Shown one piece after another: positions 1-64,000 of a DNA stretch of 64,000 nucleotides. Both the position numbers and the translations under genes were made by a program. The stretch lies in the NCBI RefSeq assembly GCF_024281035.1, contig NZ_JAMXLH010000032.1:30764-94763 (forward strand). The letters are read 5' to 3'. Origin of the DNA: Paraburkholderia sp. (GTDB lineage Bacteria; Pseudomonadota; Gammaproteobacteria; Burkholderiales; Burkholderiaceae). Within the stretch, counting starts at the first letter, position 1. Each line of letters starts with the position of its first letter. The notes below the pieces were generated by a model. The model was given only the letters and a program-made list of their open reading frames with translations. It was not told the origin of the DNA and ran no database searches.

Positions 1-949
1 GCATCAGCGCAACGAGTTCGCGCAACTCGGCGAGCGTGCCGACGTAGCTGCCTTCGATACGCAGCGGGCGCATCGGGATGATCGGCAAGGCCAGCGTAAT
101 GTCGCCGCCCATCAGGCCCACGATCACCACATGTCCGCCGCGCGCGCATGAATCGAGCGCAAGCGAAACGGTCGACGTCGAGCCGACCAGATCAAGCACG
201 GCGCGCGCGCCGCAGGTTCCGCCCACGGCCTCGACAATCTGCGTCGCGGCGTCGGGCGCGCGTGCGTCGATGGCGGCGAGCGCGCCTTCCTTCAACGCGG
301 CTTCGCGCTTGTCCGCATCGATATCGACCACAATCGCGCCCTTGCCGCCCAGCGCCTTGATGACCTCGATGGCCATGAGCCCGAGACCGCCCGCGCCGAT
401 CACGACGACCGGCGTTTCATGAATGCGGTCGCCGAACTTCTTGATAGCGGAATACGTGGTGACGCCCGCGCAGGCAAGCGGTGCGGCTTTGACGGGGTCG
501 AGCCCGCCGAGATCGACCAGATAGCGCGGGTGCGGCACGATCACGTACTCGGCGAAGCCGCCCGCGCGCATGACGCCGAGCGATTGCGGCCTCACGCAGA
601 TATTCTCTTCGCCGCGCAGGCAGGCCGGGCATGCGCCGCAACCGATCCACGGATGCACGACGGCGATCATGCCGGTTTGCACGGGGCCCGCATCGGGGCC
701 CGCGGAGATGACCTCGCCGCTGATCTCATGGCTGGGCGTGAGCGGCAGCTTGATGCCGCGGTCGGCGAGCGAGAGTTTTTTGCCGCCGCCGAGGTCGTAG
801 TAACCCTCCCAGATATGCAGATCCGAGTGGCACAGGCCCGCCGCCTTCACGCGCACGAGGACTTCGGTGCCCTGGGGTTGCGGGATGTCCTGGTGAATCA
901 GTTCGAGCGGCTGGCCGTGGCCAGTGACGCAAAAGCAGCGCATCTGCAT
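1..949 (-). CDS. Zn-dependent alcohol dehydrogenase (MDR family), 3' end runs off the window
   Basis: Manual translation from ATG at 949: MQMRCFCVTGHGQPLE...GLCHSDLH...SHE(ISGEV)...CGACPAC...EENIC...GAGGLG. Catalytic and structural Zn ligands and the Rossmann motif are present. Confidence 0.92.
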   Translation of the reverse strand, partial: MQMRCFCVTGHGQPLELIHQDIPQPQGTEVLVRVKAAGLCHSDLHIWEGYYDLGGGKKLSLADRGIKLPLTPSHEISGEVISAGPDAGPVQTGMIAVVHPWIGCGACPACLRGEENICVRPQSLGVMRAGGFAEYVIVPHPRYLVDLGGLDPVKAAPLACAGVTTYSAIKKFGDRIHETPVVVIGAGGLGLMAIEVIKALGGKGAIVVDIDADKREAALKEGALAAIDARAPDAATQIVEAVGGTCGARAVLDLVGSTSTVSLALDSCARGGHVVIVGLMGGDITLALPIIPMRPLRIEGSYVGTLAELRELVALM

Positions 950-1160
950 CGATATCTCCGTGAATGAAAGTAGGACGGTTCAGCGATGAGGAAAGCGATG
1001 ACCAATTCTCCGCATCATAGCGGATCGCTCGTGCGTGGGGGCAGGGTGGTTTGATTCGGGTCGTGAAGCCTTGTCGTGAACCCGTGATGTGAACTCGTTT
1101 AGCGAATTCTTGTTGTGAACTGGTGTTGTGAATACCAGGGTGCGCTGCAGGGCGCGCGGA

Positions 1161-1772
1161 CTAGCGTGCCTTGCTGCGCGCGCTCTTCCTGCCGCCGGCC
1201 GTGCGCGGCGGCTCCTTGCTGGCAACCGCGTCGGCGATGCCTGGCTGCTCCATCCAGGACAGCGCGTCCACGTAGGTAAGAAAATGCTGGAGATAACCCG
1301 GCGAAAGCTCGCGCATCAACGAAAGCGCCCGATGCACGAGGCTGCTGGAATTGAGTGGTCCGGCGTTTTGCGGAACCTGTACGAGCGACTGGCGCAACTG
1401 GCTTTCCGTGCGCACGGTGGCCCAGGTTCGGCGGAAGTAGTCGAGCATTTCGGGCGTAGACGGCCGCACGCGGCCGTTCGCCGGATCGTTCATCAGGTCG
1501 GCCAGTTCGCGCAACGGGCCAGGAGCGGGCGCGCGGTCCTTCGGCGCCACGGCAGATACGGCGTCGCCAAAGGATGCCGAATTTTGCGCAATCTGTTGCG
1601 CAATCAGTTCGGATAACGTGGCATTCAGTAATTCGCGTGCTGTGCCGCTTTGACTTGCCGCACGCCGCTCCAGCGCCTCGATGAAGCGGGCGCGTACGGG
1701 ATCGAGCCGCGCCGCGCCGCGCTGTGCCTCGTTCGGCATCGCTTCGTTAGCGTCTTTAGCGTCGTTATTCAC
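1161..1772 (-). CDS. zorG: DUF2894-family protein, putative Zorya type III ZorG
   Basis: Contains RRTWATVRTESQLRQSLVQVPQNAGPLNSSSLVHRALSLMRELSPGYLQHFLTYVDALSW, typical of DUF2894. The GTG start at 1772 overlaps the stop of the upstream OmpA/MotB gene. Confidence 0.75.
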   Translation of the reverse strand: MNNDAKDANEAMPNEAQRGAARLDPVRARFIEALERRAASQSGTARELLNATLSELIAQQIAQNSASFGDAVSAVAPKDRAPAPGPLRELADLMNDPANGRVRPSTPEMLDYFRRTWATVRTESQLRQSLVQVPQNAGPLNSSSLVHRALSLMRELSPGYLQHFLTYVDALSWMEQPGIADAVASKEPPRTAGGRKSARSKAR

Positions 1773-2424
1773 CGCGCTCACCACCGGAAGCCGTCGATCG
1801 CGGGACCGGCGCGATCTCCACGCGCCGGTTCTTCGCCCGTCCAACGGCGTCCGCGTTCGAACTCACCGGCTGCTCGGAGCCGAACGCCGCCGCAAACACG
1901 GACGAGGCGGGCACGCCTTCCTCGATGAGCGCGCGCGTCACCGTCAACGCGCGCTGCGCCGACAATTCCCAGTTATCGGCAAAGCGGTGATTGCCTGCGT
2001 GCACCTGCTGGTCGTCGGCGAAGCCGCTCACCATCAGGGTCTCGTCGCGCGCTTTCAGGTAAGCGGCAAGCGGTCCCGCCAGGCTCTTGAGCAGTGCGCG
2101 GCCCTCGGGCTGCAACTGGTCGGAGTTCAGGGCGAACAACACGTTGCCGCTAATGCCGATGCGCCCGTTGACGAGCGTGACCCGGCCCGACGCGAGCGGC
2201 CCCGCCAGCGCCTGTTCGAGTGTCTTGCGCCGCTGCGTTTCGAGCTGGCGCTGCTTGATCTCGTGGTCGAGCTTCGTCGAGAGTTCGAGCTGCACGCCGA
2301 TCACCGCCACGAGAATCAGCACGAATGCGCCCAGCAGCGCCGACATCAGGTCGCTGAAAGCGGTCCAGATGGGCGTCGCAGGTTCGAAACCACCGTCGAT
2401 GCCGCCGTCGATGTCCTCGCTCAT
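1765..2424 (-). CDS. zorB: MotB-like membrane protein with OmpA peptidoglycan-binding domain, putative ZorB
   Basis: N-terminal TM with the conserved Asp (WTAFSDLMSALL) and an OmpA-like domain (GFADD...NWELSAQRA...NRRVEI). The start overlaps the stop of the upstream gene. Confidence 0.8.
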   Translation of the reverse strand: MSEDIDGGIDGGFEPATPIWTAFSDLMSALLGAFVLILVAVIGVQLELSTKLDHEIKQRQLETQRRKTLEQALAGPLASGRVTLVNGRIGISGNVLFALNSDQLQPEGRALLKSLAGPLAAYLKARDETLMVSGFADDQQVHAGNHRFADNWELSAQRALTVTRALIEEGVPASSVFAAAFGSEQPVSSNADAVGRAKNRRVEIAPVPRSTASGGERGE

Positions 2425-4517
2425 GCGGCTTCGGCTCCCGCCGCTGCGCGCCGCGCTGCAAGCTGCTGCAAGCCTTCCATGATCTGCTTTTGCGACAGCA
2501 TGCTGAGGTCGACGACTTCGCGCGCCTGCGCAACGTAGTACGCAAGCTGTTCGTCGCTGCGCGCGAGCGACTTGTCGAGCGCGCCTTCGATGCGTTGCAG
2601 TTGTTCGACGAGTTGCGCGTTCGAGTTGCCGAACGCCTGCACCGATGCGCCGAACGCGTCGCCGAGGCTCGCCACTTCAATGGCGCCGTGTGTGATCTGC
2701 GCGGCGATGCCGTCGAGCTTGTTCGTTTCGGATGTCACGCGATCCGTGAATTGCGCGCCGACGCGCTCGAAGAGTTCCGCCGACGTGCTGACGAGCGCGT
2801 CGATCGCGCCACGCTGTTGCGTGGAGGCGTGATTCACGGCGTTGAGCAGGGTTTCGAGCGTGGCGAGCAGGCGGCTGCGTTCTTCGAGCATCGCGGTATC
2901 GCGCACCATGCTTTCCGAGAGCTTCTGGCGCAGTTCGGCGATTACTTCAGCGGCGGCGCGCGGCGCTTCCGAGGCGGCTTCGACGAGCCGCGCGATCTCG
3001 GCGATGGTGTCGCGCGCCTGGGCCTGCGTTTGCGCGGCGATGGCGCTCGCGGTGCGCTCCAGCGTGTCGCAGATGGCCTGCTGCCGGGTCGCGTTCTGCA
3101 CGGCTGCGTCGTCCCAGCGTGCGTAGAGCGTCGCGCTCATCGAAGCGATGCTCTCGCGCCACGCGTCGAGCCGCGCCGCGTCTTGCGATACGAGCCCCGC
3201 CTGCAGCTGCGCGTGCGATGCATTCACGTCGTGCAGCAGCGCTGCCGCGTGCTGCTCGAATGTTGCGGCTGCAACGGACAGGGCCTGCCGATGGTCCGCG
3301 GCGAGTTGTTCGTTTGCGCGCGTCTGCTGCGAAAGCGCGGCGTTCCAGTTTTCGGCTGCCGTGCCCGCAGAACGGTCGAGGCGTGCGGCGACGCCGTCGA
3401 TCAGATCTGCGCAACGCGTTTCGAAGGTGGCCGCATAGCGCTCGAACGATGCGCGCAGATCGGTCGACAACGTTTCACTAGACTGGCGATGATCGGCAAG
3501 GGCTTCGCGCCAGAGCGCCGAAACGGTGGCCGCCGTGGTTTCGTGGCTTGTCGCGAGTCCGGCCATCTGCTGCTCGACGGCTTGCGTGACGGCAGCGTGC
3601 AGCGCGGCCGTTTCGGCCCTGACGTCTTGCACCATGCTTTCCACGGCCGGGCGGATCGCCGCGCCCGCGGCACGCGCGCTTTCGGCGGCGCCATCCTTGA
3701 ACGTGCGCGCGACGGATGCGGCGAGTTCCGCGTAGCTGGCTTCGACTTTGCCGAAAAACTGCTGCTGGCTGGCGATCTGCCGCTCGTTCAGTGCGAGGCT
3801 TTGCTGCTCGATGGCCTGCATCATCGCCTGAAGGCGATCCACGAGCACGGGCATGGCCTCGGCCTGGCGCTGTAGCAGCTGGAAGCTCGCTTCGCGCTGA
3901 TGCGCGTGCGAGAAAACACGCAAGGTCGTCGCGATTCGCGTGTCGAGTTGCTGGGCCGCATCGCTGCGCTGGCGGCGCACGAGTGCCGAGAGCAGCCCGA
4001 GCATGGCGGACGTGGCGACGCCGGCAATCGACGTCCCGAAGGCGAAGCCCAGCCCCTTGACCGGTGCGGCGAGCGAAGCGCGGATCGCGAGCGGATCGAC
4101 GGCGCTTTCCAGCGCCGCGCCCGTGCCCTTGAGCGTGGCGACCATGCCGAGCAGCGTGCCGAGCATCCCGAGCAGCACGAGCAGGCCCACCAGATACGGG
4201 GTCAGCGCAGGGCCGGGCAGGGCCACGCGCGCGCCTTCCACGCGCAGTCGCACCGGGCCGCGCAGGCCGGGGTCGATCCGTTCGAGCCAGGCGCCGAGCG
4301 TGGCGGGCGGCTCGGCAAGCGCGGTCACGGCGTGTTCGAGCGTGGTGGTCGCCTGCCGATAGCGCCACAGTTCGAGTGCGCCCGCGAAATAGCAGGCGCC
4401 GATCAGCAGCGTGACGGCGAGCGCCAGCGGATTCGTGCCGAGATAGCCGAAGGAGATCCAGCAGAGCGCCGCACAACCGGCGAGAAATACAACGAGGTCG
4501 AAACGAAATCGGGACAT
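2421..4517 (-). CDS. zorA: MotA/TolQ-like membrane protein with long helical tail (DUF802), putative ZorA
   Basis: N-terminal TMs with MotA-type motifs (LLGMLGTLLGM; AFGTSIAG) followed by about 500 aa of Ala/Gln/Glu-rich helical sequence; 698 aa total. Confidence 0.78.
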   Translation of the reverse strand: MSRFRFDLVVFLAGCAALCWISFGYLGTNPLALAVTLLIGACYFAGALELWRYRQATTTLEHAVTALAEPPATLGAWLERIDPGLRGPVRLRVEGARVALPGPALTPYLVGLLVLLGMLGTLLGMVATLKGTGAALESAVDPLAIRASLAAPVKGLGFAFGTSIAGVATSAMLGLLSALVRRQRSDAAQQLDTRIATTLRVFSHAHQREASFQLLQRQAEAMPVLVDRLQAMMQAIEQQSLALNERQIASQQQFFGKVEASYAELAASVARTFKDGAAESARAAGAAIRPAVESMVQDVRAETAALHAAVTQAVEQQMAGLATSHETTAATVSALWREALADHRQSSETLSTDLRASFERYAATFETRCADLIDGVAARLDRSAGTAAENWNAALSQQTRANEQLAADHRQALSVAAATFEQHAAALLHDVNASHAQLQAGLVSQDAARLDAWRESIASMSATLYARWDDAAVQNATRQQAICDTLERTASAIAAQTQAQARDTIAEIARLVEAASEAPRAAAEVIAELRQKLSESMVRDTAMLEERSRLLATLETLLNAVNHASTQQRGAIDALVSTSAELFERVGAQFTDRVTSETNKLDGIAAQITHGAIEVASLGDAFGASVQAFGNSNAQLVEQLQRIEGALDKSLARSDEQLAYYVAQAREVVDLSMLSQKQIMEGLQQLAARRAAAGAEAA

Positions 4518-4529
4518 AAAACTATGGGG

Positions 4530-5282
4530 TTAGCGGGCGCGAAGGGCTGCGAGCAGTCCTTCCACCGGTTGAAACCGAACTTCGAGCTCGGCGAGCAATA
4601 CGCTCTGCCTGTCCTTGCAGAACCTGTCGAACCAGGCGCGAGGCGCGACGGCTTCCGGCTCGCCCGCGGCGTGTGCCGCGCGCAGCCGCTCGAAGTGCGC
4701 GCCGAGCAACGCAGGCACCGAAGCCAGCAGACTGCGCTCGCGCGCACCGAGAGAGCGCTCCATGATCGCGTCCACCGCCGCGAGGCGCGCGAGCGCGGGC
4801 GTCTTCGCCGCCAGCATCGCGCGCAGGCGGCCGCGCAACTGGCCGATCTCGGTTTCCAGGGTCTGCTGGATCGCGAGATGGCGCTGGCGATAGTCGCGGT
4901 AGTCGACCTGGTCGGCAGGTTCGTCCACCGGCGCAACGTGGGCTGTGCCACGCTCGCCACGCACGCCGCGCTGGACGGGCGCGGGCGCGTGCTCGCGGGC
5001 GATCACCTTCGTCAGCGCGCTGCGCACGCTCGTGCAAAGGTTTTTCGCCTCGTCGTCGCCGGACGCGCGTGCGCCCGCCGCACCCGCCGTGCCTGTCGCG
5101 ACGGTTGGCGGCTGTCCGCTCAGCGCCGTGGACAGTGCGATGGCATCGGTCCAGACGAGCCACTGGCTCAGGCGGTCCGAGAGCGACTGCGGCGGTTCGG
5201 CGAAGTCGGCGTCGGCCAGTTGCGCGAGCAGGCGTACGAGCGTTGGTCCGCTCAGCGCCGGTCGCCGGGGGGCTTGCACCAT
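4530..5282 (-). CDS. zorF: DUF3348-family protein, putative Zorya type III ZorF
   Basis: Contains LSGPTLVRLLAQLADAD...SDRLSQWLVWTDAIALS and FCKDRQSVLLAELEVRFQPVEGLLAAL, typical of DUF3348. First gene of the four-gene operon. Confidence 0.72.
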   Translation of the reverse strand: MVQAPRRPALSGPTLVRLLAQLADADFAEPPQSLSDRLSQWLVWTDAIALSTALSGQPPTVATGTAGAAGARASGDDEAKNLCTSVRSALTKVIAREHAPAPVQRGVRGERGTAHVAPVDEPADQVDYRDYRQRHLAIQQTLETEIGQLRGRLRAMLAAKTPALARLAAVDAIMERSLGARERSLLASVPALLGAHFERLRAAHAAGEPEAVAPRAWFDRFCKDRQSVLLAELEVRFQPVEGLLAALRAR

Positions 5283-5386
5283 GCTGCGAGAAGCAAAAAA
5301 GGCAGCAGTTTACACGCTGGCGCGGTTCGGGCTCTGAGAGCCTCATCGGCGGAGGTGGCGGCCGGGGGATTTTGGCGGTTCGGGCA

Positions 5387-5460
5387 GCGTGTTTTGAGCG
5401 CGCGAAACAGCGATCAAGCAGCGCAAAAAAGCAGCGCAAAAAGCAACGCTCAAAACACGC
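5387..5460. repeat. 14-bp perfect inverted repeat (GCGTGTTTTGAGCG / CGCTCAAAACACGC) with a 46-nt spacer containing short tandem repeats
   Basis: Arms read directly at 5387-5400 and 5447-5460. Confidence 0.85.
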
Positions 5461-5521
5461 CGGGATGGGCGCGATACAGGGCGATGCAAGGCGATACAAG
5501 GCCGCGCAGGGCCGCGCCGCC

Positions 5522-7516
5522 TCAGCCTTTCTCGCGCCGCTGTTCCATCGCGCGTGCGAACGCATCGAACCAGGCGAGCGTCTCGGGGTTGGCCATCGTC
5601 CCTGGATTGGCGACCTTGTCGAGCGGCTGCCCGAGCAGCAGCTTCTTGATGGGCAGTTCCATCTTCTTGCCGGAGAGCGTGCGGGGCACGCCGGGCGCCT
5701 GAAACACCTCGTTTGGGACGTGCCGCGCGGAGAGCGCGACCTTGATGCGCTCGCGGATCGCCGCCGTCAATTCCGGCGTCAGCACATGATCGGGCCGCAG
5801 CACGACGAAGAGCGGCATATACGACTCGCGGCCCAGGTATTCGAGGTCCACGACGAGGCTGTCGAGCACCTCGGGAAGATCTTCCACGGCGCGATAAAGC
5901 TCGCTCGTCCCCATGCGGATGCCGTGGCGATTGATGGTCGCGTCGGAGCGGCCGTAGATGACCGCGCCGCCGTGCGCGGTGATGCGCACCCAGTCGCCGT
6001 GACGCCACACGCCCGGCCAGACGTCGAAATAGCTGTCGCGATAGCGCGTGTCGTTCGCGTCGTTCCAGAAGCGCAGCGGCATCGACGGCATCGGGGCCGT
6101 GCAGACCAGTTCGCCGACTTCGCCGATGAGCGGCTTGCCCGTGTCGTCGAATGCCTCGACGCGCGCGCCGAGGCAGCGGCACTGCATTTCGCCGAGCCGC
6201 ACCGGCAGCGTCGGCAAGCCCGCCAGGAAGCATCCGGCGAAATCGGTGCCGCCGGAAATCGCGTCGATCCACACGTCGCCGACATGGTCGAGAATCCACC
6301 GGTACGCTTCCGGCGGCAGCGGCGAGCCGGTCGCGCCGACCGCGCGCAGGCGGGACAGATCGGCTTGCTGGCGCGGCTCGATTCCCGCCTTCAGGCACGA
6401 CTGATAGAACGCGGAGCCCGCGCCGAAGAAGTCGACCCGCGCGTCGCCGATGAAACGCCACAGGGCGCCGAGGTCGGGATAGCCGGGGCTGCCGTCGTAG
6501 AGGCACAAGGTTGCGCCCGCAAGCAGGCCGCCCACCTGGCAGTTCCACATGATCCAGCCGGTGCTGGAATACCAGTTGTAGCGGTCGCCGGGGCGCAGGT
6601 CGAAATGCAGCGCCGCGATCTTCACCTGCTCCAGCACGATGCCGCCGTGCGAGTGGACGATCGGCTTGGGCAGCCCGGTCGTGCCCGACGAATAGACGAT
6701 CCACAGCGGGTGATCGAACGGCAGCGACTCGGTTTCGAGTGTCGCATCGCCCGCAATGGCCTCGGCCCAGGCGACGCCGTGCGGGAATTCTGCGGCATTC
6801 GCCTGCACGTCGAGATTCGGCACGAGCACGACGTGGTGCACGCTCGGCAGCTCGTCGAGGAGTTCGTGCAGCAGCGCGCGGCGGTCGTACGGCTTGCCCG
6901 CGTACCGGTAGCCGTCGACGGCGATCATCACCGCGGGCTCGATCTGGCGGAAGCGGTCGAGCACCGCGAGGCGGCCCATGTCGGGCGAGCACACCGACCA
7001 GATTGCGCCCACGCTGGCGGTGGCCAGGAACGCGACGACGGTCTGCGCGATGTTGGGCATGAATGCCGCCACGCGGTCGCCGCGCTGCACGCCCATGCCG
7101 CGCAGCGTCGCCGCGAGCGCGCCCACCTGGCGCTCCAGTTCGGCCCAGCTCATTTCGCCGTCCTCACCCGCCTCGTTGCGGTGAACGATGGCGGGCCGCG
7201 CGGACGTCGCGTAACGGAACGCCTGCTCGACGTAGTTCAGCTGCACGCCGGGAAACCAGCGCGCGCCGGGCATCGCGGCACCGGCGAGCGCCTGGCCGCG
7301 CGGCGTATCGGAGGCAATGCCGGCCCAGTCCCAGATCGCCGACCAGAAAGCGTCGATGTCGTCGACGGACCAGCGCCAGAGTGCGTCGTAATCGTCGAAG
7401 CAAAGGCCGCGCTCGCGCGCGAGCCAGTGCATGAATTCGGTGATGCGCGCATTCGCGACGGTTTCGGGCGACGGCGCCCAGGCGATCGGTGCGTTGGCTT
7501 CGGTGGACGGACTCAC
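5522..7516 (-). CDS. Acetoacetate-CoA ligase (AMP-forming acyl-CoA synthetase)
   Basis: Contains YSSGTTGLPKPIVHSHGG, WYSSTGWIMWN, SGGTD and WRHGDW...GRSDATINRHGIRMG. GTG at 7516 is the likely start; the longest ORF begins at 7579. Confidence 0.9.
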   Translation of the reverse strand: MSPSTEANAPIAWAPSPETVANARITEFMHWLARERGLCFDDYDALWRWSVDDIDAFWSAIWDWAGIASDTPRGQALAGAAMPGARWFPGVQLNYVEQAFRYATSARPAIVHRNEAGEDGEMSWAELERQVGALAATLRGMGVQRGDRVAAFMPNIAQTVVAFLATASVGAIWSVCSPDMGRLAVLDRFRQIEPAVMIAVDGYRYAGKPYDRRALLHELLDELPSVHHVVLVPNLDVQANAAEFPHGVAWAEAIAGDATLETESLPFDHPLWIVYSSGTTGLPKPIVHSHGGIVLEQVKIAALHFDLRPGDRYNWYSSTGWIMWNCQVGGLLAGATLCLYDGSPGYPDLGALWRFIGDARVDFFGAGSAFYQSCLKAGIEPRQQADLSRLRAVGATGSPLPPEAYRWILDHVGDVWIDAISGGTDFAGCFLAGLPTLPVRLGEMQCRCLGARVEAFDDTGKPLIGEVGELVCTAPMPSMPLRFWNDANDTRYRDSYFDVWPGVWRHGDWVRITAHGGAVIYGRSDATINRHGIRMGTSELYRAVEDLPEVLDSLVVDLEYLGRESYMPLFVVLRPDHVLTPELTAAIRERIKVALSARHVPNEVFQAPGVPRTLSGKKMELPIKKLLLGQPLDKVANPGTMANPETLAWFDAFARAMEQRREKG

Positions 7517-7786
7517 GTTTTCGGTTTCCCTGCGGTTGCGAATGGGGCGGCGTTCAGTCACGGGCGCGCTCAATGGCATTGGGTACCATTTTTTGCGCCC
7601 GGCCCGCCACCCGGTTAAACGCCGAGATCGCTCGTGCCGCGTGGTTTGTCGCGTGTGGTTGCGTAATTGTTTGCGTGCCTGGTTGCGTGCTTTATCGCCG
7701 TTTTTTCCGCTTTTTTCCGTTTTTTCCGCCTTTTACCGTTTATTGGGGCGGGGACGTGGTGCGCGAAATGGGGCTATGCTTGGCAA

Positions 7787-8203
7787 ATGTTCGATCAGTG
7801 TCTCTACTTCAACACCGCGGCGCTGGCGCGGCGGCTGGAACGCGAGTGGTCCGGTGCGTTCGAGCCCTTCGACCTCACACCGCCCCAGGCTTTCATGCTG
7901 CGCGCCGTGCTGGATCGTCCGCACGTGCTTCAGCACGAACTCGCGGATCTGCTTGCAATCGCGCGGCCCACGGCGACGCGGGTGCTCGACGGCCTCGAAG
8001 CGCGCGGCTACGTGGAGCGCCAACGCACCGAAGGCGACGGCCGTGAAGTGGCGATCGTGCCGACGGCCAAGGCGCTTGCCATTCGCGAGGCACTCAATGG
8101 CGCCAGCGCGGCCGTGACCGGCCGGATCAAGCGCACGTTGGGTGGCGAGGCGTTCGTGGCGACCGTCGCGCGTTTGCGCACGGCGCGCGCGACGCTGGGC
8201 TGA
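7787..8203 (+). CDS. MarR-family transcriptional regulator
   Basis: MFDQCLYFNTAALARRLEREW...LTPPQAFML...ATRVLDGLEARGYVER, a winged-helix pattern. Confidence 0.88.
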   Translation: MFDQCLYFNTAALARRLEREWSGAFEPFDLTPPQAFMLRAVLDRPHVLQHELADLLAIARPTATRVLDGLEARGYVERQRTEGDGREVAIVPTAKALAIREALNGASAAVTGRIKRTLGGEAFVATVARLRTARATLG

Positions 8204-8546
8204 TCCGGCAGGGCGCCTTACCGCATTACAAGTATTCGGTCTGGAGTTTCAACATGCGGCGCATCGGCGCTTTTTTCGTTTCGAGCTGGCTTGCAGCCGC
8301 CGTTCTTTTCCTTGGCCGGCATTCGGTGCCGATGATCGCGCTGAGCGGCGTGATCGCGTTTGCGGGTTTTGACATCTTTCGTCCCGACCGTTCCTGACCG
8401 TTCCTGATTGTTTGTGCGGGCGCAAGACGCCCAACCGCTGCCACGCTCGCGGTTTCCAGGGTGGGTTTCCAGGCTGATTTTGCAAGGCTGTTGCGTGTGC
8501 CGTTAGACTTCACGCTTCGCCCACAGCCAGCCCGCATGCCGCGGGC

Positions 8547-9881
8547 ATGCCGATGACCGACGCTCTGCTTCCCGTCATGACCGATACGCCCGCGCAACTT
8601 CGCGAGGCGGCGCAACGCGCGCGCACCGCGGGCGACGAACTGGCCGCGCTCGCGCATCTGATTGCGGCAGAGGCGCTCGACGCGCGCGCGTCGGGTACCG
8701 GATCGGACGGCGCCGCGCGTGTCTGCATGGTGGCCACGGGCTACTTCATGAAGGGCGATCACGCGCGCGCGCAACGCTGGTACGAACTCGCGCTCGATCT
8801 CGATGTGGCCCAGGCCGCGGCCTGGCAGAATCTCGCGGCCATTCACGCGCAGGCGGGACGCGCCGGTGCCGCGCAACGTTGCCGCGACCGCGCCTATGCG
8901 CTGCAACGCGTCTATGTGGAAGCGTCGGGCGAGCCGGTGCGCCGGGTGTTGCTGTTGTGCGCGGGGCGCTCGGCGGGCAATGTGCCGTTCGATCTGCTCG
9001 TGCCGACGCCGCGCAATGCGCGCATCAAATACGCCCTCGATTACGCGCAGCCGCAAGAAGACGCGAGCCTGCCGCCAGCCGATCTTGCATTCAACGCAAT
9101 CGGAGACCCGGATATAGCCGAGCCGCTGCATGCGCGCGTGACGCAATTCGCTCACGCGTTCGCACATCCGTTTCTGAATACGCCCGAACGTGTGGCGGCG
9201 ACGCGGCGCGACCGGCTTCCCGCGTTGCTGCATGGCCTGCAAGACGTGCACACCGCCGCTTGCATCCGCATCGAAGCGGCGGATGAAAATAAACACGACC
9301 AGGTCCACGCACGCATCGACGCTGCCGGGCTCGCCTTGCCGCTGCTCGTGCGCCCGGTCGCCACGCACGGCGGCGAAGGCCTGGTGCGCTGCGACACGCG
9401 TGCCGAACTCGACGCGGCGCTGGCCGCGCAATCCGGCCCGTTCTACGTCAGCGCGTTTCACGACACGCGTGACGCAGACGGCTCATGCCGCAAGTACCGC
9501 ATGGCTTTCGTCGACCGCAGGCCGTATCCGTACCATCTCGCGATTTCGCCGTACTGGATGGTGCATTACTTCTCGGCGGGCATGGAGGGCGTGCGCTGGA
9601 AGCTCGATGAAGAGGCTCGCTTCCTCGCCGAACCCGCCGCGACGCTTGGCACGCGCGGCGCGGCTGCGATTGCCGCCATCGGACAGCGGCTCGATCTCGA
9701 CTACGCGGGGGTGGATTTCACGCTGCTGCCTGACGGCAGCGTGTTCGTGTTCGAAGCGAACGCGACGATGCTCGTGCATCGCGAGCGCCATGACGGCGAA
9801 CTCGCGCACAAGAATCCTTACGTGCAGCGCATTTCGGACGCGTTCGAGGCGATGATGGACGCGCGCGTGCGCGCGGCCTGA
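8547..9881 (+). CDS. TPR + ATP-grasp (RimK/glutathione synthetase-like) protein
   Basis: N-terminal TPR-like helices (AQRWYELAL...AWQNLA) and a C-terminal ATP-grasp (LLVRPVATHGGEGL; KYRM; LDYAGVDF...VFEANATM). Confidence 0.75.
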   Translation: MPMTDALLPVMTDTPAQLREAAQRARTAGDELAALAHLIAAEALDARASGTGSDGAARVCMVATGYFMKGDHARAQRWYELALDLDVAQAAAWQNLAAIHAQAGRAGAAQRCRDRAYALQRVYVEASGEPVRRVLLLCAGRSAGNVPFDLLVPTPRNARIKYALDYAQPQEDASLPPADLAFNAIGDPDIAEPLHARVTQFAHAFAHPFLNTPERVAATRRDRLPALLHGLQDVHTAACIRIEAADENKHDQVHARIDAAGLALPLLVRPVATHGGEGLVRCDTRAELDAALAAQSGPFYVSAFHDTRDADGSCRKYRMAFVDRRPYPYHLAISPYWMVHYFSAGMEGVRWKLDEEARFLAEPAATLGTRGAAAIAAIGQRLDLDYAGVDFTLLPDGSVFVFEANATMLVHRERHDGELAHKNPYVQRISDAFEAMMDARVRAA

Positions 9882-9882
9882 A

Positions 9883-9959
9883 GTGCGTGGATAGTGCGTG
9901 GATAGTGCGTGGATAGTGCGCGGATAGTGCGTAGATAGTGCGTAGATAGTGTGGGGATC
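9883..9959. repeat. 11-bp tandem repeat GTGCGT(G/A)GATA, 6 full copies plus 1 degenerate
   Basis: Read directly. No unique spacers between units. A second 11-bp repeat (GATCCGCTAGC) follows at 9977-10009. Confidence 0.95.
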
Positions 9960-10021
9960 GCGCGTGGTTCGTGCTTGATCCGCTAGCGATCCGCTAGCGA
10001 TCCGCGCGCGATCCTGCAGGA

Positions 10022-11497
10022 TCAGACTTCCTCGGGCCAGGACATGCCTTCGCGCGCGAGCAGCGCCGACGAAGCAGCGGGACCGTACGTGCCTGCCGTG
10101 TAGGTGCGCGGCCGGTCGCCGAGCTGCTCCCAGCCGTTGAGAATCGGCTCCACCCACGTCCACGCCGCTTCGAGTTCGTCGCGGCGCATGAAGTGCGTGA
10201 GGCGGCCGCGGACCACGTCGATCAGCAGGCGCTCATAAGCTTCGGCGCGGCGCTCGGGAATTGCCTGCTGCAGATCGAGGTTCAGGTTCACGGGCAGGAT
10301 GTTCATGCCGCTGCCCGGTTCCTTCGCGAGCATCTGCAACTGGATCGACTCTTCGGGCTGAAGCTGGATCACGAGGCGGTTGCCGTAATTGCGCGGGCCG
10401 CTCGGGAAGATCGAGAACGGCAGATCCGCGAATTCGATGACGATCTCCGACTGGCGCTTTTGCATGCGCTTGCCCGTGCGCAGGAAGAACGGCACGTTGG
10501 CCCAGCGCCAGTTATTGATGTGCGCGCGCAGCGCGACGAAGGTCTCCGCGCGGCTGCCGGGCGGCACGTTGTCCTCTTCGAGATAACCAATCACCGGCTG
10601 GCCGTCCACGGCGCCCGCCGCGTATTGGCCGCGCACGGTGTCGCGCGCGATATCGGCGACCGACATCGGGCGCAACGAACGCAGCACCTTGAGTTTTTCG
10701 TCGCGCACGGCGTCCGGGTCGAGCGAGACGGGCGGTTCCATCGCGACGATGCAGAGCAGTTGCAGCAGATGGTTCTGCACCATGTCGCGCAGCGCGCCGG
10801 TGTGGTCGTAAAAACCGGCGCGGCTGCCCACGCCGACGGTCTCCGCCACCGTGATCTGCACGCTGCGGATGTACGGCGCCTGCCACAGCGGTCCGAAAAT
10901 CGGATTGCCGAAGCGCAGCACCATCAGGTTCTGCACCGTCTCCTTTCCCAGATAGTGGTCGATGCGGTAGATCTGCGATTCCGCGAAATGGCGGCCCACC
11001 GATTCGTTGATCTCTTTCGCCGACGCGAGATCGTGACCCAGCGGTTTTTCGAGCACGACGCGCGAACGTTCGTCCACGAGCGACGCCGACGAGAGGTTGT
11101 CGCAGATCGTCGTGAAGAGTTCGGGCGAGGTCGAGAGGTAGAACACGCGCAGCGCGTCCGCGCGCGAGGCTTCACGCAGATGCGCATAGTCCGCGGGCGC
11201 GTTCACGTCGATGATCACGTACTTGAACAGGCCGAGGAAGCGGTCCCATGCCTCCTGATTGAACGCCTTGGCGTCGACGAACGGGCGCGACTGCTCGTCC
11301 ATGAACGCGTGGTATTCCTCGATCGTCCAGTTCTTGCGGCCCACCGCGATGATGCGCGTGTCGCGGGGCAGATTGTTGTGCAGATGCGCCATATAGAGCG
11401 CGGGCAGCAGCTTGCGCGCGGCCAGGTCGCCCCCGCCTCCGAAGATGATCATGTCGAGGGGCAGGTTGGGCACGGCTTGGACAGGCTGTTTCGTCAT
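10022..11497 (-). CDS. zwf: Glucose-6-phosphate 1-dehydrogenase
   Basis: Contains IFGGGGDLAARKLLPALY, RIDHYLGKETVQN and PFFLRTGKRM. Confidence 0.97.
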   Translation of the reverse strand: MTKQPVQAVPNLPLDMIIFGGGGDLAARKLLPALYMAHLHNNLPRDTRIIAVGRKNWTIEEYHAFMDEQSRPFVDAKAFNQEAWDRFLGLFKYVIIDVNAPADYAHLREASRADALRVFYLSTSPELFTTICDNLSSASLVDERSRVVLEKPLGHDLASAKEINESVGRHFAESQIYRIDHYLGKETVQNLMVLRFGNPIFGPLWQAPYIRSVQITVAETVGVGSRAGFYDHTGALRDMVQNHLLQLLCIVAMEPPVSLDPDAVRDEKLKVLRSLRPMSVADIARDTVRGQYAAGAVDGQPVIGYLEEDNVPPGSRAETFVALRAHINNWRWANVPFFLRTGKRMQKRQSEIVIEFADLPFSIFPSGPRNYGNRLVIQLQPEESIQLQMLAKEPGSGMNILPVNLNLDLQQAIPERRAEAYERLLIDVVRGRLTHFMRRDELEAAWTWVEPILNGWEQLGDRPRTYTAGTYGPAASSALLAREGMSWPEEV

Positions 11498-11656
11498 GGC
11501 GGATTAAATTTGACGCATGGTGGCGCGCAGGTGGCGCACCGGTTTCGAAAAAGCCGCGTCGGACGGGCCACCGGACGGGCGACAGGGAGCGGCGAAAAGA
11601 ACTAATACTGCATGGTTTCCGGGGATTTTGCACGCGGACGGCATTCATGGAGCGCT

Positions 11657-11711
11657 GTTGGCACGCCGTTGGCACGCTGTTGGCATATCGCTGGCGCGCT
11701 GTTGGCGTATT
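11657..11711. repeat. 11-bp degenerate tandem repeat (GTTGGCACGCT-like), 5 copies
   Basis: Read directly in the zwf-mntH intergenic region. Confidence 0.85.
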
Positions 11712-11761
11712 GCGCGTGCATCGCCATCGCATCGCCATCGCATCGCCGGCGCGCGCCGTCG

Positions 11762-13078
11762 CTAGCCGAGCCCCGGCACCGTCACGCCAAAGGTATCGAG
11801 CAGCAAGACCACGTTGAGCGCGAGCACGGCCATGGCGCCCGCCACGGCGAACCCGGCCGTGAGCGGGCGATTGCGATACGGACCCATCACGTCGGCGCGG
11901 CTCGTGAACCAGACGAGCGCGGCCATCGGCACGGGCAGCGCGAGGCTCAGCACGACCTGGCTCGCGACGAGCGCCTCGGTGGCGTTCATGCCGAAGCCCA
12001 CCACCACGAAGCTCGGCACCATCGTCACGGCGCGGCGCAGCCACACCGGAATCTGGAAGCCGATGAAGCCCTGCATGATCATCTGCCCCGCCATCGTGCC
12101 GACGACCGAACTCGAGATGCCCGAGGCGATCAGCGAGACCAGAAAGATGCCCGCCGCGCTGGCGCCGAGGAGCGGCACGAGCGTGCGATAGGCCGACTCG
12201 ATTTCCGCCACGTCTGGGAAGCCCTGGTGAAACGCGCCCGACGCCGTGATGACCATCGCCATGTTGATGAGCCCGGCGATGGAGAGCGCGATCACGACCT
12301 CGATATTGGAGAAACGCAATAGCCGCGTGCGCTCGATCTCGTTGCGCGGCGCGACGCGCGCCTGGGTCAGGCCGGAATGCAGGAAGAGGGCGTGCGGCAT
12401 GACCGTCGCGCCGATGATGCCGACGGCGATCATCACGGCCGGCGCGTCGGGCAGGCTCGGGGTGAAGGTATGGCGCAGGACGCTCGGCCATTCGATCGGC
12501 GCGATGAAGAGTTCGAGCAGATAACAGAACCCGATGATGCCGACGAGCGCGCCGATCACGAGTTCGAGCGGCCTGAAGCCCGTGCGCTCGAAGAGCAGCA
12601 GCCCATAGGTCACGACGGCGGTAATGGCCATGCCGGCAATGAGCGGGAGGTGGAAGAGCAGCGAGAACCCGATTGCGCCGCCGAGGAATTCGGCCAGATC
12701 GGTCGCCATGGCCGCGATTTCGCTTACGACCCACATCGCCCAGACAACCGGCGCGGGGAAGCGTTCGCGGCACAGTTCGGCGAGATTGCGTCCCGTGACG
12801 ATGCCGAGCCTGGCCGAGAGCGACTGGAACAGCATCGCCACGATGTTGGCAAGCAGCACCACCCAGAGGAGCGCGTAGCCATAGCGCGCGCCCGCCTGAA
12901 TATTGGTGGCGAAGTTGCCCGGATCCATGTACGCCACCGACACCACGACGGCCGGACCGGCGAGCGGCAGCATCAGCGCGGCGCCGCTGCGGCGCCCTTC
13001 GAGCGCCTCCCGCACGGCGGTAATGGTGCGCTTCGTCAGACCGTCGTGCACGGGTTCGTCGCGGGTGCGATGGTGCAT
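11762..13078 (-). CDS. mntH: Nramp-family divalent metal transporter
   Basis: Contains AYMDPGNFATN, GATVMPHALFLHS and SQVVLS. The ATG at 13078 has a GAGGAG RBS. Confidence 0.95.
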   Translation of the reverse strand: MHHRTRDEPVHDGLTKRTITAVREALEGRRSGAALMLPLAGPAVVVSVAYMDPGNFATNIQAGARYGYALLWVVLLANIVAMLFQSLSARLGIVTGRNLAELCRERFPAPVVWAMWVVSEIAAMATDLAEFLGGAIGFSLLFHLPLIAGMAITAVVTYGLLLFERTGFRPLELVIGALVGIIGFCYLLELFIAPIEWPSVLRHTFTPSLPDAPAVMIAVGIIGATVMPHALFLHSGLTQARVAPRNEIERTRLLRFSNIEVVIALSIAGLINMAMVITASGAFHQGFPDVAEIESAYRTLVPLLGASAAGIFLVSLIASGISSSVVGTMAGQMIMQGFIGFQIPVWLRRAVTMVPSFVVVGFGMNATEALVASQVVLSLALPVPMAALVWFTSRADVMGPYRNRPLTAGFAVAGAMAVLALNVVLLLDTFGVTVPGLG

Positions 13079-13273
13079 GCACGGCTCCTCGGAAATTTGG
13101 GGGGCGGAACGACGGGCGCCATCGCGCGGCAACGCGAATCATGCAAAAAACGCGTCATCGGATTGCGGCCCTCGCACGTTAAGTGGGAAATCCATACACG
13201 AGCCGCCGATGGATTCCGCTATCACAGCACAAACCGGTGGTTCGCGCCTGTCTCGATTTGTTTGTCCGACGAA

Positions 13274-14368
13274 ATGCCCGTACTCCCGATCATCGCCGTA
13301 AACAAGGCCCGTCTCGCGTTCGCAGTGCTGATGGGCGCGCTCGCTTGCAGCACGCTCGCCCATGCCGGCGACCGGGTCGTTAACATGGCCAACAGCGCGG
13401 CCAACAACGCGGCTACCAACGCAGCCACCAACGCAGCCACCAACACGGGCAACCGGGTCATCGTGCTCGATTCCGGCGAGGCGGCGCTCTCGCTCATCGA
13501 CGAGGCGAGCCGCACGGTCGTCGGCACCGAGCCGACCGGCAAGCAGCCGCACCACCTGATGGTCACGCCCGACGGCCATTCGCTGATCGTCGCGGATTCG
13601 GTCTCGAACGACCTGATGTTCCTCGACCCGGTCACGGGCAAGGTGCAGCGCCGCGTGGAGGGCATCGAGGATCCGTATCAGCTCGCCTTTTCGCCCGACC
13701 GCAAATGGTTCCTGACGACCGGGCTGCGCCTCGACCGCATGGACATCTACGGCTACAACAACCACGATTTCACGCTCGTGAAGCGCATCGAACTCGGCAA
13801 GACGCCGAGCCACATGACGTTCACCTCGGACAGCAAGACCGTATTCGTGACGCTGCAGGACACCGGCGAGATCGCCGCGATCGACCTGGCCACGCAGACG
13901 GTGCTCTGGAAACTGCCGGTCGGCGACACGCCCGCGGGCCTGTGGATGACGCCCGGCGACAAGTACCTGCTCGCCGGCATGACCGGCGAGGACGACGTGG
14001 CCGTGATCGACTGGCGCAACCGCACGGTCGTGAAACGGATCCAGACCGGGCGCGGCGCGCATAACTTCCGCAATCTCGATGACGGCAGCCATGTGGCCGT
14101 GTCGAACCGCGTCGAGAGCACGATCAGCATCCTCGACTACCGGAAGCTCGAGAAGGTCGCCGACATCACGGGTCTCTTGCCCGGCCCCGACGACATGGAG
14201 CTTGCCGCGGACAAACGCTATCTGTGGGTGACGTTTCGCTTCGCGAAGCAGGTCGGGATCATCGACCTCGCGACGCGCCAGTTGATCGACACGATCCCCG
14301 TGGGCCGCTCGCCGCACGGCATCTATTTCGCCAATCGCGCGCCGGTCTATGCACCGAACCCGGACTGA
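13274..14368 (+). CDS. Secreted YncE/YVTN beta-propeller protein
   Basis: Signal peptide (…LACSTLAHA) and repeated propeller blades (PHHLMVTPDG, PYQLAFSPD, PSHMTFTSD, GRSPHGI). Contains an AATN repeat encoded by 12-bp units. Confidence 0.82.
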   Translation: MPVLPIIAVNKARLAFAVLMGALACSTLAHAGDRVVNMANSAANNAATNAATNAATNTGNRVIVLDSGEAALSLIDEASRTVVGTEPTGKQPHHLMVTPDGHSLIVADSVSNDLMFLDPVTGKVQRRVEGIEDPYQLAFSPDRKWFLTTGLRLDRMDIYGYNNHDFTLVKRIELGKTPSHMTFTSDSKTVFVTLQDTGEIAAIDLATQTVLWKLPVGDTPAGLWMTPGDKYLLAGMTGEDDVAVIDWRNRTVVKRIQTGRGAHNFRNLDDGSHVAVSNRVESTISILDYRKLEKVADITGLLPGPDDMELAADKRYLWVTFRFAKQVGIIDLATRQLIDTIPVGRSPHGIYFANRAPVYAPNPD

Positions 14369-14413
14369 GCGGACTCATTCCGCACGAATCAAAGGACTCA
14401 TTCGAGGCACTCG

Positions 14414-15418
14414 ATGATCGACACCCTCGTCTCACAACTCGATAACGCCGTGTCGTGGCTGCAAACGCTCGTCTACGTCGACGTGGTGCAGCCGTTTTTC
14501 TACAAATTCGGCTTCATGAGCTACGACGAGGACACCTACGACGCGCTCTACTGGGTGATCGTCGGTGTGCTCGAAGTCGTGATCACGTATATCGTTTTGC
14601 GTCCGCTCGAAGCGCTGCGGCCCGCCGAGGCGTGGGCCGACCGCAAGGCGCTGCGCGCGGACGTCTGGTACACGTGGATCGCGAAACTCGGCGTGCTGAA
14701 TCTCGCGTTCTTCTTCATGCTCCAGCCGGTGTTCAACCACTGGCAGAGCCTGATGGCGATGTACAACGTGCCGAACATCGACGTGGACAGCCTGTGGCCC
14801 GGCGTCACCGACAAGCCCTTCGTCTCGTTCCTGATCTACCTCGTCGTGCTCGATTTCGCGGGCTACTGGTATCACCGCTGGCAGCATCGCATCGGCATCT
14901 GGTGGGAACTGCACGCGGTCCATCACAGCCAGCAGCAGATGTCGCTCTGGTGCGACGACCGCAATCACTTCCTCGACGACATCATCAACGCGGCGTTTCT
15001 CGCAGGCATTTCGCTCTTTATCGGGGTCGAGCCCGCGCAATTCGTCGTGCTCGTGGCCATCGGCAACTTCATGCAGAGCGTGCAGCACGCCAACATGCGT
15101 CTGCCGTTCGGCCCGGTGCTCGAGCGCCTGATCGTGAGCCCGGCGTTTCACCGCCGCCATCACGCAGTCGATTTCGGTCACGAAGGTATGCATTACGGCT
15201 GCAACTTCGGCGTGCTGTTTCCGTGGTGGGACATGCTGCTTCGCACCGCGTCGTGGAATGCCGAAGTGGAGCCGACCGGCATTCGCGACCAGTTGCCCGC
15301 GCCGCACGGCCACGGGCGCGATTACGGCGAAAGCGTGATCGCGCAGCAATGGCGTGCGCTCGTGCGCATTGCGCGGCGTCTGCGCGGCACGCGTTATCGG
15401 GAGCAAGCCGCGTCCTGA
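14414..15418 (+). CDS. Sterol desaturase / fatty acid hydroxylase family membrane protein
   Basis: His boxes YWYHRWQH, HAVHH, QHAN and HRRHH. Confidence 0.88.
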   Translation: MIDTLVSQLDNAVSWLQTLVYVDVVQPFFYKFGFMSYDEDTYDALYWVIVGVLEVVITYIVLRPLEALRPAEAWADRKALRADVWYTWIAKLGVLNLAFFFMLQPVFNHWQSLMAMYNVPNIDVDSLWPGVTDKPFVSFLIYLVVLDFAGYWYHRWQHRIGIWWELHAVHHSQQQMSLWCDDRNHFLDDIINAAFLAGISLFIGVEPAQFVVLVAIGNFMQSVQHANMRLPFGPVLERLIVSPAFHRRHHAVDFGHEGMHYGCNFGVLFPWWDMLLRTASWNAEVEPTGIRDQLPAPHGHGRDYGESVIAQQWRALVRIARRLRGTRYREQAAS

Positions 15419-15493
15419 GGCGCGGCAAGCGCGGGCCGTATGCTTCGCGGCCCGCGCATCCCGCGGGCGGTGCAATGCCGCGTTGAAGTCCGC

Positions 15494-15510
15494 CTTGCCG
15501 TCCGGCTTGT
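15494..15510 (+). repeat. 17-bp direct repeat CTTGCCGTCCGGCTTGT, copy 1 (upstream of aroG)
   Basis: Exact match to 16799-16815. Confidence 0.9.
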
Positions 15511-15519
15511 AGTGCACAT

Positions 15520-15555
15520 GGAACCCCGCCCGGAACCCCGCCCGGAACCCCGCCA
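15520..15555. repeat. 12-bp tandem repeat GGAACCCCGCCC, 3 copies
   Basis: Read directly. Confidence 0.9.
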
Positions 15556-15653
15556 GGGTGCTCGCCAACGCTGCGCGCCGCCGGATGCGATAATCGCGAA
15601 TTCATCCGTTCCGGACCGCACGACCCGCGCCACGCGCGAGGCAGGAGAGCATT

Positions 15654-16772
15654 TTGATCCGCATCGACAACCCGCAGCACGACCACGAAGTCGGCGTCGC
15701 CGACGCCACCGTTGACTCCACCCGCATCGACGACGTGCGCATCGGCGCCGTGCGCCCGCTGATCTCGCCCGCGCTCCTGCTCGACGAATTGCCGGTGCCG
15801 GAGCGAACGCAGACGCTCGTCGAAACGAGCCGCGCGCAGATCGCCGACGCGGTCAAAGGGCGCGACGACCGCCTCGTCGTCGTGGTGGGACCGTGCTCGA
15901 TCCACGACCACGGCCAGGCCATCGAGTACGCGAAGCGGCTCAAGGAAAAAGCCGACGCGCTAAAAGACGACCTGCTTATCGTGATGCGCGTGTACTTCGA
16001 GAAGCCGCGCACGACGGTCGGGTGGAAGGGCTATATCAACGACCCGCGTCTTGACGGCAGCTTCCGCATCAACGAAGGCCTGCGCGCCGCGCGGCAACTG
16101 CTGCTCGACATCAACGCGCTCGGTTTGCCCACGGCGACGGAATTCCTCGATCTGCTGAGCCCGCAATACATTGCCGACCTCGTGGCATGGGGCGCGATCG
16201 GCGCGCGCACGACCGAGAGCCAGAGCCACCGGCAACTGGCGTCGGGACTGTCGTGCCCGATCGGCTTCAAGAACGGCACCGATGGCGGCGTGCAGGTGGC
16301 CGCCGACGCCATCGTCGCCGCGCGTGCGAGCCACGCCTTCATGGGCATGACGAAGATGGGCATGGCCGCGATCTTCGAAACGCGCGGCAACGACGACTGC
16401 CACGTGATCCTGCGCGGCGGCAAGAGCGGCCCGAATTACGACCAGGCTTCGGTGGCGGCCTGCTGCGAAGCGCTCGTCAAGGCGGGCTTGCGCGAGTCGG
16501 TCATGATCGACTGCTCGCATGCGAATTCGAACAAGGCGCATCAGCGCCAGATCGAAGTGGCGGGCGATATCGCCGTGCAACTCGCCGACGGCGACAAGCG
16601 GATTACCGGCGTCATGATCGAAAGTCACCTCGAAGAAGGGCGCCAGGATCTGAAGCCGGGCGTGCCGCTCAAGTACGGGGTGTCGATTACCGATGCCTGC
16701 ATCAGCTGGGCGCAGACCGGGCCGGTGCTGGATACGCTCGCGCAGGCGGTGCGTGCGCGCAGAAAGGTGTAA
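15654..16772 (+). CDS. aroG: Class I DAHP synthase (3-deoxy-7-phosphoheptulonate synthase)
   Basis: Contains VVVGPCSIHD, RVYFEKPRTTVGWKG, GARTTESQSHR and DCSHANS. TTG start with GGAGAG RBS. Confidence 0.95.
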   Translation: MIRIDNPQHDHEVGVADATVDSTRIDDVRIGAVRPLISPALLLDELPVPERTQTLVETSRAQIADAVKGRDDRLVVVVGPCSIHDHGQAIEYAKRLKEKADALKDDLLIVMRVYFEKPRTTVGWKGYINDPRLDGSFRINEGLRAARQLLLDINALGLPTATEFLDLLSPQYIADLVAWGAIGARTTESQSHRQLASGLSCPIGFKNGTDGGVQVAADAIVAARASHAFMGMTKMGMAAIFETRGNDDCHVILRGGKSGPNYDQASVAACCEALVKAGLRESVMIDCSHANSNKAHQRQIEVAGDIAVQLADGDKRITGVMIESHLEEGRQDLKPGVPLKYGVSITDACISWAQTGPVLDTLAQAVRARRKV

Positions 16773-16798
16773 GGCGTGCGCGGGCGGCGGCGTATGCG

Positions 16799-16815
16799 CT
16801 TGCCGTCCGGCTTGT
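16799..16815 (+). repeat. 17-bp direct repeat CTTGCCGTCCGGCTTGT, copy 2 (downstream of aroG)
   Basis: Exact match to 15494-15510. Confidence 0.9.
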
Positions 16816-16832
16816 TATGCCTGGTTTAGATG

Positions 16833-18380
16833 TCAGTGCGCGCCCGCTGCGCCGCCGCCGCCCGAGCCCTTCGTCGACTTCGTGATCCAGATAAGCGGGA
16901 TGATGGCGACGAAGATAATCGCGGAAATATAGAAGATATCGTTCAGGCCCATCATCGCGGCCTGCGCGTTCAACTGGAAATCGAACAGTGCGCGCGCAGT
17001 GGGCTCGCTCACATGCAGGAGCGTCTGCACGTTCTCGATTGAATTGCGGAATACGGGGTTTTCGGCGAAAGCCTGCTCCGTGAGCCGCGCGTGATGCAGG
17101 ACCGTGCGGTTGTTCCAGGCGTTCGTCGCAATCGAGGTGCCGACCGCGCCGCAGAACACGCGCACGAAATTCGAAAGCCCCGCGGCGGCCGGCACGCGGC
17201 CCGGCGGCTGACCCGCGAGAATGATCGCGGTGAGCGGCACGAAAAAGAGCGCCATCGGAATGCCCTGGAGCAGGGTCGGCAGCACGAGGTGGAACGTGTC
17301 GACTTCGATCACGTACTGCGAGCGCATGAAAAACACCACCGCGAACATCAGGAACGCCATCGTCGCGATCACGCGTGCGTCCGAGCGCGGCAGGATGTGC
17401 CCGACCACGGGCGAGAGAATCAGGGCGAAGATGCCGAGGGGCGCGGTCACGAGGCCCGCGTCCACCGACCGGTAATTCAGGTACTCCTGCATCCATTGCG
17501 GCAGCAGCACGAGGTTGCCGAAGAACACCGCGTACGCGACCGAAATCGCAATCGTGCCGCCAAGAAAATTGCGTTGCTTGAAGAGGCGCAGATCGACGAT
17601 CGGATGTTCCTCGGTCAACTCCCAGACGAGAAAGAACGAGAAGCTGATGAGGGCAGTCACGCCGAGCGCGACGATCACGGGCGAATTGAACCAGTCGAGA
17701 TCCTTGCCCTTGTCGAGCAGGATCTGCAGCGACGCGACCCACGCGACGAGCAGTCCGAGGCCCACGACGTCGATGGGCGGCTTGCGTGTTTCGGATTCGC
17801 GGTGGCGGTAGATGGACCAAGTCACGAAGCTCGCGACCAAGCCCACCGGAATGTTGATGTAGAAGATCCACGACCAGTTGTAGCTGTCCGTGATCCATCC
17901 GCCGAGCGCAGGGCCTGCGATCGGGCCGACCGTCGTCGTCATGGCCCAGAAGGCGAGCGCCGTGGCCGATTTTTCCTTCGGCCAGGAACCGAGCAGAATG
18001 GCCTGGGAGAGCGGAATCAGCGGTCCGGCGACCGCGCCCTGGATCACGCGCGCGACGAGCAGGAACGGCAGGCTCGGCGCGATGCCGCACAGCCATGAGG
18101 CCACGACGAACGACAAGATCGACGCGACGAAGAGCCGGACCTGGCCGAAGCGCTGCGTGAGCCAGCCGGTAAGCGGAATGGAGACGGCATTGGCCGCGGC
18201 GAACACGGTGATGACCCACGTGCCTTCGTCGACGGAAACGCCGAGATCGCCCGAGATGGTCGGGATCGCGACGTTGGCGATCGACGTGTCGAGCACGTTC
18301 ATGAACGTCGCGAGCGCGACCGCGATGGTCGCGAGGATCAGGCGGCCCCCTTCGAGGGGCGGCGGGGCGGGCTTGCTCAA
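16833..18380 (-). CDS. DHA2 (EmrB/QacA) MFS efflux transporter
   Basis: Contains ATFMNVLDTSIANVAIPTI, WSWIFYINIPVG and DKGKDLDWF. TTG start at 18380 inferred from the RBS; the ORF-track start at 18707 is too long. Confidence 0.92.
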   Translation of the reverse strand: MSKPAPPPLEGGRLILATIAVALATFMNVLDTSIANVAIPTISGDLGVSVDEGTWVITVFAAANAVSIPLTGWLTQRFGQVRLFVASILSFVVASWLCGIAPSLPFLLVARVIQGAVAGPLIPLSQAILLGSWPKEKSATALAFWAMTTTVGPIAGPALGGWITDSYNWSWIFYINIPVGLVASFVTWSIYRHRESETRKPPIDVVGLGLLVAWVASLQILLDKGKDLDWFNSPVIVALGVTALISFSFFLVWELTEEHPIVDLRLFKQRNFLGGTIAISVAYAVFFGNLVLLPQWMQEYLNYRSVDAGLVTAPLGIFALILSPVVGHILPRSDARVIATMAFLMFAVVFFMRSQYVIEVDTFHLVLPTLLQGIPMALFFVPLTAIILAGQPPGRVPAAAGLSNFVRVFCGAVGTSIATNAWNNRTVLHHARLTEQAFAENPVFRNSIENVQTLLHVSEPTARALFDFQLNAQAAMMGLNDIFYISAIIFVAIIPLIWITKSTKGSGGGGAAGAH

Positions 18381-18612
18381 GCGTGTTCTCCGCGGATTCG
18401 CTGGTAGCAGTATGTTGCGTGCACGGTGCGGCGCCGGTTTGGGGCAAGCATAACCGCAATCGGATTGCGCCTGCCCATGCCGGCACCAACCCGTTTGCGC
18501 TCGGCGTATGCTTGCGGCTGTCATGCGGGCATGATGGGGCGCGATGAGCGGGCGGCGATGGCCGCTGGCGCAGCGCTCATGCGACCGGCAGGCCAACAAG
18601 GGAGATTTTCCA

Positions 18613-19266
18613 ATGGGCTGGGAATCGTTCGATGGGGGCTGGCGGCTTGCGCCAGCGGGGGGCGCGGCGCGGGCGGCGGTCGTGCTGCTGCACGGCGTCG
18701 GTAGCAACGCGCAGGATTTGATGCCGCTTGCCGAGACCTGGCGCGACGCCTTGCCGGGTGTCGCGTTCGTTTCGCTCGACGGCAGCGAGCCGTTCGATGG
18801 CGGGTTCGGCGGGCGTCAGTGGTTCAGCCTGCGCGACATCAACGAGAGTAACCGTGAAGAGCGCGTCGTCGCGGCGGCTGCGGTGCTGCGCAAGCGGCTC
18901 GACGCTGAACTGGCCCACTGGGGCCTCGGCTACGACGCGCTCGGGCTGGTTGGATTTTCGCAAGGCTCGATCATGTCGCTTTATCACGTCGCGACGCAGC
19001 CCGAGGGCGCTGCCGTGGTGGTCGCCTTTGCGGGGCGGCTCGTGACGCCCGTTGCGGCCAGGAGCCGCACGGCGCTCACGCTCGTGCACGGCGAAGACGA
19101 CGAGGTGATCCCGGCGCAGGAACTGGAGCGCGCGGCCATCGCGTTCAGCGATGCGGGCTATGCCGTGGCCGCGTACGTCCTGCCGGGCGTGGGCCATACG
19201 ATTACGCCGCAAGGCGTGCTGCTTGGCCGCGAAGCGCTCGTGCGCGGGCTCGAAGCGTGCAAATAA
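18613..19266 (+). CDS. Phospholipase/carboxylesterase family alpha/beta hydrolase
   Basis: Contains LLHGVGSN, GFSQG nucleophile, HGEDDEVI and GVGH. Confidence 0.9.
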   Translation: MGWESFDGGWRLAPAGGAARAAVVLLHGVGSNAQDLMPLAETWRDALPGVAFVSLDGSEPFDGGFGGRQWFSLRDINESNREERVVAAAAVLRKRLDAELAHWGLGYDALGLVGFSQGSIMSLYHVATQPEGAAVVVAFAGRLVTPVAARSRTALTLVHGEDDEVIPAQELERAAIAFSDAGYAVAAYVLPGVGHTITPQGVLLGREALVRGLEACK

Positions 19267-19383
19267 GGCGCCAGTAAGGGTGCCAGTGAGGGGGCAAAAA
19301 AGCAGCGCCTGAAAACAACAAATTTGTTGTGACTTTGGTGATCTCCCTCCGAGTGCCGACGGCCAATGAGCATGAAAACACGC

Positions 19384-19448
19384 AGCCTGAAATGCAACAT
19401 ACATGTTGTATTTCAGGCTTGACGTGCACAACATGAATGTTGTAGTGT
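19384..19448 (+). promoter_or_regulatory. hicAB promoter with two related palindromic operators
   Basis: 36-bp inverted repeat AGCCTGAAATGCAACAT-AC-ATGTTGTATTTCAGGCT (19384-19419). TTGACG (19419-24), then ACAACATGAATGTTGT (19428-43), then TAGTGT (19443-48; 18-bp spacer). Confidence 0.7.
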
Positions 19449-19482
19449 CTCCGGTGACTCGCGACCACAGGAGAAACAACCG

Positions 19483-19668
19483 GTGAAGTACAGCGAGTTC
19501 CGGAAGTGGCTCAAGAAGCAGGGTGCGGAGTTTGAAAAACACCGAAGCGGATCAAGCCACTACCGAGTTACGCTGAATGGCAAATCAACAATTTTCCCAG
19601 ACCACGGTGCAAAGGAAATAGGTACGGGGTTAGTTGAGGCGATCAAGAAGCAGCTCGGGATTAAATGA
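19483..19668 (+). CDS. hicA: HicA-family toxin (dsRBD-fold mRNA interferase)
   Basis: 61 aa basic protein with GSSH...T.F.P.HG.KEIG.GL..AI.KQLG; catalytic His motif present. Confidence 0.92.
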   Translation: MKYSEFRKWLKKQGAEFEKHRSGSSHYRVTLNGKSTIFPDHGAKEIGTGLVEAIKKQLGIK

Positions 19669-19811
19669 TGGTATGGCTCCGCTGGGGCTGGCTTGCAAAT
19701 CGCTGTATATGTTTTTCTTGCCTGGTTTGATGATTAATTGGCTAAATATTGGATTTTTATTTAAATTAGCTGATAATCTGTATATTTGAGTTATATATAC
19801 TGGAGAAGGTA

Positions 19812-20231
19812 ATGTTGTCGTATCCCATCGTGTTGACGCCGGATTCAAACGGCACGCTGCTTGTCACGTTCCCCGACGTGCCGGAAGCAATCACCGTTGG
19901 AGAGAGCGAAGAAGATGCGTACGTACAGGCACTTGATGCACTTGAGGCGGCATTTGAAATTTATTTTTCTGAGAAACGTCAGATTCCGATGCCTTCGAAA
20001 TCCAGGCGCGGTCAACCTACGGTGACGTTACCAGCCCTGGTGGTATCGAAGGTGTTGCTTGCCAATGAAATGCTAAATCAAAAAGTGCGCAAATCTGATC
20101 TGGCTAAACGGCTTAAAGTAAATCAGGTGCAGGTGGATAGACTTTTGAAGCTTAATCATTCTTCAAAAATCGAGATGGTGGAGTCTGCATTTGCCGCATT
20201 AGGCAAGCGCCTGGACATTCGAGCTGTGTAA
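19812..20231 (+). CDS. hicB: HicB-family antitoxin with C-terminal HTH
   Basis: YPIVL...LVTFPDVPEAIT.GE..E.A...A.DAL, followed by an HTH (RKSDLAKRLKVNQVQVDRLL). Confidence 0.92.
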   Translation: MLSYPIVLTPDSNGTLLVTFPDVPEAITVGESEEDAYVQALDALEAAFEIYFSEKRQIPMPSKSRRGQPTVTLPALVVSKVLLANEMLNQKVRKSDLAKRLKVNQVQVDRLLKLNHSSKIEMVESAFAALGKRLDIRAV

Positions 20232-20605
20232 GCCACAAGCCCCACAACAGGCTGGTCAAATAAACGCGGTACCGCGGATCGTGCGTGTCGATGCGGGACG
20301 TGGAGGGACCACTGGATCAAATTTCCCGAATTTCCAGAAAGGCGTGGCCGAACCTGTGCTCGGCGCGCTCGTCGGGGGGCGTGAGGTCGGCAAATTAGCG
20401 ACTTATTTGTTCAAAACGGCGTGGTCGGACTGCACAGTTATTTTTGGCGCAGCTAAAGTTCGCGGCTGCCGTGGCCGTTAAACAGGCCAATGGGCCGAAA
20501 AGGCCCGATCCACCCGGGCGTGAGACCAGAAACAGACGCGCATCGGGATTGACGTCCGGGGTGTCCCGACGGCAGGGCGCCTCTTTTCACATAAGAAAGA
20601 CAGAC

Positions 20606-21652
20606 ATGGCCCAAGCCACGCCGCATTCCTCGTTTCTGAAAAGGCTGTCCCGCCACGACGTGGCGGTCGATATCGGCACCGCGAACACGTTGATCTATAC
20701 GGCAGACCGGGGCGTCGTCCTGAATCAGCCGTCGGTGGTCTGCTTCGAGCGCCGCGCAGGGGCCGGCGAGGCAACGGTCGCCGCCGTCGGGCGCGAGGCG
20801 AAGGAATTACTCGGGCGCGCACCGTCGAATCTGGAACCCGTGCGGCCGCTGTGCAACGGCGTAATCGCCGATTTCCCCGCTGCGGGACACATGATGCGCT
20901 GCTTCGTGGCGATGGCGCGCACGCACCGCCCGCTTGGCCGCCGCGCGTCGTTCACGGTCTGTGTGCCGGCGTCGGCCAACCAGGTGGAGCGCCGCGCGAT
21001 CCGCGAAACCGCGCTTGCGGCGGGCGCGGCAAGCGCGAATCTCATCGGCGAATCGCTTGCCTCGGCGATCGGGGCCGGGTTGCCGGTCGCGTCGGCGACC
21101 GGATCGATGGTCGTCAGTATCGGCGGCGGCACGACCGAGGTCGGCGTAATCGCGCTTGGCGGCCTGGCCTGCTGCGGCTCGGTGCGCGTGGGCGGCGACG
21201 AGTTCGACCGCGCCATCATCAATTACGTGCGGGGGCTGTATGGCGTCTTGCTCGGCGACCAGACGGCCGAGCACGTGAAAAAGACCATCGGCAGCGCGCT
21301 GCATGGCCAGCCGGTCGAAACCATGCGCGCCACCGGTCGCAGCCTCGACGACGGCCTGCCGCGCACGATCGAGCTGACGAGCCACGACATCGCGGACGCG
21401 CTTGCCGTGCCGCTGCGCCAGGTGATCGGCGTGGTGCGGCAGGTGTTCGAGACCGCGCCGCCCGAACTCGTGACCGACATCGCCGATACCGGCATCCTGC
21501 TGACCGGCGGCGGCGCGCTGCTCGGGCAGCTCGACGCGTGCCTTGCGGCCGAGCTAGGCGTGGCAGTGCGCGTGGCCGACGAGCCGCTCACCTGCGCCGT
21601 GCGCGGCGCGGGCCTCGCAGCGGCGTGCCTCGACGCGCACGCATTCCAATAA
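20606..21652 (+). CDS. mreB: Orphan MreB-like actin homologue with altered phosphate-2 motif
   Basis: Contains DIGTANT, GVIADF, AIGAGLPV, VVSIGGGTTE, GGDEFD and LTGGGALL. No mreC or mreD follows. Confidence 0.85.
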   Translation: MAQATPHSSFLKRLSRHDVAVDIGTANTLIYTADRGVVLNQPSVVCFERRAGAGEATVAAVGREAKELLGRAPSNLEPVRPLCNGVIADFPAAGHMMRCFVAMARTHRPLGRRASFTVCVPASANQVERRAIRETALAAGAASANLIGESLASAIGAGLPVASATGSMVVSIGGGTTEVGVIALGGLACCGSVRVGGDEFDRAIINYVRGLYGVLLGDQTAEHVKKTIGSALHGQPVETMRATGRSLDDGLPRTIELTSHDIADALAVPLRQVIGVVRQVFETAPPELVTDIADTGILLTGGGALLGQLDACLAAELGVAVRVADEPLTCAVRGAGLAAACLDAHAFQ

Positions 21653-21801
21653 GCGGCATTGATCCGATGAATGGCGCGTCGCACGCGGCGCGCGCCATCG
21701 TGGGACAATAGCCCCTTTTTTCGCGGACGGACACACGCGGCGCCATCGTCGTTGCGCTGTGCCGCTCTGCTGCGTTTATTCCGCTTTTATTCCTTCGTGC
21801 C

Positions 21802-22644
21802 GTGAGTCAAGCCGTTTTTCCCGCGCCCCGATCGTTCATCGAATTGTCCGGGGGCGTGCCCATGCCATTCGTCGCGCGCGGCGAGGGGACGTTGCTGTTG
21901 TTCGTGCACGGCTCGCTGTGCGACTACCGCTACTGGCAGCCGCAGCTCGCGGGGCTCTCGAAGCAATACCGCTGCGTTTCCGTGAGCCTCTCGCACTATT
22001 GGCCCGCTGCCGATGCGGTGCACGATCAGCCTTTTAGCTGGAGCCGGCACGCGGACGAAATCGCGGAATTTATCGAAGCATTCGGCGCCGGACCGGCTCA
22101 CGTGATCGGGCATTCGCGCGGCGGCAGCGTGTCGTTCGAGTTCGCACGGCGCCATCCGGAACGCGTGCGTACGCTCACGCTGGCGGACCCGGGCGGGCCC
22201 GTGCAATTGCCGGGACAGGCGCACGTGCAATTGCCGGAGATCGTCAATACGCTGCGCGCGCGTGCCGTGCAATTGATCGAGTCCGGCGAAGTCGATGCCG
22301 GGCTCGAACTGTTCGTGGATTCGGTCAGCCAGCCGGGCTTCTGGGCGCGCAGCACGCGCGCGTTTCGCAAGATGGCAACGGATAACGCGCACACGCTCGG
22401 GCCGCAATTCCGCGATCCGCTGCCTGCGTACACGCGCGAAAAAGCCGCTGAAATCGCGTGCCCGGTATTGCTCATCGATGGCGAGCTGAGTCCGCTGGTC
22501 TTTCATCGAACAGTGAAGGCACTCGACGAATGGCTCGGGGACGCGCGGCGCGCCACTGTGATGGGTGCGTCGCACGGCATGAATCTCGCGCTTCCCGCGG
22601 CGTTTAATGCAATCGTCGACCGGTTTGTGCGCGAGCGCGGTTGA
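21802..22644 (+). CDS. Alpha/beta hydrolase
   Basis: Contains FVHGSLCD, GHSRGG and ASHGM. Confidence 0.88.
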   Translation: MSQAVFPAPRSFIELSGGVPMPFVARGEGTLLLFVHGSLCDYRYWQPQLAGLSKQYRCVSVSLSHYWPAADAVHDQPFSWSRHADEIAEFIEAFGAGPAHVIGHSRGGSVSFEFARRHPERVRTLTLADPGGPVQLPGQAHVQLPEIVNTLRARAVQLIESGEVDAGLELFVDSVSQPGFWARSTRAFRKMATDNAHTLGPQFRDPLPAYTREKAAEIACPVLLIDGELSPLVFHRTVKALDEWLGDARRATVMGASHGMNLALPAAFNAIVDRFVRERG

Positions 22645-22995
22645 GGTTTTTCTTTGGACCGTTCTTTGCGTAATCGGCGTTTTTTCGCTTTTTAACTGTC
22701 GTAGTCCTCAATTAATGCATGTGGTGTTTTTGAACCCGTGCGTCGAGTAGAAGGTTGACGCTCTGTGTCAGCTGTTCGTCGCCAATTCGCCGCACGCCGC
22801 GTCAAGCAGCTTTCCACGCAGCTTTCGTGCCGACAAGAGGCCCTCGCGCGCATGCACGTGCGCATGTACGTGCCAAAGCAGAAGCCTCTACAATCAGAAA
22901 AAACGAAACGTACGGCAACACCGTTCTACGCCTTCGGAGTAAGCGCTGAAGCGCTCACTCCGATCGACAACCCCGATCGAAACAGGAGCTACGCG

Positions 22996-25266
22996 ATGCA
23001 GGATCCCGAGGAACTCGGCGGCGTCACCCGTGCAGGCGGTGTGGATCATCCCGACCACGACACGGACGGCGCATTCATCGCACCCGAAACACCCGACGTC
23101 GCAAGCGCGGACCAGCATGTGCTGAAGTCGGGCGATACATTCATCGTCAACGATCCGCTCGGCGATATCACGGGCATCGACGACGGTCTGTTCGTCAACG
23201 ACACGCGTGTGCTCTCCTCGCTGCGCCTCACCTTTGGCGGGCGCGCGCCGTCGCTGCTCTCCGGCAGCGTCAGCAGCGACAACACCGCGTTCGCGGCACA
23301 TCTCACCAATCGTCCGCTACCGCCGCTCGGCGGCAAGACCACGCCCGAAGGCGTGATCCACGTGCAGCGCTCGCGCGTGCTCTCGGGCACGATGATGACC
23401 GAGGCCATCGAACTCACGAACTACGGCACGACCGATGCCACGGTGCCGCTCTCGATCTCGTTTGCGAGCGACTTTCGCGACATGTTCGAGGTGCGCGGCT
23501 TGAAGCGCGAACAGCGCGGCACGCTTGTGCCGCCGCGCGTGGAAGACGGCGAGGTGCGGCTCGAATACATCGGTCGCGACAAGGTCGCGCGGCGCGTGCG
23601 CATCGAGTTTTCGCCGCCGCCCAACAAGCTCTTCGCGGACCGCGCGGACTATTCAGTCGAGTTGCCCGCCCAGGCCTGCGTGTCGCGTTACCTGACGGTC
23701 ACGATCGAGGTCGAGCCGCTGCCGGGCGCCGCGCCCGGCACGCCGAGCGCGGGCATCGTCCAGCCCGAGCATTGTCTTGTCGACGACAAGGAACTGCGCG
23801 TGGGACGCGCGGCCGTGCGCGCAGCGCTCGTCGATTCGCATATCGTCATGCGCGAACGCCGCCGCGTGACGGCACGCGTGCGTTCGAGCAATCCGCTTTT
23901 CAATGCGTGGATCAACCGCTCGATTGCCGACCTCGGCTTGCTGACCACCGACTTGCCGACCGGTCCCTATCCGTACGCGGGCATTCCGTGGTTCTCCACG
24001 CCGTTCGGGCGCGATGCGATCTTCACCTCGCTGCAGACGCTGTGGCTCACACCGGCGCTTGCGCGCGGCGTGCTGCGCTTTCTCGCGGCGCACCAGGCGC
24101 GCGAGACCTCGGCGTTTCGCGATTCCGCGCCGGGCAAGATCATGCACGAGATGCGCAAGAGCGAAATGGCGGCGACGGGCGAAGTGCCCTTTGCGCTCTA
24201 CTACGGCGGCGTGGACTCCACGCCGCTCTTCGTCGTGCTCGCGGGCGCCTATGCGGAGCGCACCGGCGATAGCGCGCTGATCGACGAACTGTGGCCCGCG
24301 CTCGAACGCGCGGCAGCGTGGGTGGCGAGTGTGTGCGACCGCAATCCGCACGGGCTGCTCGACTACCGGCGCGAATCGGAGGGCGGGCTGGCGAACCAGG
24401 GCTGGAAGGACAGCCACGATTCGGTGTTCCATGCCGATGGACACTTCCCCGATGGCCCGATTGCGCTGGTCGAAGTGCAGGCCTATGCGAGTTCGGCATT
24501 CGATACGATGGCGCGCTTCGCCACGCAGCGCGGGCTCGCCGAAGACGCGGCCCGCTACGCAGCGCGGGCGTCGAAAATTCGTCAGTGCGTGGAAGAAAAA
24601 TACTGGATGGAGGAAGCCGCTTTCTACGGCATTGCGCTCGACGGTCACGGCGAACTCTGCCGCGTGCTGGCGTCGAACGCGGGGCATCTGCTTGCGTTCG
24701 GCCTGCCCGAATACGAGCGCGGCCGCAGCGTCGCGGGCGTGCTCGAATCGGCGCTGTTCCATACCGGATGGGGCGTGCGCACGCTGGCGGCGGGGCAGGC
24801 GCGCTTCAATCCGATGGCCTACCACAACGGCTCGGTCTGGCCGCACGATAACGCGATCTGCGCGCGCGGGCTCGCACGCTATGGCCGCAAGGAAGCGGCC
24901 GTGCGTCTGTTGCAGGCGCTCTTCGAAGCGGCGGTCACGTTCGATATGCGCTTGCCCGAACTCTTCTGCGGTTTCCCGCGCCGTCGCGGCGAGCCGCCGA
25001 CCGCCTATCCGGTCGCGTGCCTGCCGCAGGCGTGGGCCGCGGGCTCGCCTTTCATGATGCTCGAAGCGTGTCTTGGCGTATCGATCGATGCGGCACGCAA
25101 CGAAGTGCGCGTCGAGCAGCCGATGCTGCCCGAGGGTATCGACTGGATCGAGATCCGCGATCTGCGTGTGGGCAAGGCCGCCGTCACGCTGACGTTCCGC
25201 CGCGTGGACGGCAAAGTGGTCGCATCGGCGGATCGCAGCGACGTGAAGGTCGTCGCGTTGCTGTAG
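22996..25266 (+). CDS. Glycogen debranching enzyme / amylo-alpha-1,6-glucosidase (GDE_N + GDE_C)
   Basis: Contains YAGIPWFSTPFGRD, PGKIMHEMR, YYGGVDSTP, NQGWKDS and YHNGSVWPHD. The ATG at 22996 has an AGGAG RBS. Confidence 0.92.
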   Translation: MQDPEELGGVTRAGGVDHPDHDTDGAFIAPETPDVASADQHVLKSGDTFIVNDPLGDITGIDDGLFVNDTRVLSSLRLTFGGRAPSLLSGSVSSDNTAFAAHLTNRPLPPLGGKTTPEGVIHVQRSRVLSGTMMTEAIELTNYGTTDATVPLSISFASDFRDMFEVRGLKREQRGTLVPPRVEDGEVRLEYIGRDKVARRVRIEFSPPPNKLFADRADYSVELPAQACVSRYLTVTIEVEPLPGAAPGTPSAGIVQPEHCLVDDKELRVGRAAVRAALVDSHIVMRERRRVTARVRSSNPLFNAWINRSIADLGLLTTDLPTGPYPYAGIPWFSTPFGRDAIFTSLQTLWLTPALARGVLRFLAAHQARETSAFRDSAPGKIMHEMRKSEMAATGEVPFALYYGGVDSTPLFVVLAGAYAERTGDSALIDELWPALERAAAWVASVCDRNPHGLLDYRRESEGGLANQGWKDSHDSVFHADGHFPDGPIALVEVQAYASSAFDTMARFATQRGLAEDAARYAARASKIRQCVEEKYWMEEAAFYGIALDGHGELCRVLASNAGHLLAFGLPEYERGRSVAGVLESALFHTGWGVRTLAAGQARFNPMAYHNGSVWPHDNAICARGLARYGRKEAAVRLLQALFEAAVTFDMRLPELFCGFPRRRGEPPTAYPVACLPQAWAAGSPFMMLEACLGVSIDAARNEVRVEQPMLPEGIDWIEIRDLRVGKAAVTLTFRRVDGKVVASADRSDVKVVALL

Positions 25267-25346
25267 CGCTGGCGCGCGTTGCGGCGAGTGTGAACGATGC
25301 CGGGGTTTCACGCGGGTGATGACCCCGGTTGCGCTTATCGAGTCGG

Positions 25347-26435
25347 CTAGTTGTCCGCGCAGGGTCGCAGCGTGAAGTTCGTCGCCACGCCGCCTGTCTC
25401 CACGTTCTTCGTATTGCGGATTTGCGGCGTGTGGAAGCGTTCGAGTGCGGCGCGTTGCGCAGGCGTGCCGACGTTCAATTGCGCCAGCACTTCCATGACC
25501 GTCGCGTAGAGCGCCGTCGCGTTACCGTCTTCCATCTTCACTGCAATACCGATTGCGCGCCCCATCCCTTGCGGCACGGCGTGGCCGGACGCGCGCACGC
25601 CGATCGCGTAGCTGCCGTCGGCACCCACCTTGCCAACGAGCGTGCCCTCGAACGCTTCCATGAGCACCGTGCAGAAGCGGCCTTCGCCCGCAACCATCGC
25701 CGGATAAGAAGTCATCGCGCGGTAGATGCGTGCGAGCGCTTGCGTGCGCAACGAACCCGCAGCGCCGCCCGGGGCGAGCGTATCGGCGGTATCGGCGGCA
25801 TCGGCGAGCTTCGCATAGAGGCGTGCGAGCCGGTCGAGCGGGAACGCGGGCGTCGGCAGATTGCAGCCGTCGATGGCCCATTGCACGCCGTCGTCGGGCA
25901 GGTCGCACACGTCGGCGACCGTGTGCTTCACGTGTGCCTGCAACGGATGCCCGGGCAGGTGGTAGTCGGCTATCGGCGCTTCGATGGCGCGTGCGCCCGC
26001 GAGCATGCCCACATGCTTGCCTGCGCAATTGCTGCAAACCGGGCCGGGCATGAAGTCGCGTTTGATCCACGAGCGGTAGACGGCATCCGATAACGGCACG
26101 TGCCCGCCGCAACGCATGTCCGATTCCTGCGCGGCCACCTTGGCGAGCATCTGGCGGACGCGTTCGATGTGGCGATCCTCGCTGCTGTTCGAGCCGCACA
26201 TGAGGGCGAGGTCGGCGTCGTCAAAGCCGAAGCGCGCAAGCGCACCCGTTTCCGCAACGGCCAGCGCCTGTGCCGGTTTGGCCGCCGAGCGCACGAGCGT
26301 GACGCGGTGCGGATCGCCGAACGCGTAGCACAGCCGGCCATCGGCATCGACGACCGCGACGTGGGCTGCGTGAGTCGTCTCGACGAGCCCGCCGCGATAG
26401 ACCGTGACGGCGGGTTCGAAAGCGTGCGTTGCCAT
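25347..26435 (-). CDS. L-asparaginase II (Rhizobium AnsA-type)
   Basis: Contains RSAAKP, NCAGKH (family consensus NCSGKH), DGCNLP and GKVGADG. Confidence 0.85.
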   Translation of the reverse strand: MATHAFEPAVTVYRGGLVETTHAAHVAVVDADGRLCYAFGDPHRVTLVRSAAKPAQALAVAETGALARFGFDDADLALMCGSNSSEDRHIERVRQMLAKVAAQESDMRCGGHVPLSDAVYRSWIKRDFMPGPVCSNCAGKHVGMLAGARAIEAPIADYHLPGHPLQAHVKHTVADVCDLPDDGVQWAIDGCNLPTPAFPLDRLARLYAKLADAADTADTLAPGGAAGSLRTQALARIYRAMTSYPAMVAGEGRFCTVLMEAFEGTLVGKVGADGSYAIGVRASGHAVPQGMGRAIGIAVKMEDGNATALYATVMEVLAQLNVGTPAQRAALERFHTPQIRNTKNVETGGVATNFTLRPCADN

Positions 26436-26525
26436 GATGGATCGACCTTGTCGGGTGTGCGGGATGGGGGAGATGGTACAACGCGTGCGCTAGTGGCGGC
26501 GAGGTAGTCACGCTTCGGCGCGACA

Positions 26526-26566
26526 CAAAAAAATAGCGCCGCAGGCTGAAAGCCTGCGGCGCTATT
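26526..26566 (-). terminator. Rho-independent terminator downstream of acnB
   Basis: 16-bp perfect stem AATAGCGCCGCAGGCT-GAA-AGCCTGCGGCGCTATT followed by a T-run on the minus strand. Confidence 0.9.
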
Positions 26567-26663
26567 GCGTGATGCTTCAACAAAAACTGCGTAAAAAACT
26601 ACGGCGATAACTACAAGGAGAACAACTGCGACGAGGACATCGCGCCGTAGCCCAACAACGCGT

Positions 26664-29249
26664 TTACATCGTCACGCTGTCGGCAACCTGCTTGAAATCT
26701 TCGATCTGGTCGAAGTTCATGTATTGATAGATCTTGTCGCCATCGGCGTTGATCACGCCCATGTCGGTCATGTACTCGTCCTTGGTCGGGATCTTGCCGA
26801 GGCGCGAGCAGATTGCCGCCAGTTCCGCCGAGCCGAGGTACACGTTCGTGTTTTTGCCAAGGCGGTTCGGGAAGTTGCGGGTCGACGTCGACATGACCGT
26901 CGCGCCTTCGCGCACCTGTGCCTGGTTGCCCATGCACAGCGAGCAGCCCGGCATTTCGGTGCGCGCACCAGCCGTGCCGAACACGCCGTAATGGCCTTCC
27001 GCGGTCAGCTGCTTCTGGTCCATCTTGGTCGGCGGGGCCACCCACAGCTTGACCGGGATGTCGCGCTTGCCTTCCAGCAGCTTCGATGCGGCGCGGAAGT
27101 GACCGATGTTGGTCATGCACGAACCGATGAACACTTCGTCGATCTTGACACCGGCGACATCGGAGAGCGTCTTCACGTCGTCCGGATCGTTCGGGCAGGC
27201 GACGATCGGCTCATGGACGTCGGCGAGGTCGATCTCGATGACGGCGGCGTACTCGGCGTCGGCATCCGGCGACAGCAGTTGCGGGTTGGCCAGCCACTGC
27301 TCCATCGCCTTGATGCGGCGCTGCAGGGTGCGCGCGTCCTGGTAGCCGTCGGCGATCATGCACTTCAGCAGCGTGATGTTGCTGTTGAGGTACTCGATGA
27401 TCGGTTCCTTGTTCAGGCGCACCGAGCAACCGGCGGCCGAACGCTCGGCGGACGCATCCGACAATTCGAACGCTTGCTCGACCTTCAGATCGGGCAGGCC
27501 TTCGATTTCGAGAATGCGGCCCGAGAAGATGTTCTTCTTGCCTTGCTTGGCAACGGTCAGCATGCCTTGCTTGATGGCGTACAGCGGGATGGCGTTGACG
27601 AGGTCACGCAGGGTCACGCCCGGCTGCATCTTGCCCTTGAAGCGGACCAGCACCGATTCCGGCATGTCCAGCGGCATCGTGCCGGTGGCGGCTGCGAAGG
27701 CGACCAGGCCCGAACCGGCCGGGAAGCTGATGCCGATCGGGAAGCGCGTGTGCGAGTCGCCGCCGGTGCCGACGGTGTCGGGCAGCAGCATGCGGTTCAG
27801 CCACGAGTGGATCACGCCGTCGCCCGGGCGCAGCGCAACGCCGCCACGGGTGCTGATGAAGTTCGGCAGGGTCTGGTGCGTCTTCACGTCCACCGGCTTC
27901 GGATAGGCGGCGGTGTGGCAGAACGACTGCATGACGAGGTCGGCCGAGAAGCCGAGGCACGCCAGATCCTTGAGTTCGTCGCGGGTCATCGGGCCCGTGG
28001 TGTCCTGCGAGCCGACCGAGGTCATCTTCGGTTCGCAGTACGTGCCCGGGCGCACGCCCTGGCCTTCCGGCAGACCGCAGGCGCGGCCAACCATCTTCTG
28101 GGCCAGCGAGAAGCCCTTGCCCGTGTCGGCCGGCTGCTGCGGCAGGCGGAACAGCGTCGACGGCGCGAGACCCAGCGCTTCACGCGCCTTGGCGGTCAGG
28201 CCGCGGCCGATGATCAGCGGAATGCGGCCGCCGGCGCGCACTTCGTCGAACAGCACGTCGGACTTGACCTGGAACTCCGAGATCACTTCGCCGTTCTTCA
28301 GCGCCTTGCCTTCGTACGGGCGCAGTTCGACGACGTCGCCCATTTCCATCTTCGACACGTCGAGTTCGATCGGCAGGGCGCCGGCGTCTTCCATCGTGTT
28401 GTAGAAGATCGGGGCGATCTTGCCGCCGAGGCACACGCCGCCAAAGCGCTTGTTCGGGATGAAGGGGATGTCTTCACCCGTGAACCACAGCACCGAGTTG
28501 GTGGCCGATTTGCGCGAGGAGCCGGTGCCGACCACGTCGCCCACGTAGGCGACCAGGTTGCCCTTTTTCTTCAGCGATTCGATGAACTTGACCGGGCCGC
28601 GCTTGCCGTCTTCTTCCGGGGTGATACCGGGACGGGCGTTCTTCAGCATCGCCAGCGCGTGCATCGGGATGTCCGGGCGGGTGGTGGCGTCCGGGGCCGG
28701 CGACAGGTCGTCGGTGTTGGTTTCGCCCGTCACCTTGAAGACGGTGATGGTCAGGCTTTGCGGCACTTCCGGACGGCTGGTGAACCATTCGGCGTCGGCC
28801 CAGCTTTGCAGCACGGCCTTCGCGTTCGCGTTGCCCTGGTCGGCCAGTTCCTTGACGTCGTGGAACTGATCGAACATCAGCAGGGTTTTCTTCAGCGCGT
28901 CGGCGGCGACGGTGCCCACTTCGGCGTCGGACAGCAGCCCGATCAGCGGCTGGATGTTGAAGCCGCCCAGCATCGTGCCGAGCAGTTCGGTGGCGCGGGT
29001 GCGCGAGATCAGCGCGCAGGCGGTTTCGCCTTTGGCCACGGCGGCCAGGAAGCCGGCCTTCACGCGGGCGGCTTCGTCCACGCCGGCGGGCACGCGGTGG
29101 GTGATCAGGTCGAGCAGCGTCTGCTCTTCGCCCGCGGGCGGATTGGTCAACAGTTCCACCAGCTCGGCGGTTTGCTGAGCCGTCAGCGGCAGGGGGGGAA
29201 TACCGAGCGCGGCGCGAGCGGCCACGTGAGCACGAAAGTTTTCAAGCAT
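26664..29249 (-). CDS. acnB: Aconitate hydratase B / 2-methylisocitrate dehydratase
   Basis: 861 aa with [43 protein letters not shown] and [11 protein letters not shown]. Confidence 0.97.
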
Positions 29250-29329
29250 GGGGGACCTGCTGAATTGGCGTTTCAGGGGGGAGGCTTGTAAGGCGCTCCG
29301 AGGCTGTTCCAGGCACTACTTTGATCGCG

Positions 29330-29358
29330 ATTCTAATTGCAATGCACTGTAGCGTCAA
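29330..29358 (-). promoter_or_regulatory. Sigma-70 promoter of acnB
   Basis: Minus strand: TTGACG (29358-29353), 17-bp spacer, TAGAAT (29335-29330). Confidence 0.8.
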
Positions 29359-29361
29359 ACA

Positions 29362-29380
29362 TCTTATATCTTATATAAGA
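29362..29380. promoter_or_regulatory. TCTTATATCTTATATAAGA operator, probable SdhR (GntR/HutC) site
   Basis: Contains the palindrome TCTTATATAAGA plus a direct half-repeat just upstream of the acnB -35. It differs by one base from the betaproteobacterial TCA-regulator SdhR motif as I recall it (TCTTATGTCTTATATAAGA). Confidence 0.65.
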
Positions 29381-29689
29381 GTTGGAAAATAAAACCGTTG
29401 GAAATCATGGCTGTAAAGACGGGGACGGATTTTTCATGCGCGGTCTGGCTGGCGCGTGGGGTGTGAGCTGCGCTCGGTGGGTTCGAAGGCGCCTGTAAGG
29501 TGGGCGAGGCGCTCGGGGGAAGCAGAGGGCGTGGCTGGCGGTATGGACGTTCCGGTTCCGGTATGTCGCGCCGCGAAGTCGCTAGCCGGCTTCGAGTCGT
29601 GCTGCTGAAACAGGCTGCACATATTGGTTGGCCGGGGTGCCGAAAGTGAACTTGCCTGAGGCTTGTGCACGCGCAATAGAAACGGCTGT

Positions 29690-29878
29690 GTCCATCGACG
29701 GCGTAGCGGCATTGTTCGCATGCGCTCCGCGTACTTTTCTTGCGTTGGCAAACAGTGCGCCCGCGAGTTTCGTCTTCGTGAGGCCGGGAAGCAGAGCATT
29801 CACACGGATGCCAAGGGATTCGCATCCCTTGGCAAACGCCCTGGTCATGTTGACGACCGCAGCTTTCGTAATCGAATT
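29690..29878 (-). pseudogene. Truncated, frameshifted short-chain dehydrogenase remnant
   Basis: *NSITKAAVVNMTRAFAKGCESLGIRVNALLPGLTKTKLAGALF, then a frameshift into ...EKYAERMRTMPLRR. The N-terminal half and the catalytic Tyr are missing. Confidence 0.75.
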
Positions 29879-29882
29879 TCAA

Positions 29883-30977
29883 TTAGAACGAGTGACGGAT
29901 ACCGGCAGAGGCAGCGACAGTGGTGCCACTCACGCCGACCAGATTGCCGTTTTCCATCGTGGGGCCGATATGTTCATCGCCATGGTTGCTAACCACAGCA
30001 ACTTCGCCATAAACGGAAGTCCGTTTCGAGAGGTCGTAGCTCACGCTGCCCGACGCTTGAAACGTATGACTATTCGAATGATCGGGATCCAGAATCCAGG
30101 AGATCGTTCCATTCGTGGTGACGAAAGGTGTTATCTCCCACGCCGCACCCACGTTGTAGACGTCGTTCTTGCCACTCGCATTTGCCAGCAGGTCACCACG
30201 GAATGTCGTGTAGTTGGCATACACGCGCACCTTGTCGAAACCGTACGACGCGCCGATGGTTTTCGCGATGACAGGTTGAGTAAAGATGAAATTGGGATTG
30301 CTTTCCTCCGTACCGCTCGCCTCAACCTGATCGAGCGCACCGGCCACGATCTTCAGGCCGCCGATTTCATACGTGAGCATCCCGGAATAGCAGAAACCTT
30401 GCCGGAAATCGCCTGCGTGTCCGCCGAGACAGGTCATGACAACGCCCTTCAGTCCATGGATTTCAGGGCTGCGGTATTCGAAGGCGTTCGGTGAGAACGT
30501 ACCCGAGATGTTGTTCGCGCTGTACAGCGTAACCAGCGTGCCAATCTGTTGAAACCCACGCGGATCCAGTTCGAACATTGCTTCTTCGAAGGGCGAGAAC
30601 TGCACACCTGCCCGTACTTCACCGAGGGGGCCGCTGACGCCGACCCAGGATTGGCGACCGAAGAAGCTACCAGCCAGATTGTTGTCGAAGCCACCGTTTG
30701 CGAGGCTGATGCCGCTTTCGAGCTTGAAGTTGGCTTTGTAGCCGCCACCCAGATCCTCGTGACCCTCGATGCCCCATTTGGATGGCAGGTAGCTACTGTT
30801 CACGAACGATACCGTGGCACCCGCATTCCGACCATTTGCGCCCGGGGTTTTGCTCGTGTACATAATGCCCGCATCCAGCATCCCATACAGCGTGACACTG
30901 CCTTGTGCATGCGCTGAAGCAACCAGACCAATACCACTTGCGAGAAGCGCAAAACCGTTTTTCGCGGCTTTATTCAT
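29883..30977 (-). CDS. Gram-negative trimeric porin (Burkholderia OmpC-like)
   Basis: Signal peptide (ASAHA), SVTLYGMLDAGI, S.WG..G.EDLGGG.KA.FKLESG, and a C-terminal YDLSKRT...GIRHSF. Confidence 0.93.
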   Translation of the reverse strand: MNKAAKNGFALLASGIGLVASAHAQGSVTLYGMLDAGIMYTSKTPGANGRNAGATVSFVNSSYLPSKWGIEGHEDLGGGYKANFKLESGISLANGGFDNNLAGSFFGRQSWVGVSGPLGEVRAGVQFSPFEEAMFELDPRGFQQIGTLVTLYSANNISGTFSPNAFEYRSPEIHGLKGVVMTCLGGHAGDFRQGFCYSGMLTYEIGGLKIVAGALDQVEASGTEESNPNFIFTQPVIAKTIGASYGFDKVRVYANYTTFRGDLLANASGKNDVYNVGAAWEITPFVTTNGTISWILDPDHSNSHTFQASGSVSYDLSKRTSVYGEVAVVSNHGDEHIGPTMENGNLVGVSGTTVAASAGIRHSF

Positions 30978-31134
30978 GACGTCTCCATTTATTGTGTACT
31001 GCTTATTTTGAAATTCTATATTGAATCTTTACCGCGACAGCATTGGATCGGAACAGATTTGATTACGGAATCAATCCTGATGTGCTAACTCAATCAAACT
31101 GCCGACTGCTCGAGCAGCGGCTTACCGTACTTCA

Positions 31135-32436
31135 TTAGTCAGTGAGAGAACAGCCGTTCGTTTCCTTCATGCGCCAAACCGTGACCAACGTAATGAACGA
31201 ACCAGCCGACACATAGATCAGGAAATAGTTGTCGAGGTGCATCGATTGCAGCCACGTCATCAGGAACGGTGTCGTGCCACCGAGAACGGCAATAACGATA
31301 TTGATCGGAAGACCAATGCCGACCGTGCGAATTTCCGTTTTGAACATTTCCGACAACGTTGCGGGAACGATAGACGAGAAAAGTGCATACAATACGAGGC
31401 CGAAGAGCTCAATACCGGCAATCGACCAGAACGTGGGTTGGACCGAGAGCACGACTGGGTACAGGAATACCGTATAGCAGGCTGCGCAGAAAAGCATCTG
31501 GGGACGGCGGCCAATCCTGTCCGAGAGCATGCCGAAAAACGGATGCACCGCCGTGTAGATCAGGAGCGAAAACGAACTCGCGGCATACGCAATGGAAGGC
31601 GTGGCACCTGCACGTTGAATTGCATAGACGGGAACATAGACCGCGAACAGATAAAACGCAAACGTTCCACAAATGCAGATACCGATAAGCGTAAGTACCT
31701 GTTTCCGGTGATTCGTGAACAGTTCACGAAGAGAACCCATTTTTCGTTTGCCCGCAGCCCGCGCTTCTTCGAAGATCCGGGTTTCGGCCACATTGCGACG
31801 CAACCACCAGGCGTAGATGCCGCTGATTGCCGCGATAACAAACGGAATACGCCATCCGAAGGCCATCATTTGATCGTGGGTCAATACTCCATTAAGCAGC
31901 CACACGATACCGGACGCGCACATGAGACCAATACCTGTCCCGAAGAACAGGAAGCTGCCGTGGAGCCCTCGTTTATTCGAGGGTGCTGTTTCACCCAGGA
32001 AGGTAATGGCGGCTGCGAATTCGCCCCCAGTGGAAAGCCCCTGGAGAAGACGTGCAATCGTTGCGACAATCGGGGCGGCAAACCCGATTTGATTGTAAGT
32101 CGGCACGACCGCGAGCAGCAGCGAACCGAAGGCCATCAGTTGCACGGAAAGGGAAAGGGCAGAGCGTCGCCCGCGACGGTCCGCCAGTACACCGAGCAAC
32201 CAGCCGCCCAGAGGACGCATCACGAAACCGAGCGCGTAAACGCCAAAGGCGGCGAGTAGCTTTGCGCCTTTGCTGTCGCCCGGAAAGAGTTGACCACTGA
32301 AGAAGATTGCGAGATTCGCGTATATCGAGAAGTCAAACCACTCGATACCGTGTCCGATGCAACCTGCGATTCGACTGCGTAACACACCGGCCAGGTTTTT
32401 TTCATCCCTTTCGATGTGCGAAAAAGACTGTTCCAT
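31135..32436 (-). CDS. MFS metabolite:H+ symporter (MHS family)
   Basis: Contains IEWFDFSIY, FVMRPLGG, DRRGRR, QGLSTGGE, WRIPF and DRIGRR. The ATG at 32436 has a GGAGA RBS. Confidence 0.93.
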   Translation of the reverse strand: MEQSFSHIERDEKNLAGVLRSRIAGCIGHGIEWFDFSIYANLAIFFSGQLFPGDSKGAKLLAAFGVYALGFVMRPLGGWLLGVLADRRGRRSALSLSVQLMAFGSLLLAVVPTYNQIGFAAPIVATIARLLQGLSTGGEFAAAITFLGETAPSNKRGLHGSFLFFGTGIGLMCASGIVWLLNGVLTHDQMMAFGWRIPFVIAAISGIYAWWLRRNVAETRIFEEARAAGKRKMGSLRELFTNHRKQVLTLIGICICGTFAFYLFAVYVPVYAIQRAGATPSIAYAASSFSLLIYTAVHPFFGMLSDRIGRRPQMLFCAACYTVFLYPVVLSVQPTFWSIAGIELFGLVLYALFSSIVPATLSEMFKTEIRTVGIGLPINIVIAVLGGTTPFLMTWLQSMHLDNYFLIYVSAGSFITLVTVWRMKETNGCSLTD

Positions 32437-32560
32437 ATTGTCTCCACCATCTTGTTTCTGATGCGTTAAATAATATGTTTCCAGGTGCTCCGGGCGACAA
32501 AAAGGGCAATGCAAACTGCGGGCGGAAAGCAAAGGTCTTTGCTTTCCGCCGGTAATGAAA

Positions 32561-33472
32561 TTACATACCGATCAAATCGGCACGCTCTACCAGATTGCGC
32601 ACAATACGAACAGACGCAATATCGATCATCTTGCCTTCGTATTGCACAGCGCCGAGACCCTGTGCCAGTGCCTCGTCGTAGGCCTTGATCATGTCCCGGG
32701 CACGATCGACATCTTCCTGCAGCGGTGAAAACACTTCTTGCGCGAGCGAAACCTGCGCCGGATGGATCGCCCATTTGCCGACCATGCCCAGCGTCATCGC
32801 ACGACGTGCTTCCTCGCGATAGCGGTCCGGATTCTTGAAGTCCGCGTACGGGCCATCCACCGCATCGATCTTGTTCGAACGGGCAGCGATGGTCAGACGA
32901 TGGCGCTGGTAGTGCCAGATGTCGCCCGGATAGCCACCGTCGCCGCCGATGTCGCGCATCGACACGCCCTGGCTTGCCGAATAGTCGCCCATGCCGAAGA
33001 TCAGGCATTCGAGGCGCGGAGTCGAAGCCGCAATCGCTTCAACGTTCTGCATGGCCTCGACTTCTTCGATCAGCACGTCAATGCCGATACGCTTCTTGAG
33101 CCCGAGTTTCTTTTCCATCATGGTCAGCAGCTTGTCCACGAACTGGACATCCGAGGCAGACATCGCCTTGGGCAGCATGATCATGTCGAGGTTTTCACGT
33201 GCACCCTCGACCACTTCGATGATGTCCTCGTATGCGTATTCCGTGGTCAGATCGTTCACACGGACACAGCGGACCGTGCGACCCCAGTCGAGCGTATTGA
33301 GCGCGGTCACGATCTTTTGACGAGCGGGGCGCTTTTCCGAGGGAGCGACCGCATCCTCCAGATCGAGGAAGACATAATCGACGCTCATGGCCGAAGCTTT
33401 GGCCATCATCTTTTCGCTCGAACCCGGGACCGACAGCTGGCACCGGCGCAGGCGCCTGATCTTTTCCGACAT
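32561..33472 (-). CDS. CitE/HpcH-family CoA-ester lyase, Mcl1-like (malyl-CoA/beta-methylmalyl-CoA lyase type)
   Basis: RRCQLSVPGS...DLEDAVAP...LDWG...VRVN...IMLPK; FGMGDYSASQG; DGPYADF...LGMVGKWAIHP.QV.LA.EVF.P. Confidence 0.85.
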   Translation of the reverse strand: MSEKIRRLRRCQLSVPGSSEKMMAKASAMSVDYVFLDLEDAVAPSEKRPARQKIVTALNTLDWGRTVRCVRVNDLTTEYAYEDIIEVVEGARENLDMIMLPKAMSASDVQFVDKLLTMMEKKLGLKKRIGIDVLIEEVEAMQNVEAIAASTPRLECLIFGMGDYSASQGVSMRDIGGDGGYPGDIWHYQRHRLTIAARSNKIDAVDGPYADFKNPDRYREEARRAMTLGMVGKWAIHPAQVSLAQEVFSPLQEDVDRARDMIKAYDEALAQGLGAVQYEGKMIDIASVRIVRNLVERADLIGM

Positions 33473-33490
33473 AACTATCTCCTTAGACTT

Positions 33491-34738
33491 TTAACGCTGC
33501 TCCACTACATTGTTTTTACGCAACTCTGCAATCTCCGATTCGTGCAATCCCAAATCGCGTAACACGCGTTCCGTATGTTCACCGACCAACGGTGCACGTT
33601 TCCGGATGCCGCCCGGTGTATCGCTCATATGGACAGGCGTACCCGCGATCACGAGCTTTTCATTCGCGCCCGGTTGTTCCGTCTCAACCAGCATATTTCG
33701 GATCTGGAAGTGCTCATCCTCGAAAATGTCTTTGGCTTCGAATACGGGACCAAATGGAATGTGCCCGCCGAAGATTTCAGACAATTGACGCTTGGTCCGT
33801 ACCAGAGTCCACGCATTCAACAACTCTTCGAGTTCGCCGCTATTGGCGACCCGTAAATCATTAGTTGAAAACTTGTCCTGCATGATCCATTCAGGACGAC
33901 CCATGCACTCGACCATCTTTGCCCAGAAATTGTCATTCGGCACGCCGAGGCTGATATAACCATCAAGCGCCTGGAATAAACCGAACGGACAGAGCAGGGG
34001 ATGACCATTGCCTTCACGGCCGGGCGATTTTTTGCCCACGCCGTACTGGAACACGATACGTTCGCAGATAGCCAAAATGGAGTCGGTCATGCCGACATCG
34101 ACAAATTGCCCCTTGCCGGTCCGTTGTACGGACCAGCAGGCAGCAGTAATGCCGAATGCGAGAAACATTGCGGGGCCGATGTCACCAATGCCGGGACCAA
34201 TCTTGGTCGGCGGTCCATGACGCACATGGCCCGTAATGCCCATGATGCCGCCCATCGCTTGCGAAACAGGATCATAGGCGGGCCAATCGAGATACTGACT
34301 GGCGCCGGAACGTCGGTCACCAAAACCTCTGAGTGCGCCATAGACCAGACGTGGATTGATTTCACTCAGACGCTCGTAACTCAGACCCAGACGTTCCATC
34401 ACGCCTGAGCGGTAATTTTCGATTACCACGTCCGCGCGTTGGACCAGACGCAAGAAGAGGGCACGTCCTTTATCGCTTTTCAGGTCAATGACCAGCGATT
34501 CCTTATTCCGGTTCGTAGAACCGAAATATCCGCCGAAACCACCTTGTTCGAGCTTTAGAGCCCCCTCCAGATGGGGGCCATTGCGACGTGTTTTGTCGCC
34601 ACCCGGCGGTTCGATCTTGATAACGCGTGCACCCTGGTCTGCCAGCATCATTGTGCAGTAGGGTCCAGCAAGCATAGCCGTCAGGTCCAGTACGATCAGA
34701 CCATCAAGCGCGCCACGCCCTGCGGACCCCGTACTCAT
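33491..34738 (-). CDS. CaiB/BaiF family III CoA-transferase
   Basis: LDLTAMLAGPYCTMMLADQGARVIKIEPP.GD, NRNKES, ENYRSG and YDPVSQAMGG (catalytic Asp). Confidence 0.93.
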   Translation of the reverse strand: MSTGSAGRGALDGLIVLDLTAMLAGPYCTMMLADQGARVIKIEPPGGDKTRRNGPHLEGALKLEQGGFGGYFGSTNRNKESLVIDLKSDKGRALFLRLVQRADVVIENYRSGVMERLGLSYERLSEINPRLVYGALRGFGDRRSGASQYLDWPAYDPVSQAMGGIMGITGHVRHGPPTKIGPGIGDIGPAMFLAFGITAACWSVQRTGKGQFVDVGMTDSILAICERIVFQYGVGKKSPGREGNGHPLLCPFGLFQALDGYISLGVPNDNFWAKMVECMGRPEWIMQDKFSTNDLRVANSGELEELLNAWTLVRTKRQLSEIFGGHIPFGPVFEAKDIFEDEHFQIRNMLVETEQPGANEKLVIAGTPVHMSDTPGGIRKRAPLVGEHTERVLRDLGLHESEIAELRKNNVVEQR

Positions 34739-35232
34739 TGCTTCACCCAGTGGGACTTGCGTTTGATCAGGGCCGTGCGCTCAGCCTGAACGCATAGCTT
34801 GTCGTGCTGGTTGATGCCATAGTGCTTGAAGCGGACGATACCTGCGTCTTCGCGGTCCGAATCTTCCTTGCCCAGCACTTCGGTGAACGCATACAGCGTG
34901 TCGCCATGCAGCACAGGCGTGGTCAGGCGGATCTTGTCGAGCGCGATTTCCCCGATGCACTGCTCTGCCGTGTCTTGAGCAGCGAGACCCAGGACCATCG
35001 ACAGATTGATGCCCCCGAATACCACGCGCTGGTTGACGAATGCGCCCGGATTCCTGTTCATCACGTCTTCGTTGAAATGGCCTTCCGCCGTATTCATCAC
35101 CATATTGGTGATCAGTACGTTGTCCATTTCGGTAACGGTTTTGCCCCGGGCATGACGGATCAGCATTCCGGGCTCGAAGTCCTCGAAATAACCGTCTTCG
35201 CTCGTGATAGGCGTATTGGCATTCGCGCTCAT
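34735..35232 (-). CDS. MaoC-family (R)-specific hydratase subunit
   Basis: YFEDFEPG...HARGKTVTE.DN...NTAEGHFN...RVVFGG...PVLHGDTL, a hot-dog fold pattern. Confidence 0.88.
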   Translation of the reverse strand: MSANANTPITSEDGYFEDFEPGMLIRHARGKTVTEMDNVLITNMVMNTAEGHFNEDVMNRNPGAFVNQRVVFGGINLSMVLGLAAQDTAEQCIGEIALDKIRLTTPVLHGDTLYAFTEVLGKEDSDREDAGIVRFKHYGINQHDKLCVQAERTALIKRKSHWVKQ

Positions 35233-36476
35233 GCATGTTCTCCCTTGAGGCCCTTTGCTTCCTGGTACTTCTGGAATGCGCGTTCAGCGATCATGCCCTC
35301 GACTTCCGACTTGCCGAGCAGGTTGGTCGCGATGATGCGCTGCTGGATTTCCGACGTGCCTTCGAAAATCTTGGTCAGGCGAGCATCGCGCCAGTAGCGT
35401 TCAATCGGGAACAGCTTCGTATAGCCGGCGCCGCCAAAAATCTGCAATGCTTCGGAGGTCACGCGTTCAGCCATTTCCGTGGCGAAGTACTTCACCATCG
35501 AGGCTTCCTTGTCGCAACGCCGGCCACTGTCGATTTCGTTGCACACGTAGTAGAGCAGCTGGCGCGCGGCCTCGATCTCGGTGGCCATCGTCGCGATCTT
35601 GAAACGGAGTGACTGATATTCGGCGATGGGCAAACCGAATTGCTTGCGCTGGGTAGCGTATTCGATGGAATCTTCGAGTGCGCCTTGCGCGAGCCCGATG
35701 CCGCGAGCAGCCGTATGCGCACGTGCGACTTCCAGACCCTTTGCCATGACGAGGAACGCCTTGCCGGGCTCACCGAGCAGGTTTTCCTTCGGCACACGCA
35801 CGCCGTCGAGCGCGAGTTCGAATGTGTTCCAGCCGAAGTAGCCGATCTTGGGAATCTTGTTGCCGGTCATGCCCTTCGGGAAAGAACCGCGCTCTTTCTC
35901 GATCATGAAGCACGAAATGCCTTCCCAGCGCTTGCTCGCCGACGAAGGATGGCCGGTCCGCGCGAACACAGCCAGGTAGTCGGCGCCGTCTGCAAACGTG
36001 CACCAGTACTTGTTGCCGGTCAGCACCCATTCGTCGCCTTCCAGCACCGCACGGCACGAAATCGACGCCAGATCCGAGCCCGTATCCGGTTCCGACAAGG
36101 CGCTTGCATTCAGGAATTCACCGGCAACGACACGCGGCATGTATTGCTTGAGCCGTGCTTCGTCCATCGTCTTCATGAGCCAGCCGCCTTGTGCGCGAGC
36201 CAGGATCGAAGCCACGGACATCCAGCCACGGGCCAACTGTTCCGCGACCAGACAGTATTCGAATGCGCCCATGCCGAGACCGCCATATTCTTCGGGCAAC
36301 ATGATGCCGAAATAGCCCATTTCAGCCATCTTCCGGCGCAGTTCCATCGGGATTTCACCATCCGGGCCATCGAGCTTGTTGGCCACGGGCAGCACTTCTT
36401 TCATGGTGAATGCACGCGCAGCATCGCGAATCATGATGCGCTCTTCGGTCATGTAACCTTTGCCGTCATTCGACAT
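35229..36476 (-). CDS. Acyl-CoA dehydrogenase
   Basis: Contains ALSEPDTGSD, GNKYWCT, KQFG.PI..YQ, ALQIFGGAGY and RDARLTKIFEGTSEIQ. Confidence 0.95.
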   Translation of the reverse strand: MSNDGKGYMTEERIMIRDAARAFTMKEVLPVANKLDGPDGEIPMELRRKMAEMGYFGIMLPEEYGGLGMGAFEYCLVAEQLARGWMSVASILARAQGGWLMKTMDEARLKQYMPRVVAGEFLNASALSEPDTGSDLASISCRAVLEGDEWVLTGNKYWCTFADGADYLAVFARTGHPSSASKRWEGISCFMIEKERGSFPKGMTGNKIPKIGYFGWNTFELALDGVRVPKENLLGEPGKAFLVMAKGLEVARAHTAARGIGLAQGALEDSIEYATQRKQFGLPIAEYQSLRFKIATMATEIEAARQLLYYVCNEIDSGRRCDKEASMVKYFATEMAERVTSEALQIFGGAGYTKLFPIERYWRDARLTKIFEGTSEIQQRIIATNLLGKSEVEGMIAERAFQKYQEAKGLKGEHA

Positions 36477-36478
36477 AT

Positions 36479-36979
36479 TTAGCCTCGCGTGCGAACCAGA
36501 TTGGAACGTTTGAACTCGATAACAAGTTCGCCGTCTTGATTGAAACCCTTCGTGTGCCAGGTGGTGATGCCAAATCCCGGCTTGTTGCTGGGCAGGCGCT
36601 TATCCACGACAGCTGACTCGGAATACAGCGTGTCACCCGGATAAACCGGCTTCAGATATTTCAGTTCATCCACGCCCAGGAACGGGCCGCCACCTTCCGA
36701 CAGGTCCTCCACGGACAGGCCGAATACCGTGTTGAACACGAGTAGCGGGTTGACAGGAATACCCGGATAGCCGTTGGCTTTCGCGGCTTGCACGTTGGTG
36801 TATTGCGGGTTGTAATGCATCGTCAGGATCGAAAACAGCGTATTGTCAGATTCGCTGACCGTGCGCCCCCAGTGGTGTTTGAATTCACGGCCGGGCTCAA
36901 AATCTTCATAGCGATTGCCGCGACTGCGCAATACGGCATTCGCCTTCAGATGGGCAACCACCGATTCATTAGTTGTCAT
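36479..36979 (-). CDS. MaoC-family hydratase subunit
   Basis: GNRYEDFEPG..F.HHWGRTVSE.DN..F...T.H.NP...PVYPGDTLY. Confidence 0.88.
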   Translation of the reverse strand: MTTNESVVAHLKANAVLRSRGNRYEDFEPGREFKHHWGRTVSESDNTLFSILTMHYNPQYTNVQAAKANGYPGIPVNPLLVFNTVFGLSVEDLSEGGGPFLGVDELKYLKPVYPGDTLYSESAVVDKRLPSNKPGFGITTWHTKGFNQDGELVIEFKRSNLVRTRG

Positions 36980-38337
36980 CGAATAGCCTCAAATAAAGGG
37001 TCTACGGTAGAAAGCTGGTCCATGGTTTCCAGTACGGCGATCAGGCGTCCAAACCTAAGTGCGCCGATGTGCGGGACGACTAGTGCCTGTGCCTTGGTAA
37101 CGAGCAGATTCCACTGCTTCGTAAGGTCGGTGGCCGGGATGCCGACGTTCGCCTCTTCACGAATCGTGCGGCCATCGACGGTTCGAATTTCGACAAGGGC
37201 ACCGTTGCGGCCTGCTTCAGGCGAGGTAATCAAAGTGACTTTGCGACGTGCGGCTACATAGCGCGGATTGCGCGCCGTTTCGTCCGTAAACAGTTGCAGC
37301 GACGCAGTAGGCTGACCGTCGAGTGCCATTGCCACGAGCTGCTGGATCGCGAACTTGACTTCGAGGCCGGTATTCGGTTCTGCGATGTCGCAGACGCCAC
37401 GTTGTGCGCCACCGACAGTGATCGTCATCGACTCCAGCGAAGCGAGGCCGATCTCATGTTTCCGACGTGCCTGATTCACCGCCTCGATGGCGGAATGCGT
37501 CAGGTAGCAAGCGGCGTGGAACTTGAACAGGGTGCGTTCGATGCCCGTCGCGGCGCTTGCTTCGAACGTGGCGGGGAAGACCGGGGTCTCCCCGGTCTGT
37601 GTCGGGCCGAAGCCTTGCGCGCACTCGATGGCGTTCGGGTTGGCAGTAAAGCCCTTCGATGCAAGGCGTGCCGCCATCACACCATTCATCGCTGCTTTGC
37701 CCGCGTGCAGCGGCTTAGCCATCGTGCCGAACATGCTCTTGAGGCCTGCGGCCTGTGTTGAGGCCAGACCCAGGGCAATGGCTGTCTGATCTGCATCGAG
37801 GCCCATCAACGAAGCCGCCGCCGCTGCAGCGCCCAGCGTGCCAGTCGTGCCCGTGGGGTGCAGGCCCAGACGGTACTGGCTATCGCCCACGACTTGACCG
37901 ATGCGGCCTTCGACTTCGTGGCCGACGATGATCGCTTTCAGGAGTGCTTTGCCGCTCGACTTTTGTGCCTGGGCAACCGCGAGCGCAGCAGGTGCAACAG
38001 GAACGGTAGGATGGCCGTGCATCTGCGAGTTCACATCATCGAAGTCGAGTGCGTGGCCTGCTGCACCATTAATCAGTGCGGCGCTCAGGACGCTCGTCTG
38101 AAGGGGGCTAACCAGAAGTGAGCAGGAACTCTCCAGAGTCGCGCCATACTCGCCAGTGAGGATTTTCACCAGCGGTTCCTCAGATGCGGCGACAGTGACT
38201 GCCACCCAGTCGAGCAGGGCATGCCGCGCCCATGCAAAGGCATTTTCGCCAGGCATCGATTCGTTGACGCTGCTAATCCAGGTCGCGATGGCACGCGTAT
38301 ACCCGAAGGGCCGACCGTCTTTTGGGCCTTGTTCCAT
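36976..38337 (-). CDS. MmgE/PrpD-family protein
   Basis: AALINGAAGHALDFDD...GHP, GLHPTGT, K.LHAG.AA..G..AA.LA..GF and KFHAAC..TH. The ATG at 38337 has a GAAGGAG RBS. Confidence 0.92.
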   Translation of the reverse strand: MEQGPKDGRPFGYTRAIATWISSVNESMPGENAFAWARHALLDWVAVTVAASEEPLVKILTGEYGATLESSCSLLVSPLQTSVLSAALINGAAGHALDFDDVNSQMHGHPTVPVAPAALAVAQAQKSSGKALLKAIIVGHEVEGRIGQVVGDSQYRLGLHPTGTTGTLGAAAAAASLMGLDADQTAIALGLASTQAAGLKSMFGTMAKPLHAGKAAMNGVMAARLASKGFTANPNAIECAQGFGPTQTGETPVFPATFEASAATGIERTLFKFHAACYLTHSAIEAVNQARRKHEIGLASLESMTITVGGAQRGVCDIAEPNTGLEVKFAIQQLVAMALDGQPTASLQLFTDETARNPRYVAARRKVTLITSPEAGRNGALVEIRTVDGRTIREEANVGIPATDLTKQWNLLVTKAQALVVPHIGALRFGRLIAVLETMDQLSTVDPLFEAIR

Positions 38338-38380
38338 GTCTCCTTCCTTTTCATGTGGTGCAGCAGTTGTTGTGACGAGT

Positions 38381-38456
38381 ATCAAATGCCGATTTGATCG
38401 CCTGTATCACATACGTGATAAGTGCACGGGCGTGCAAAACTAATCACATATGTGAT
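38381..38456. promoter_or_regulatory. Cluster of palindromic operators in the divergent promoter region
   Basis: ATCAAAT-GCCG-ATTTGAT (38381-98), TATCAC-ATAC-GTGATA (38405-20), TGCAC-GGGC-GTGCA (38423-36) and ATCACATATGTGAT (38443-56). Confidence 0.7.
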
Positions 38457-38522
38457 GGTCGGAGCGCTTGTCGTGGCTGAAACTGTTCCCGGCCCCCTCT
38501 TTTCAACTACATCACGACGATC

Positions 38523-39413
38523 ATGGAAAATTGCCTGCCCCGCCGTTCGGTGCTTTATGTTCCCGGTGTTAATACCCGAGCCATTGAAAAGGCGCGTGCA
38601 ATTGCATGCGATGTAATCATTTTCGACTGGGAGGATGCGGTTGCACCTTCCATGAAGAGTGCTGCCCGGAAAACTGTTGCCGACGCCTTTGGCACCGGCA
38701 CTTTTCTGGCCCGGGAAAAAATCATCCGTATCAATAGTCTGGGTACGCGTGAGTTTGAGGCGGACTTGCAAGCCGCTGTCGCCTGTGGGCCTGATGCGAT
38801 TTTGCTGCCCAAGGTCAACAGTGCGCACGATATTCAGCGCTACGCATACGCCAGGCGTCAGTTGAAGAGAGAGGACAATACGGCGCTCTGGATCATGGTT
38901 GAAACGGCTGCCGCTATTTCGAATTTAAATTCGATTATTGAGGTGGCGCCCGGGGCGGGTATCAAGCTCGGTTGTCTGGTGCTGGGAACGAATGACCTGG
39001 CGAAGGAAACGGGCGTCTCTACGGCCAACGGTCGCCAATACTTCATTCCGTGGCTCATGTCGATTGTTCTCACCGCCAGGATGAATAACGTCACGGTAGT
39101 GGACGGCGTATGGAATGACTTCCGTAATACGGAGGGATTCGATACCGAAGCACGCCAGTCCCTGGAAATGGGTTTCGATGGTAAGACGCTGATCCATCCG
39201 TTGCAGGTTGCTCCAGCTAATGCAGTGTTCACGCCCAGCGACGAAGCTGTTGCTGATGCAAAGAAAATCATCGCCGCATTTGACCGTCCGGAGTATGCGA
39301 CGGCGGGCGTCATCGATCTTGACGGTCGCATGGTCGAGCGCCTGCACCTCGAACAGGCGCAGCGTCTGATTGCCCGGATGGAAGCGATCACGACCCAGCC
39401 CCAGACTGCATGA
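38523..39413 (+). CDS. Second CitE/HpcH-family enzyme, Mcl2-like ((3S)-malyl-CoA thioesterase type)
   Basis: RRSVLYVPG.N.RAIEKA..IACD.IIFDWEDAVAP, IRIN, LLPKV, LGTNDL, DGVWNDF and GFDGKTLIHP.Q. Confidence 0.82.
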   Translation: MENCLPRRSVLYVPGVNTRAIEKARAIACDVIIFDWEDAVAPSMKSAARKTVADAFGTGTFLAREKIIRINSLGTREFEADLQAAVACGPDAILLPKVNSAHDIQRYAYARRQLKREDNTALWIMVETAAAISNLNSIIEVAPGAGIKLGCLVLGTNDLAKETGVSTANGRQYFIPWLMSIVLTARMNNVTVVDGVWNDFRNTEGFDTEARQSLEMGFDGKTLIHPLQVAPANAVFTPSDEAVADAKKIIAAFDRPEYATAGVIDLDGRMVERLHLEQAQRLIARMEAITTQPQTA

Positions 39414-39527
39414 GGCTGGCAGGTTAGTGCGGCAGGGCGTGTCTCAGGGCACACCCTTTCTCGATTTCTACCGCTGATTCCCCCAATAGATGGGGCGCGA
39501 AATCCAGGCTATCCTGGAGGGAAGCCT

Positions 39528-40298
39528 ATGTGGCGCGTTATTGCGCGAGAAAACACCGTGGATGACAGCAAATCCGTAAAGTCAGCTACCCGAGTATTCG
39601 ATATTCTCGAACTATTCGAACAGGAGCGTCGGCCTTTGCGTGTAGGCGAGATTGCCGAGCGGCTGGGAATTCCACAGTCCAGTGCTTCCGTGTTACTCAA
39701 GACGATGGCATTCAGGGGATACGCGGAGTATGACGCACAGCGCCATACATACTGCCCGTCAATACGTGTCGCGTTTCTATGCGACTGGGCGGCCCGCAAA
39801 GAAAGTGTGCACACCTCCGTTCATGAAGTTCTCAGAAAACTCGCACGAGAAACTGGCGAAACCGTACTGCTTGCACGCCAAAGCGGTATACGCCTGCAAT
39901 ATCTTTCCGTACTCGATGCGCCCTCGACATCGCGAATTTCTGCCGCATCCGGATTAATGCGCCCAATGCACATGACGGCCATTGGGATCATGCTGCTTAG
40001 CCGTATGCAAGACGATCAGATTATGAGGCTATTGCGACGTTACAATGCCGAATGTGAATCGCACGAGCCGCCAGCCAAAATTGATCAAGTTTTGGCCGCT
40101 ACTGAGCGCGCACGTAACCAGGGCTATTACGAATCCGCAAGTCTTGCGACGCCCGGTTCGGGAGTTATCGCAGCAGTTATGGTGACGCCAATTCGGGATA
40201 AACTGCTTGGCATTGGAATTGGTGGCCCTGTTGCGCGCTTACATGAACACCGTGAAAGACTTGTCGCTGCTGTAACCGATACGGCGCAAGAATTTTAA
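39528..40298 (+). CDS. IclR-family transcriptional regulator
   Basis: SVKSATRVFDILELF...EIAERLGIPQSSAS.LLKT, ETGETV.L, MHMTAIG and GIGIGGP. Confidence 0.92.
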   Translation: MWRVIARENTVDDSKSVKSATRVFDILELFEQERRPLRVGEIAERLGIPQSSASVLLKTMAFRGYAEYDAQRHTYCPSIRVAFLCDWAARKESVHTSVHEVLRKLARETGETVLLARQSGIRLQYLSVLDAPSTSRISAASGLMRPMHMTAIGIMLLSRMQDDQIMRLLRRYNAECESHEPPAKIDQVLAATERARNQGYYESASLATPGSGVIAAVMVTPIRDKLLGIGIGGPVARLHEHRERLVAAVTDTAQEF

Positions 40299-40349
40299 AA
40301 AGCCCGCATTTGAACTTCACCCAAAAAGCCGGACACCGATCCTGATTTC

Positions 40350-40575
40350 CGGCGAGCCGTTCACGCATGGCCTTGACGCTGCCGCCCGACGAAAACGCGG
40401 TGCCGGCGCCGGTCTGGATCACTCAGCGGACCGAGCGATCCAGGTTGATGCGCTCCGCGGATGAGATGAGTGCAGGCTGTATGCCGGGGTCCGGGATTGC
40501 ATTGCGCATTTCCGGCCTGTTGATGGTCAGCGTGACTACCCCATCTTGCTGCTCATAGAGCAGGATATCTTCCAT
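40350..40575 (-). pseudogene. Enoyl-CoA hydratase/isomerase N-terminal remnant with in-frame stop
   Basis: ATG at 40575 with GGGAG RBS: MEDILLYEQQDGVVTLTINRPEMRNAI...DRSVR*(TGA 40425-23)VIQTGAGTAFSSGGSVKAM. Similarity is then lost. Confidence 0.8.
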
Positions 40576-40685
40576 ATCGTCTCCCGATTTATTCGGCTAC
40601 TGTTGGTCTGCCTTTAGATGACAGCCGTGGTCCGAGCGTAGACCGGATTGCAGGGAAATGGAACTCCTGCATACACATATGAATA

Positions 40686-40943
40686 TTGTTGCTCCAGCAA
40701 CCAAAATGCGAGACCGGAGCCAGTATCATCAAAAGGGCCAAGCGCGTGTTCGGAGTGCTCGAATACTTCCGGAATGTGCGACGGCCTATACTCGCGATGC
40801 CTTTACGTGTACCTGATATCTATGGATGTATCGGACCCGCCATTGGTGGGCCTGGTTTGTGTGTAGAGGCAAAAGTATCGGCCTTGGCCACAATCATGAA
40901 CCGGTACGACAAGGCAGATGGCTATGAACGTTCGCCCGTGTAG
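40686..40943 (+). pseudogene. Internally deleted IclR-family gene
   Basis: An IclR N-terminus (SIIKRAKRVFGVLEYFRNVRRP) is joined directly to IclR C-terminal sequence (ILAMPL...AIGGPG...). Confidence 0.6.
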
Positions 40944-41045
40944 GTGAGTTCTACATACATAGAATTTTATTTGGCTGTGCCGTGTTCTCGCTCCAATACT
41001 GCGTGTACGCCCATGAAAATGGGCGACTACAACATGGAGACATTA

Positions 41046-42362
41046 ATGAGTACGCAGGCGCAGCCAGAAATGGTCGAGGTTCTGGGTATACCGGCCACGA
41101 CCGCAACAGACCGCACATCCAGGTCGATCAGGGCAGCAACTATCGGCAGCATTATCGAGACCTACGACTGGATGATTTATACAACCTTCGCAGTATATTT
41201 TGCGAAGCAGTTTTTCCCATCCGAGAATTCAACCGCTTCGATTCTCGCGGCGTTCGCAGTCTTTGCCATCGGATTTTTCGCGCGGCCCATTGGTGGATGG
41301 CTGCTGGGGGCGTTTGCGGATCGGGCTGGGCGTCGGCGAGGCATGATGATCGGTGTTTGGGCAATGTCGGCCTCATCGTTCATCATTGCGATTCTGCCCA
41401 CCTACGCGTCTATCGGCATCGCCGCTCCAATCCTGATGACTTTGGCGCGCGTGCTCCAGGGCCTGTCAGTGGGCGGCGAATATGCGACCGCAACTCTGTT
41501 TCTTGCGGAATCGGCACCGACCCATAAACGCGGTTATTACTCCAGTTTCCAGTTTTTAAGTGTGGCTGGCGGCATTCTTCTGGCTTCTGGTTTAGCTCTC
41601 GTTCTTACACACGTACTGACGAAAGAAGAGATCGAAGCCTGGGGCTGGCGTATCCCATTCGTGCTCGGAGGTTTCAGTGCACTGATTGGCGTCTACATGC
41701 GTAGTCGTATGGAAGAAACAGCGGCATTTGAAACCGCCCGCAGGGAAGGACGGGTACAGAAGCGCTCACCCATCTGGTGTTGGGTGAATTACCCGCGAGC
41801 CACATTTCGTCTTATTGGGGTGACTATTCTCGGCGCGTTCTCCTTTTACATTTTCGTCAGCTACATCCCGGTCTACGCGATTCATCAGAAGCATGCGGAT
41901 CCGGGCACTACGTTCGCTGCCGGGACTGTCTGCATGGTGATTTTCATGATCATGCAGCCTCTGTTTGGCGCACTATCGGATCGAATTGGTCGTTGTCCTC
42001 AACTGATCGTGTTCTCACTCGGTTATCTGATTTTTCTGTATCCGGTTGTGAACTCCATTCACGCCAGCTTCATGTCGATTCTGTCGGTCGAATTGTTCGG
42101 CATGCTGCTCTATGGTCTCTATACCGCAGTTGCCCCAGCAGTTATGGTTGAACTCTTCCCCACGGAAGTGCGCGGCGTCGGCATTGGCTCAACCTATAAC
42201 CTGATCGTGGCATTGCTGGGTGGAACGACGCCCTATCTAATGACGATAGCGAATCAGTCTAACAATACCCGCTGGTTTATTGCCTACGTGTGTTTGGGTG
42301 CCTTCCTTAGCCTGATTACGTATATCAGGATGCCCGAAACCCGGGGTATCGACCTGCACTAA
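41046..42362 (+). CDS. Second MHS-family MFS transporter
   Basis: Contains IETYDWMIY, FFARPIGG, DRAGRR, QGLSVGGE and WRIPF. The ATG at 41046 has a GGAGA RBS. Confidence 0.92.
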   Translation: MSTQAQPEMVEVLGIPATTATDRTSRSIRAATIGSIIETYDWMIYTTFAVYFAKQFFPSENSTASILAAFAVFAIGFFARPIGGWLLGAFADRAGRRRGMMIGVWAMSASSFIIAILPTYASIGIAAPILMTLARVLQGLSVGGEYATATLFLAESAPTHKRGYYSSFQFLSVAGGILLASGLALVLTHVLTKEEIEAWGWRIPFVLGGFSALIGVYMRSRMEETAAFETARREGRVQKRSPIWCWVNYPRATFRLIGVTILGAFSFYIFVSYIPVYAIHQKHADPGTTFAAGTVCMVIFMIMQPLFGALSDRIGRCPQLIVFSLGYLIFLYPVVNSIHASFMSILSVELFGMLLYGLYTAVAPAVMVELFPTEVRGVGIGSTYNLIVALLGGTTPYLMTIANQSNNTRWFIAYVCLGAFLSLITYIRMPETRGIDLH

Positions 42363-42436
42363 AACCAGTTGATCCGGGAAGGCCATTCGAAATCGGCTTT
42401 TTCGGTTTGGTTAACGGCTTGACTACGGAGGAGGAA

Positions 42437-43318
42437 ATGACAGTAATGGACGAGCAGCTTGTTGAGACCCCAGCCTGGTTTCTTGACGCGATCAGGGCGC
42501 CGAAGGTCTCGCGTTATGTAAACGTCGAGGGTGCGGTCATTCACTATCAGGCGTGGAATGAAGGGGATTGGGATAAACCTGCTTTGCTGTTCGTGCACGG
42601 GTTCTGTGCGCACGCAAAGTGGTGGGACTTTATCGCTCCCGCGTTCTTGAACACACATCGCGTGTATGCCATGGACCTGTCAGGCATGGGTGATTCTGAG
42701 AGCCGCATCCACTACGTCCATGAAGTCTGGAGCAAAGACATCGTGGAAGTTGCTCGAGCGGTCGGCAACGGCCAGAAGGTGGCAGTCGCCGGTCATAGTT
42801 TTGGTGGTTCACGTTCTACTGAAGCTGTTGCCCAACATCCCGAATTGTTCTCCCAACTCGTGATCCTTGATTCGTACTTCTACCTGGCAGAAGGCGAGGA
42901 ATCACGTCGAAAACGGAACGTTCCTCCTAAAGGCGGTGAACGGATTTACGATACGTTCGAAATCGCATATTCACGATTTCGTTTCACTCCAGATCAATCC
43001 ACGCTTCCCTTTATCTACGAATACATTGGGCGCAACTCTATCCGTCAAAGGGGCGATCAGTGGGGATGGAAATTCGATAATGAAATCCTGGGTTTCACCC
43101 ATCATGATCTCGACCACTCGACTTCCCTAAAGTCAGTGCAGGTACCCGTATCGCTAATCCACGCCGAGCATTCGACCGTCGCCTCCCACTCCCTCGTCCA
43201 GCGCATTGCGGATACGGTGCCCCAATGTAAGGCCAAGATTATGATCTCGGGTGCTCAGCATCACATCATGTGTGATAAGCCACTCGAATTGATCGAGGCT
43301 CTCAAATCGGTGCTGTGA
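42437..43318 (+). CDS. Alpha/beta hydrolase (esterase-like)
   Basis: Contains FVHGFCAH, DLSGMGDS, GHSFGG and AQHHIM. GGAGGAGG RBS. Confidence 0.9.
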   Translation: MTVMDEQLVETPAWFLDAIRAPKVSRYVNVEGAVIHYQAWNEGDWDKPALLFVHGFCAHAKWWDFIAPAFLNTHRVYAMDLSGMGDSESRIHYVHEVWSKDIVEVARAVGNGQKVAVAGHSFGGSRSTEAVAQHPELFSQLVILDSYFYLAEGEESRRKRNVPPKGGERIYDTFEIAYSRFRFTPDQSTLPFIYEYIGRNSIRQRGDQWGWKFDNEILGFTHHDLDHSTSLKSVQVPVSLIHAEHSTVASHSLVQRIADTVPQCKAKIMISGAQHHIMCDKPLELIEALKSVL

Positions 43319-43329
43319 CAGTGCGTCGA

Positions 43330-43520
43330 TAGCATGGCATCCAGAATGAGCGGGTACAGTTCTCTTACGATATAGCGCTTCGGGCAGCGGTGAATTTCCT
43401 TGTTCGACATGCCTTCCCTGGTTCGTCGCTCGACGTACGCCCGGGTTCCCGGATCACTGCGCATTTGCACCATCGCAATGGTTCACAGGGTTTTGTTTGT
43501 CGCGGTCGCCTCCACGGTTC
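43330..43520 (-). mobile_element. IS110-family transposase C-terminal remnant
   Basis: GGDR, then a frameshift into ...NKTL*TIAMVQMRSDPGTRAYVERRTREGMSNKEIHRCPKRYIVRELYPLIL. This matches IS110 C-termini of the form ANxALWTIAMVRMRxDPRTRxYVxRRxxEG.SxKEIxRCLKRY; Trp has become TGA. Confidence 0.78.
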
Positions 43521-44147
43521 AGGCGATGTCGGACTGTTTTGCCGGAGGCTGATTCAGCTCGAACTGAATTGGAGCTTCGCTCTTACTCGTCTGCTTGACT
43601 GTGCAGTGTCCGATTCGGCAGGCAGCTGTCGAACTCAACTCATCTCCACTCGACTGTGGGCAAGTCGGTCAGGCTGCATCGTCTCCGACCTGCCGGCAAT
43701 CAGCGTCGCCTCGCGCGGGTGGGTGAAAATATTTATGAATCGACGAATTGCGCCAGCTTTCGTTGGGCCAGATATTGTTTGCGAGCGGTGATTCCCGGGC
43801 CAGGTTTGTTTGCAACGCATTTGACTAAGTGATTGATTCTTCTGAGGTGGTGTTTGCGCTCGGCGTGCGGCGGTCATTCAGATGGGCGTTGGTAATTTGT
43901 TCCTTGGCGCGAGATGGGGGAGCGGCGAAGCAAAAATTTGCGCGCAATTCCCTGTGGGATAAGGGGTTGGCCGTAGCTGTCGATTTTTCACGACAGTTTT
44001 GATTGCAAGGAACTGGCTAGGACAACATCGTTTGCAACAGGACAGGAATCGTTTGTCACCCACCACCACCACCAGTCCGCCGCTCTCCGCAACACTTCAC
44101 AACACAAGTGCTAACATTTGTTGTCGCCACCTCCCAATGACGCCCGC

Positions 44148-45008
44148 ATGCCAGACAGCTTCGACCAGCTTGCCGCGCTCATCCGCGCGCGCTTTGCCGA
44201 ACTGAGTCCGCAGTTCCAGACAGGTGCCGCGTTTCTGCTCGATCATCCAGACGAGGTGGCGGTGTCGTCGATGCGCAAGGTCGCCGAGCGTGCCCGCGTG
44301 CAGCCCGCGTCGCTCGTGCGGCTCTCGCAGCAACTCGGTTTCCCCGGCTGGAACGAGTTGCGCGCGCTCTTCGTCGCGCGCGTGCGCACACGGCCCGAGC
44401 CGCTCGCGAGCCGGGCCCGCTCGCTCGTGGCGGGCAGCGCGAAGGACGCGCTCGCGCACGATCTGCTCGTCGCGCAGCAGCACAACCTCGACGCCACCGC
44501 GGCGCACAACACGCGCACGATGACCGAGGCCGCGCGGCTGTTGCGCAAGGCAAAGCACGTCAACGTAGCGGGTTTCCGTTCGTGTTATGCGGTCGCGTTC
44601 GGGCTCGTTTATGGCTACCGGCTCTTTCGTCCTTCGGTGTCGCTGCTCGCGGGCGAGGCCGGGACACTCGAGATGCAGCTTCTTGGCATCGAGCGCGATA
44701 GCGCGACGATCGTGGTCAGCTTCGCGCCTTATTCCGTCGAGGCCGTGCGCGTGGCCGAAGCCGCGCTGGAGAAGGGCAGCCGCCTGATCGCAATTACGGA
44801 CAGCGCGGTGTCGCCGATTGCACTCAACGCCGACAAGGTCCTCATCTTCACGCACGAAAGCCCGTCTTTCTTCCCGTCGCTCGTGGCGGCGAGTGCGCTG
44901 GCTGAATCGCTCGTTGCGCACCTGCTTGCGCTGGAGGGCACGGGCGGCGTCGCACAGCTCGAACAGACCGAGCGATTGCTCAACGCCCGAGGCGTGTACG
45001 TACCCTGA
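44148..45008 (+). CDS. MurR/RpiR-family transcriptional regulator (HTH + SIS)
   Basis: LSPQFQ..A.FLLDHP..VA..SMR.VAE...V.PASLVRL.Q.LGF.GW; SIS domain with SFAPYS and ITDS..SP. Confidence 0.92.
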   Translation: MPDSFDQLAALIRARFAELSPQFQTGAAFLLDHPDEVAVSSMRKVAERARVQPASLVRLSQQLGFPGWNELRALFVARVRTRPEPLASRARSLVAGSAKDALAHDLLVAQQHNLDATAAHNTRTMTEAARLLRKAKHVNVAGFRSCYAVAFGLVYGYRLFRPSVSLLAGEAGTLEMQLLGIERDSATIVVSFAPYSVEAVRVAEAALEKGSRLIAITDSAVSPIALNADKVLIFTHESPSFFPSLVAASALAESLVAHLLALEGTGGVAQLEQTERLLNARGVYVP

Positions 45009-45158
45009 GCGTACGACGGGCTGTTTTCCGATAGTCCACGCGCGTTTTCCCGTTTTCCAATCCGCAATTTCCGTTTTTTCGCGCTGGCTGTTCCGTTGGA
45101 CGGGACGGCCGGCGCCGGCGCACCCTCCTTAAATCCATTTGTTGTTTTGTATCTGATG

Positions 45159-45187
45159 TTGACAACATATGTTGAGTGACGTATAAA
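45159..45187 (+). promoter_or_regulatory. Near-consensus sigma-70 promoter with overlapping palindromic operator
   Basis: TTGACA (45159-64), 17-bp spacer, TATAAA (45182-87). The palindrome CAACATATGTTG lies at 45163-45174. Confidence 0.85.
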
Positions 45188-45273
45188 TTTTCCGCGTGGA
45201 CCAGGGCGGTTTCGCCGCGAGACGTTTCCCATTGGAAAGTCCCGGCGCGGCCCCGAACGAAGCGAGAATCCCC

Positions 45274-46320
45274 ATGCAGGAACTGCCGTCTTTCCGGATC
45301 ACCGGCGCGCCGGAAGCGATTGGGTGCCGGCTCGGCGTCATCGCGAAACCCATCTTCGACGCCTATACGGCGCAAAGCGCCGCCTGGCGGGCCGTGAGCC
45401 GTTGGCGCGGCAGCACGTTCGTGCGGCAACTGCGCGATGCGGCCGAACACTATTTCCCGGCCTATGTCGCCGAACTCGACGCGATGGCTGGCGCGCTCGG
45501 CTGGCCCGTGGAAGACCTGTTCCTCTGGAACTGCCGCGGCGAACTGGTTCATCGCGTGCCGGACGGCTGCACGACGCTTGCGGCGCCCACGCCGGAGGGT
45601 GGTGTGATCGCGCACAACGAGGACGGCGATCCATATCTGCGTGGCGGCTGCTTCGTGGTCGAGGTGGCGCCCGAGGGCAAGCCGGGATTCACGAGCTTCT
45701 GCTATCCGGGCTCGCTGCCGGGGCACACATTCGCCGCGACGCACGCCGGGTTTGCCCAGACGATCAACAACGTTCGGATCCGCGAGCCGCACCCCGGCGT
45801 GCCGCGCATGATCCTTGCGCGCGCCGTGCTGGACGCGGCTTCGCTCGACGACGCACTGGCGCTATTGCGCGACACTCCGCGCGCGAGCGGATTCCATCAC
45901 ACGATCGGTGCTACGGATGCCTCGCACGGTGTGCGCCTGTATAGCGTCGAAGCCACCGCCGCGCGTTGCTCGATCCAGCGGATCAGCGCACCATCGGGCC
46001 ACGCGAACCACTTGATCCACGCCGGGTGCGAGTGCGAGGCGCAGATCGTCACCGATTCGTCGCGGGATCGCCAGGCGCGTCTTGCTCGATTGCTGCCCAT
46101 GCCTGGCGCGCAACCTGACGGTGCCGCGTTTGTGGACGTCCTGCACGACCGCGGCGGTGACGGTCTGCCGATCTTCCGCGACGATCCGCACGATCCCGAC
46201 GATGAGAACACGCTGGCCACGGCCTGTCTGCGCATTGCGGCAGACGGCGTGAGTTTCGATGTATGGCAGGGCGGAGAACGCGTGCTCGAACGCTTCATCG
46301 CCGCCGGTTCGCGCCGCTGA
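45274..46320 (+). CDS. C45-family Ntn-hydrolase (acyl-CoA:6-APA acyltransferase-like peptidase)
   Basis: Autocleavage site DG|CTT, AHNEDG, LPGH.F..T.AGFAQTINN and GHANH. Confidence 0.85.
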   Translation: MQELPSFRITGAPEAIGCRLGVIAKPIFDAYTAQSAAWRAVSRWRGSTFVRQLRDAAEHYFPAYVAELDAMAGALGWPVEDLFLWNCRGELVHRVPDGCTTLAAPTPEGGVIAHNEDGDPYLRGGCFVVEVAPEGKPGFTSFCYPGSLPGHTFAATHAGFAQTINNVRIREPHPGVPRMILARAVLDAASLDDALALLRDTPRASGFHHTIGATDASHGVRLYSVEATAARCSIQRISAPSGHANHLIHAGCECEAQIVTDSSRDRQARLARLLPMPGAQPDGAAFVDVLHDRGGDGLPIFRDDPHDPDDENTLATACLRIAADGVSFDVWQGGERVLERFIAAGSRR

Positions 46321-46363
46321 ACGACAGCGCGCGTCACGCTCCATTTCGCAAAGAGGGAACCTC

Positions 46364-47707
46364 ATGTCCAAAGTCTTTCATCGCATGCCCAGGCAGACGC
46401 TACCGGTCGCGGTGGCCGGCGACGGCATCGAAATCATCGATTCGACGGGCAAGCGCTATATCGATGCCAGCGGCGGCGCGGCCGTGTCGTGCCTCGGGCA
46501 CAGCAACGCGCGCGTGATCGAGGCGATCAAGCGCCAGGCGCAGCAATTGCCCTACGCGCACACGTCGTTCTTTACCACCGAGGCTTCGGAGCAGCTCGCC
46601 GATCACCTCATCGCCGCCGCACCGGAAGGGCTCGATCACGTCTATTTCGTGTCGGGCGGCTCGGAAGCGATCGAAGCCGCACTCAAGCTCGCGCGGCAGT
46701 ATTTCGTCGAAAAGGGCGAACGCGCGCGCCGCCACTTCATCGCGCGGCGCCAGAGCTATCACGGCAACACGCTGGGCGCACTGGCGATCGGCGGCAATGC
46801 GTGGCGGCGCGAGCCGTTCCTGCCGATCCTGATCGAGTCGCACCACGTGAGCCCGTGCTACGCGTATCGCGAACGCCGCGAGGGCGAGACCGACGAAGCC
46901 TACGCGCAGCGTCTTGCCGACGAACTCGAACAGAAGATCCTCGAACTCGGACCGGAGACGGTCGCGGCGTTCATCGCGGAGACGGTTGTGGGCGCAACGG
47001 CGGGCGCCGTGCCGCCGGTGCGCGAGTATTTCCGCAAGATCCGCGCGGTGTGCGACCGCTACGGCGTGCTGCTGATTCTCGACGAGATCATGTCGGGCAT
47101 GGGCCGCACCGGTTACCTGTACGCCTGCGACGAGGACGGCGTGGCGCCCGATCTGCTGACTATCGCGAAGGGCCTCGGCGCGGGTTATCAGCCGATCGGC
47201 GCGACGCTCGTCAGCAAGCGCATCTATGACACGATCGTCGGCGGCAGCGGCTATTTCCAGCATGGCCACACGTACATCGGGCACGCCACCGCGTGTGCGG
47301 CGGCGCTCGAAGTGCAGCGCGTGATTGCCGAAGAGAAACTGCTCGATAACGTGCTCGCGCGCGGCGAGCAATTGCGCGCGCGCCTGCGCGAGCGCTATGC
47401 GGCGCATCCGTATATCGGTGATGTGCGCGGACGCGGGCTTTTCGTCGGCGTCGAGCTGGTCAAGGACCGCGAAACGCGCGCAACGTTCGATCCCGCATTG
47501 AAACTGCACGCGGCGATCAAGCGCGAAGCGTTCGCGCGCGGTCTGATGGTGTATCCGATGGGCGGCACCGTCGACGGCAAGCACGGCGATCATGTACTGC
47601 TCGCGCCGCCGTTTATCTGCACGGCGCAGGATATCGATACGATCGTGGAACGCCTCGCCGACGCCGTCGAAGGCGCGCTCGTCGCGACCGGCGTGGGCGT
47701 GGCCTGA
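46364..47707 (+). CDS. Class III PLP-dependent aminotransferase
   Basis: Contains YIDASGGAAVSCLGH, SGGSEA, SYHGNT, DEIMSGMGRTG, AKGLGAGY and HGHTY. Confidence 0.95.
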   Translation: MSKVFHRMPRQTLPVAVAGDGIEIIDSTGKRYIDASGGAAVSCLGHSNARVIEAIKRQAQQLPYAHTSFFTTEASEQLADHLIAAAPEGLDHVYFVSGGSEAIEAALKLARQYFVEKGERARRHFIARRQSYHGNTLGALAIGGNAWRREPFLPILIESHHVSPCYAYRERREGETDEAYAQRLADELEQKILELGPETVAAFIAETVVGATAGAVPPVREYFRKIRAVCDRYGVLLILDEIMSGMGRTGYLYACDEDGVAPDLLTIAKGLGAGYQPIGATLVSKRIYDTIVGGSGYFQHGHTYIGHATACAAALEVQRVIAEEKLLDNVLARGEQLRARLRERYAAHPYIGDVRGRGLFVGVELVKDRETRATFDPALKLHAAIKREAFARGLMVYPMGGTVDGKHGDHVLLAPPFICTAQDIDTIVERLADAVEGALVATGVGVA

Positions 47708-47734
47708 AGCGCACCGCTATCACGGAGTCAACCG

Positions 47735-48337
47735 ATGACGCAGTCGAACAAGCAATCGACCAGGCAATTGACCATGCAATCGAACCCACCACGGCTGCCC
47801 GCGTTCGACGCGGCGCACGCGACGCCCGAGCAGAAAGCCGTGCTCGACGAAATCCTCGCCGGTCCGCGCGGCAATCTGAACGGACCGTTCCTCGGCTGGA
47901 TTCACAGCCCGGAACTGGCTCAGCATGCGCAGCGCCTCGGCGCGTTTTGCCGCTACCGCACGGGCTTGCCGCTGCGGCTCTCCGAGCTCGCGATTCTTGT
48001 GACGGCGGCACGCTGGCAGGCGCAGGCCGAGTGGTACATCCACTATCCGATTGCATTGCAGGCGGGCGTGCCCGAAGCGCTTGCGCAGCAGATCCGCACG
48101 GGCGCCGAACCGCACTTCGACGATCCTGACGATGCGCTGATCCATGCTTTTGTCACCGAGCTGTACGACACAAAGCGGGTATCCGGCGAAACATACGCGC
48201 GCGCGATGGCGCGCTTCGGCCGTGAGGTGACGGTCAACCTGGTCGGTCTGCTCGGTTATTACGCGTTTGTCGCGATGACGCTGAACGTGTTCGAGATGCG
48301 CGCCGAGGGGCAGAACACGCTGCCGTTCACCGAATAA
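47735..48337 (+). CDS. Carboxymuconolactone decarboxylase/AhpD-like family protein
   Basis: GPRG.L.GPF..W.HSP.LA, ELAILVTAARW.AQ.EW..H and LVGLLGYY. Confidence 0.85.
   Translation: MTQSNKQSTRQLTMQSNPPRLPAFDAAHATPEQKAVLDEILAGPRGNLNGPFLGWIHSPELAQHAQRLGAFCRYRTGLPLRLSELAILVTAARWQAQAEWYIHYPIALQAGVPEALAQQIRTGAEPHFDDPDDALIHAFVTELYDTKRVSGETYARAMARFGREVTVNLVGLLGYYAFVAMTLNVFEMRAEGQNTLPFTE

Positions 48338-64000: not shown

Follow-up and report, generated by a model that had tools for sequence, protein, structure and literature searches.

A complete Zorya type III operon in Paraburkholderia and its inheritance in the Burkholderiaceae

Zorya type III was defined and tested against phages in 2021 (Payne et al., NAR, PMC8565338). 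The tested example, from Stenotrophomonas nitritireducens DSM 12575, reduced plaquing for at least one of five phages when placed in E. coli, and this one heterologous, induced system constitutes the functional evidence for the type (Payne 2021, PMC8565338). The same study counted 6,401 type III systems, against 7,742 for types I and II together. Expression of type III genes was found to shift during phage infection in S. maltophilia and in B. cenocepacia. Structures have been determined for type I, the ZorABCD system of E. coli (PDB 8qyd; Hu et al. 2024, PMC11946911), and for type II, ZorABE (Mariano et al. 2025, PMC11890865), 8vvn being a ZorAB structure from the latter work. The gene order of type III is written zorGABF or zorFABG (Hu 2024, PMC11946911). 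The original prediction on the locus described here called the effector mechanism of the type unresolved, and the literature that we searched indeed contained neither a mechanistic study of type III nor a paper that resolves the point.

The locus and its setting

The window studied is a stretch of 64,000 nucleotides from a Paraburkholderia sp. (contig NZ_JAMXLH010000032.1 of assembly GCF_024281035.1, positions 30,764 to 94,763). The ORF map shows four intact reading frames, all on the minus strand, between positions 1161 and 5282 (Table 1). They follow one another as DUF3348, zorA, zorB and DUF2894, the canonical same-strand order of type III, and all four encoded proteins match the PADLOC models of Zorya type III (E = 0 to 1e-65). 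The locus had been called type III-like, with a comparison to the PADLOC HMMs set beforehand as a result that could refute the call. Since every one of the four proteins hits its type III model and the gene order is canonical, the call passed this check, and judged by its sequence the locus is a canonical member for which the qualifier "-like" is needless. It shares with the described type III systems the same four families, order, strand and full-length HMM matches, and nothing structural differs; it is a complete, ordinary copy of a system of an already known kind. The names used in the prediction, ZorF for DUF3348 and ZorG for DUF2894, agree with the text of Payne 2021 (PMC8565338), whereas the PADLOC-DB labels are swapped relative to it (DUF3348 = ZorG3, DUF2894 = ZorF3).

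Table 1. Features of the Zorya type III locus (positions in the window)
Feature	Position	Strand	Description
Conserved upstream element	5283-5330	minus	immediately precedes the DUF3348 start codon: CAGCGTGTAAACTGCTG then CCTTTTTT; hairpin at 5303-5319
DUF3348 gene	4530-5282	minus	250 aa; first gene of the operon; PF11828 and PDLC00658
zorA3	2421-4517	minus	698 aa; PADLOC ZorA3 PDLC00649
ZorA3 membrane head	3978-4517	minus	residues 1-180; predicted from hydrophobic segments
ZorA3 cytoplasmic coiled-coil tail	2424-3920	minus	residues 200-698; predicted from hydrophobic periodicity
zorB3	1765-2424	minus	219 aa; PADLOC ZorB3 PDLC00651, NCBIfam NF006547, PF00691
ZorB3 Asp25 codon	2350-2352	minus	in the N-terminal transmembrane helix, motif WTAFSDLMS
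ZorB3 OmpA-like peptidoglycan-binding domain	1825-2139	minus	residues 96-200; PF00691, NRRVE motif included
DUF2894 gene	1161-1781	minus	about 206 aa from the GTG start; PF11445 and PDLC00652

The coupling of the four genes into one operon, claimed from the outset for a DUF3348, a MotA-like, a MotB/OmpA and a DUF2894 protein, was borne out for every reading frame and junction. Junction analysis gave an ATGA overlap between zorA and zorB and a distance of 12 nt between the DUF3348 stop and the zorA ATG. Comparison with relatives points to the GTG at 1781, in a 17-nt overlap with zorB, as the most likely start of DUF2894, with the ATG at 1739 as the alternative; the TTG at 1844, which would give the longest ORF (1161-1844), is unlikely. 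In the large majority of 80 related loci all four genes were recovered, and every such locus has the order DUF3348-zorA-zorB-DUF2894. A conserved fifth gene beside the cassette was not found in the related loci examined, and no flanking gene family is common across genera. All four genes are under purifying selection, with dN/dS well below 1 in five pairwise comparisons (ZorB 0.04-0.12, ZorA 0.18-0.30, DUF3348 0.22-0.46 and DUF2894 0.24-0.40).

Directly upstream of the operon a stretch of about 40 nt has hardly changed among five Paraburkholderia species, whereas the remaining intergenic region has diverged. This element contains a hairpin and was flagged as terminator-like by a pattern scan, and a search upstream of the operon revealed no consensus sigma-70 promoter. 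The element probably serves the operon as a promoter or leader signal.

The genes around the cassette encode, according to Pfam and NCBIfam, a zinc alcohol dehydrogenase, an acetoacetate-CoA ligase, G6PD and a YncE-like propeller, and further a fatty-acid hydroxylase, a DAHP synthase and an MFS transporter, metabolic neighbours that agree with the proposed housekeeping rather than defence-island setting. Neither of the two direct neighbours matched a PADLOC model, in line with the claim that no ZorC-, ZorD- or ZorE-like gene is adjacent, and the EH_Signature domain of ZorC (PF15611) was absent when the whole genome was searched. The operon has a GC content of 67.9%, the genome as a whole 63.5% and the ligase gene next to the operon 68.4%, so that the description of the composition as host-like is roughly right.

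The motor subunits and their partners

ZorA3 matches its PADLOC model over residues 1-698 of 698 positions (E = 0) and contains two DUF802 stretches (Pfam PF05650, 4.7e-24). Four hydrophobic segments (residues 4-28, 30-51, 98-131 and 158-180) delimit the predicted membrane head. The helical tail of roughly 500 residues that had been predicted for this MotA-like protein was recovered as a 498-residue tail with a hydrophobic period of 3.63, and the period is 3.63-3.64 residues in all nine relatives compared. The tail of EcZorA has been reported as a right-handed coiled coil (Hu 2024, PMC11946911), and the periodicity found here is close to the 11-residue (hendecad) repeat that would be expected for a coiled coil of that type. 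Through in-phase tandem duplications, ZorA tails differ in length, with a span of about 500 to 1030 residues; the protein described here, with 698 aa, is the short-tail form, whereas many relatives measure 765-1229 aa. It shares 95% identity with the ZorA of P. denitrificans.

ZorB3 matches PDLC00651 over positions 5-210 of 215 (6.5e-115) and NF006547 with 385.6 bits (cut-off 194). The Asp25 of its N-terminal transmembrane helix, singled out in the prediction as proton-conducting, aligns with the Asp of two solved ZorB chains, Asp26 in 8qyd_F (E. coli, EcZorB) and its counterpart in 8vvn_B; the D26N variant of EcZorB is non-functional (Hu 2024, PMC11946911). The OmpA-like domain (PF00691, 2.5e-19) matches MotB/PomB structures in the PDB with E-values down to 2e-14.

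The ZorB of types I and II has the N-terminal motif with the essential Asp and the peptidoglycan-binding domain seen in the locus, and their ZorA likewise combines a membrane head with a long helical tail of comparable length and near-hendecad periodicity. In sequence, however, ZorA3 is only weakly similar to ZorA1 and ZorA2, with weak PADLOC matches to the ZorA2 model (2.8e-6, residues 114-314) and to the ZorA1 model (2.3e-4, residues 93-176). The head is tied to the solved ZorA/MotA structures by weak PADLOC cross-matches only (2.1e-8 and 2.8e-6), and a profile search of the PDB with ZorA3 did not retrieve ZorA. Unlike types I and II, the locus has no adjacent ZorC (EH_Signature), ZorD (helicase/nuclease) or ZorE (HNH), ZorC being absent genome-wide, and its partners are two helical proteins without an enzyme fold. 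In the MotAB/PomAB and ExbBD/TolQR motors, too, the B subunit carries an OmpA-like anchor and a conserved transmembrane Asp, and a multi-pass A gene lies directly upstream of B with overlapping stop and start codons. In contrast to those motors, the A subunit found here has no Pfam MotA_ExbB match and carries a 500-residue cytoplasmic coiled coil, and the operon includes DUF3348 and DUF2894 partners, with no flagellar or Tol context.

The assignment of both helper proteins to their families is strong: the DUF3348 protein matches PF11828 with E = 6e-85 (285 bits, cut-off 25) and PDLC00658 with 2.7e-90, and the DUF2894 protein matches PF11445 with E = 2.6e-49 (169 bits, cut-off 25) and PDLC00652 with 1.7e-65. 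The AlphaFold2 model of the DUF3348 protein has eight helices (pLDDT 84, pTM 0.80), on which the protein is predicted to be soluble and all-helical; the model of the DUF2894 protein is all helical as well (pLDDT 74, pTM 0.35). Among 41 relatives of the latter the NAGPLN / SPxY core is invariant and the C-terminal tail is basic. With either model as query, Foldseek gave no match in the PDB at E < 0.1, profile searches of both helpers against the PDB returned nothing meaningful, and neither helper has an invariant His or Cys among its relatives. The helpers are therefore without a detectable enzyme fold or catalytic motif.

Distribution and inheritance

ZorA3 or DUF3348 was found in 52 of the 58 other Paraburkholderia species and in 197 of 301 Burkholderiaceae species genomes, usually in a single copy. 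Type III is near-core in this family, whereas the type I marker ZorC is patchy, with 19 positive genomes among 300 of this set, spread across 11 genera. The tree of the ZorA head and ZorB tracks taxonomy, with 11 label changes against a minimum of 10 and a shuffled mean of 31.9. Achromobacter is monophyletic in this tree (26/26), and the Lysobacteraceae relatives nest within the Burkholderiaceae clade. These relatives, from the family to which the tested S. nitritireducens strain presumably belongs, show 60-62% identity to the ZorA and 73-81% to the ZorB of the locus described here. Within the syntenic clade, synonymous divergence is of similar size in the zor genes (dS 0.41-1.0) and in the metabolic genes on either side (dS 0.36-0.75).

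The cassette had no matches in 50,697 phage records. Among the plasmid matches listed (n = 166) the replicons measured 0.37-3.5 Mb and were nearly all large secondary replicons, none of these matches falling on a plasmid of ordinary size. By these observations, the cassette behaves in the Burkholderiaceae like a core operon, inherited almost like housekeeping genes. It is not strictly fixed but dispensable, since it is missing from 6 of the 58 congeners and, in the P. unamae lineage, no longer occupies its place beside these flanking genes. Compared with the flanking genes, the helpers have a two- to threefold higher rate of evolution. The behaviour of a mobile accessory defence system (patchy occurrence, an island or mobile context and a phylogeny incongruent with the host) was not found in the distribution, the tree, the dS values or the neighbours.

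Proposed function and rival explanations

Our preferred reading, with a probability of roughly 0.72, takes the locus for an anti-phage operon of canonical Zorya type III on the Paraburkholderia chromosome, with the following roles for motor and helpers. If the solved systems of types I and II are a guide, ZorA5B2 would be a proton-driven rotary motor that anchors to peptidoglycan upon disturbance of the envelope by a phage, and a coiled-coil ZorA tail about 75 nm long would carry the signal inwards. The prediction had offered DUF3348 and DUF2894 as helical partners recruited by this tail; their helical nature is borne out by the models, and they might conceivably act as soluble partners of the tail that replace ZorC and ZorD or ZorE. 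Since the helpers lack an enzyme fold and the cassette has no accompanying effector gene, a nuclease encoded in the cassette is probably not the output of the system. The output could instead consist of the recruitment of a host factor, of blocking the entry site physically or binding DNA there, for which the basic C-terminal tail of DUF2894 is a candidate, or of the gating of ion flow.

Against a defence function stands that the cassette is near-universal in the genus, vertically inherited and placed in a housekeeping setting, unlike an accessory defence system. In the Burkholderiaceae it might mainly be a housekeeping envelope device, e.g. one that uses a proton current to sense or transduce stress on the cell wall or envelope, and the protection given by an over-expressed relative in E. 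coli would then be a side effect or a secondary use. The core-like occurrence in genus and family as opposed to the scattered ZorC, the taxonomic tree, the flank-like dS, the absence from phage records, the restriction of nearly all listed plasmid matches to large secondary replicons and the metabolic neighbours lend real though indirect weight to such a native role, a non-defence envelope function having been the second reading offered in the prediction, and we therefore retain it as an unlikely but serious alternative. However, a type III system has published anti-phage activity (Payne 2021, PMC8565338), type III transcripts respond to phage infection in two species, and the fast evolution of the helpers is as expected of defence proteins. 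The losses among the congeners and the move in the P. unamae lineage also argue against it, and vertical inheritance is compatible with a defence role. We regard as similarly doubtful the wider view that in the Burkholderiaceae and their neighbours type III is a near-core, vertically inherited envelope motor, which serves either housekeeping or a constitutive, "built-in" immunity without a cassette nuclease.

That the operon is a decaying or silent remnant without current function is very improbable: the missing consensus promoter would fit such a state, but the four frames are intact and under purifying selection, the cassette is intact across several families and the conserved upstream element is present. 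Least probable, to the point of being negligible, is a mislabelled paralogue of a flagellar stator, Tol-Pal, ExbBD or a gliding motor. The OmpA-like domain of ZorB is common to MotB, PomB and TssL, but ZorB3 scores 380 bits on its own model against at most 64 on the other ZorB models, and its NF006547 score compares with at most 90 bits for the MotB/MotD families. Moreover, ZorA3 fits the Zorya III-specific model far better than any other, and the long tail and the DUF3348 and DUF2894 partners are foreign to those systems.

Finally, the locus joins over 6,000 Zorya III systems that have already been catalogued. In number the type roughly equals types I and II combined, and it has no recognisable effector. 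What is added here is that in the Burkholderiaceae type III is nearly universal, vertically inherited and without a travelling effector gene. This sharpens the question of whether a Zorya motor halts phages without a nuclease of its own or has an everyday role in the envelope, and non-pathogenic laboratory strains of Paraburkholderia or Cupriavidus with a native type III system would be suitable hosts for deciding between the two.

Identity and layout of the operon

Zorya type III has been defined as zorAB flanked by the genes for DUF3348 and DUF2894 proteins, with 6,401 instances (Payne 2021, PMC8565338). The operon at 1161-5282 belongs to this family. It consists of four open reading frames, all on the minus strand (ORF map), and all four PADLOC-DB models match: that of ZorA3 with E = 0 over residues 1-698 of the 698-position model, that of ZorB3 with 6.5e-115, and those of the DUF3348 and DUF2894 proteins with 2.7e-90 and 1.7e-65, respectively. 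The four-gene Zorya III locus put forward in the original prediction is thus borne out in every respect by the reading frames, Pfam and PADLOC-DB. The zorA gene starts 12 nt past the DUF3348 stop, zorA and zorB share an ATGA overlap, and comparison with relatives places the DUF2894 start most likely at a GTG at 1781, which would give a 17-nt overlap with zorB.

Features of the operon and its surroundings, in window coordinates
Feature	Position	Strand	Evidence or remark
TTCACRAC copies	950-1160	-	DUF2894 stop to alcohol dehydrogenase start
DUF2894 gene	1161-1844	-	Pfam DUF2894
zorB3 gene	1765-2424	-	OmpA domain (Pfam)
zorA3 gene	2421-4517	-	two DUF802 stretches (Pfam)
ZorA3 tail	2424-3920		
DUF3348 gene	4530-5282	-	Pfam, E = 6e-85
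Conserved upstream element	5303-5330	-	directly upstream of DUF3348 start
Ligase gene-operon intergenic region	5387-5510		short tandem repeats, 10 and 13 nt
Inverted repeat, 14 nt, perfect	5387-5400 and 5447-5460		within the intergenic region
444-aa protein gene	8547-9881	+	no Pfam family; NCBIfam only weak TPR-like matches

ZorB carries the hallmarks of the motor protein. Its Asp25, in the motif WTAFSDLMS, had been taken for the proton-conducting residue, and it aligns with Asp26 of E. coli ZorB (8qyd, chain F) and with the equivalent Asp of a second solved ZorB (8vvn, chain B). In a type I system the ZorB D26N variant is non-functional (Hu 2024, PMC11946911). ZorA holds four hydrophobic segments within residues 4-180, followed by a tail of about 500 residues, in agreement with the long-tailed MotA-like protein that had been described. 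On what the locus is the original prediction was right, and it was also fair on what remains unknown.

The naming of the two helper proteins (the DUF3348 and DUF2894 proteins) is not uniform. The text of Payne 2021 (PMC8565338) calls the DUF3348 protein ZorF and the DUF2894 protein ZorG, PADLOC-DB v2 (PDLC00652-00658) has them reversed (DUF2894, ZorF3; DUF3348, ZorG3), and in Hu 2024 (PMC11946911) both zorFABG and zorGABF are in use.

Several non-coding elements surround the operon. Directly upstream of the DUF3348 start, about 40 nt (CAGCGTGTAAACTGCTG, then CCTTTTTT) are nearly invariant in five Paraburkholderia species, while the remaining intergenic DNA has diverged. The DUF3348 ATG is not preceded by an evident Shine-Dalgarno-like sequence, and a promoter scan upstream of the operon gave no sigma-70 consensus; the element might act as a promoter, leader or attenuator. 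The repeats between the ligase gene and the operon are shared in the alignment by P. denitrificans only, in which the inverted repeat has one mismatch. Downstream, five spaced copies of TTCACRAC (GTTCACAACA, GTTCACATCA, GTTCACGACA and similar) resemble an array of sites where a putative regulator of the dehydrogenase gene would bind. A search of positions 1-12000 against Rfam found no match.

Helper proteins and the ZorA tail

In an alignment of 39 DUF3348 proteins from related loci, Leu, Trp and Phe make up most of the invariant positions, along with a few Arg, Asp, Glu and Gln; none of these positions is His or Cys. Among 41 DUF2894 proteins the NAGPLN ... SPxY core is invariant and the basic C-terminal tail is conserved. 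AlphaFold2 predicts eight helices for the DUF3348 protein (pLDDT 84, pTM 0.80) and, less confidently, an all-helical DUF2894 protein (pLDDT 74, pTM 0.35). Foldseek against the PDB retrieved nothing at E < 0.1 for either protein; generic helical bundles (the MxA stalk, ClyA/AhlC, designed bundles and PsaF) all had E > 0.3 and no inference is drawn from them. PDB profile searches with the helper proteins and ZorA3 (profiles A1, A2 and A3) returned coiled-coil noise only, phmmer with ZorA3 returned nothing, hhalign among the DUF3348 protein, the DUF2894 protein and ZorA3 gave no relationship (every probability < 1%), and neither helper protein matched PHROGs or NCBIfam. The DUF3348 profile found at least 2,170 significant clusters among 5.8 billion proteins, the best 120 of which are all single-domain, without fusions, although rarer fusions are possible. 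When all open reading frames within 4 kb of the cassette were clustered across the related loci, no gene family was common to different genera. It appears from these searches that the cassette has no recognisable enzyme, and that none travels with it.

The ZorA3 proteins of the relatives range from about 650 to 1229 residues. The added length stems from independent tandem duplications in the tail, with periods of 33, 51, 62, 87, 131 and 160 residues (related loci L019, L020, L022, L025, L031, L035, L045, L053, L067, L070 and L082), which are underlain by an old 55-residue periodicity that we take to be the DUF802 repeat. An independent measurement put the peak of the hydrophobic periodicity in the tail at 3.63-3.64 residues for 9 of 9 proteins. 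With 3.64 residues to a turn, the periods of 33, 51, 55, 62, 87, 131 and 160 residues correspond to 9.1, 14.0, 15.1, 17.0, 23.9, 36.0 and 44.0 turns. Since each period amounts to a whole number of turns, the tail has the character of a single, unbroken near-hendecad coiled coil that has to stay in register, consistent with the right-handed coiled coil reported for the type I protein EcZorA (PMC11946911). For the 498-residue tail of this operon's ZorA, a rise of 0.15 nm per residue would give a length of about 75 nm. The length of ZorA correlates with those of the two helper proteins (Spearman 0.58 and 0.45), but this between-genus effect vanishes within genera and was rejected as evidence.

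Distribution, inheritance and genomic setting

Of 36 genomes from other species in the genus, 35 encode a ZorA3 homologue; with both samples combined, the cassette is present in 52 of 58 other species and lacking in six. Within the family, 197 of 301 species genomes encode DUF3348, nearly always in a single copy; among the listed genomes that lack it many are small (0.2-2.5 Mb). The EH_Signature domain of ZorC, a type I marker, served as a control: just 19 of 300 genomes from this family set have it, scattered across 11 genera, and among the 20 rows listed for the genus one has it. It is absent from the 5.59 Mb genome that carries the window and neither direct neighbour of the operon matches a PADLOC model, in line with the earlier remark that no ZorC-like gene is adjacent.

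A tree of the ZorA head and ZorB from 67 loci follows taxonomy: it takes 11 label changes, where the minimum is 10 and the shuffled mean 31.9, and Achromobacter is monophyletic (26/26). The one clear exception is formed by the gammaproteobacterial cassettes (Lysobacteraceae and relatives; L021, L024, L026, L027 and L028), which constitute a single clade inside the Burkholderiaceae clade (support 95). Judged from the tree, this suggests one old inter-class transfer in an otherwise vertical history. The syntenic subclade comprises P. denitrificans, P. dinghuensis, P. adhaesiva, P. acidipaludis and strain B3; for its four more distant species, dS is 0.41-1.0 for the zor genes and 0.36-0.75 for the flanking metabolic genes, and the ranges overlap. 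No match to ZorA3 was found in 50,697 phage records. The 166 plasmid matches listed lie on large secondary replicons (0.37-3.5 Mb; all shown but two at least 1.5 Mb). Among them, 135 are megaplasmids of the Ralstonia solanacearum complex, where related strains often have the gene at similar coordinates, which hints at within-species conservation.

The operon had been described as sitting among housekeeping genes, and its neighbours are indeed metabolic: they encode a zinc alcohol dehydrogenase, an acetoacetate-CoA ligase, a conserved 444-aa protein, G6PD, a YncE-like propeller, a fatty-acid hydroxylase, DAHP synthase and an MFS transporter. The GC content is 67.9% for the operon, 63.5% genome-wide and 68.4% in the ligase gene next to it. 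ZorA shares 95% identity with its counterpart in Paraburkholderia denitrificans. The 444-aa protein is kept in the syntenic subclade at 77-94% identity. In the P. unamae lineage its gene, the ligase gene and the cassette are all absent between the dehydrogenase and G6PD genes. There the dehydrogenase gene adjoins that of G6PD directly and the cassette lies on the opposite side of the same G6PD-to-DAHP-synthase block, so it has moved at least once.

Proposed function

The operon is a typical representative of a system that is already catalogued and phage-tested, and its novelty is low. The type III system of S. nitritireducens, expressed in E. coli BL21-AI, significantly lowered plaquing for at least one of five phages and kept cultures from collapsing at low multiplicity of infection (PMC8565338). 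Two mechanistic papers deal with types I and II only (PMC11946911, PMC11890865); further papers list type III or report transcript changes upon infection. By analogy with types I and II, ZorA5B2 would be a proton-driven rotary unit, which upon perturbation of the envelope would anchor to the peptidoglycan and send a signal down the ZorA tail. The two helical helper proteins may be partners of that tail, and the output might do without reliance on a cassette-encoded nuclease. We consider a working type III defence system of this kind the probable reading (about 0.72).

The distribution of the cassette is unlike that of a usual accessory defence system, and such a pattern gives indirect support to a primarily housekeeping role in the envelope; it does not disprove a role in defence, and with protection against phage recorded for the S. 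nitritireducens system we regard the housekeeping role as unlikely. In the syntenic subclade the cassette genes are under purifying selection (dN/dS 0.04-0.12 for ZorB, 0.18-0.30 for ZorA, 0.22-0.46 for DUF3348 and 0.24-0.40 for DUF2894), and very little weight is left for decay of the cassette. Equally little is given to a mislabelled stator: it is the Zorya models that the proteins match best. The near-core inheritance of type III in the Burkholderiaceae is worth a targeted experiment.

Follow-up and report, generated by a model that had tools for sequence, protein, structure and literature searches.

A low-GC island of Paraburkholderia with a predicted C1-CoA ester route for a 2-substituted succinate

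Within the window, the 64,000-nucleotide stretch of Paraburkholderia sp. DNA analysed here, lies an operon whose genes recall both the itaconate/methylsuccinate cluster of Pseudomonas aeruginosa and the lower ethylmalonyl-CoA pathway of Rhodobacter, raising the question of which acid it degrades and through which CoA ester.

An operon on a low-GC island

ORF calls together with Pfam and NCBIfam scans give the gene order proposed in the initial annotation, from the MmgE/PrpD-family protein through two MaoC proteins that flank an acyl-CoA dehydrogenase (ACAD), a family-III CoA-transferase and a CitE-like lyase to a transporter and a porin. The overlapping or very short junctions described there are likewise present (-4 to +28 nt up to the MHS gene; consecutive gaps of -4, +2, -4, -4, +18, +28 and +157 nt), as are the operon's own transporter and porin and the divergently transcribed second CitE-like gene and IclR gene. 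The features are:

~29250 to ~44000, no strand: low-GC island holding all genes listed here (GC profile)
29883-30977, minus strand: Gram-negative porin, the last (3'-most) gene of the operon (Porin_4, 152 bits)
31135-32532, minus strand: MFS transporter of the MHS (metabolite:H+ symporter) family, predicted importer of the acid (TIGR00883, 354.6 bits)
32561-33472, minus strand: CitE1, HpcH/CitE-like, predicted Mcl-1-like beta-substituted malyl-CoA lyase (5UGR/4L9Y matches and tree)
33491-34738, minus strand: family-III CoA-transferase, predicted succinyl-CoA:substituted-succinate CoA-transferase (PF02515, 408 bits)
34735-35232, minus strand: MaoC single hot-dog protein, equivalent of the C-terminal half of mesaconyl-CoA hydratase (PF19315 positions 221-353)
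35229-36476, minus strand: ACAD of the Mcd (C1-ester) type (best solved relative PdMCD 6ES9)
36479-36979, minus strand: MaoC single hot-dog protein, equivalent of the N-terminal half of mesaconyl-CoA hydratase (PF19315 positions 13-167)
36976-38385, minus strand: MmgE/PrpD-family protein, predicted two-base epimerase/isomerase on a free substituted succinate (Pfam MmgE_PrpD_N, MmgE_PrpD_C)
38407-38418 and 38444-38455 (span 38407-38455), no strand: two TCACATAYGTGA palindromes, forming a predicted IclR operator within the divergent promoter region
38523-39413, plus strand: CitE2, Mcl-2-like CitE protein, divergent from the operon (tree grouping and genomic context)
39528-40298, plus strand: IclR-family transcriptional regulator, divergent from the operon (HTH_IclR and IclR_C domains)
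40944-42362, plus strand: second MHS transporter, island passenger (TIGR00883, 375.6 bits)
42407-43318, plus strand: alpha/beta-fold hydrolase, island passenger (weak matches to PcaD-like enol-lactonase/esterase models)

The true start of the PrpD-like gene is probably the ATG at 38337, and the MHS gene at 31135-32532 likely starts at the ATG at 32436.

The order of the six enzyme genes is shared by about 30 species from at least eight genera, in Burkholderiales and a few Alphaproteobacteria, so their grouping is not due to chance. The operon is rare, being found in 2 of 401 genomes from the order, and the cluster is absent from all 24 congeners. The GC content is 0.50-0.60 inside the island and 0.63-0.68 outside it (0.57 versus 0.65), with the cluster lying about 10 points under the host value. 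The low GC and the absence from the congeners support the horizontal acquisition suggested in the initial annotation. A search at the island for a tRNA gene, an IS element or a flanking repeat found none, and in other genomes neither the second MHS transporter nor the alpha/beta hydrolase was seen next to the cluster.

Relatives and active-site residues of the enzymes

The top NCBIfam family of the CoA-transferase is succinyl-CoA:mesaconate CoA-transferase (Mct), at 435.7 bits with the runner-up at 271, although this lies under the haloarchaeal equivalog cut-off of 700; all NCBIfam equivalog scores of the island proteins are under their cut-offs. Mct of Haloarcula forms the C1 ester only, has high activity with methylsuccinate and also accepts mesaconate (PMC5592240).

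The closest solved relative of the ACAD is PdMCD (6ES9), a (2S)-methylsuccinyl-CoA dehydrogenase, with a narrow lead over generic short-chain ACADs (298 versus 279 bits). It retains two of the three carboxylate-binding arginines of Mcd, Arg252 and Arg421, along with Ser248, Thr418 and Glu535; Arg252, Arg421 and Glu535 do not vary across 24 orthologues. Both arginines are missing from the other top solved ACADs and from canonical C4-type Mcd.

Between them, the two MaoC genes encode the N-terminal and the C-terminal half of a protein of the mesaconyl-CoA hydratase type, and the active site of Mch is split over the two. The N-terminal half, whose top solved relatives are 8HGN and 4E3E (Mch), conserves Phe71, Ser79 and Arg142 of MeMeaC and is the predicted substrate-carboxylate-binding subunit. 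The C-terminal half carries the catalytic Asn226/His231 motif as NTAEGH, with Tyr248-Gly249 appearing as Phe-Gly, and is predicted to be the catalytic subunit.

The initial annotation had judged the operon's lyase to be Mcl1/Mcl2-like rather than Ccl-like, and both scores and phylogeny agree. CitE1 matches the solved malyl-CoA/beta-methylmalyl-CoA lyases 5UGR and 4L9Y at 268 and 258 bits, compared with 131 for CLYBL and 112 for RipC; Rv2498c, at 57 bits, is only distantly related. In a lyase tree set against Mcl1 and Ccl, as had been proposed, the CitE1 clade (support 100/100) adjoins Mcl-1, with canonical Ccl outside it. The stem leading to CitE1 is long (1.27 changes per column), and the protein has no counterpart of a loop of about 10-17 residues present in the Mcl structures. 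Its predicted products are glyoxylate and an acyl-CoA. CitE2 scores nearly equally against Mcl and CLYBL (129 and 128 bits) and pairs, with support of 99/98, with a Paracoccaceae CitE located beside a full-length mch. The mcl-2 genes of R. sphaeroides and P. denitrificans lie three locus tags from mch, so that CitE2 groups with genes identified as Mcl-2-like by their context. It is predicted to be a malyl-CoA thioesterase or an auxiliary lyase.

These enzymes could also be arranged around activation at C4, the hydratase then yielding (S)-citramalyl-CoA and the Mcl-like lyase acetyl-CoA and pyruvate, as a non-orthologous replacement of the known route. We consider this improbable: the ACAD carries the arginine pair of the C1-specific Mcd at sites occupied by Gly and Glu in characterised-type C4 dehydrogenases, the transferase most resembles the C1-only Mct, and CitE1 has its best match in the bifunctional Mcl-1 type (258-268 bits versus 143 for the Chloroflexus enzyme, 4L7Z/4L80). 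What such a scheme has in its favour is that Mch-type hydratases also act on mesaconyl-C4-CoA, as in Haloarcula, that (S)-citramalyl-CoA is cleaved by Chloroflexus Mcl (both in PMC5592240), and that two lyases in one locus could serve two regio-isomers.

The nearest solved relative of the PrpD-like protein is IDS epimerase (2HP0, 155 bits). His85, Asp88, His99, Tyr145, His150, Lys198 and Lys266 are all present and invariant across 32 orthologues, the set being the seven residues listed for the epimerase/Msi mechanism (PMC12290011). The protein falls in a clade apart from methylsuccinate isomerase, and it is predicted to act as a two-base epimerase/isomerase on the free substituted succinate.

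Candidate substrates, uptake and regulation

The initial annotation left the substrate unnamed; the evidence favours methylsuccinate as the leading candidate. Four of the five enzymes are closest to characterised enzymes acting on methyl-branched C5 CoA esters. Near the C2-branch pocket, however, the ACAD differs from Mcd by Arg376 to Phe, Phe287 to Leu, Ala285 to Ser/Ala and Ser283 to Asn, all fixed in 24 orthologues. The pocket is more polar or roomier than that of Mcd, and the substituent may therefore not be methyl. The same reaction scheme acting on another 2-substituted succinate, with an acyl-CoA product other than propionyl-CoA, is a less probable reading that we nevertheless weigh seriously; candidates include ethylsuccinate and other alkylsuccinates, succinates with a hydroxymethyl or another polar substituent, and tricarballylate (via isocitryl-CoA to succinyl-CoA and glyoxylate).

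Several features of the loci are in keeping with such a substrate. A canonical methylsuccinate cluster is also present in operon-bearing genomes; since Cupriavidus and P. unamae carry one, a second route to the same acid in one cell is less parsimonious. The rarity of the operon fits a specialised substrate, and an SDR gene follows the lyase gene in four loci. The MHS transporter at 31135-32532 also matches KgtP-like models, and both MHS transporters match the tricarballylate symporter model TcuC. Tricarballylate, on the other hand, is achiral and would not need a fully conserved two-base epimerase, and long-chain alkylsuccinates are at odds with uptake by porin, MHS, TTT and TRAP systems. Across loci, the transporters adjoining the cluster are of carboxylate types only (MHS, Bug/TTT or TRAP), and the porin after the MHS gene is also common to Paraburkholderia loci. 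Among the methylsuccinate-induced genes of C. necator H16, no such cluster is reported (PMC13491972), and this strain probably lacks the operon.

An IclR gene is next to the cluster in most loci. TCACATAYGTGA has four strand-matches in the divergent intergenic region, versus 0.16 expected by chance, and none was found elsewhere in the genome; the motif takes the equivalent position upstream of the PrpD-like gene in loci of at least seven genera. The paired palindromes are thus the predicted operator of the IclR regulator.

Known counterparts and the proposed route

The parallel initially drawn with P. aeruginosa holds for logic but not for the enzymes themselves. The PA0878-PA0883 and C. necator cluster (Ict, Ich, Ccl, Mcd-C4, Msi; PMC12290011) shares with the island its superfamilies: a free-acid MmgE/PrpD epimerase, a family-III succinyl-CoA-dependent transferase, an ACAD, a MaoC-type hydratase and a CitE-type lyase. 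The proteins are, however, co-existing paralogues of 29-32% identity. The island hydratase is of the Mch type and split, its ACAD has the C1-type arginine pair, its lyase is of the Mcl type, its epimerase belongs to another clade with Asp rather than Glu at position 88, and its regulator is IclR-type rather than the LysR-type ItcR. The predicted products also differ, glyoxylate and propionyl-CoA versus pyruvate and acetyl-CoA.

The parallel with the lower ethylmalonyl-CoA pathway is closer. Each island enzyme has its closest characterised relative in the ethylmalonyl-CoA or methylaspartate modules (Mct, Mcd, Mch, Mcl-1, Mcl-2), with Rhodobacter and Paracoccus (PMC6747724, PMC5798300) supplying those for the ACAD, the two hydratase halves and the two lyases, and the predicted CoA-ester sequence, from methylsuccinyl-C1-CoA to glyoxylate and propionyl-CoA, is the same. 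Unlike the scattered genes of that pathway, those of the island form a catabolic operon equipped with a transferase, an epimerase, transporters and a regulator of its own; Mch is present as two genes flanking the ACAD, the ACAD has neither the 170-residue N-terminal extension nor Arg376 of Mcd, and CitE1 lacks the Mcl loop.

The gene inventory superficially fits a spare itaconate cluster or a part of the ethylmalonyl-CoA pathway, a reading that we disfavour as very improbable. The same genomes hold both the island and the 29-32% identical canonical cluster, and the RipC/Ccl and RipB/Ich models score far under their cut-offs. In the genome at hand, no Ccl exceeds the family cut-off and there is no crotonyl-CoA carboxylase/reductase (Ccr; best match 87 bits versus a cut-off of 378), and the island is therefore neither. 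The CoA-transferase, free-acid epimerase, transporters, porin and local IclR gene are, moreover, the marks of a catabolic uptake operon.

Two further systems are comparable. The methylaspartate cycle of Haloarcula (Mct, Mch, Mcl; PMC5592240) provides the best family model for the transferase; the island lacks glutamate mutase and methylaspartase and adds the ACAD and the epimerase. Rv2498c-Rv2504c of M. tuberculosis (CitE lyase, MaoC hydratase, FadE19, ScoAB; PMC6689899) is likewise a CoA-transferase/ACAD/MaoC/CitE operon acting on branched acyl-CoA esters, but has a family I transferase and no PrpD-family protein, and serves leucine and itaconate catabolism. We found no paper on the present operon.

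From what was observed, namely gene content, synteny, family relationships, the conservation of catalytic and binding residues and a conserved operator, we infer the reactions that follow, and likewise which acid is the substrate, the existence of the heteromer and what CitE2 does. On balance, the island probably carries a complete catabolic route with its own regulation, by which a chiral 2-substituted succinate, with methylsuccinate as the leading candidate, would be degraded via its C1-CoA ester (the thioester on the carboxyl adjoining the substituent). The acid would enter through the porin and the MHS symporter, and the PrpD-family protein would interconvert its enantiomers by a His/Tyr two-base mechanism. 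The family-III transferase would then move CoA to it from succinyl-CoA, the Mcd-like ACAD would form the substituted fumaryl-CoA, and the two-MaoC heteromer, as a split mesaconyl-CoA hydratase, would add water to give the beta-substituted malyl-CoA, which CitE1 would cleave to glyoxylate and an acyl-CoA. The enzyme relatives and active-site residues thus support in silico the series that the initial annotation had proposed, from R-succinate through R-succinyl-CoA, R-fumaryl-CoA and beta-R-malyl-CoA. CitE2 and CitE1 would probably turn glyoxylate and acetyl-CoA into malate via malyl-CoA, and the IclR regulator would control both divergent promoters through the paired palindromes. With methylsuccinate as substrate, the products would be propionyl-CoA and glyoxylate, and mesaconate would enter after the transferase step. 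If this is true, the island would represent a C1-ester counterpart of the published C4-ester route, the latter leading to acetyl-CoA and pyruvate.

Operon layout, regulation and genomic setting

ORF calls and Pfam/NCBIfam scans place eight genes on the reverse strand of the window in the order that the initial annotation had described, with a second CitE-like gene and an IclR regulator divergent from them. The operon gene junctions are, in order, -4, +2, -4, -4, +18, +28 and +157 nt. The second MHS transporter and the alpha/beta hydrolase come after the IclR gene.

Genes of the operon and its island (ORF calls with Pfam/NCBIfam scans for the eight operon genes)
36976-38385, reverse strand, MmgE/PrpD-family (PrpD-like) protein
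36479-36979, reverse strand, MaoC protein (N-half type)
35229-36476, reverse strand, acyl-CoA dehydrogenase (ACAD)
34735-35232, reverse strand, MaoC protein (C-half type)
33491-34738, reverse strand, family-III CoA-transferase
32561-33472, reverse strand, CitE1, CitE/HpcH lyase
31135-32532, reverse strand, MHS-family transporter
29883-30977, reverse strand, porin
38523-39413, divergent from the operon, CitE2, second CitE-like gene
39528-40298, divergent from the operon, IclR regulator
within 40944-43791, second MHS transporter, alpha/beta-fold hydrolase and a 133-aa ORF

A synteny survey with the PrpD-like protein as query and one genome per species returned 80 loci. The order PrpD-like protein, MaoC, ACAD, MaoC, transferase, CitE1 is kept in about 30 of these, most of which have CitE2 and/or IclR on the opposite side; the operon is a conserved unit. 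The syntenic loci are found in Paraburkholderia (76-96% protein identity), Cupriavidus, Polaromonas, Variovorax, Pseudorhodoferax, Hydrogenophaga, Xenophilus, Acuticoccus and Pararhodobacter. The uptake genes adjoining the core differ: Paraburkholderia has an MHS transporter and a porin there, Cupriavidus a Bug/TTT binding protein, and Pararhodobacter and Polaromonas have TRAP genes, which makes them carboxylate systems throughout. An SDR gene directly follows the CitE1 orthologue in four Polaromonas, Acuticoccus and Pararhodobacter loci (L013 15836-16618, L017 15744-16559, L030 15460-16497, L037 15872-16726); the window has none. An exact-sequence lookup of CitE1 found two short metagenome contigs that carry no further gene context.

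The divergent intergenic region contains the palindrome TCACATAYGTGA twice, 37 bp apart. In loci of at least seven genera this motif stands at the corresponding position upstream of the PrpD-like gene, usually as two copies 35-47 bp apart, and it was not found elsewhere in the strain's own genome. Most simply, the pair is predicted to serve the neighboring IclR regulator as its operator, and the motif's distribution indicates a strictly local regulon. Scans for consensus promoters and terminators gave counts at or under chance level.

The proposal that the operon was acquired horizontally is supported by its composition and distribution: GC content is 64-68% in the window but 50-60% across approximately 29250 to 44000, and none of 24 genomes of the same genus contains a CitE1 orthologue. 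Among 401 genomes sampled evenly across the order, only 2 have the orthologue. Cluster GC equals that of the host in Cupriavidus, Variovorax and Hydrogenophaga, and lies 3-8 points below it in the window and in two Paraburkholderia loci. No tRNA gene, IS element, flanking repeat or mobility gene was detected at the island ends, and an empty-site comparison in congeners gave no simple insertion site because the island flanks are not adjacent there. The left-flank acnB (26664-29249) and right-flank RpiR gene (44118-45008) are on separate contigs or about 95 kb apart in the congeners checked; compared with its relatives, the region is therefore rearranged. The named matches of acnB are too highly conserved for a firm genus assignment, and the host is probably a Paraburkholderia.

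Other genes in and around the island include the second MHS transporter, which matches the TcuC-like model at 275 bits, the alpha/beta-fold hydrolase, whose matches to enol-lactonases and esterases are weak, and the 133-aa ORF, which has no family assignment; in other genomes these three are not found with the operon. The hydrolase could act on an ester or lactone precursor to free the acid. A 172-aa ORF (29364-29882) at the left boundary of the low-GC stretch has no Pfam/NCBIfam match and may be spurious or an insertion remnant. To the right of the island (45196-47707) are overlapping ORF calls for a C45-family autoproteolytic acyltransferase/hydrolase and a class-III aminotransferase (PRK07483, 834 bits).

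Signatures of the enzymes

The best solved relative of the ACAD is (2S)-methylsuccinyl-CoA dehydrogenase (6ES9), at 298 bits versus 279 for generic ACADs, a modest margin. The active-site residues are more telling. In the characterized enzyme PdMCD, Arg252, Arg376 and Arg421 bind the terminal carboxylate and Glu535 is catalytic (PMC5798300). The ACAD keeps Arg252, Arg421 and Glu535, which are invariant in its orthologues, and neither the other top solved ACADs nor the canonical C4-type dehydrogenases have either of the two arginines. Arg376 is replaced by Phe in 24 of 24 orthologues, part of a signature fixed across this set that also includes Phe287 to Leu and Ser or Ala at position 285. The window protein is 415 aa long and its alignment covers PdMCD residues 167-550 only; unlike Mcd, it has no N-terminal extension (approximately 170 residues, which replaces the tetramer interface).

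Of the two MaoC proteins, one matches the N-terminal half of mesaconyl-CoA hydratase and the other its C-terminal half. The catalytic Asn226/His231 of Mch/MeaC are found in the 34735-35232 protein, while Ser79, Arg142 and Phe71, which hold the malyl carboxylate in the M. extorquens structure, are found in the 36479-36979 protein. Together the pair is predicted to assemble and reconstitute one Mch-type active site. Mch/MeaC is a single polypeptide of two fused hot-dog domains, whereas here two genes flank the ACAD gene at every locus.

The transferase belongs closest to succinyl-CoA:mesaconate CoA-transferase (Mct), at 435.7 bits against 271 for the next family, a score below the cut-off of 700 for the Mct model NF041294. 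Mct of Haloarcula forms the C1 ester, with CoA on the carboxyl next to the substituent, exclusively, and uses methylsuccinate and mesaconate equally efficiently (PMC5592240). A route through the C4 ester and citramalyl-CoA is disfavored because of the ACAD and transferase signatures, both of which count against it.

The closest solved relative of the PrpD-like protein is IDS epimerase (2HP0), and the protein's clade is separate from methylsuccinate isomerase. The two-base residues H85, D/E88, H99, Y145, H150, K198 and K266 are present in it and in 32 orthologues; a His/Tyr two-base mechanism has been suggested for both IDS epimerase and methylsuccinate isomerase. We rejected a 2-methylcitrate dehydratase function: the cut-offs for it are 458-950 bits, and the protein reaches 32-34.

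Against the solved malyl-CoA/beta-methylmalyl-CoA lyases 5UGR (M. extorquens) and 4L9Y (R. sphaeroides), CitE1 reaches 268 and 258 bits, respectively, versus 131 against CLYBL and 112 against RipC. It retains the motifs LDLEDAV, R-x-N, E and D-Y, KWAIHP and IDIAS, and one loop found in the Mcl structures is absent from it. By tblastn, CitE1 is 39-42% identical to Mcl-1-like genes of Paracoccaceae that fall with 4L9Y in the tree. In the lyase phylogeny that the initial annotation had proposed, the CitE1 clade (100/100) adjoins Mcl-1 but is distinct and has a long stem; canonical Ccl falls outside the CitE1 and CitE2 clades alike. For CitE1, bit scores and tree point the same way as the earlier suggestion that the lyase motifs look like Mcl1/Mcl2 rather than Ccl. 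Against the RipC/Ccl-type (S)-citramalyl-CoA lyase model NF038242 (cut-off 375), CitE1 and CitE2 reach 169.7 and 149 bits, respectively. CitE2 is 43-46% identical to, and grouped (99/98) with, a Paracoccaceae CitE adjoining a full-length mch. The mcl-2 gene is beside mch in R. sphaeroides and P. denitrificans (PMC6747724); the likeness of CitE2 to Mcl-2 is drawn via the neighborhood of this relative, which occupies the mcl-2 position of the Rhodobacterales.

Proposed route and candidate substrates

Read from sequence and gene context, the route would begin with uptake of the acid and epimerization of the free acid, after which succinyl-CoA would donate CoA to the carboxyl next to the substituent. 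The CoA ester would then be dehydrogenated and hydrated to a beta-substituted malyl-CoA, whose cleavage would yield glyoxylate and an acyl-CoA; CitE1 and CitE2 together could dispose of the glyoxylate as malate. The proposed reactions are known chemistry throughout. Tricarballylate is disfavored as the substrate because it is achiral.

Methylsuccinate, with mesaconate joining one step later, is the leading candidate, since four enzyme types indicate methyl-branched C5 esters. We hold it unlikely that the substrate is another 2-substituted succinate, a reading kept open by the changes in the ACAD pocket, by the canonical route existing alongside this one and by how rare the operon is. Doubtful as a whole, too, is a more specific proposal: that the operon, instead of being a second route for methylsuccinate, degrades a natural 2-substituted succinate with no known catabolic pathway, its polar or larger substituent fitting the fixed Asn283/Ser285/Leu287/Phe376 pocket, through a never-described beta-substituted malyl-CoA to glyoxylate and an unusual acyl-CoA, with the paired Mcl-1-like and Mcl-2-like enzymes as a built-in glyoxylate sink.

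Two further possibilities were rejected. The canonical itaconate/methylsuccinate cluster (Ict-Ich-Ccl-Mcd(C4)-Msi) was characterized in 2025 (PMC12290011), and Cupriavidus and P. unamae genomes with the present operon also hold a canonical ACAD-Ict-Msi-Ccl cluster. A redundant itaconate cluster is rejected on the 29-32% identity between the operon proteins and these co-existing canonical proteins (in the same Cupriavidus/Paraburkholderia genomes, MmgE/PrpD versus methylsuccinate isomerase, 30-32%; ACAD versus the PA0879-type dehydrogenase, 29%). The ACAD signature likewise differs from the PA0879-type dehydrogenase, and the window's own genome encodes no RipC/Ccl-type lyase above the family cut-off. 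Ethylmalonyl-CoA assimilation is rejected as well: no crotonyl-CoA carboxylase/reductase was found in this genome, so the route would not be one of acetate assimilation.

An analogous cluster in P. unamae (L098, G002:C56:1-13000) contains an MHS transporter 60% identical to that of the window and a porin, along with a PrpD-family paralogue (31% identical) and an ACAD (27% identical). It suggests a family of PrpD-plus-ACAD modules serving different dicarboxylates.

Significance

Literature searches on this gene combination, on a catabolic beta-methylmalyl-CoA route, on CoA-dependent tricarballylate degradation and on aerobic alkylsuccinate degradation turned up no account of the operon. The Cupriavidus necator H16 study states that this strain has no lyase with which to complete a beta-methylmalyl-CoA route, and the H16_RS20635-20660 genes are itaconate-induced (PMC13491972). 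H16 probably does not carry the present operon, as no H16-like record is among the 66%-identity matches.

If the proposed route is correct, bacteria process branched C4/C5 dicarboxylates by two CoA-dependent routes that are not orthologous, the published one from the C4 ester to acetyl-CoA plus pyruvate, and the present one from the C1 ester to glyoxylate and propionyl-CoA. Mcd, Mch, Mcl-1 and Mcl-2 of the ethylmalonyl-CoA type would then have catabolic relatives in a mobile operon. Its naturally minimized enzymes, an Mcd-like ACAD with no N-terminal extension and an Mch in two subunits, may interest designers of synthetic CO2-fixation cycles based on such reactions, and the predicted IclR operator would be a potential biosensor once its inducer is identified. 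With the PrpD-like protein, the poorly characterized MmgE/PrpD family would gain a second subfamily of candidate epimerases.
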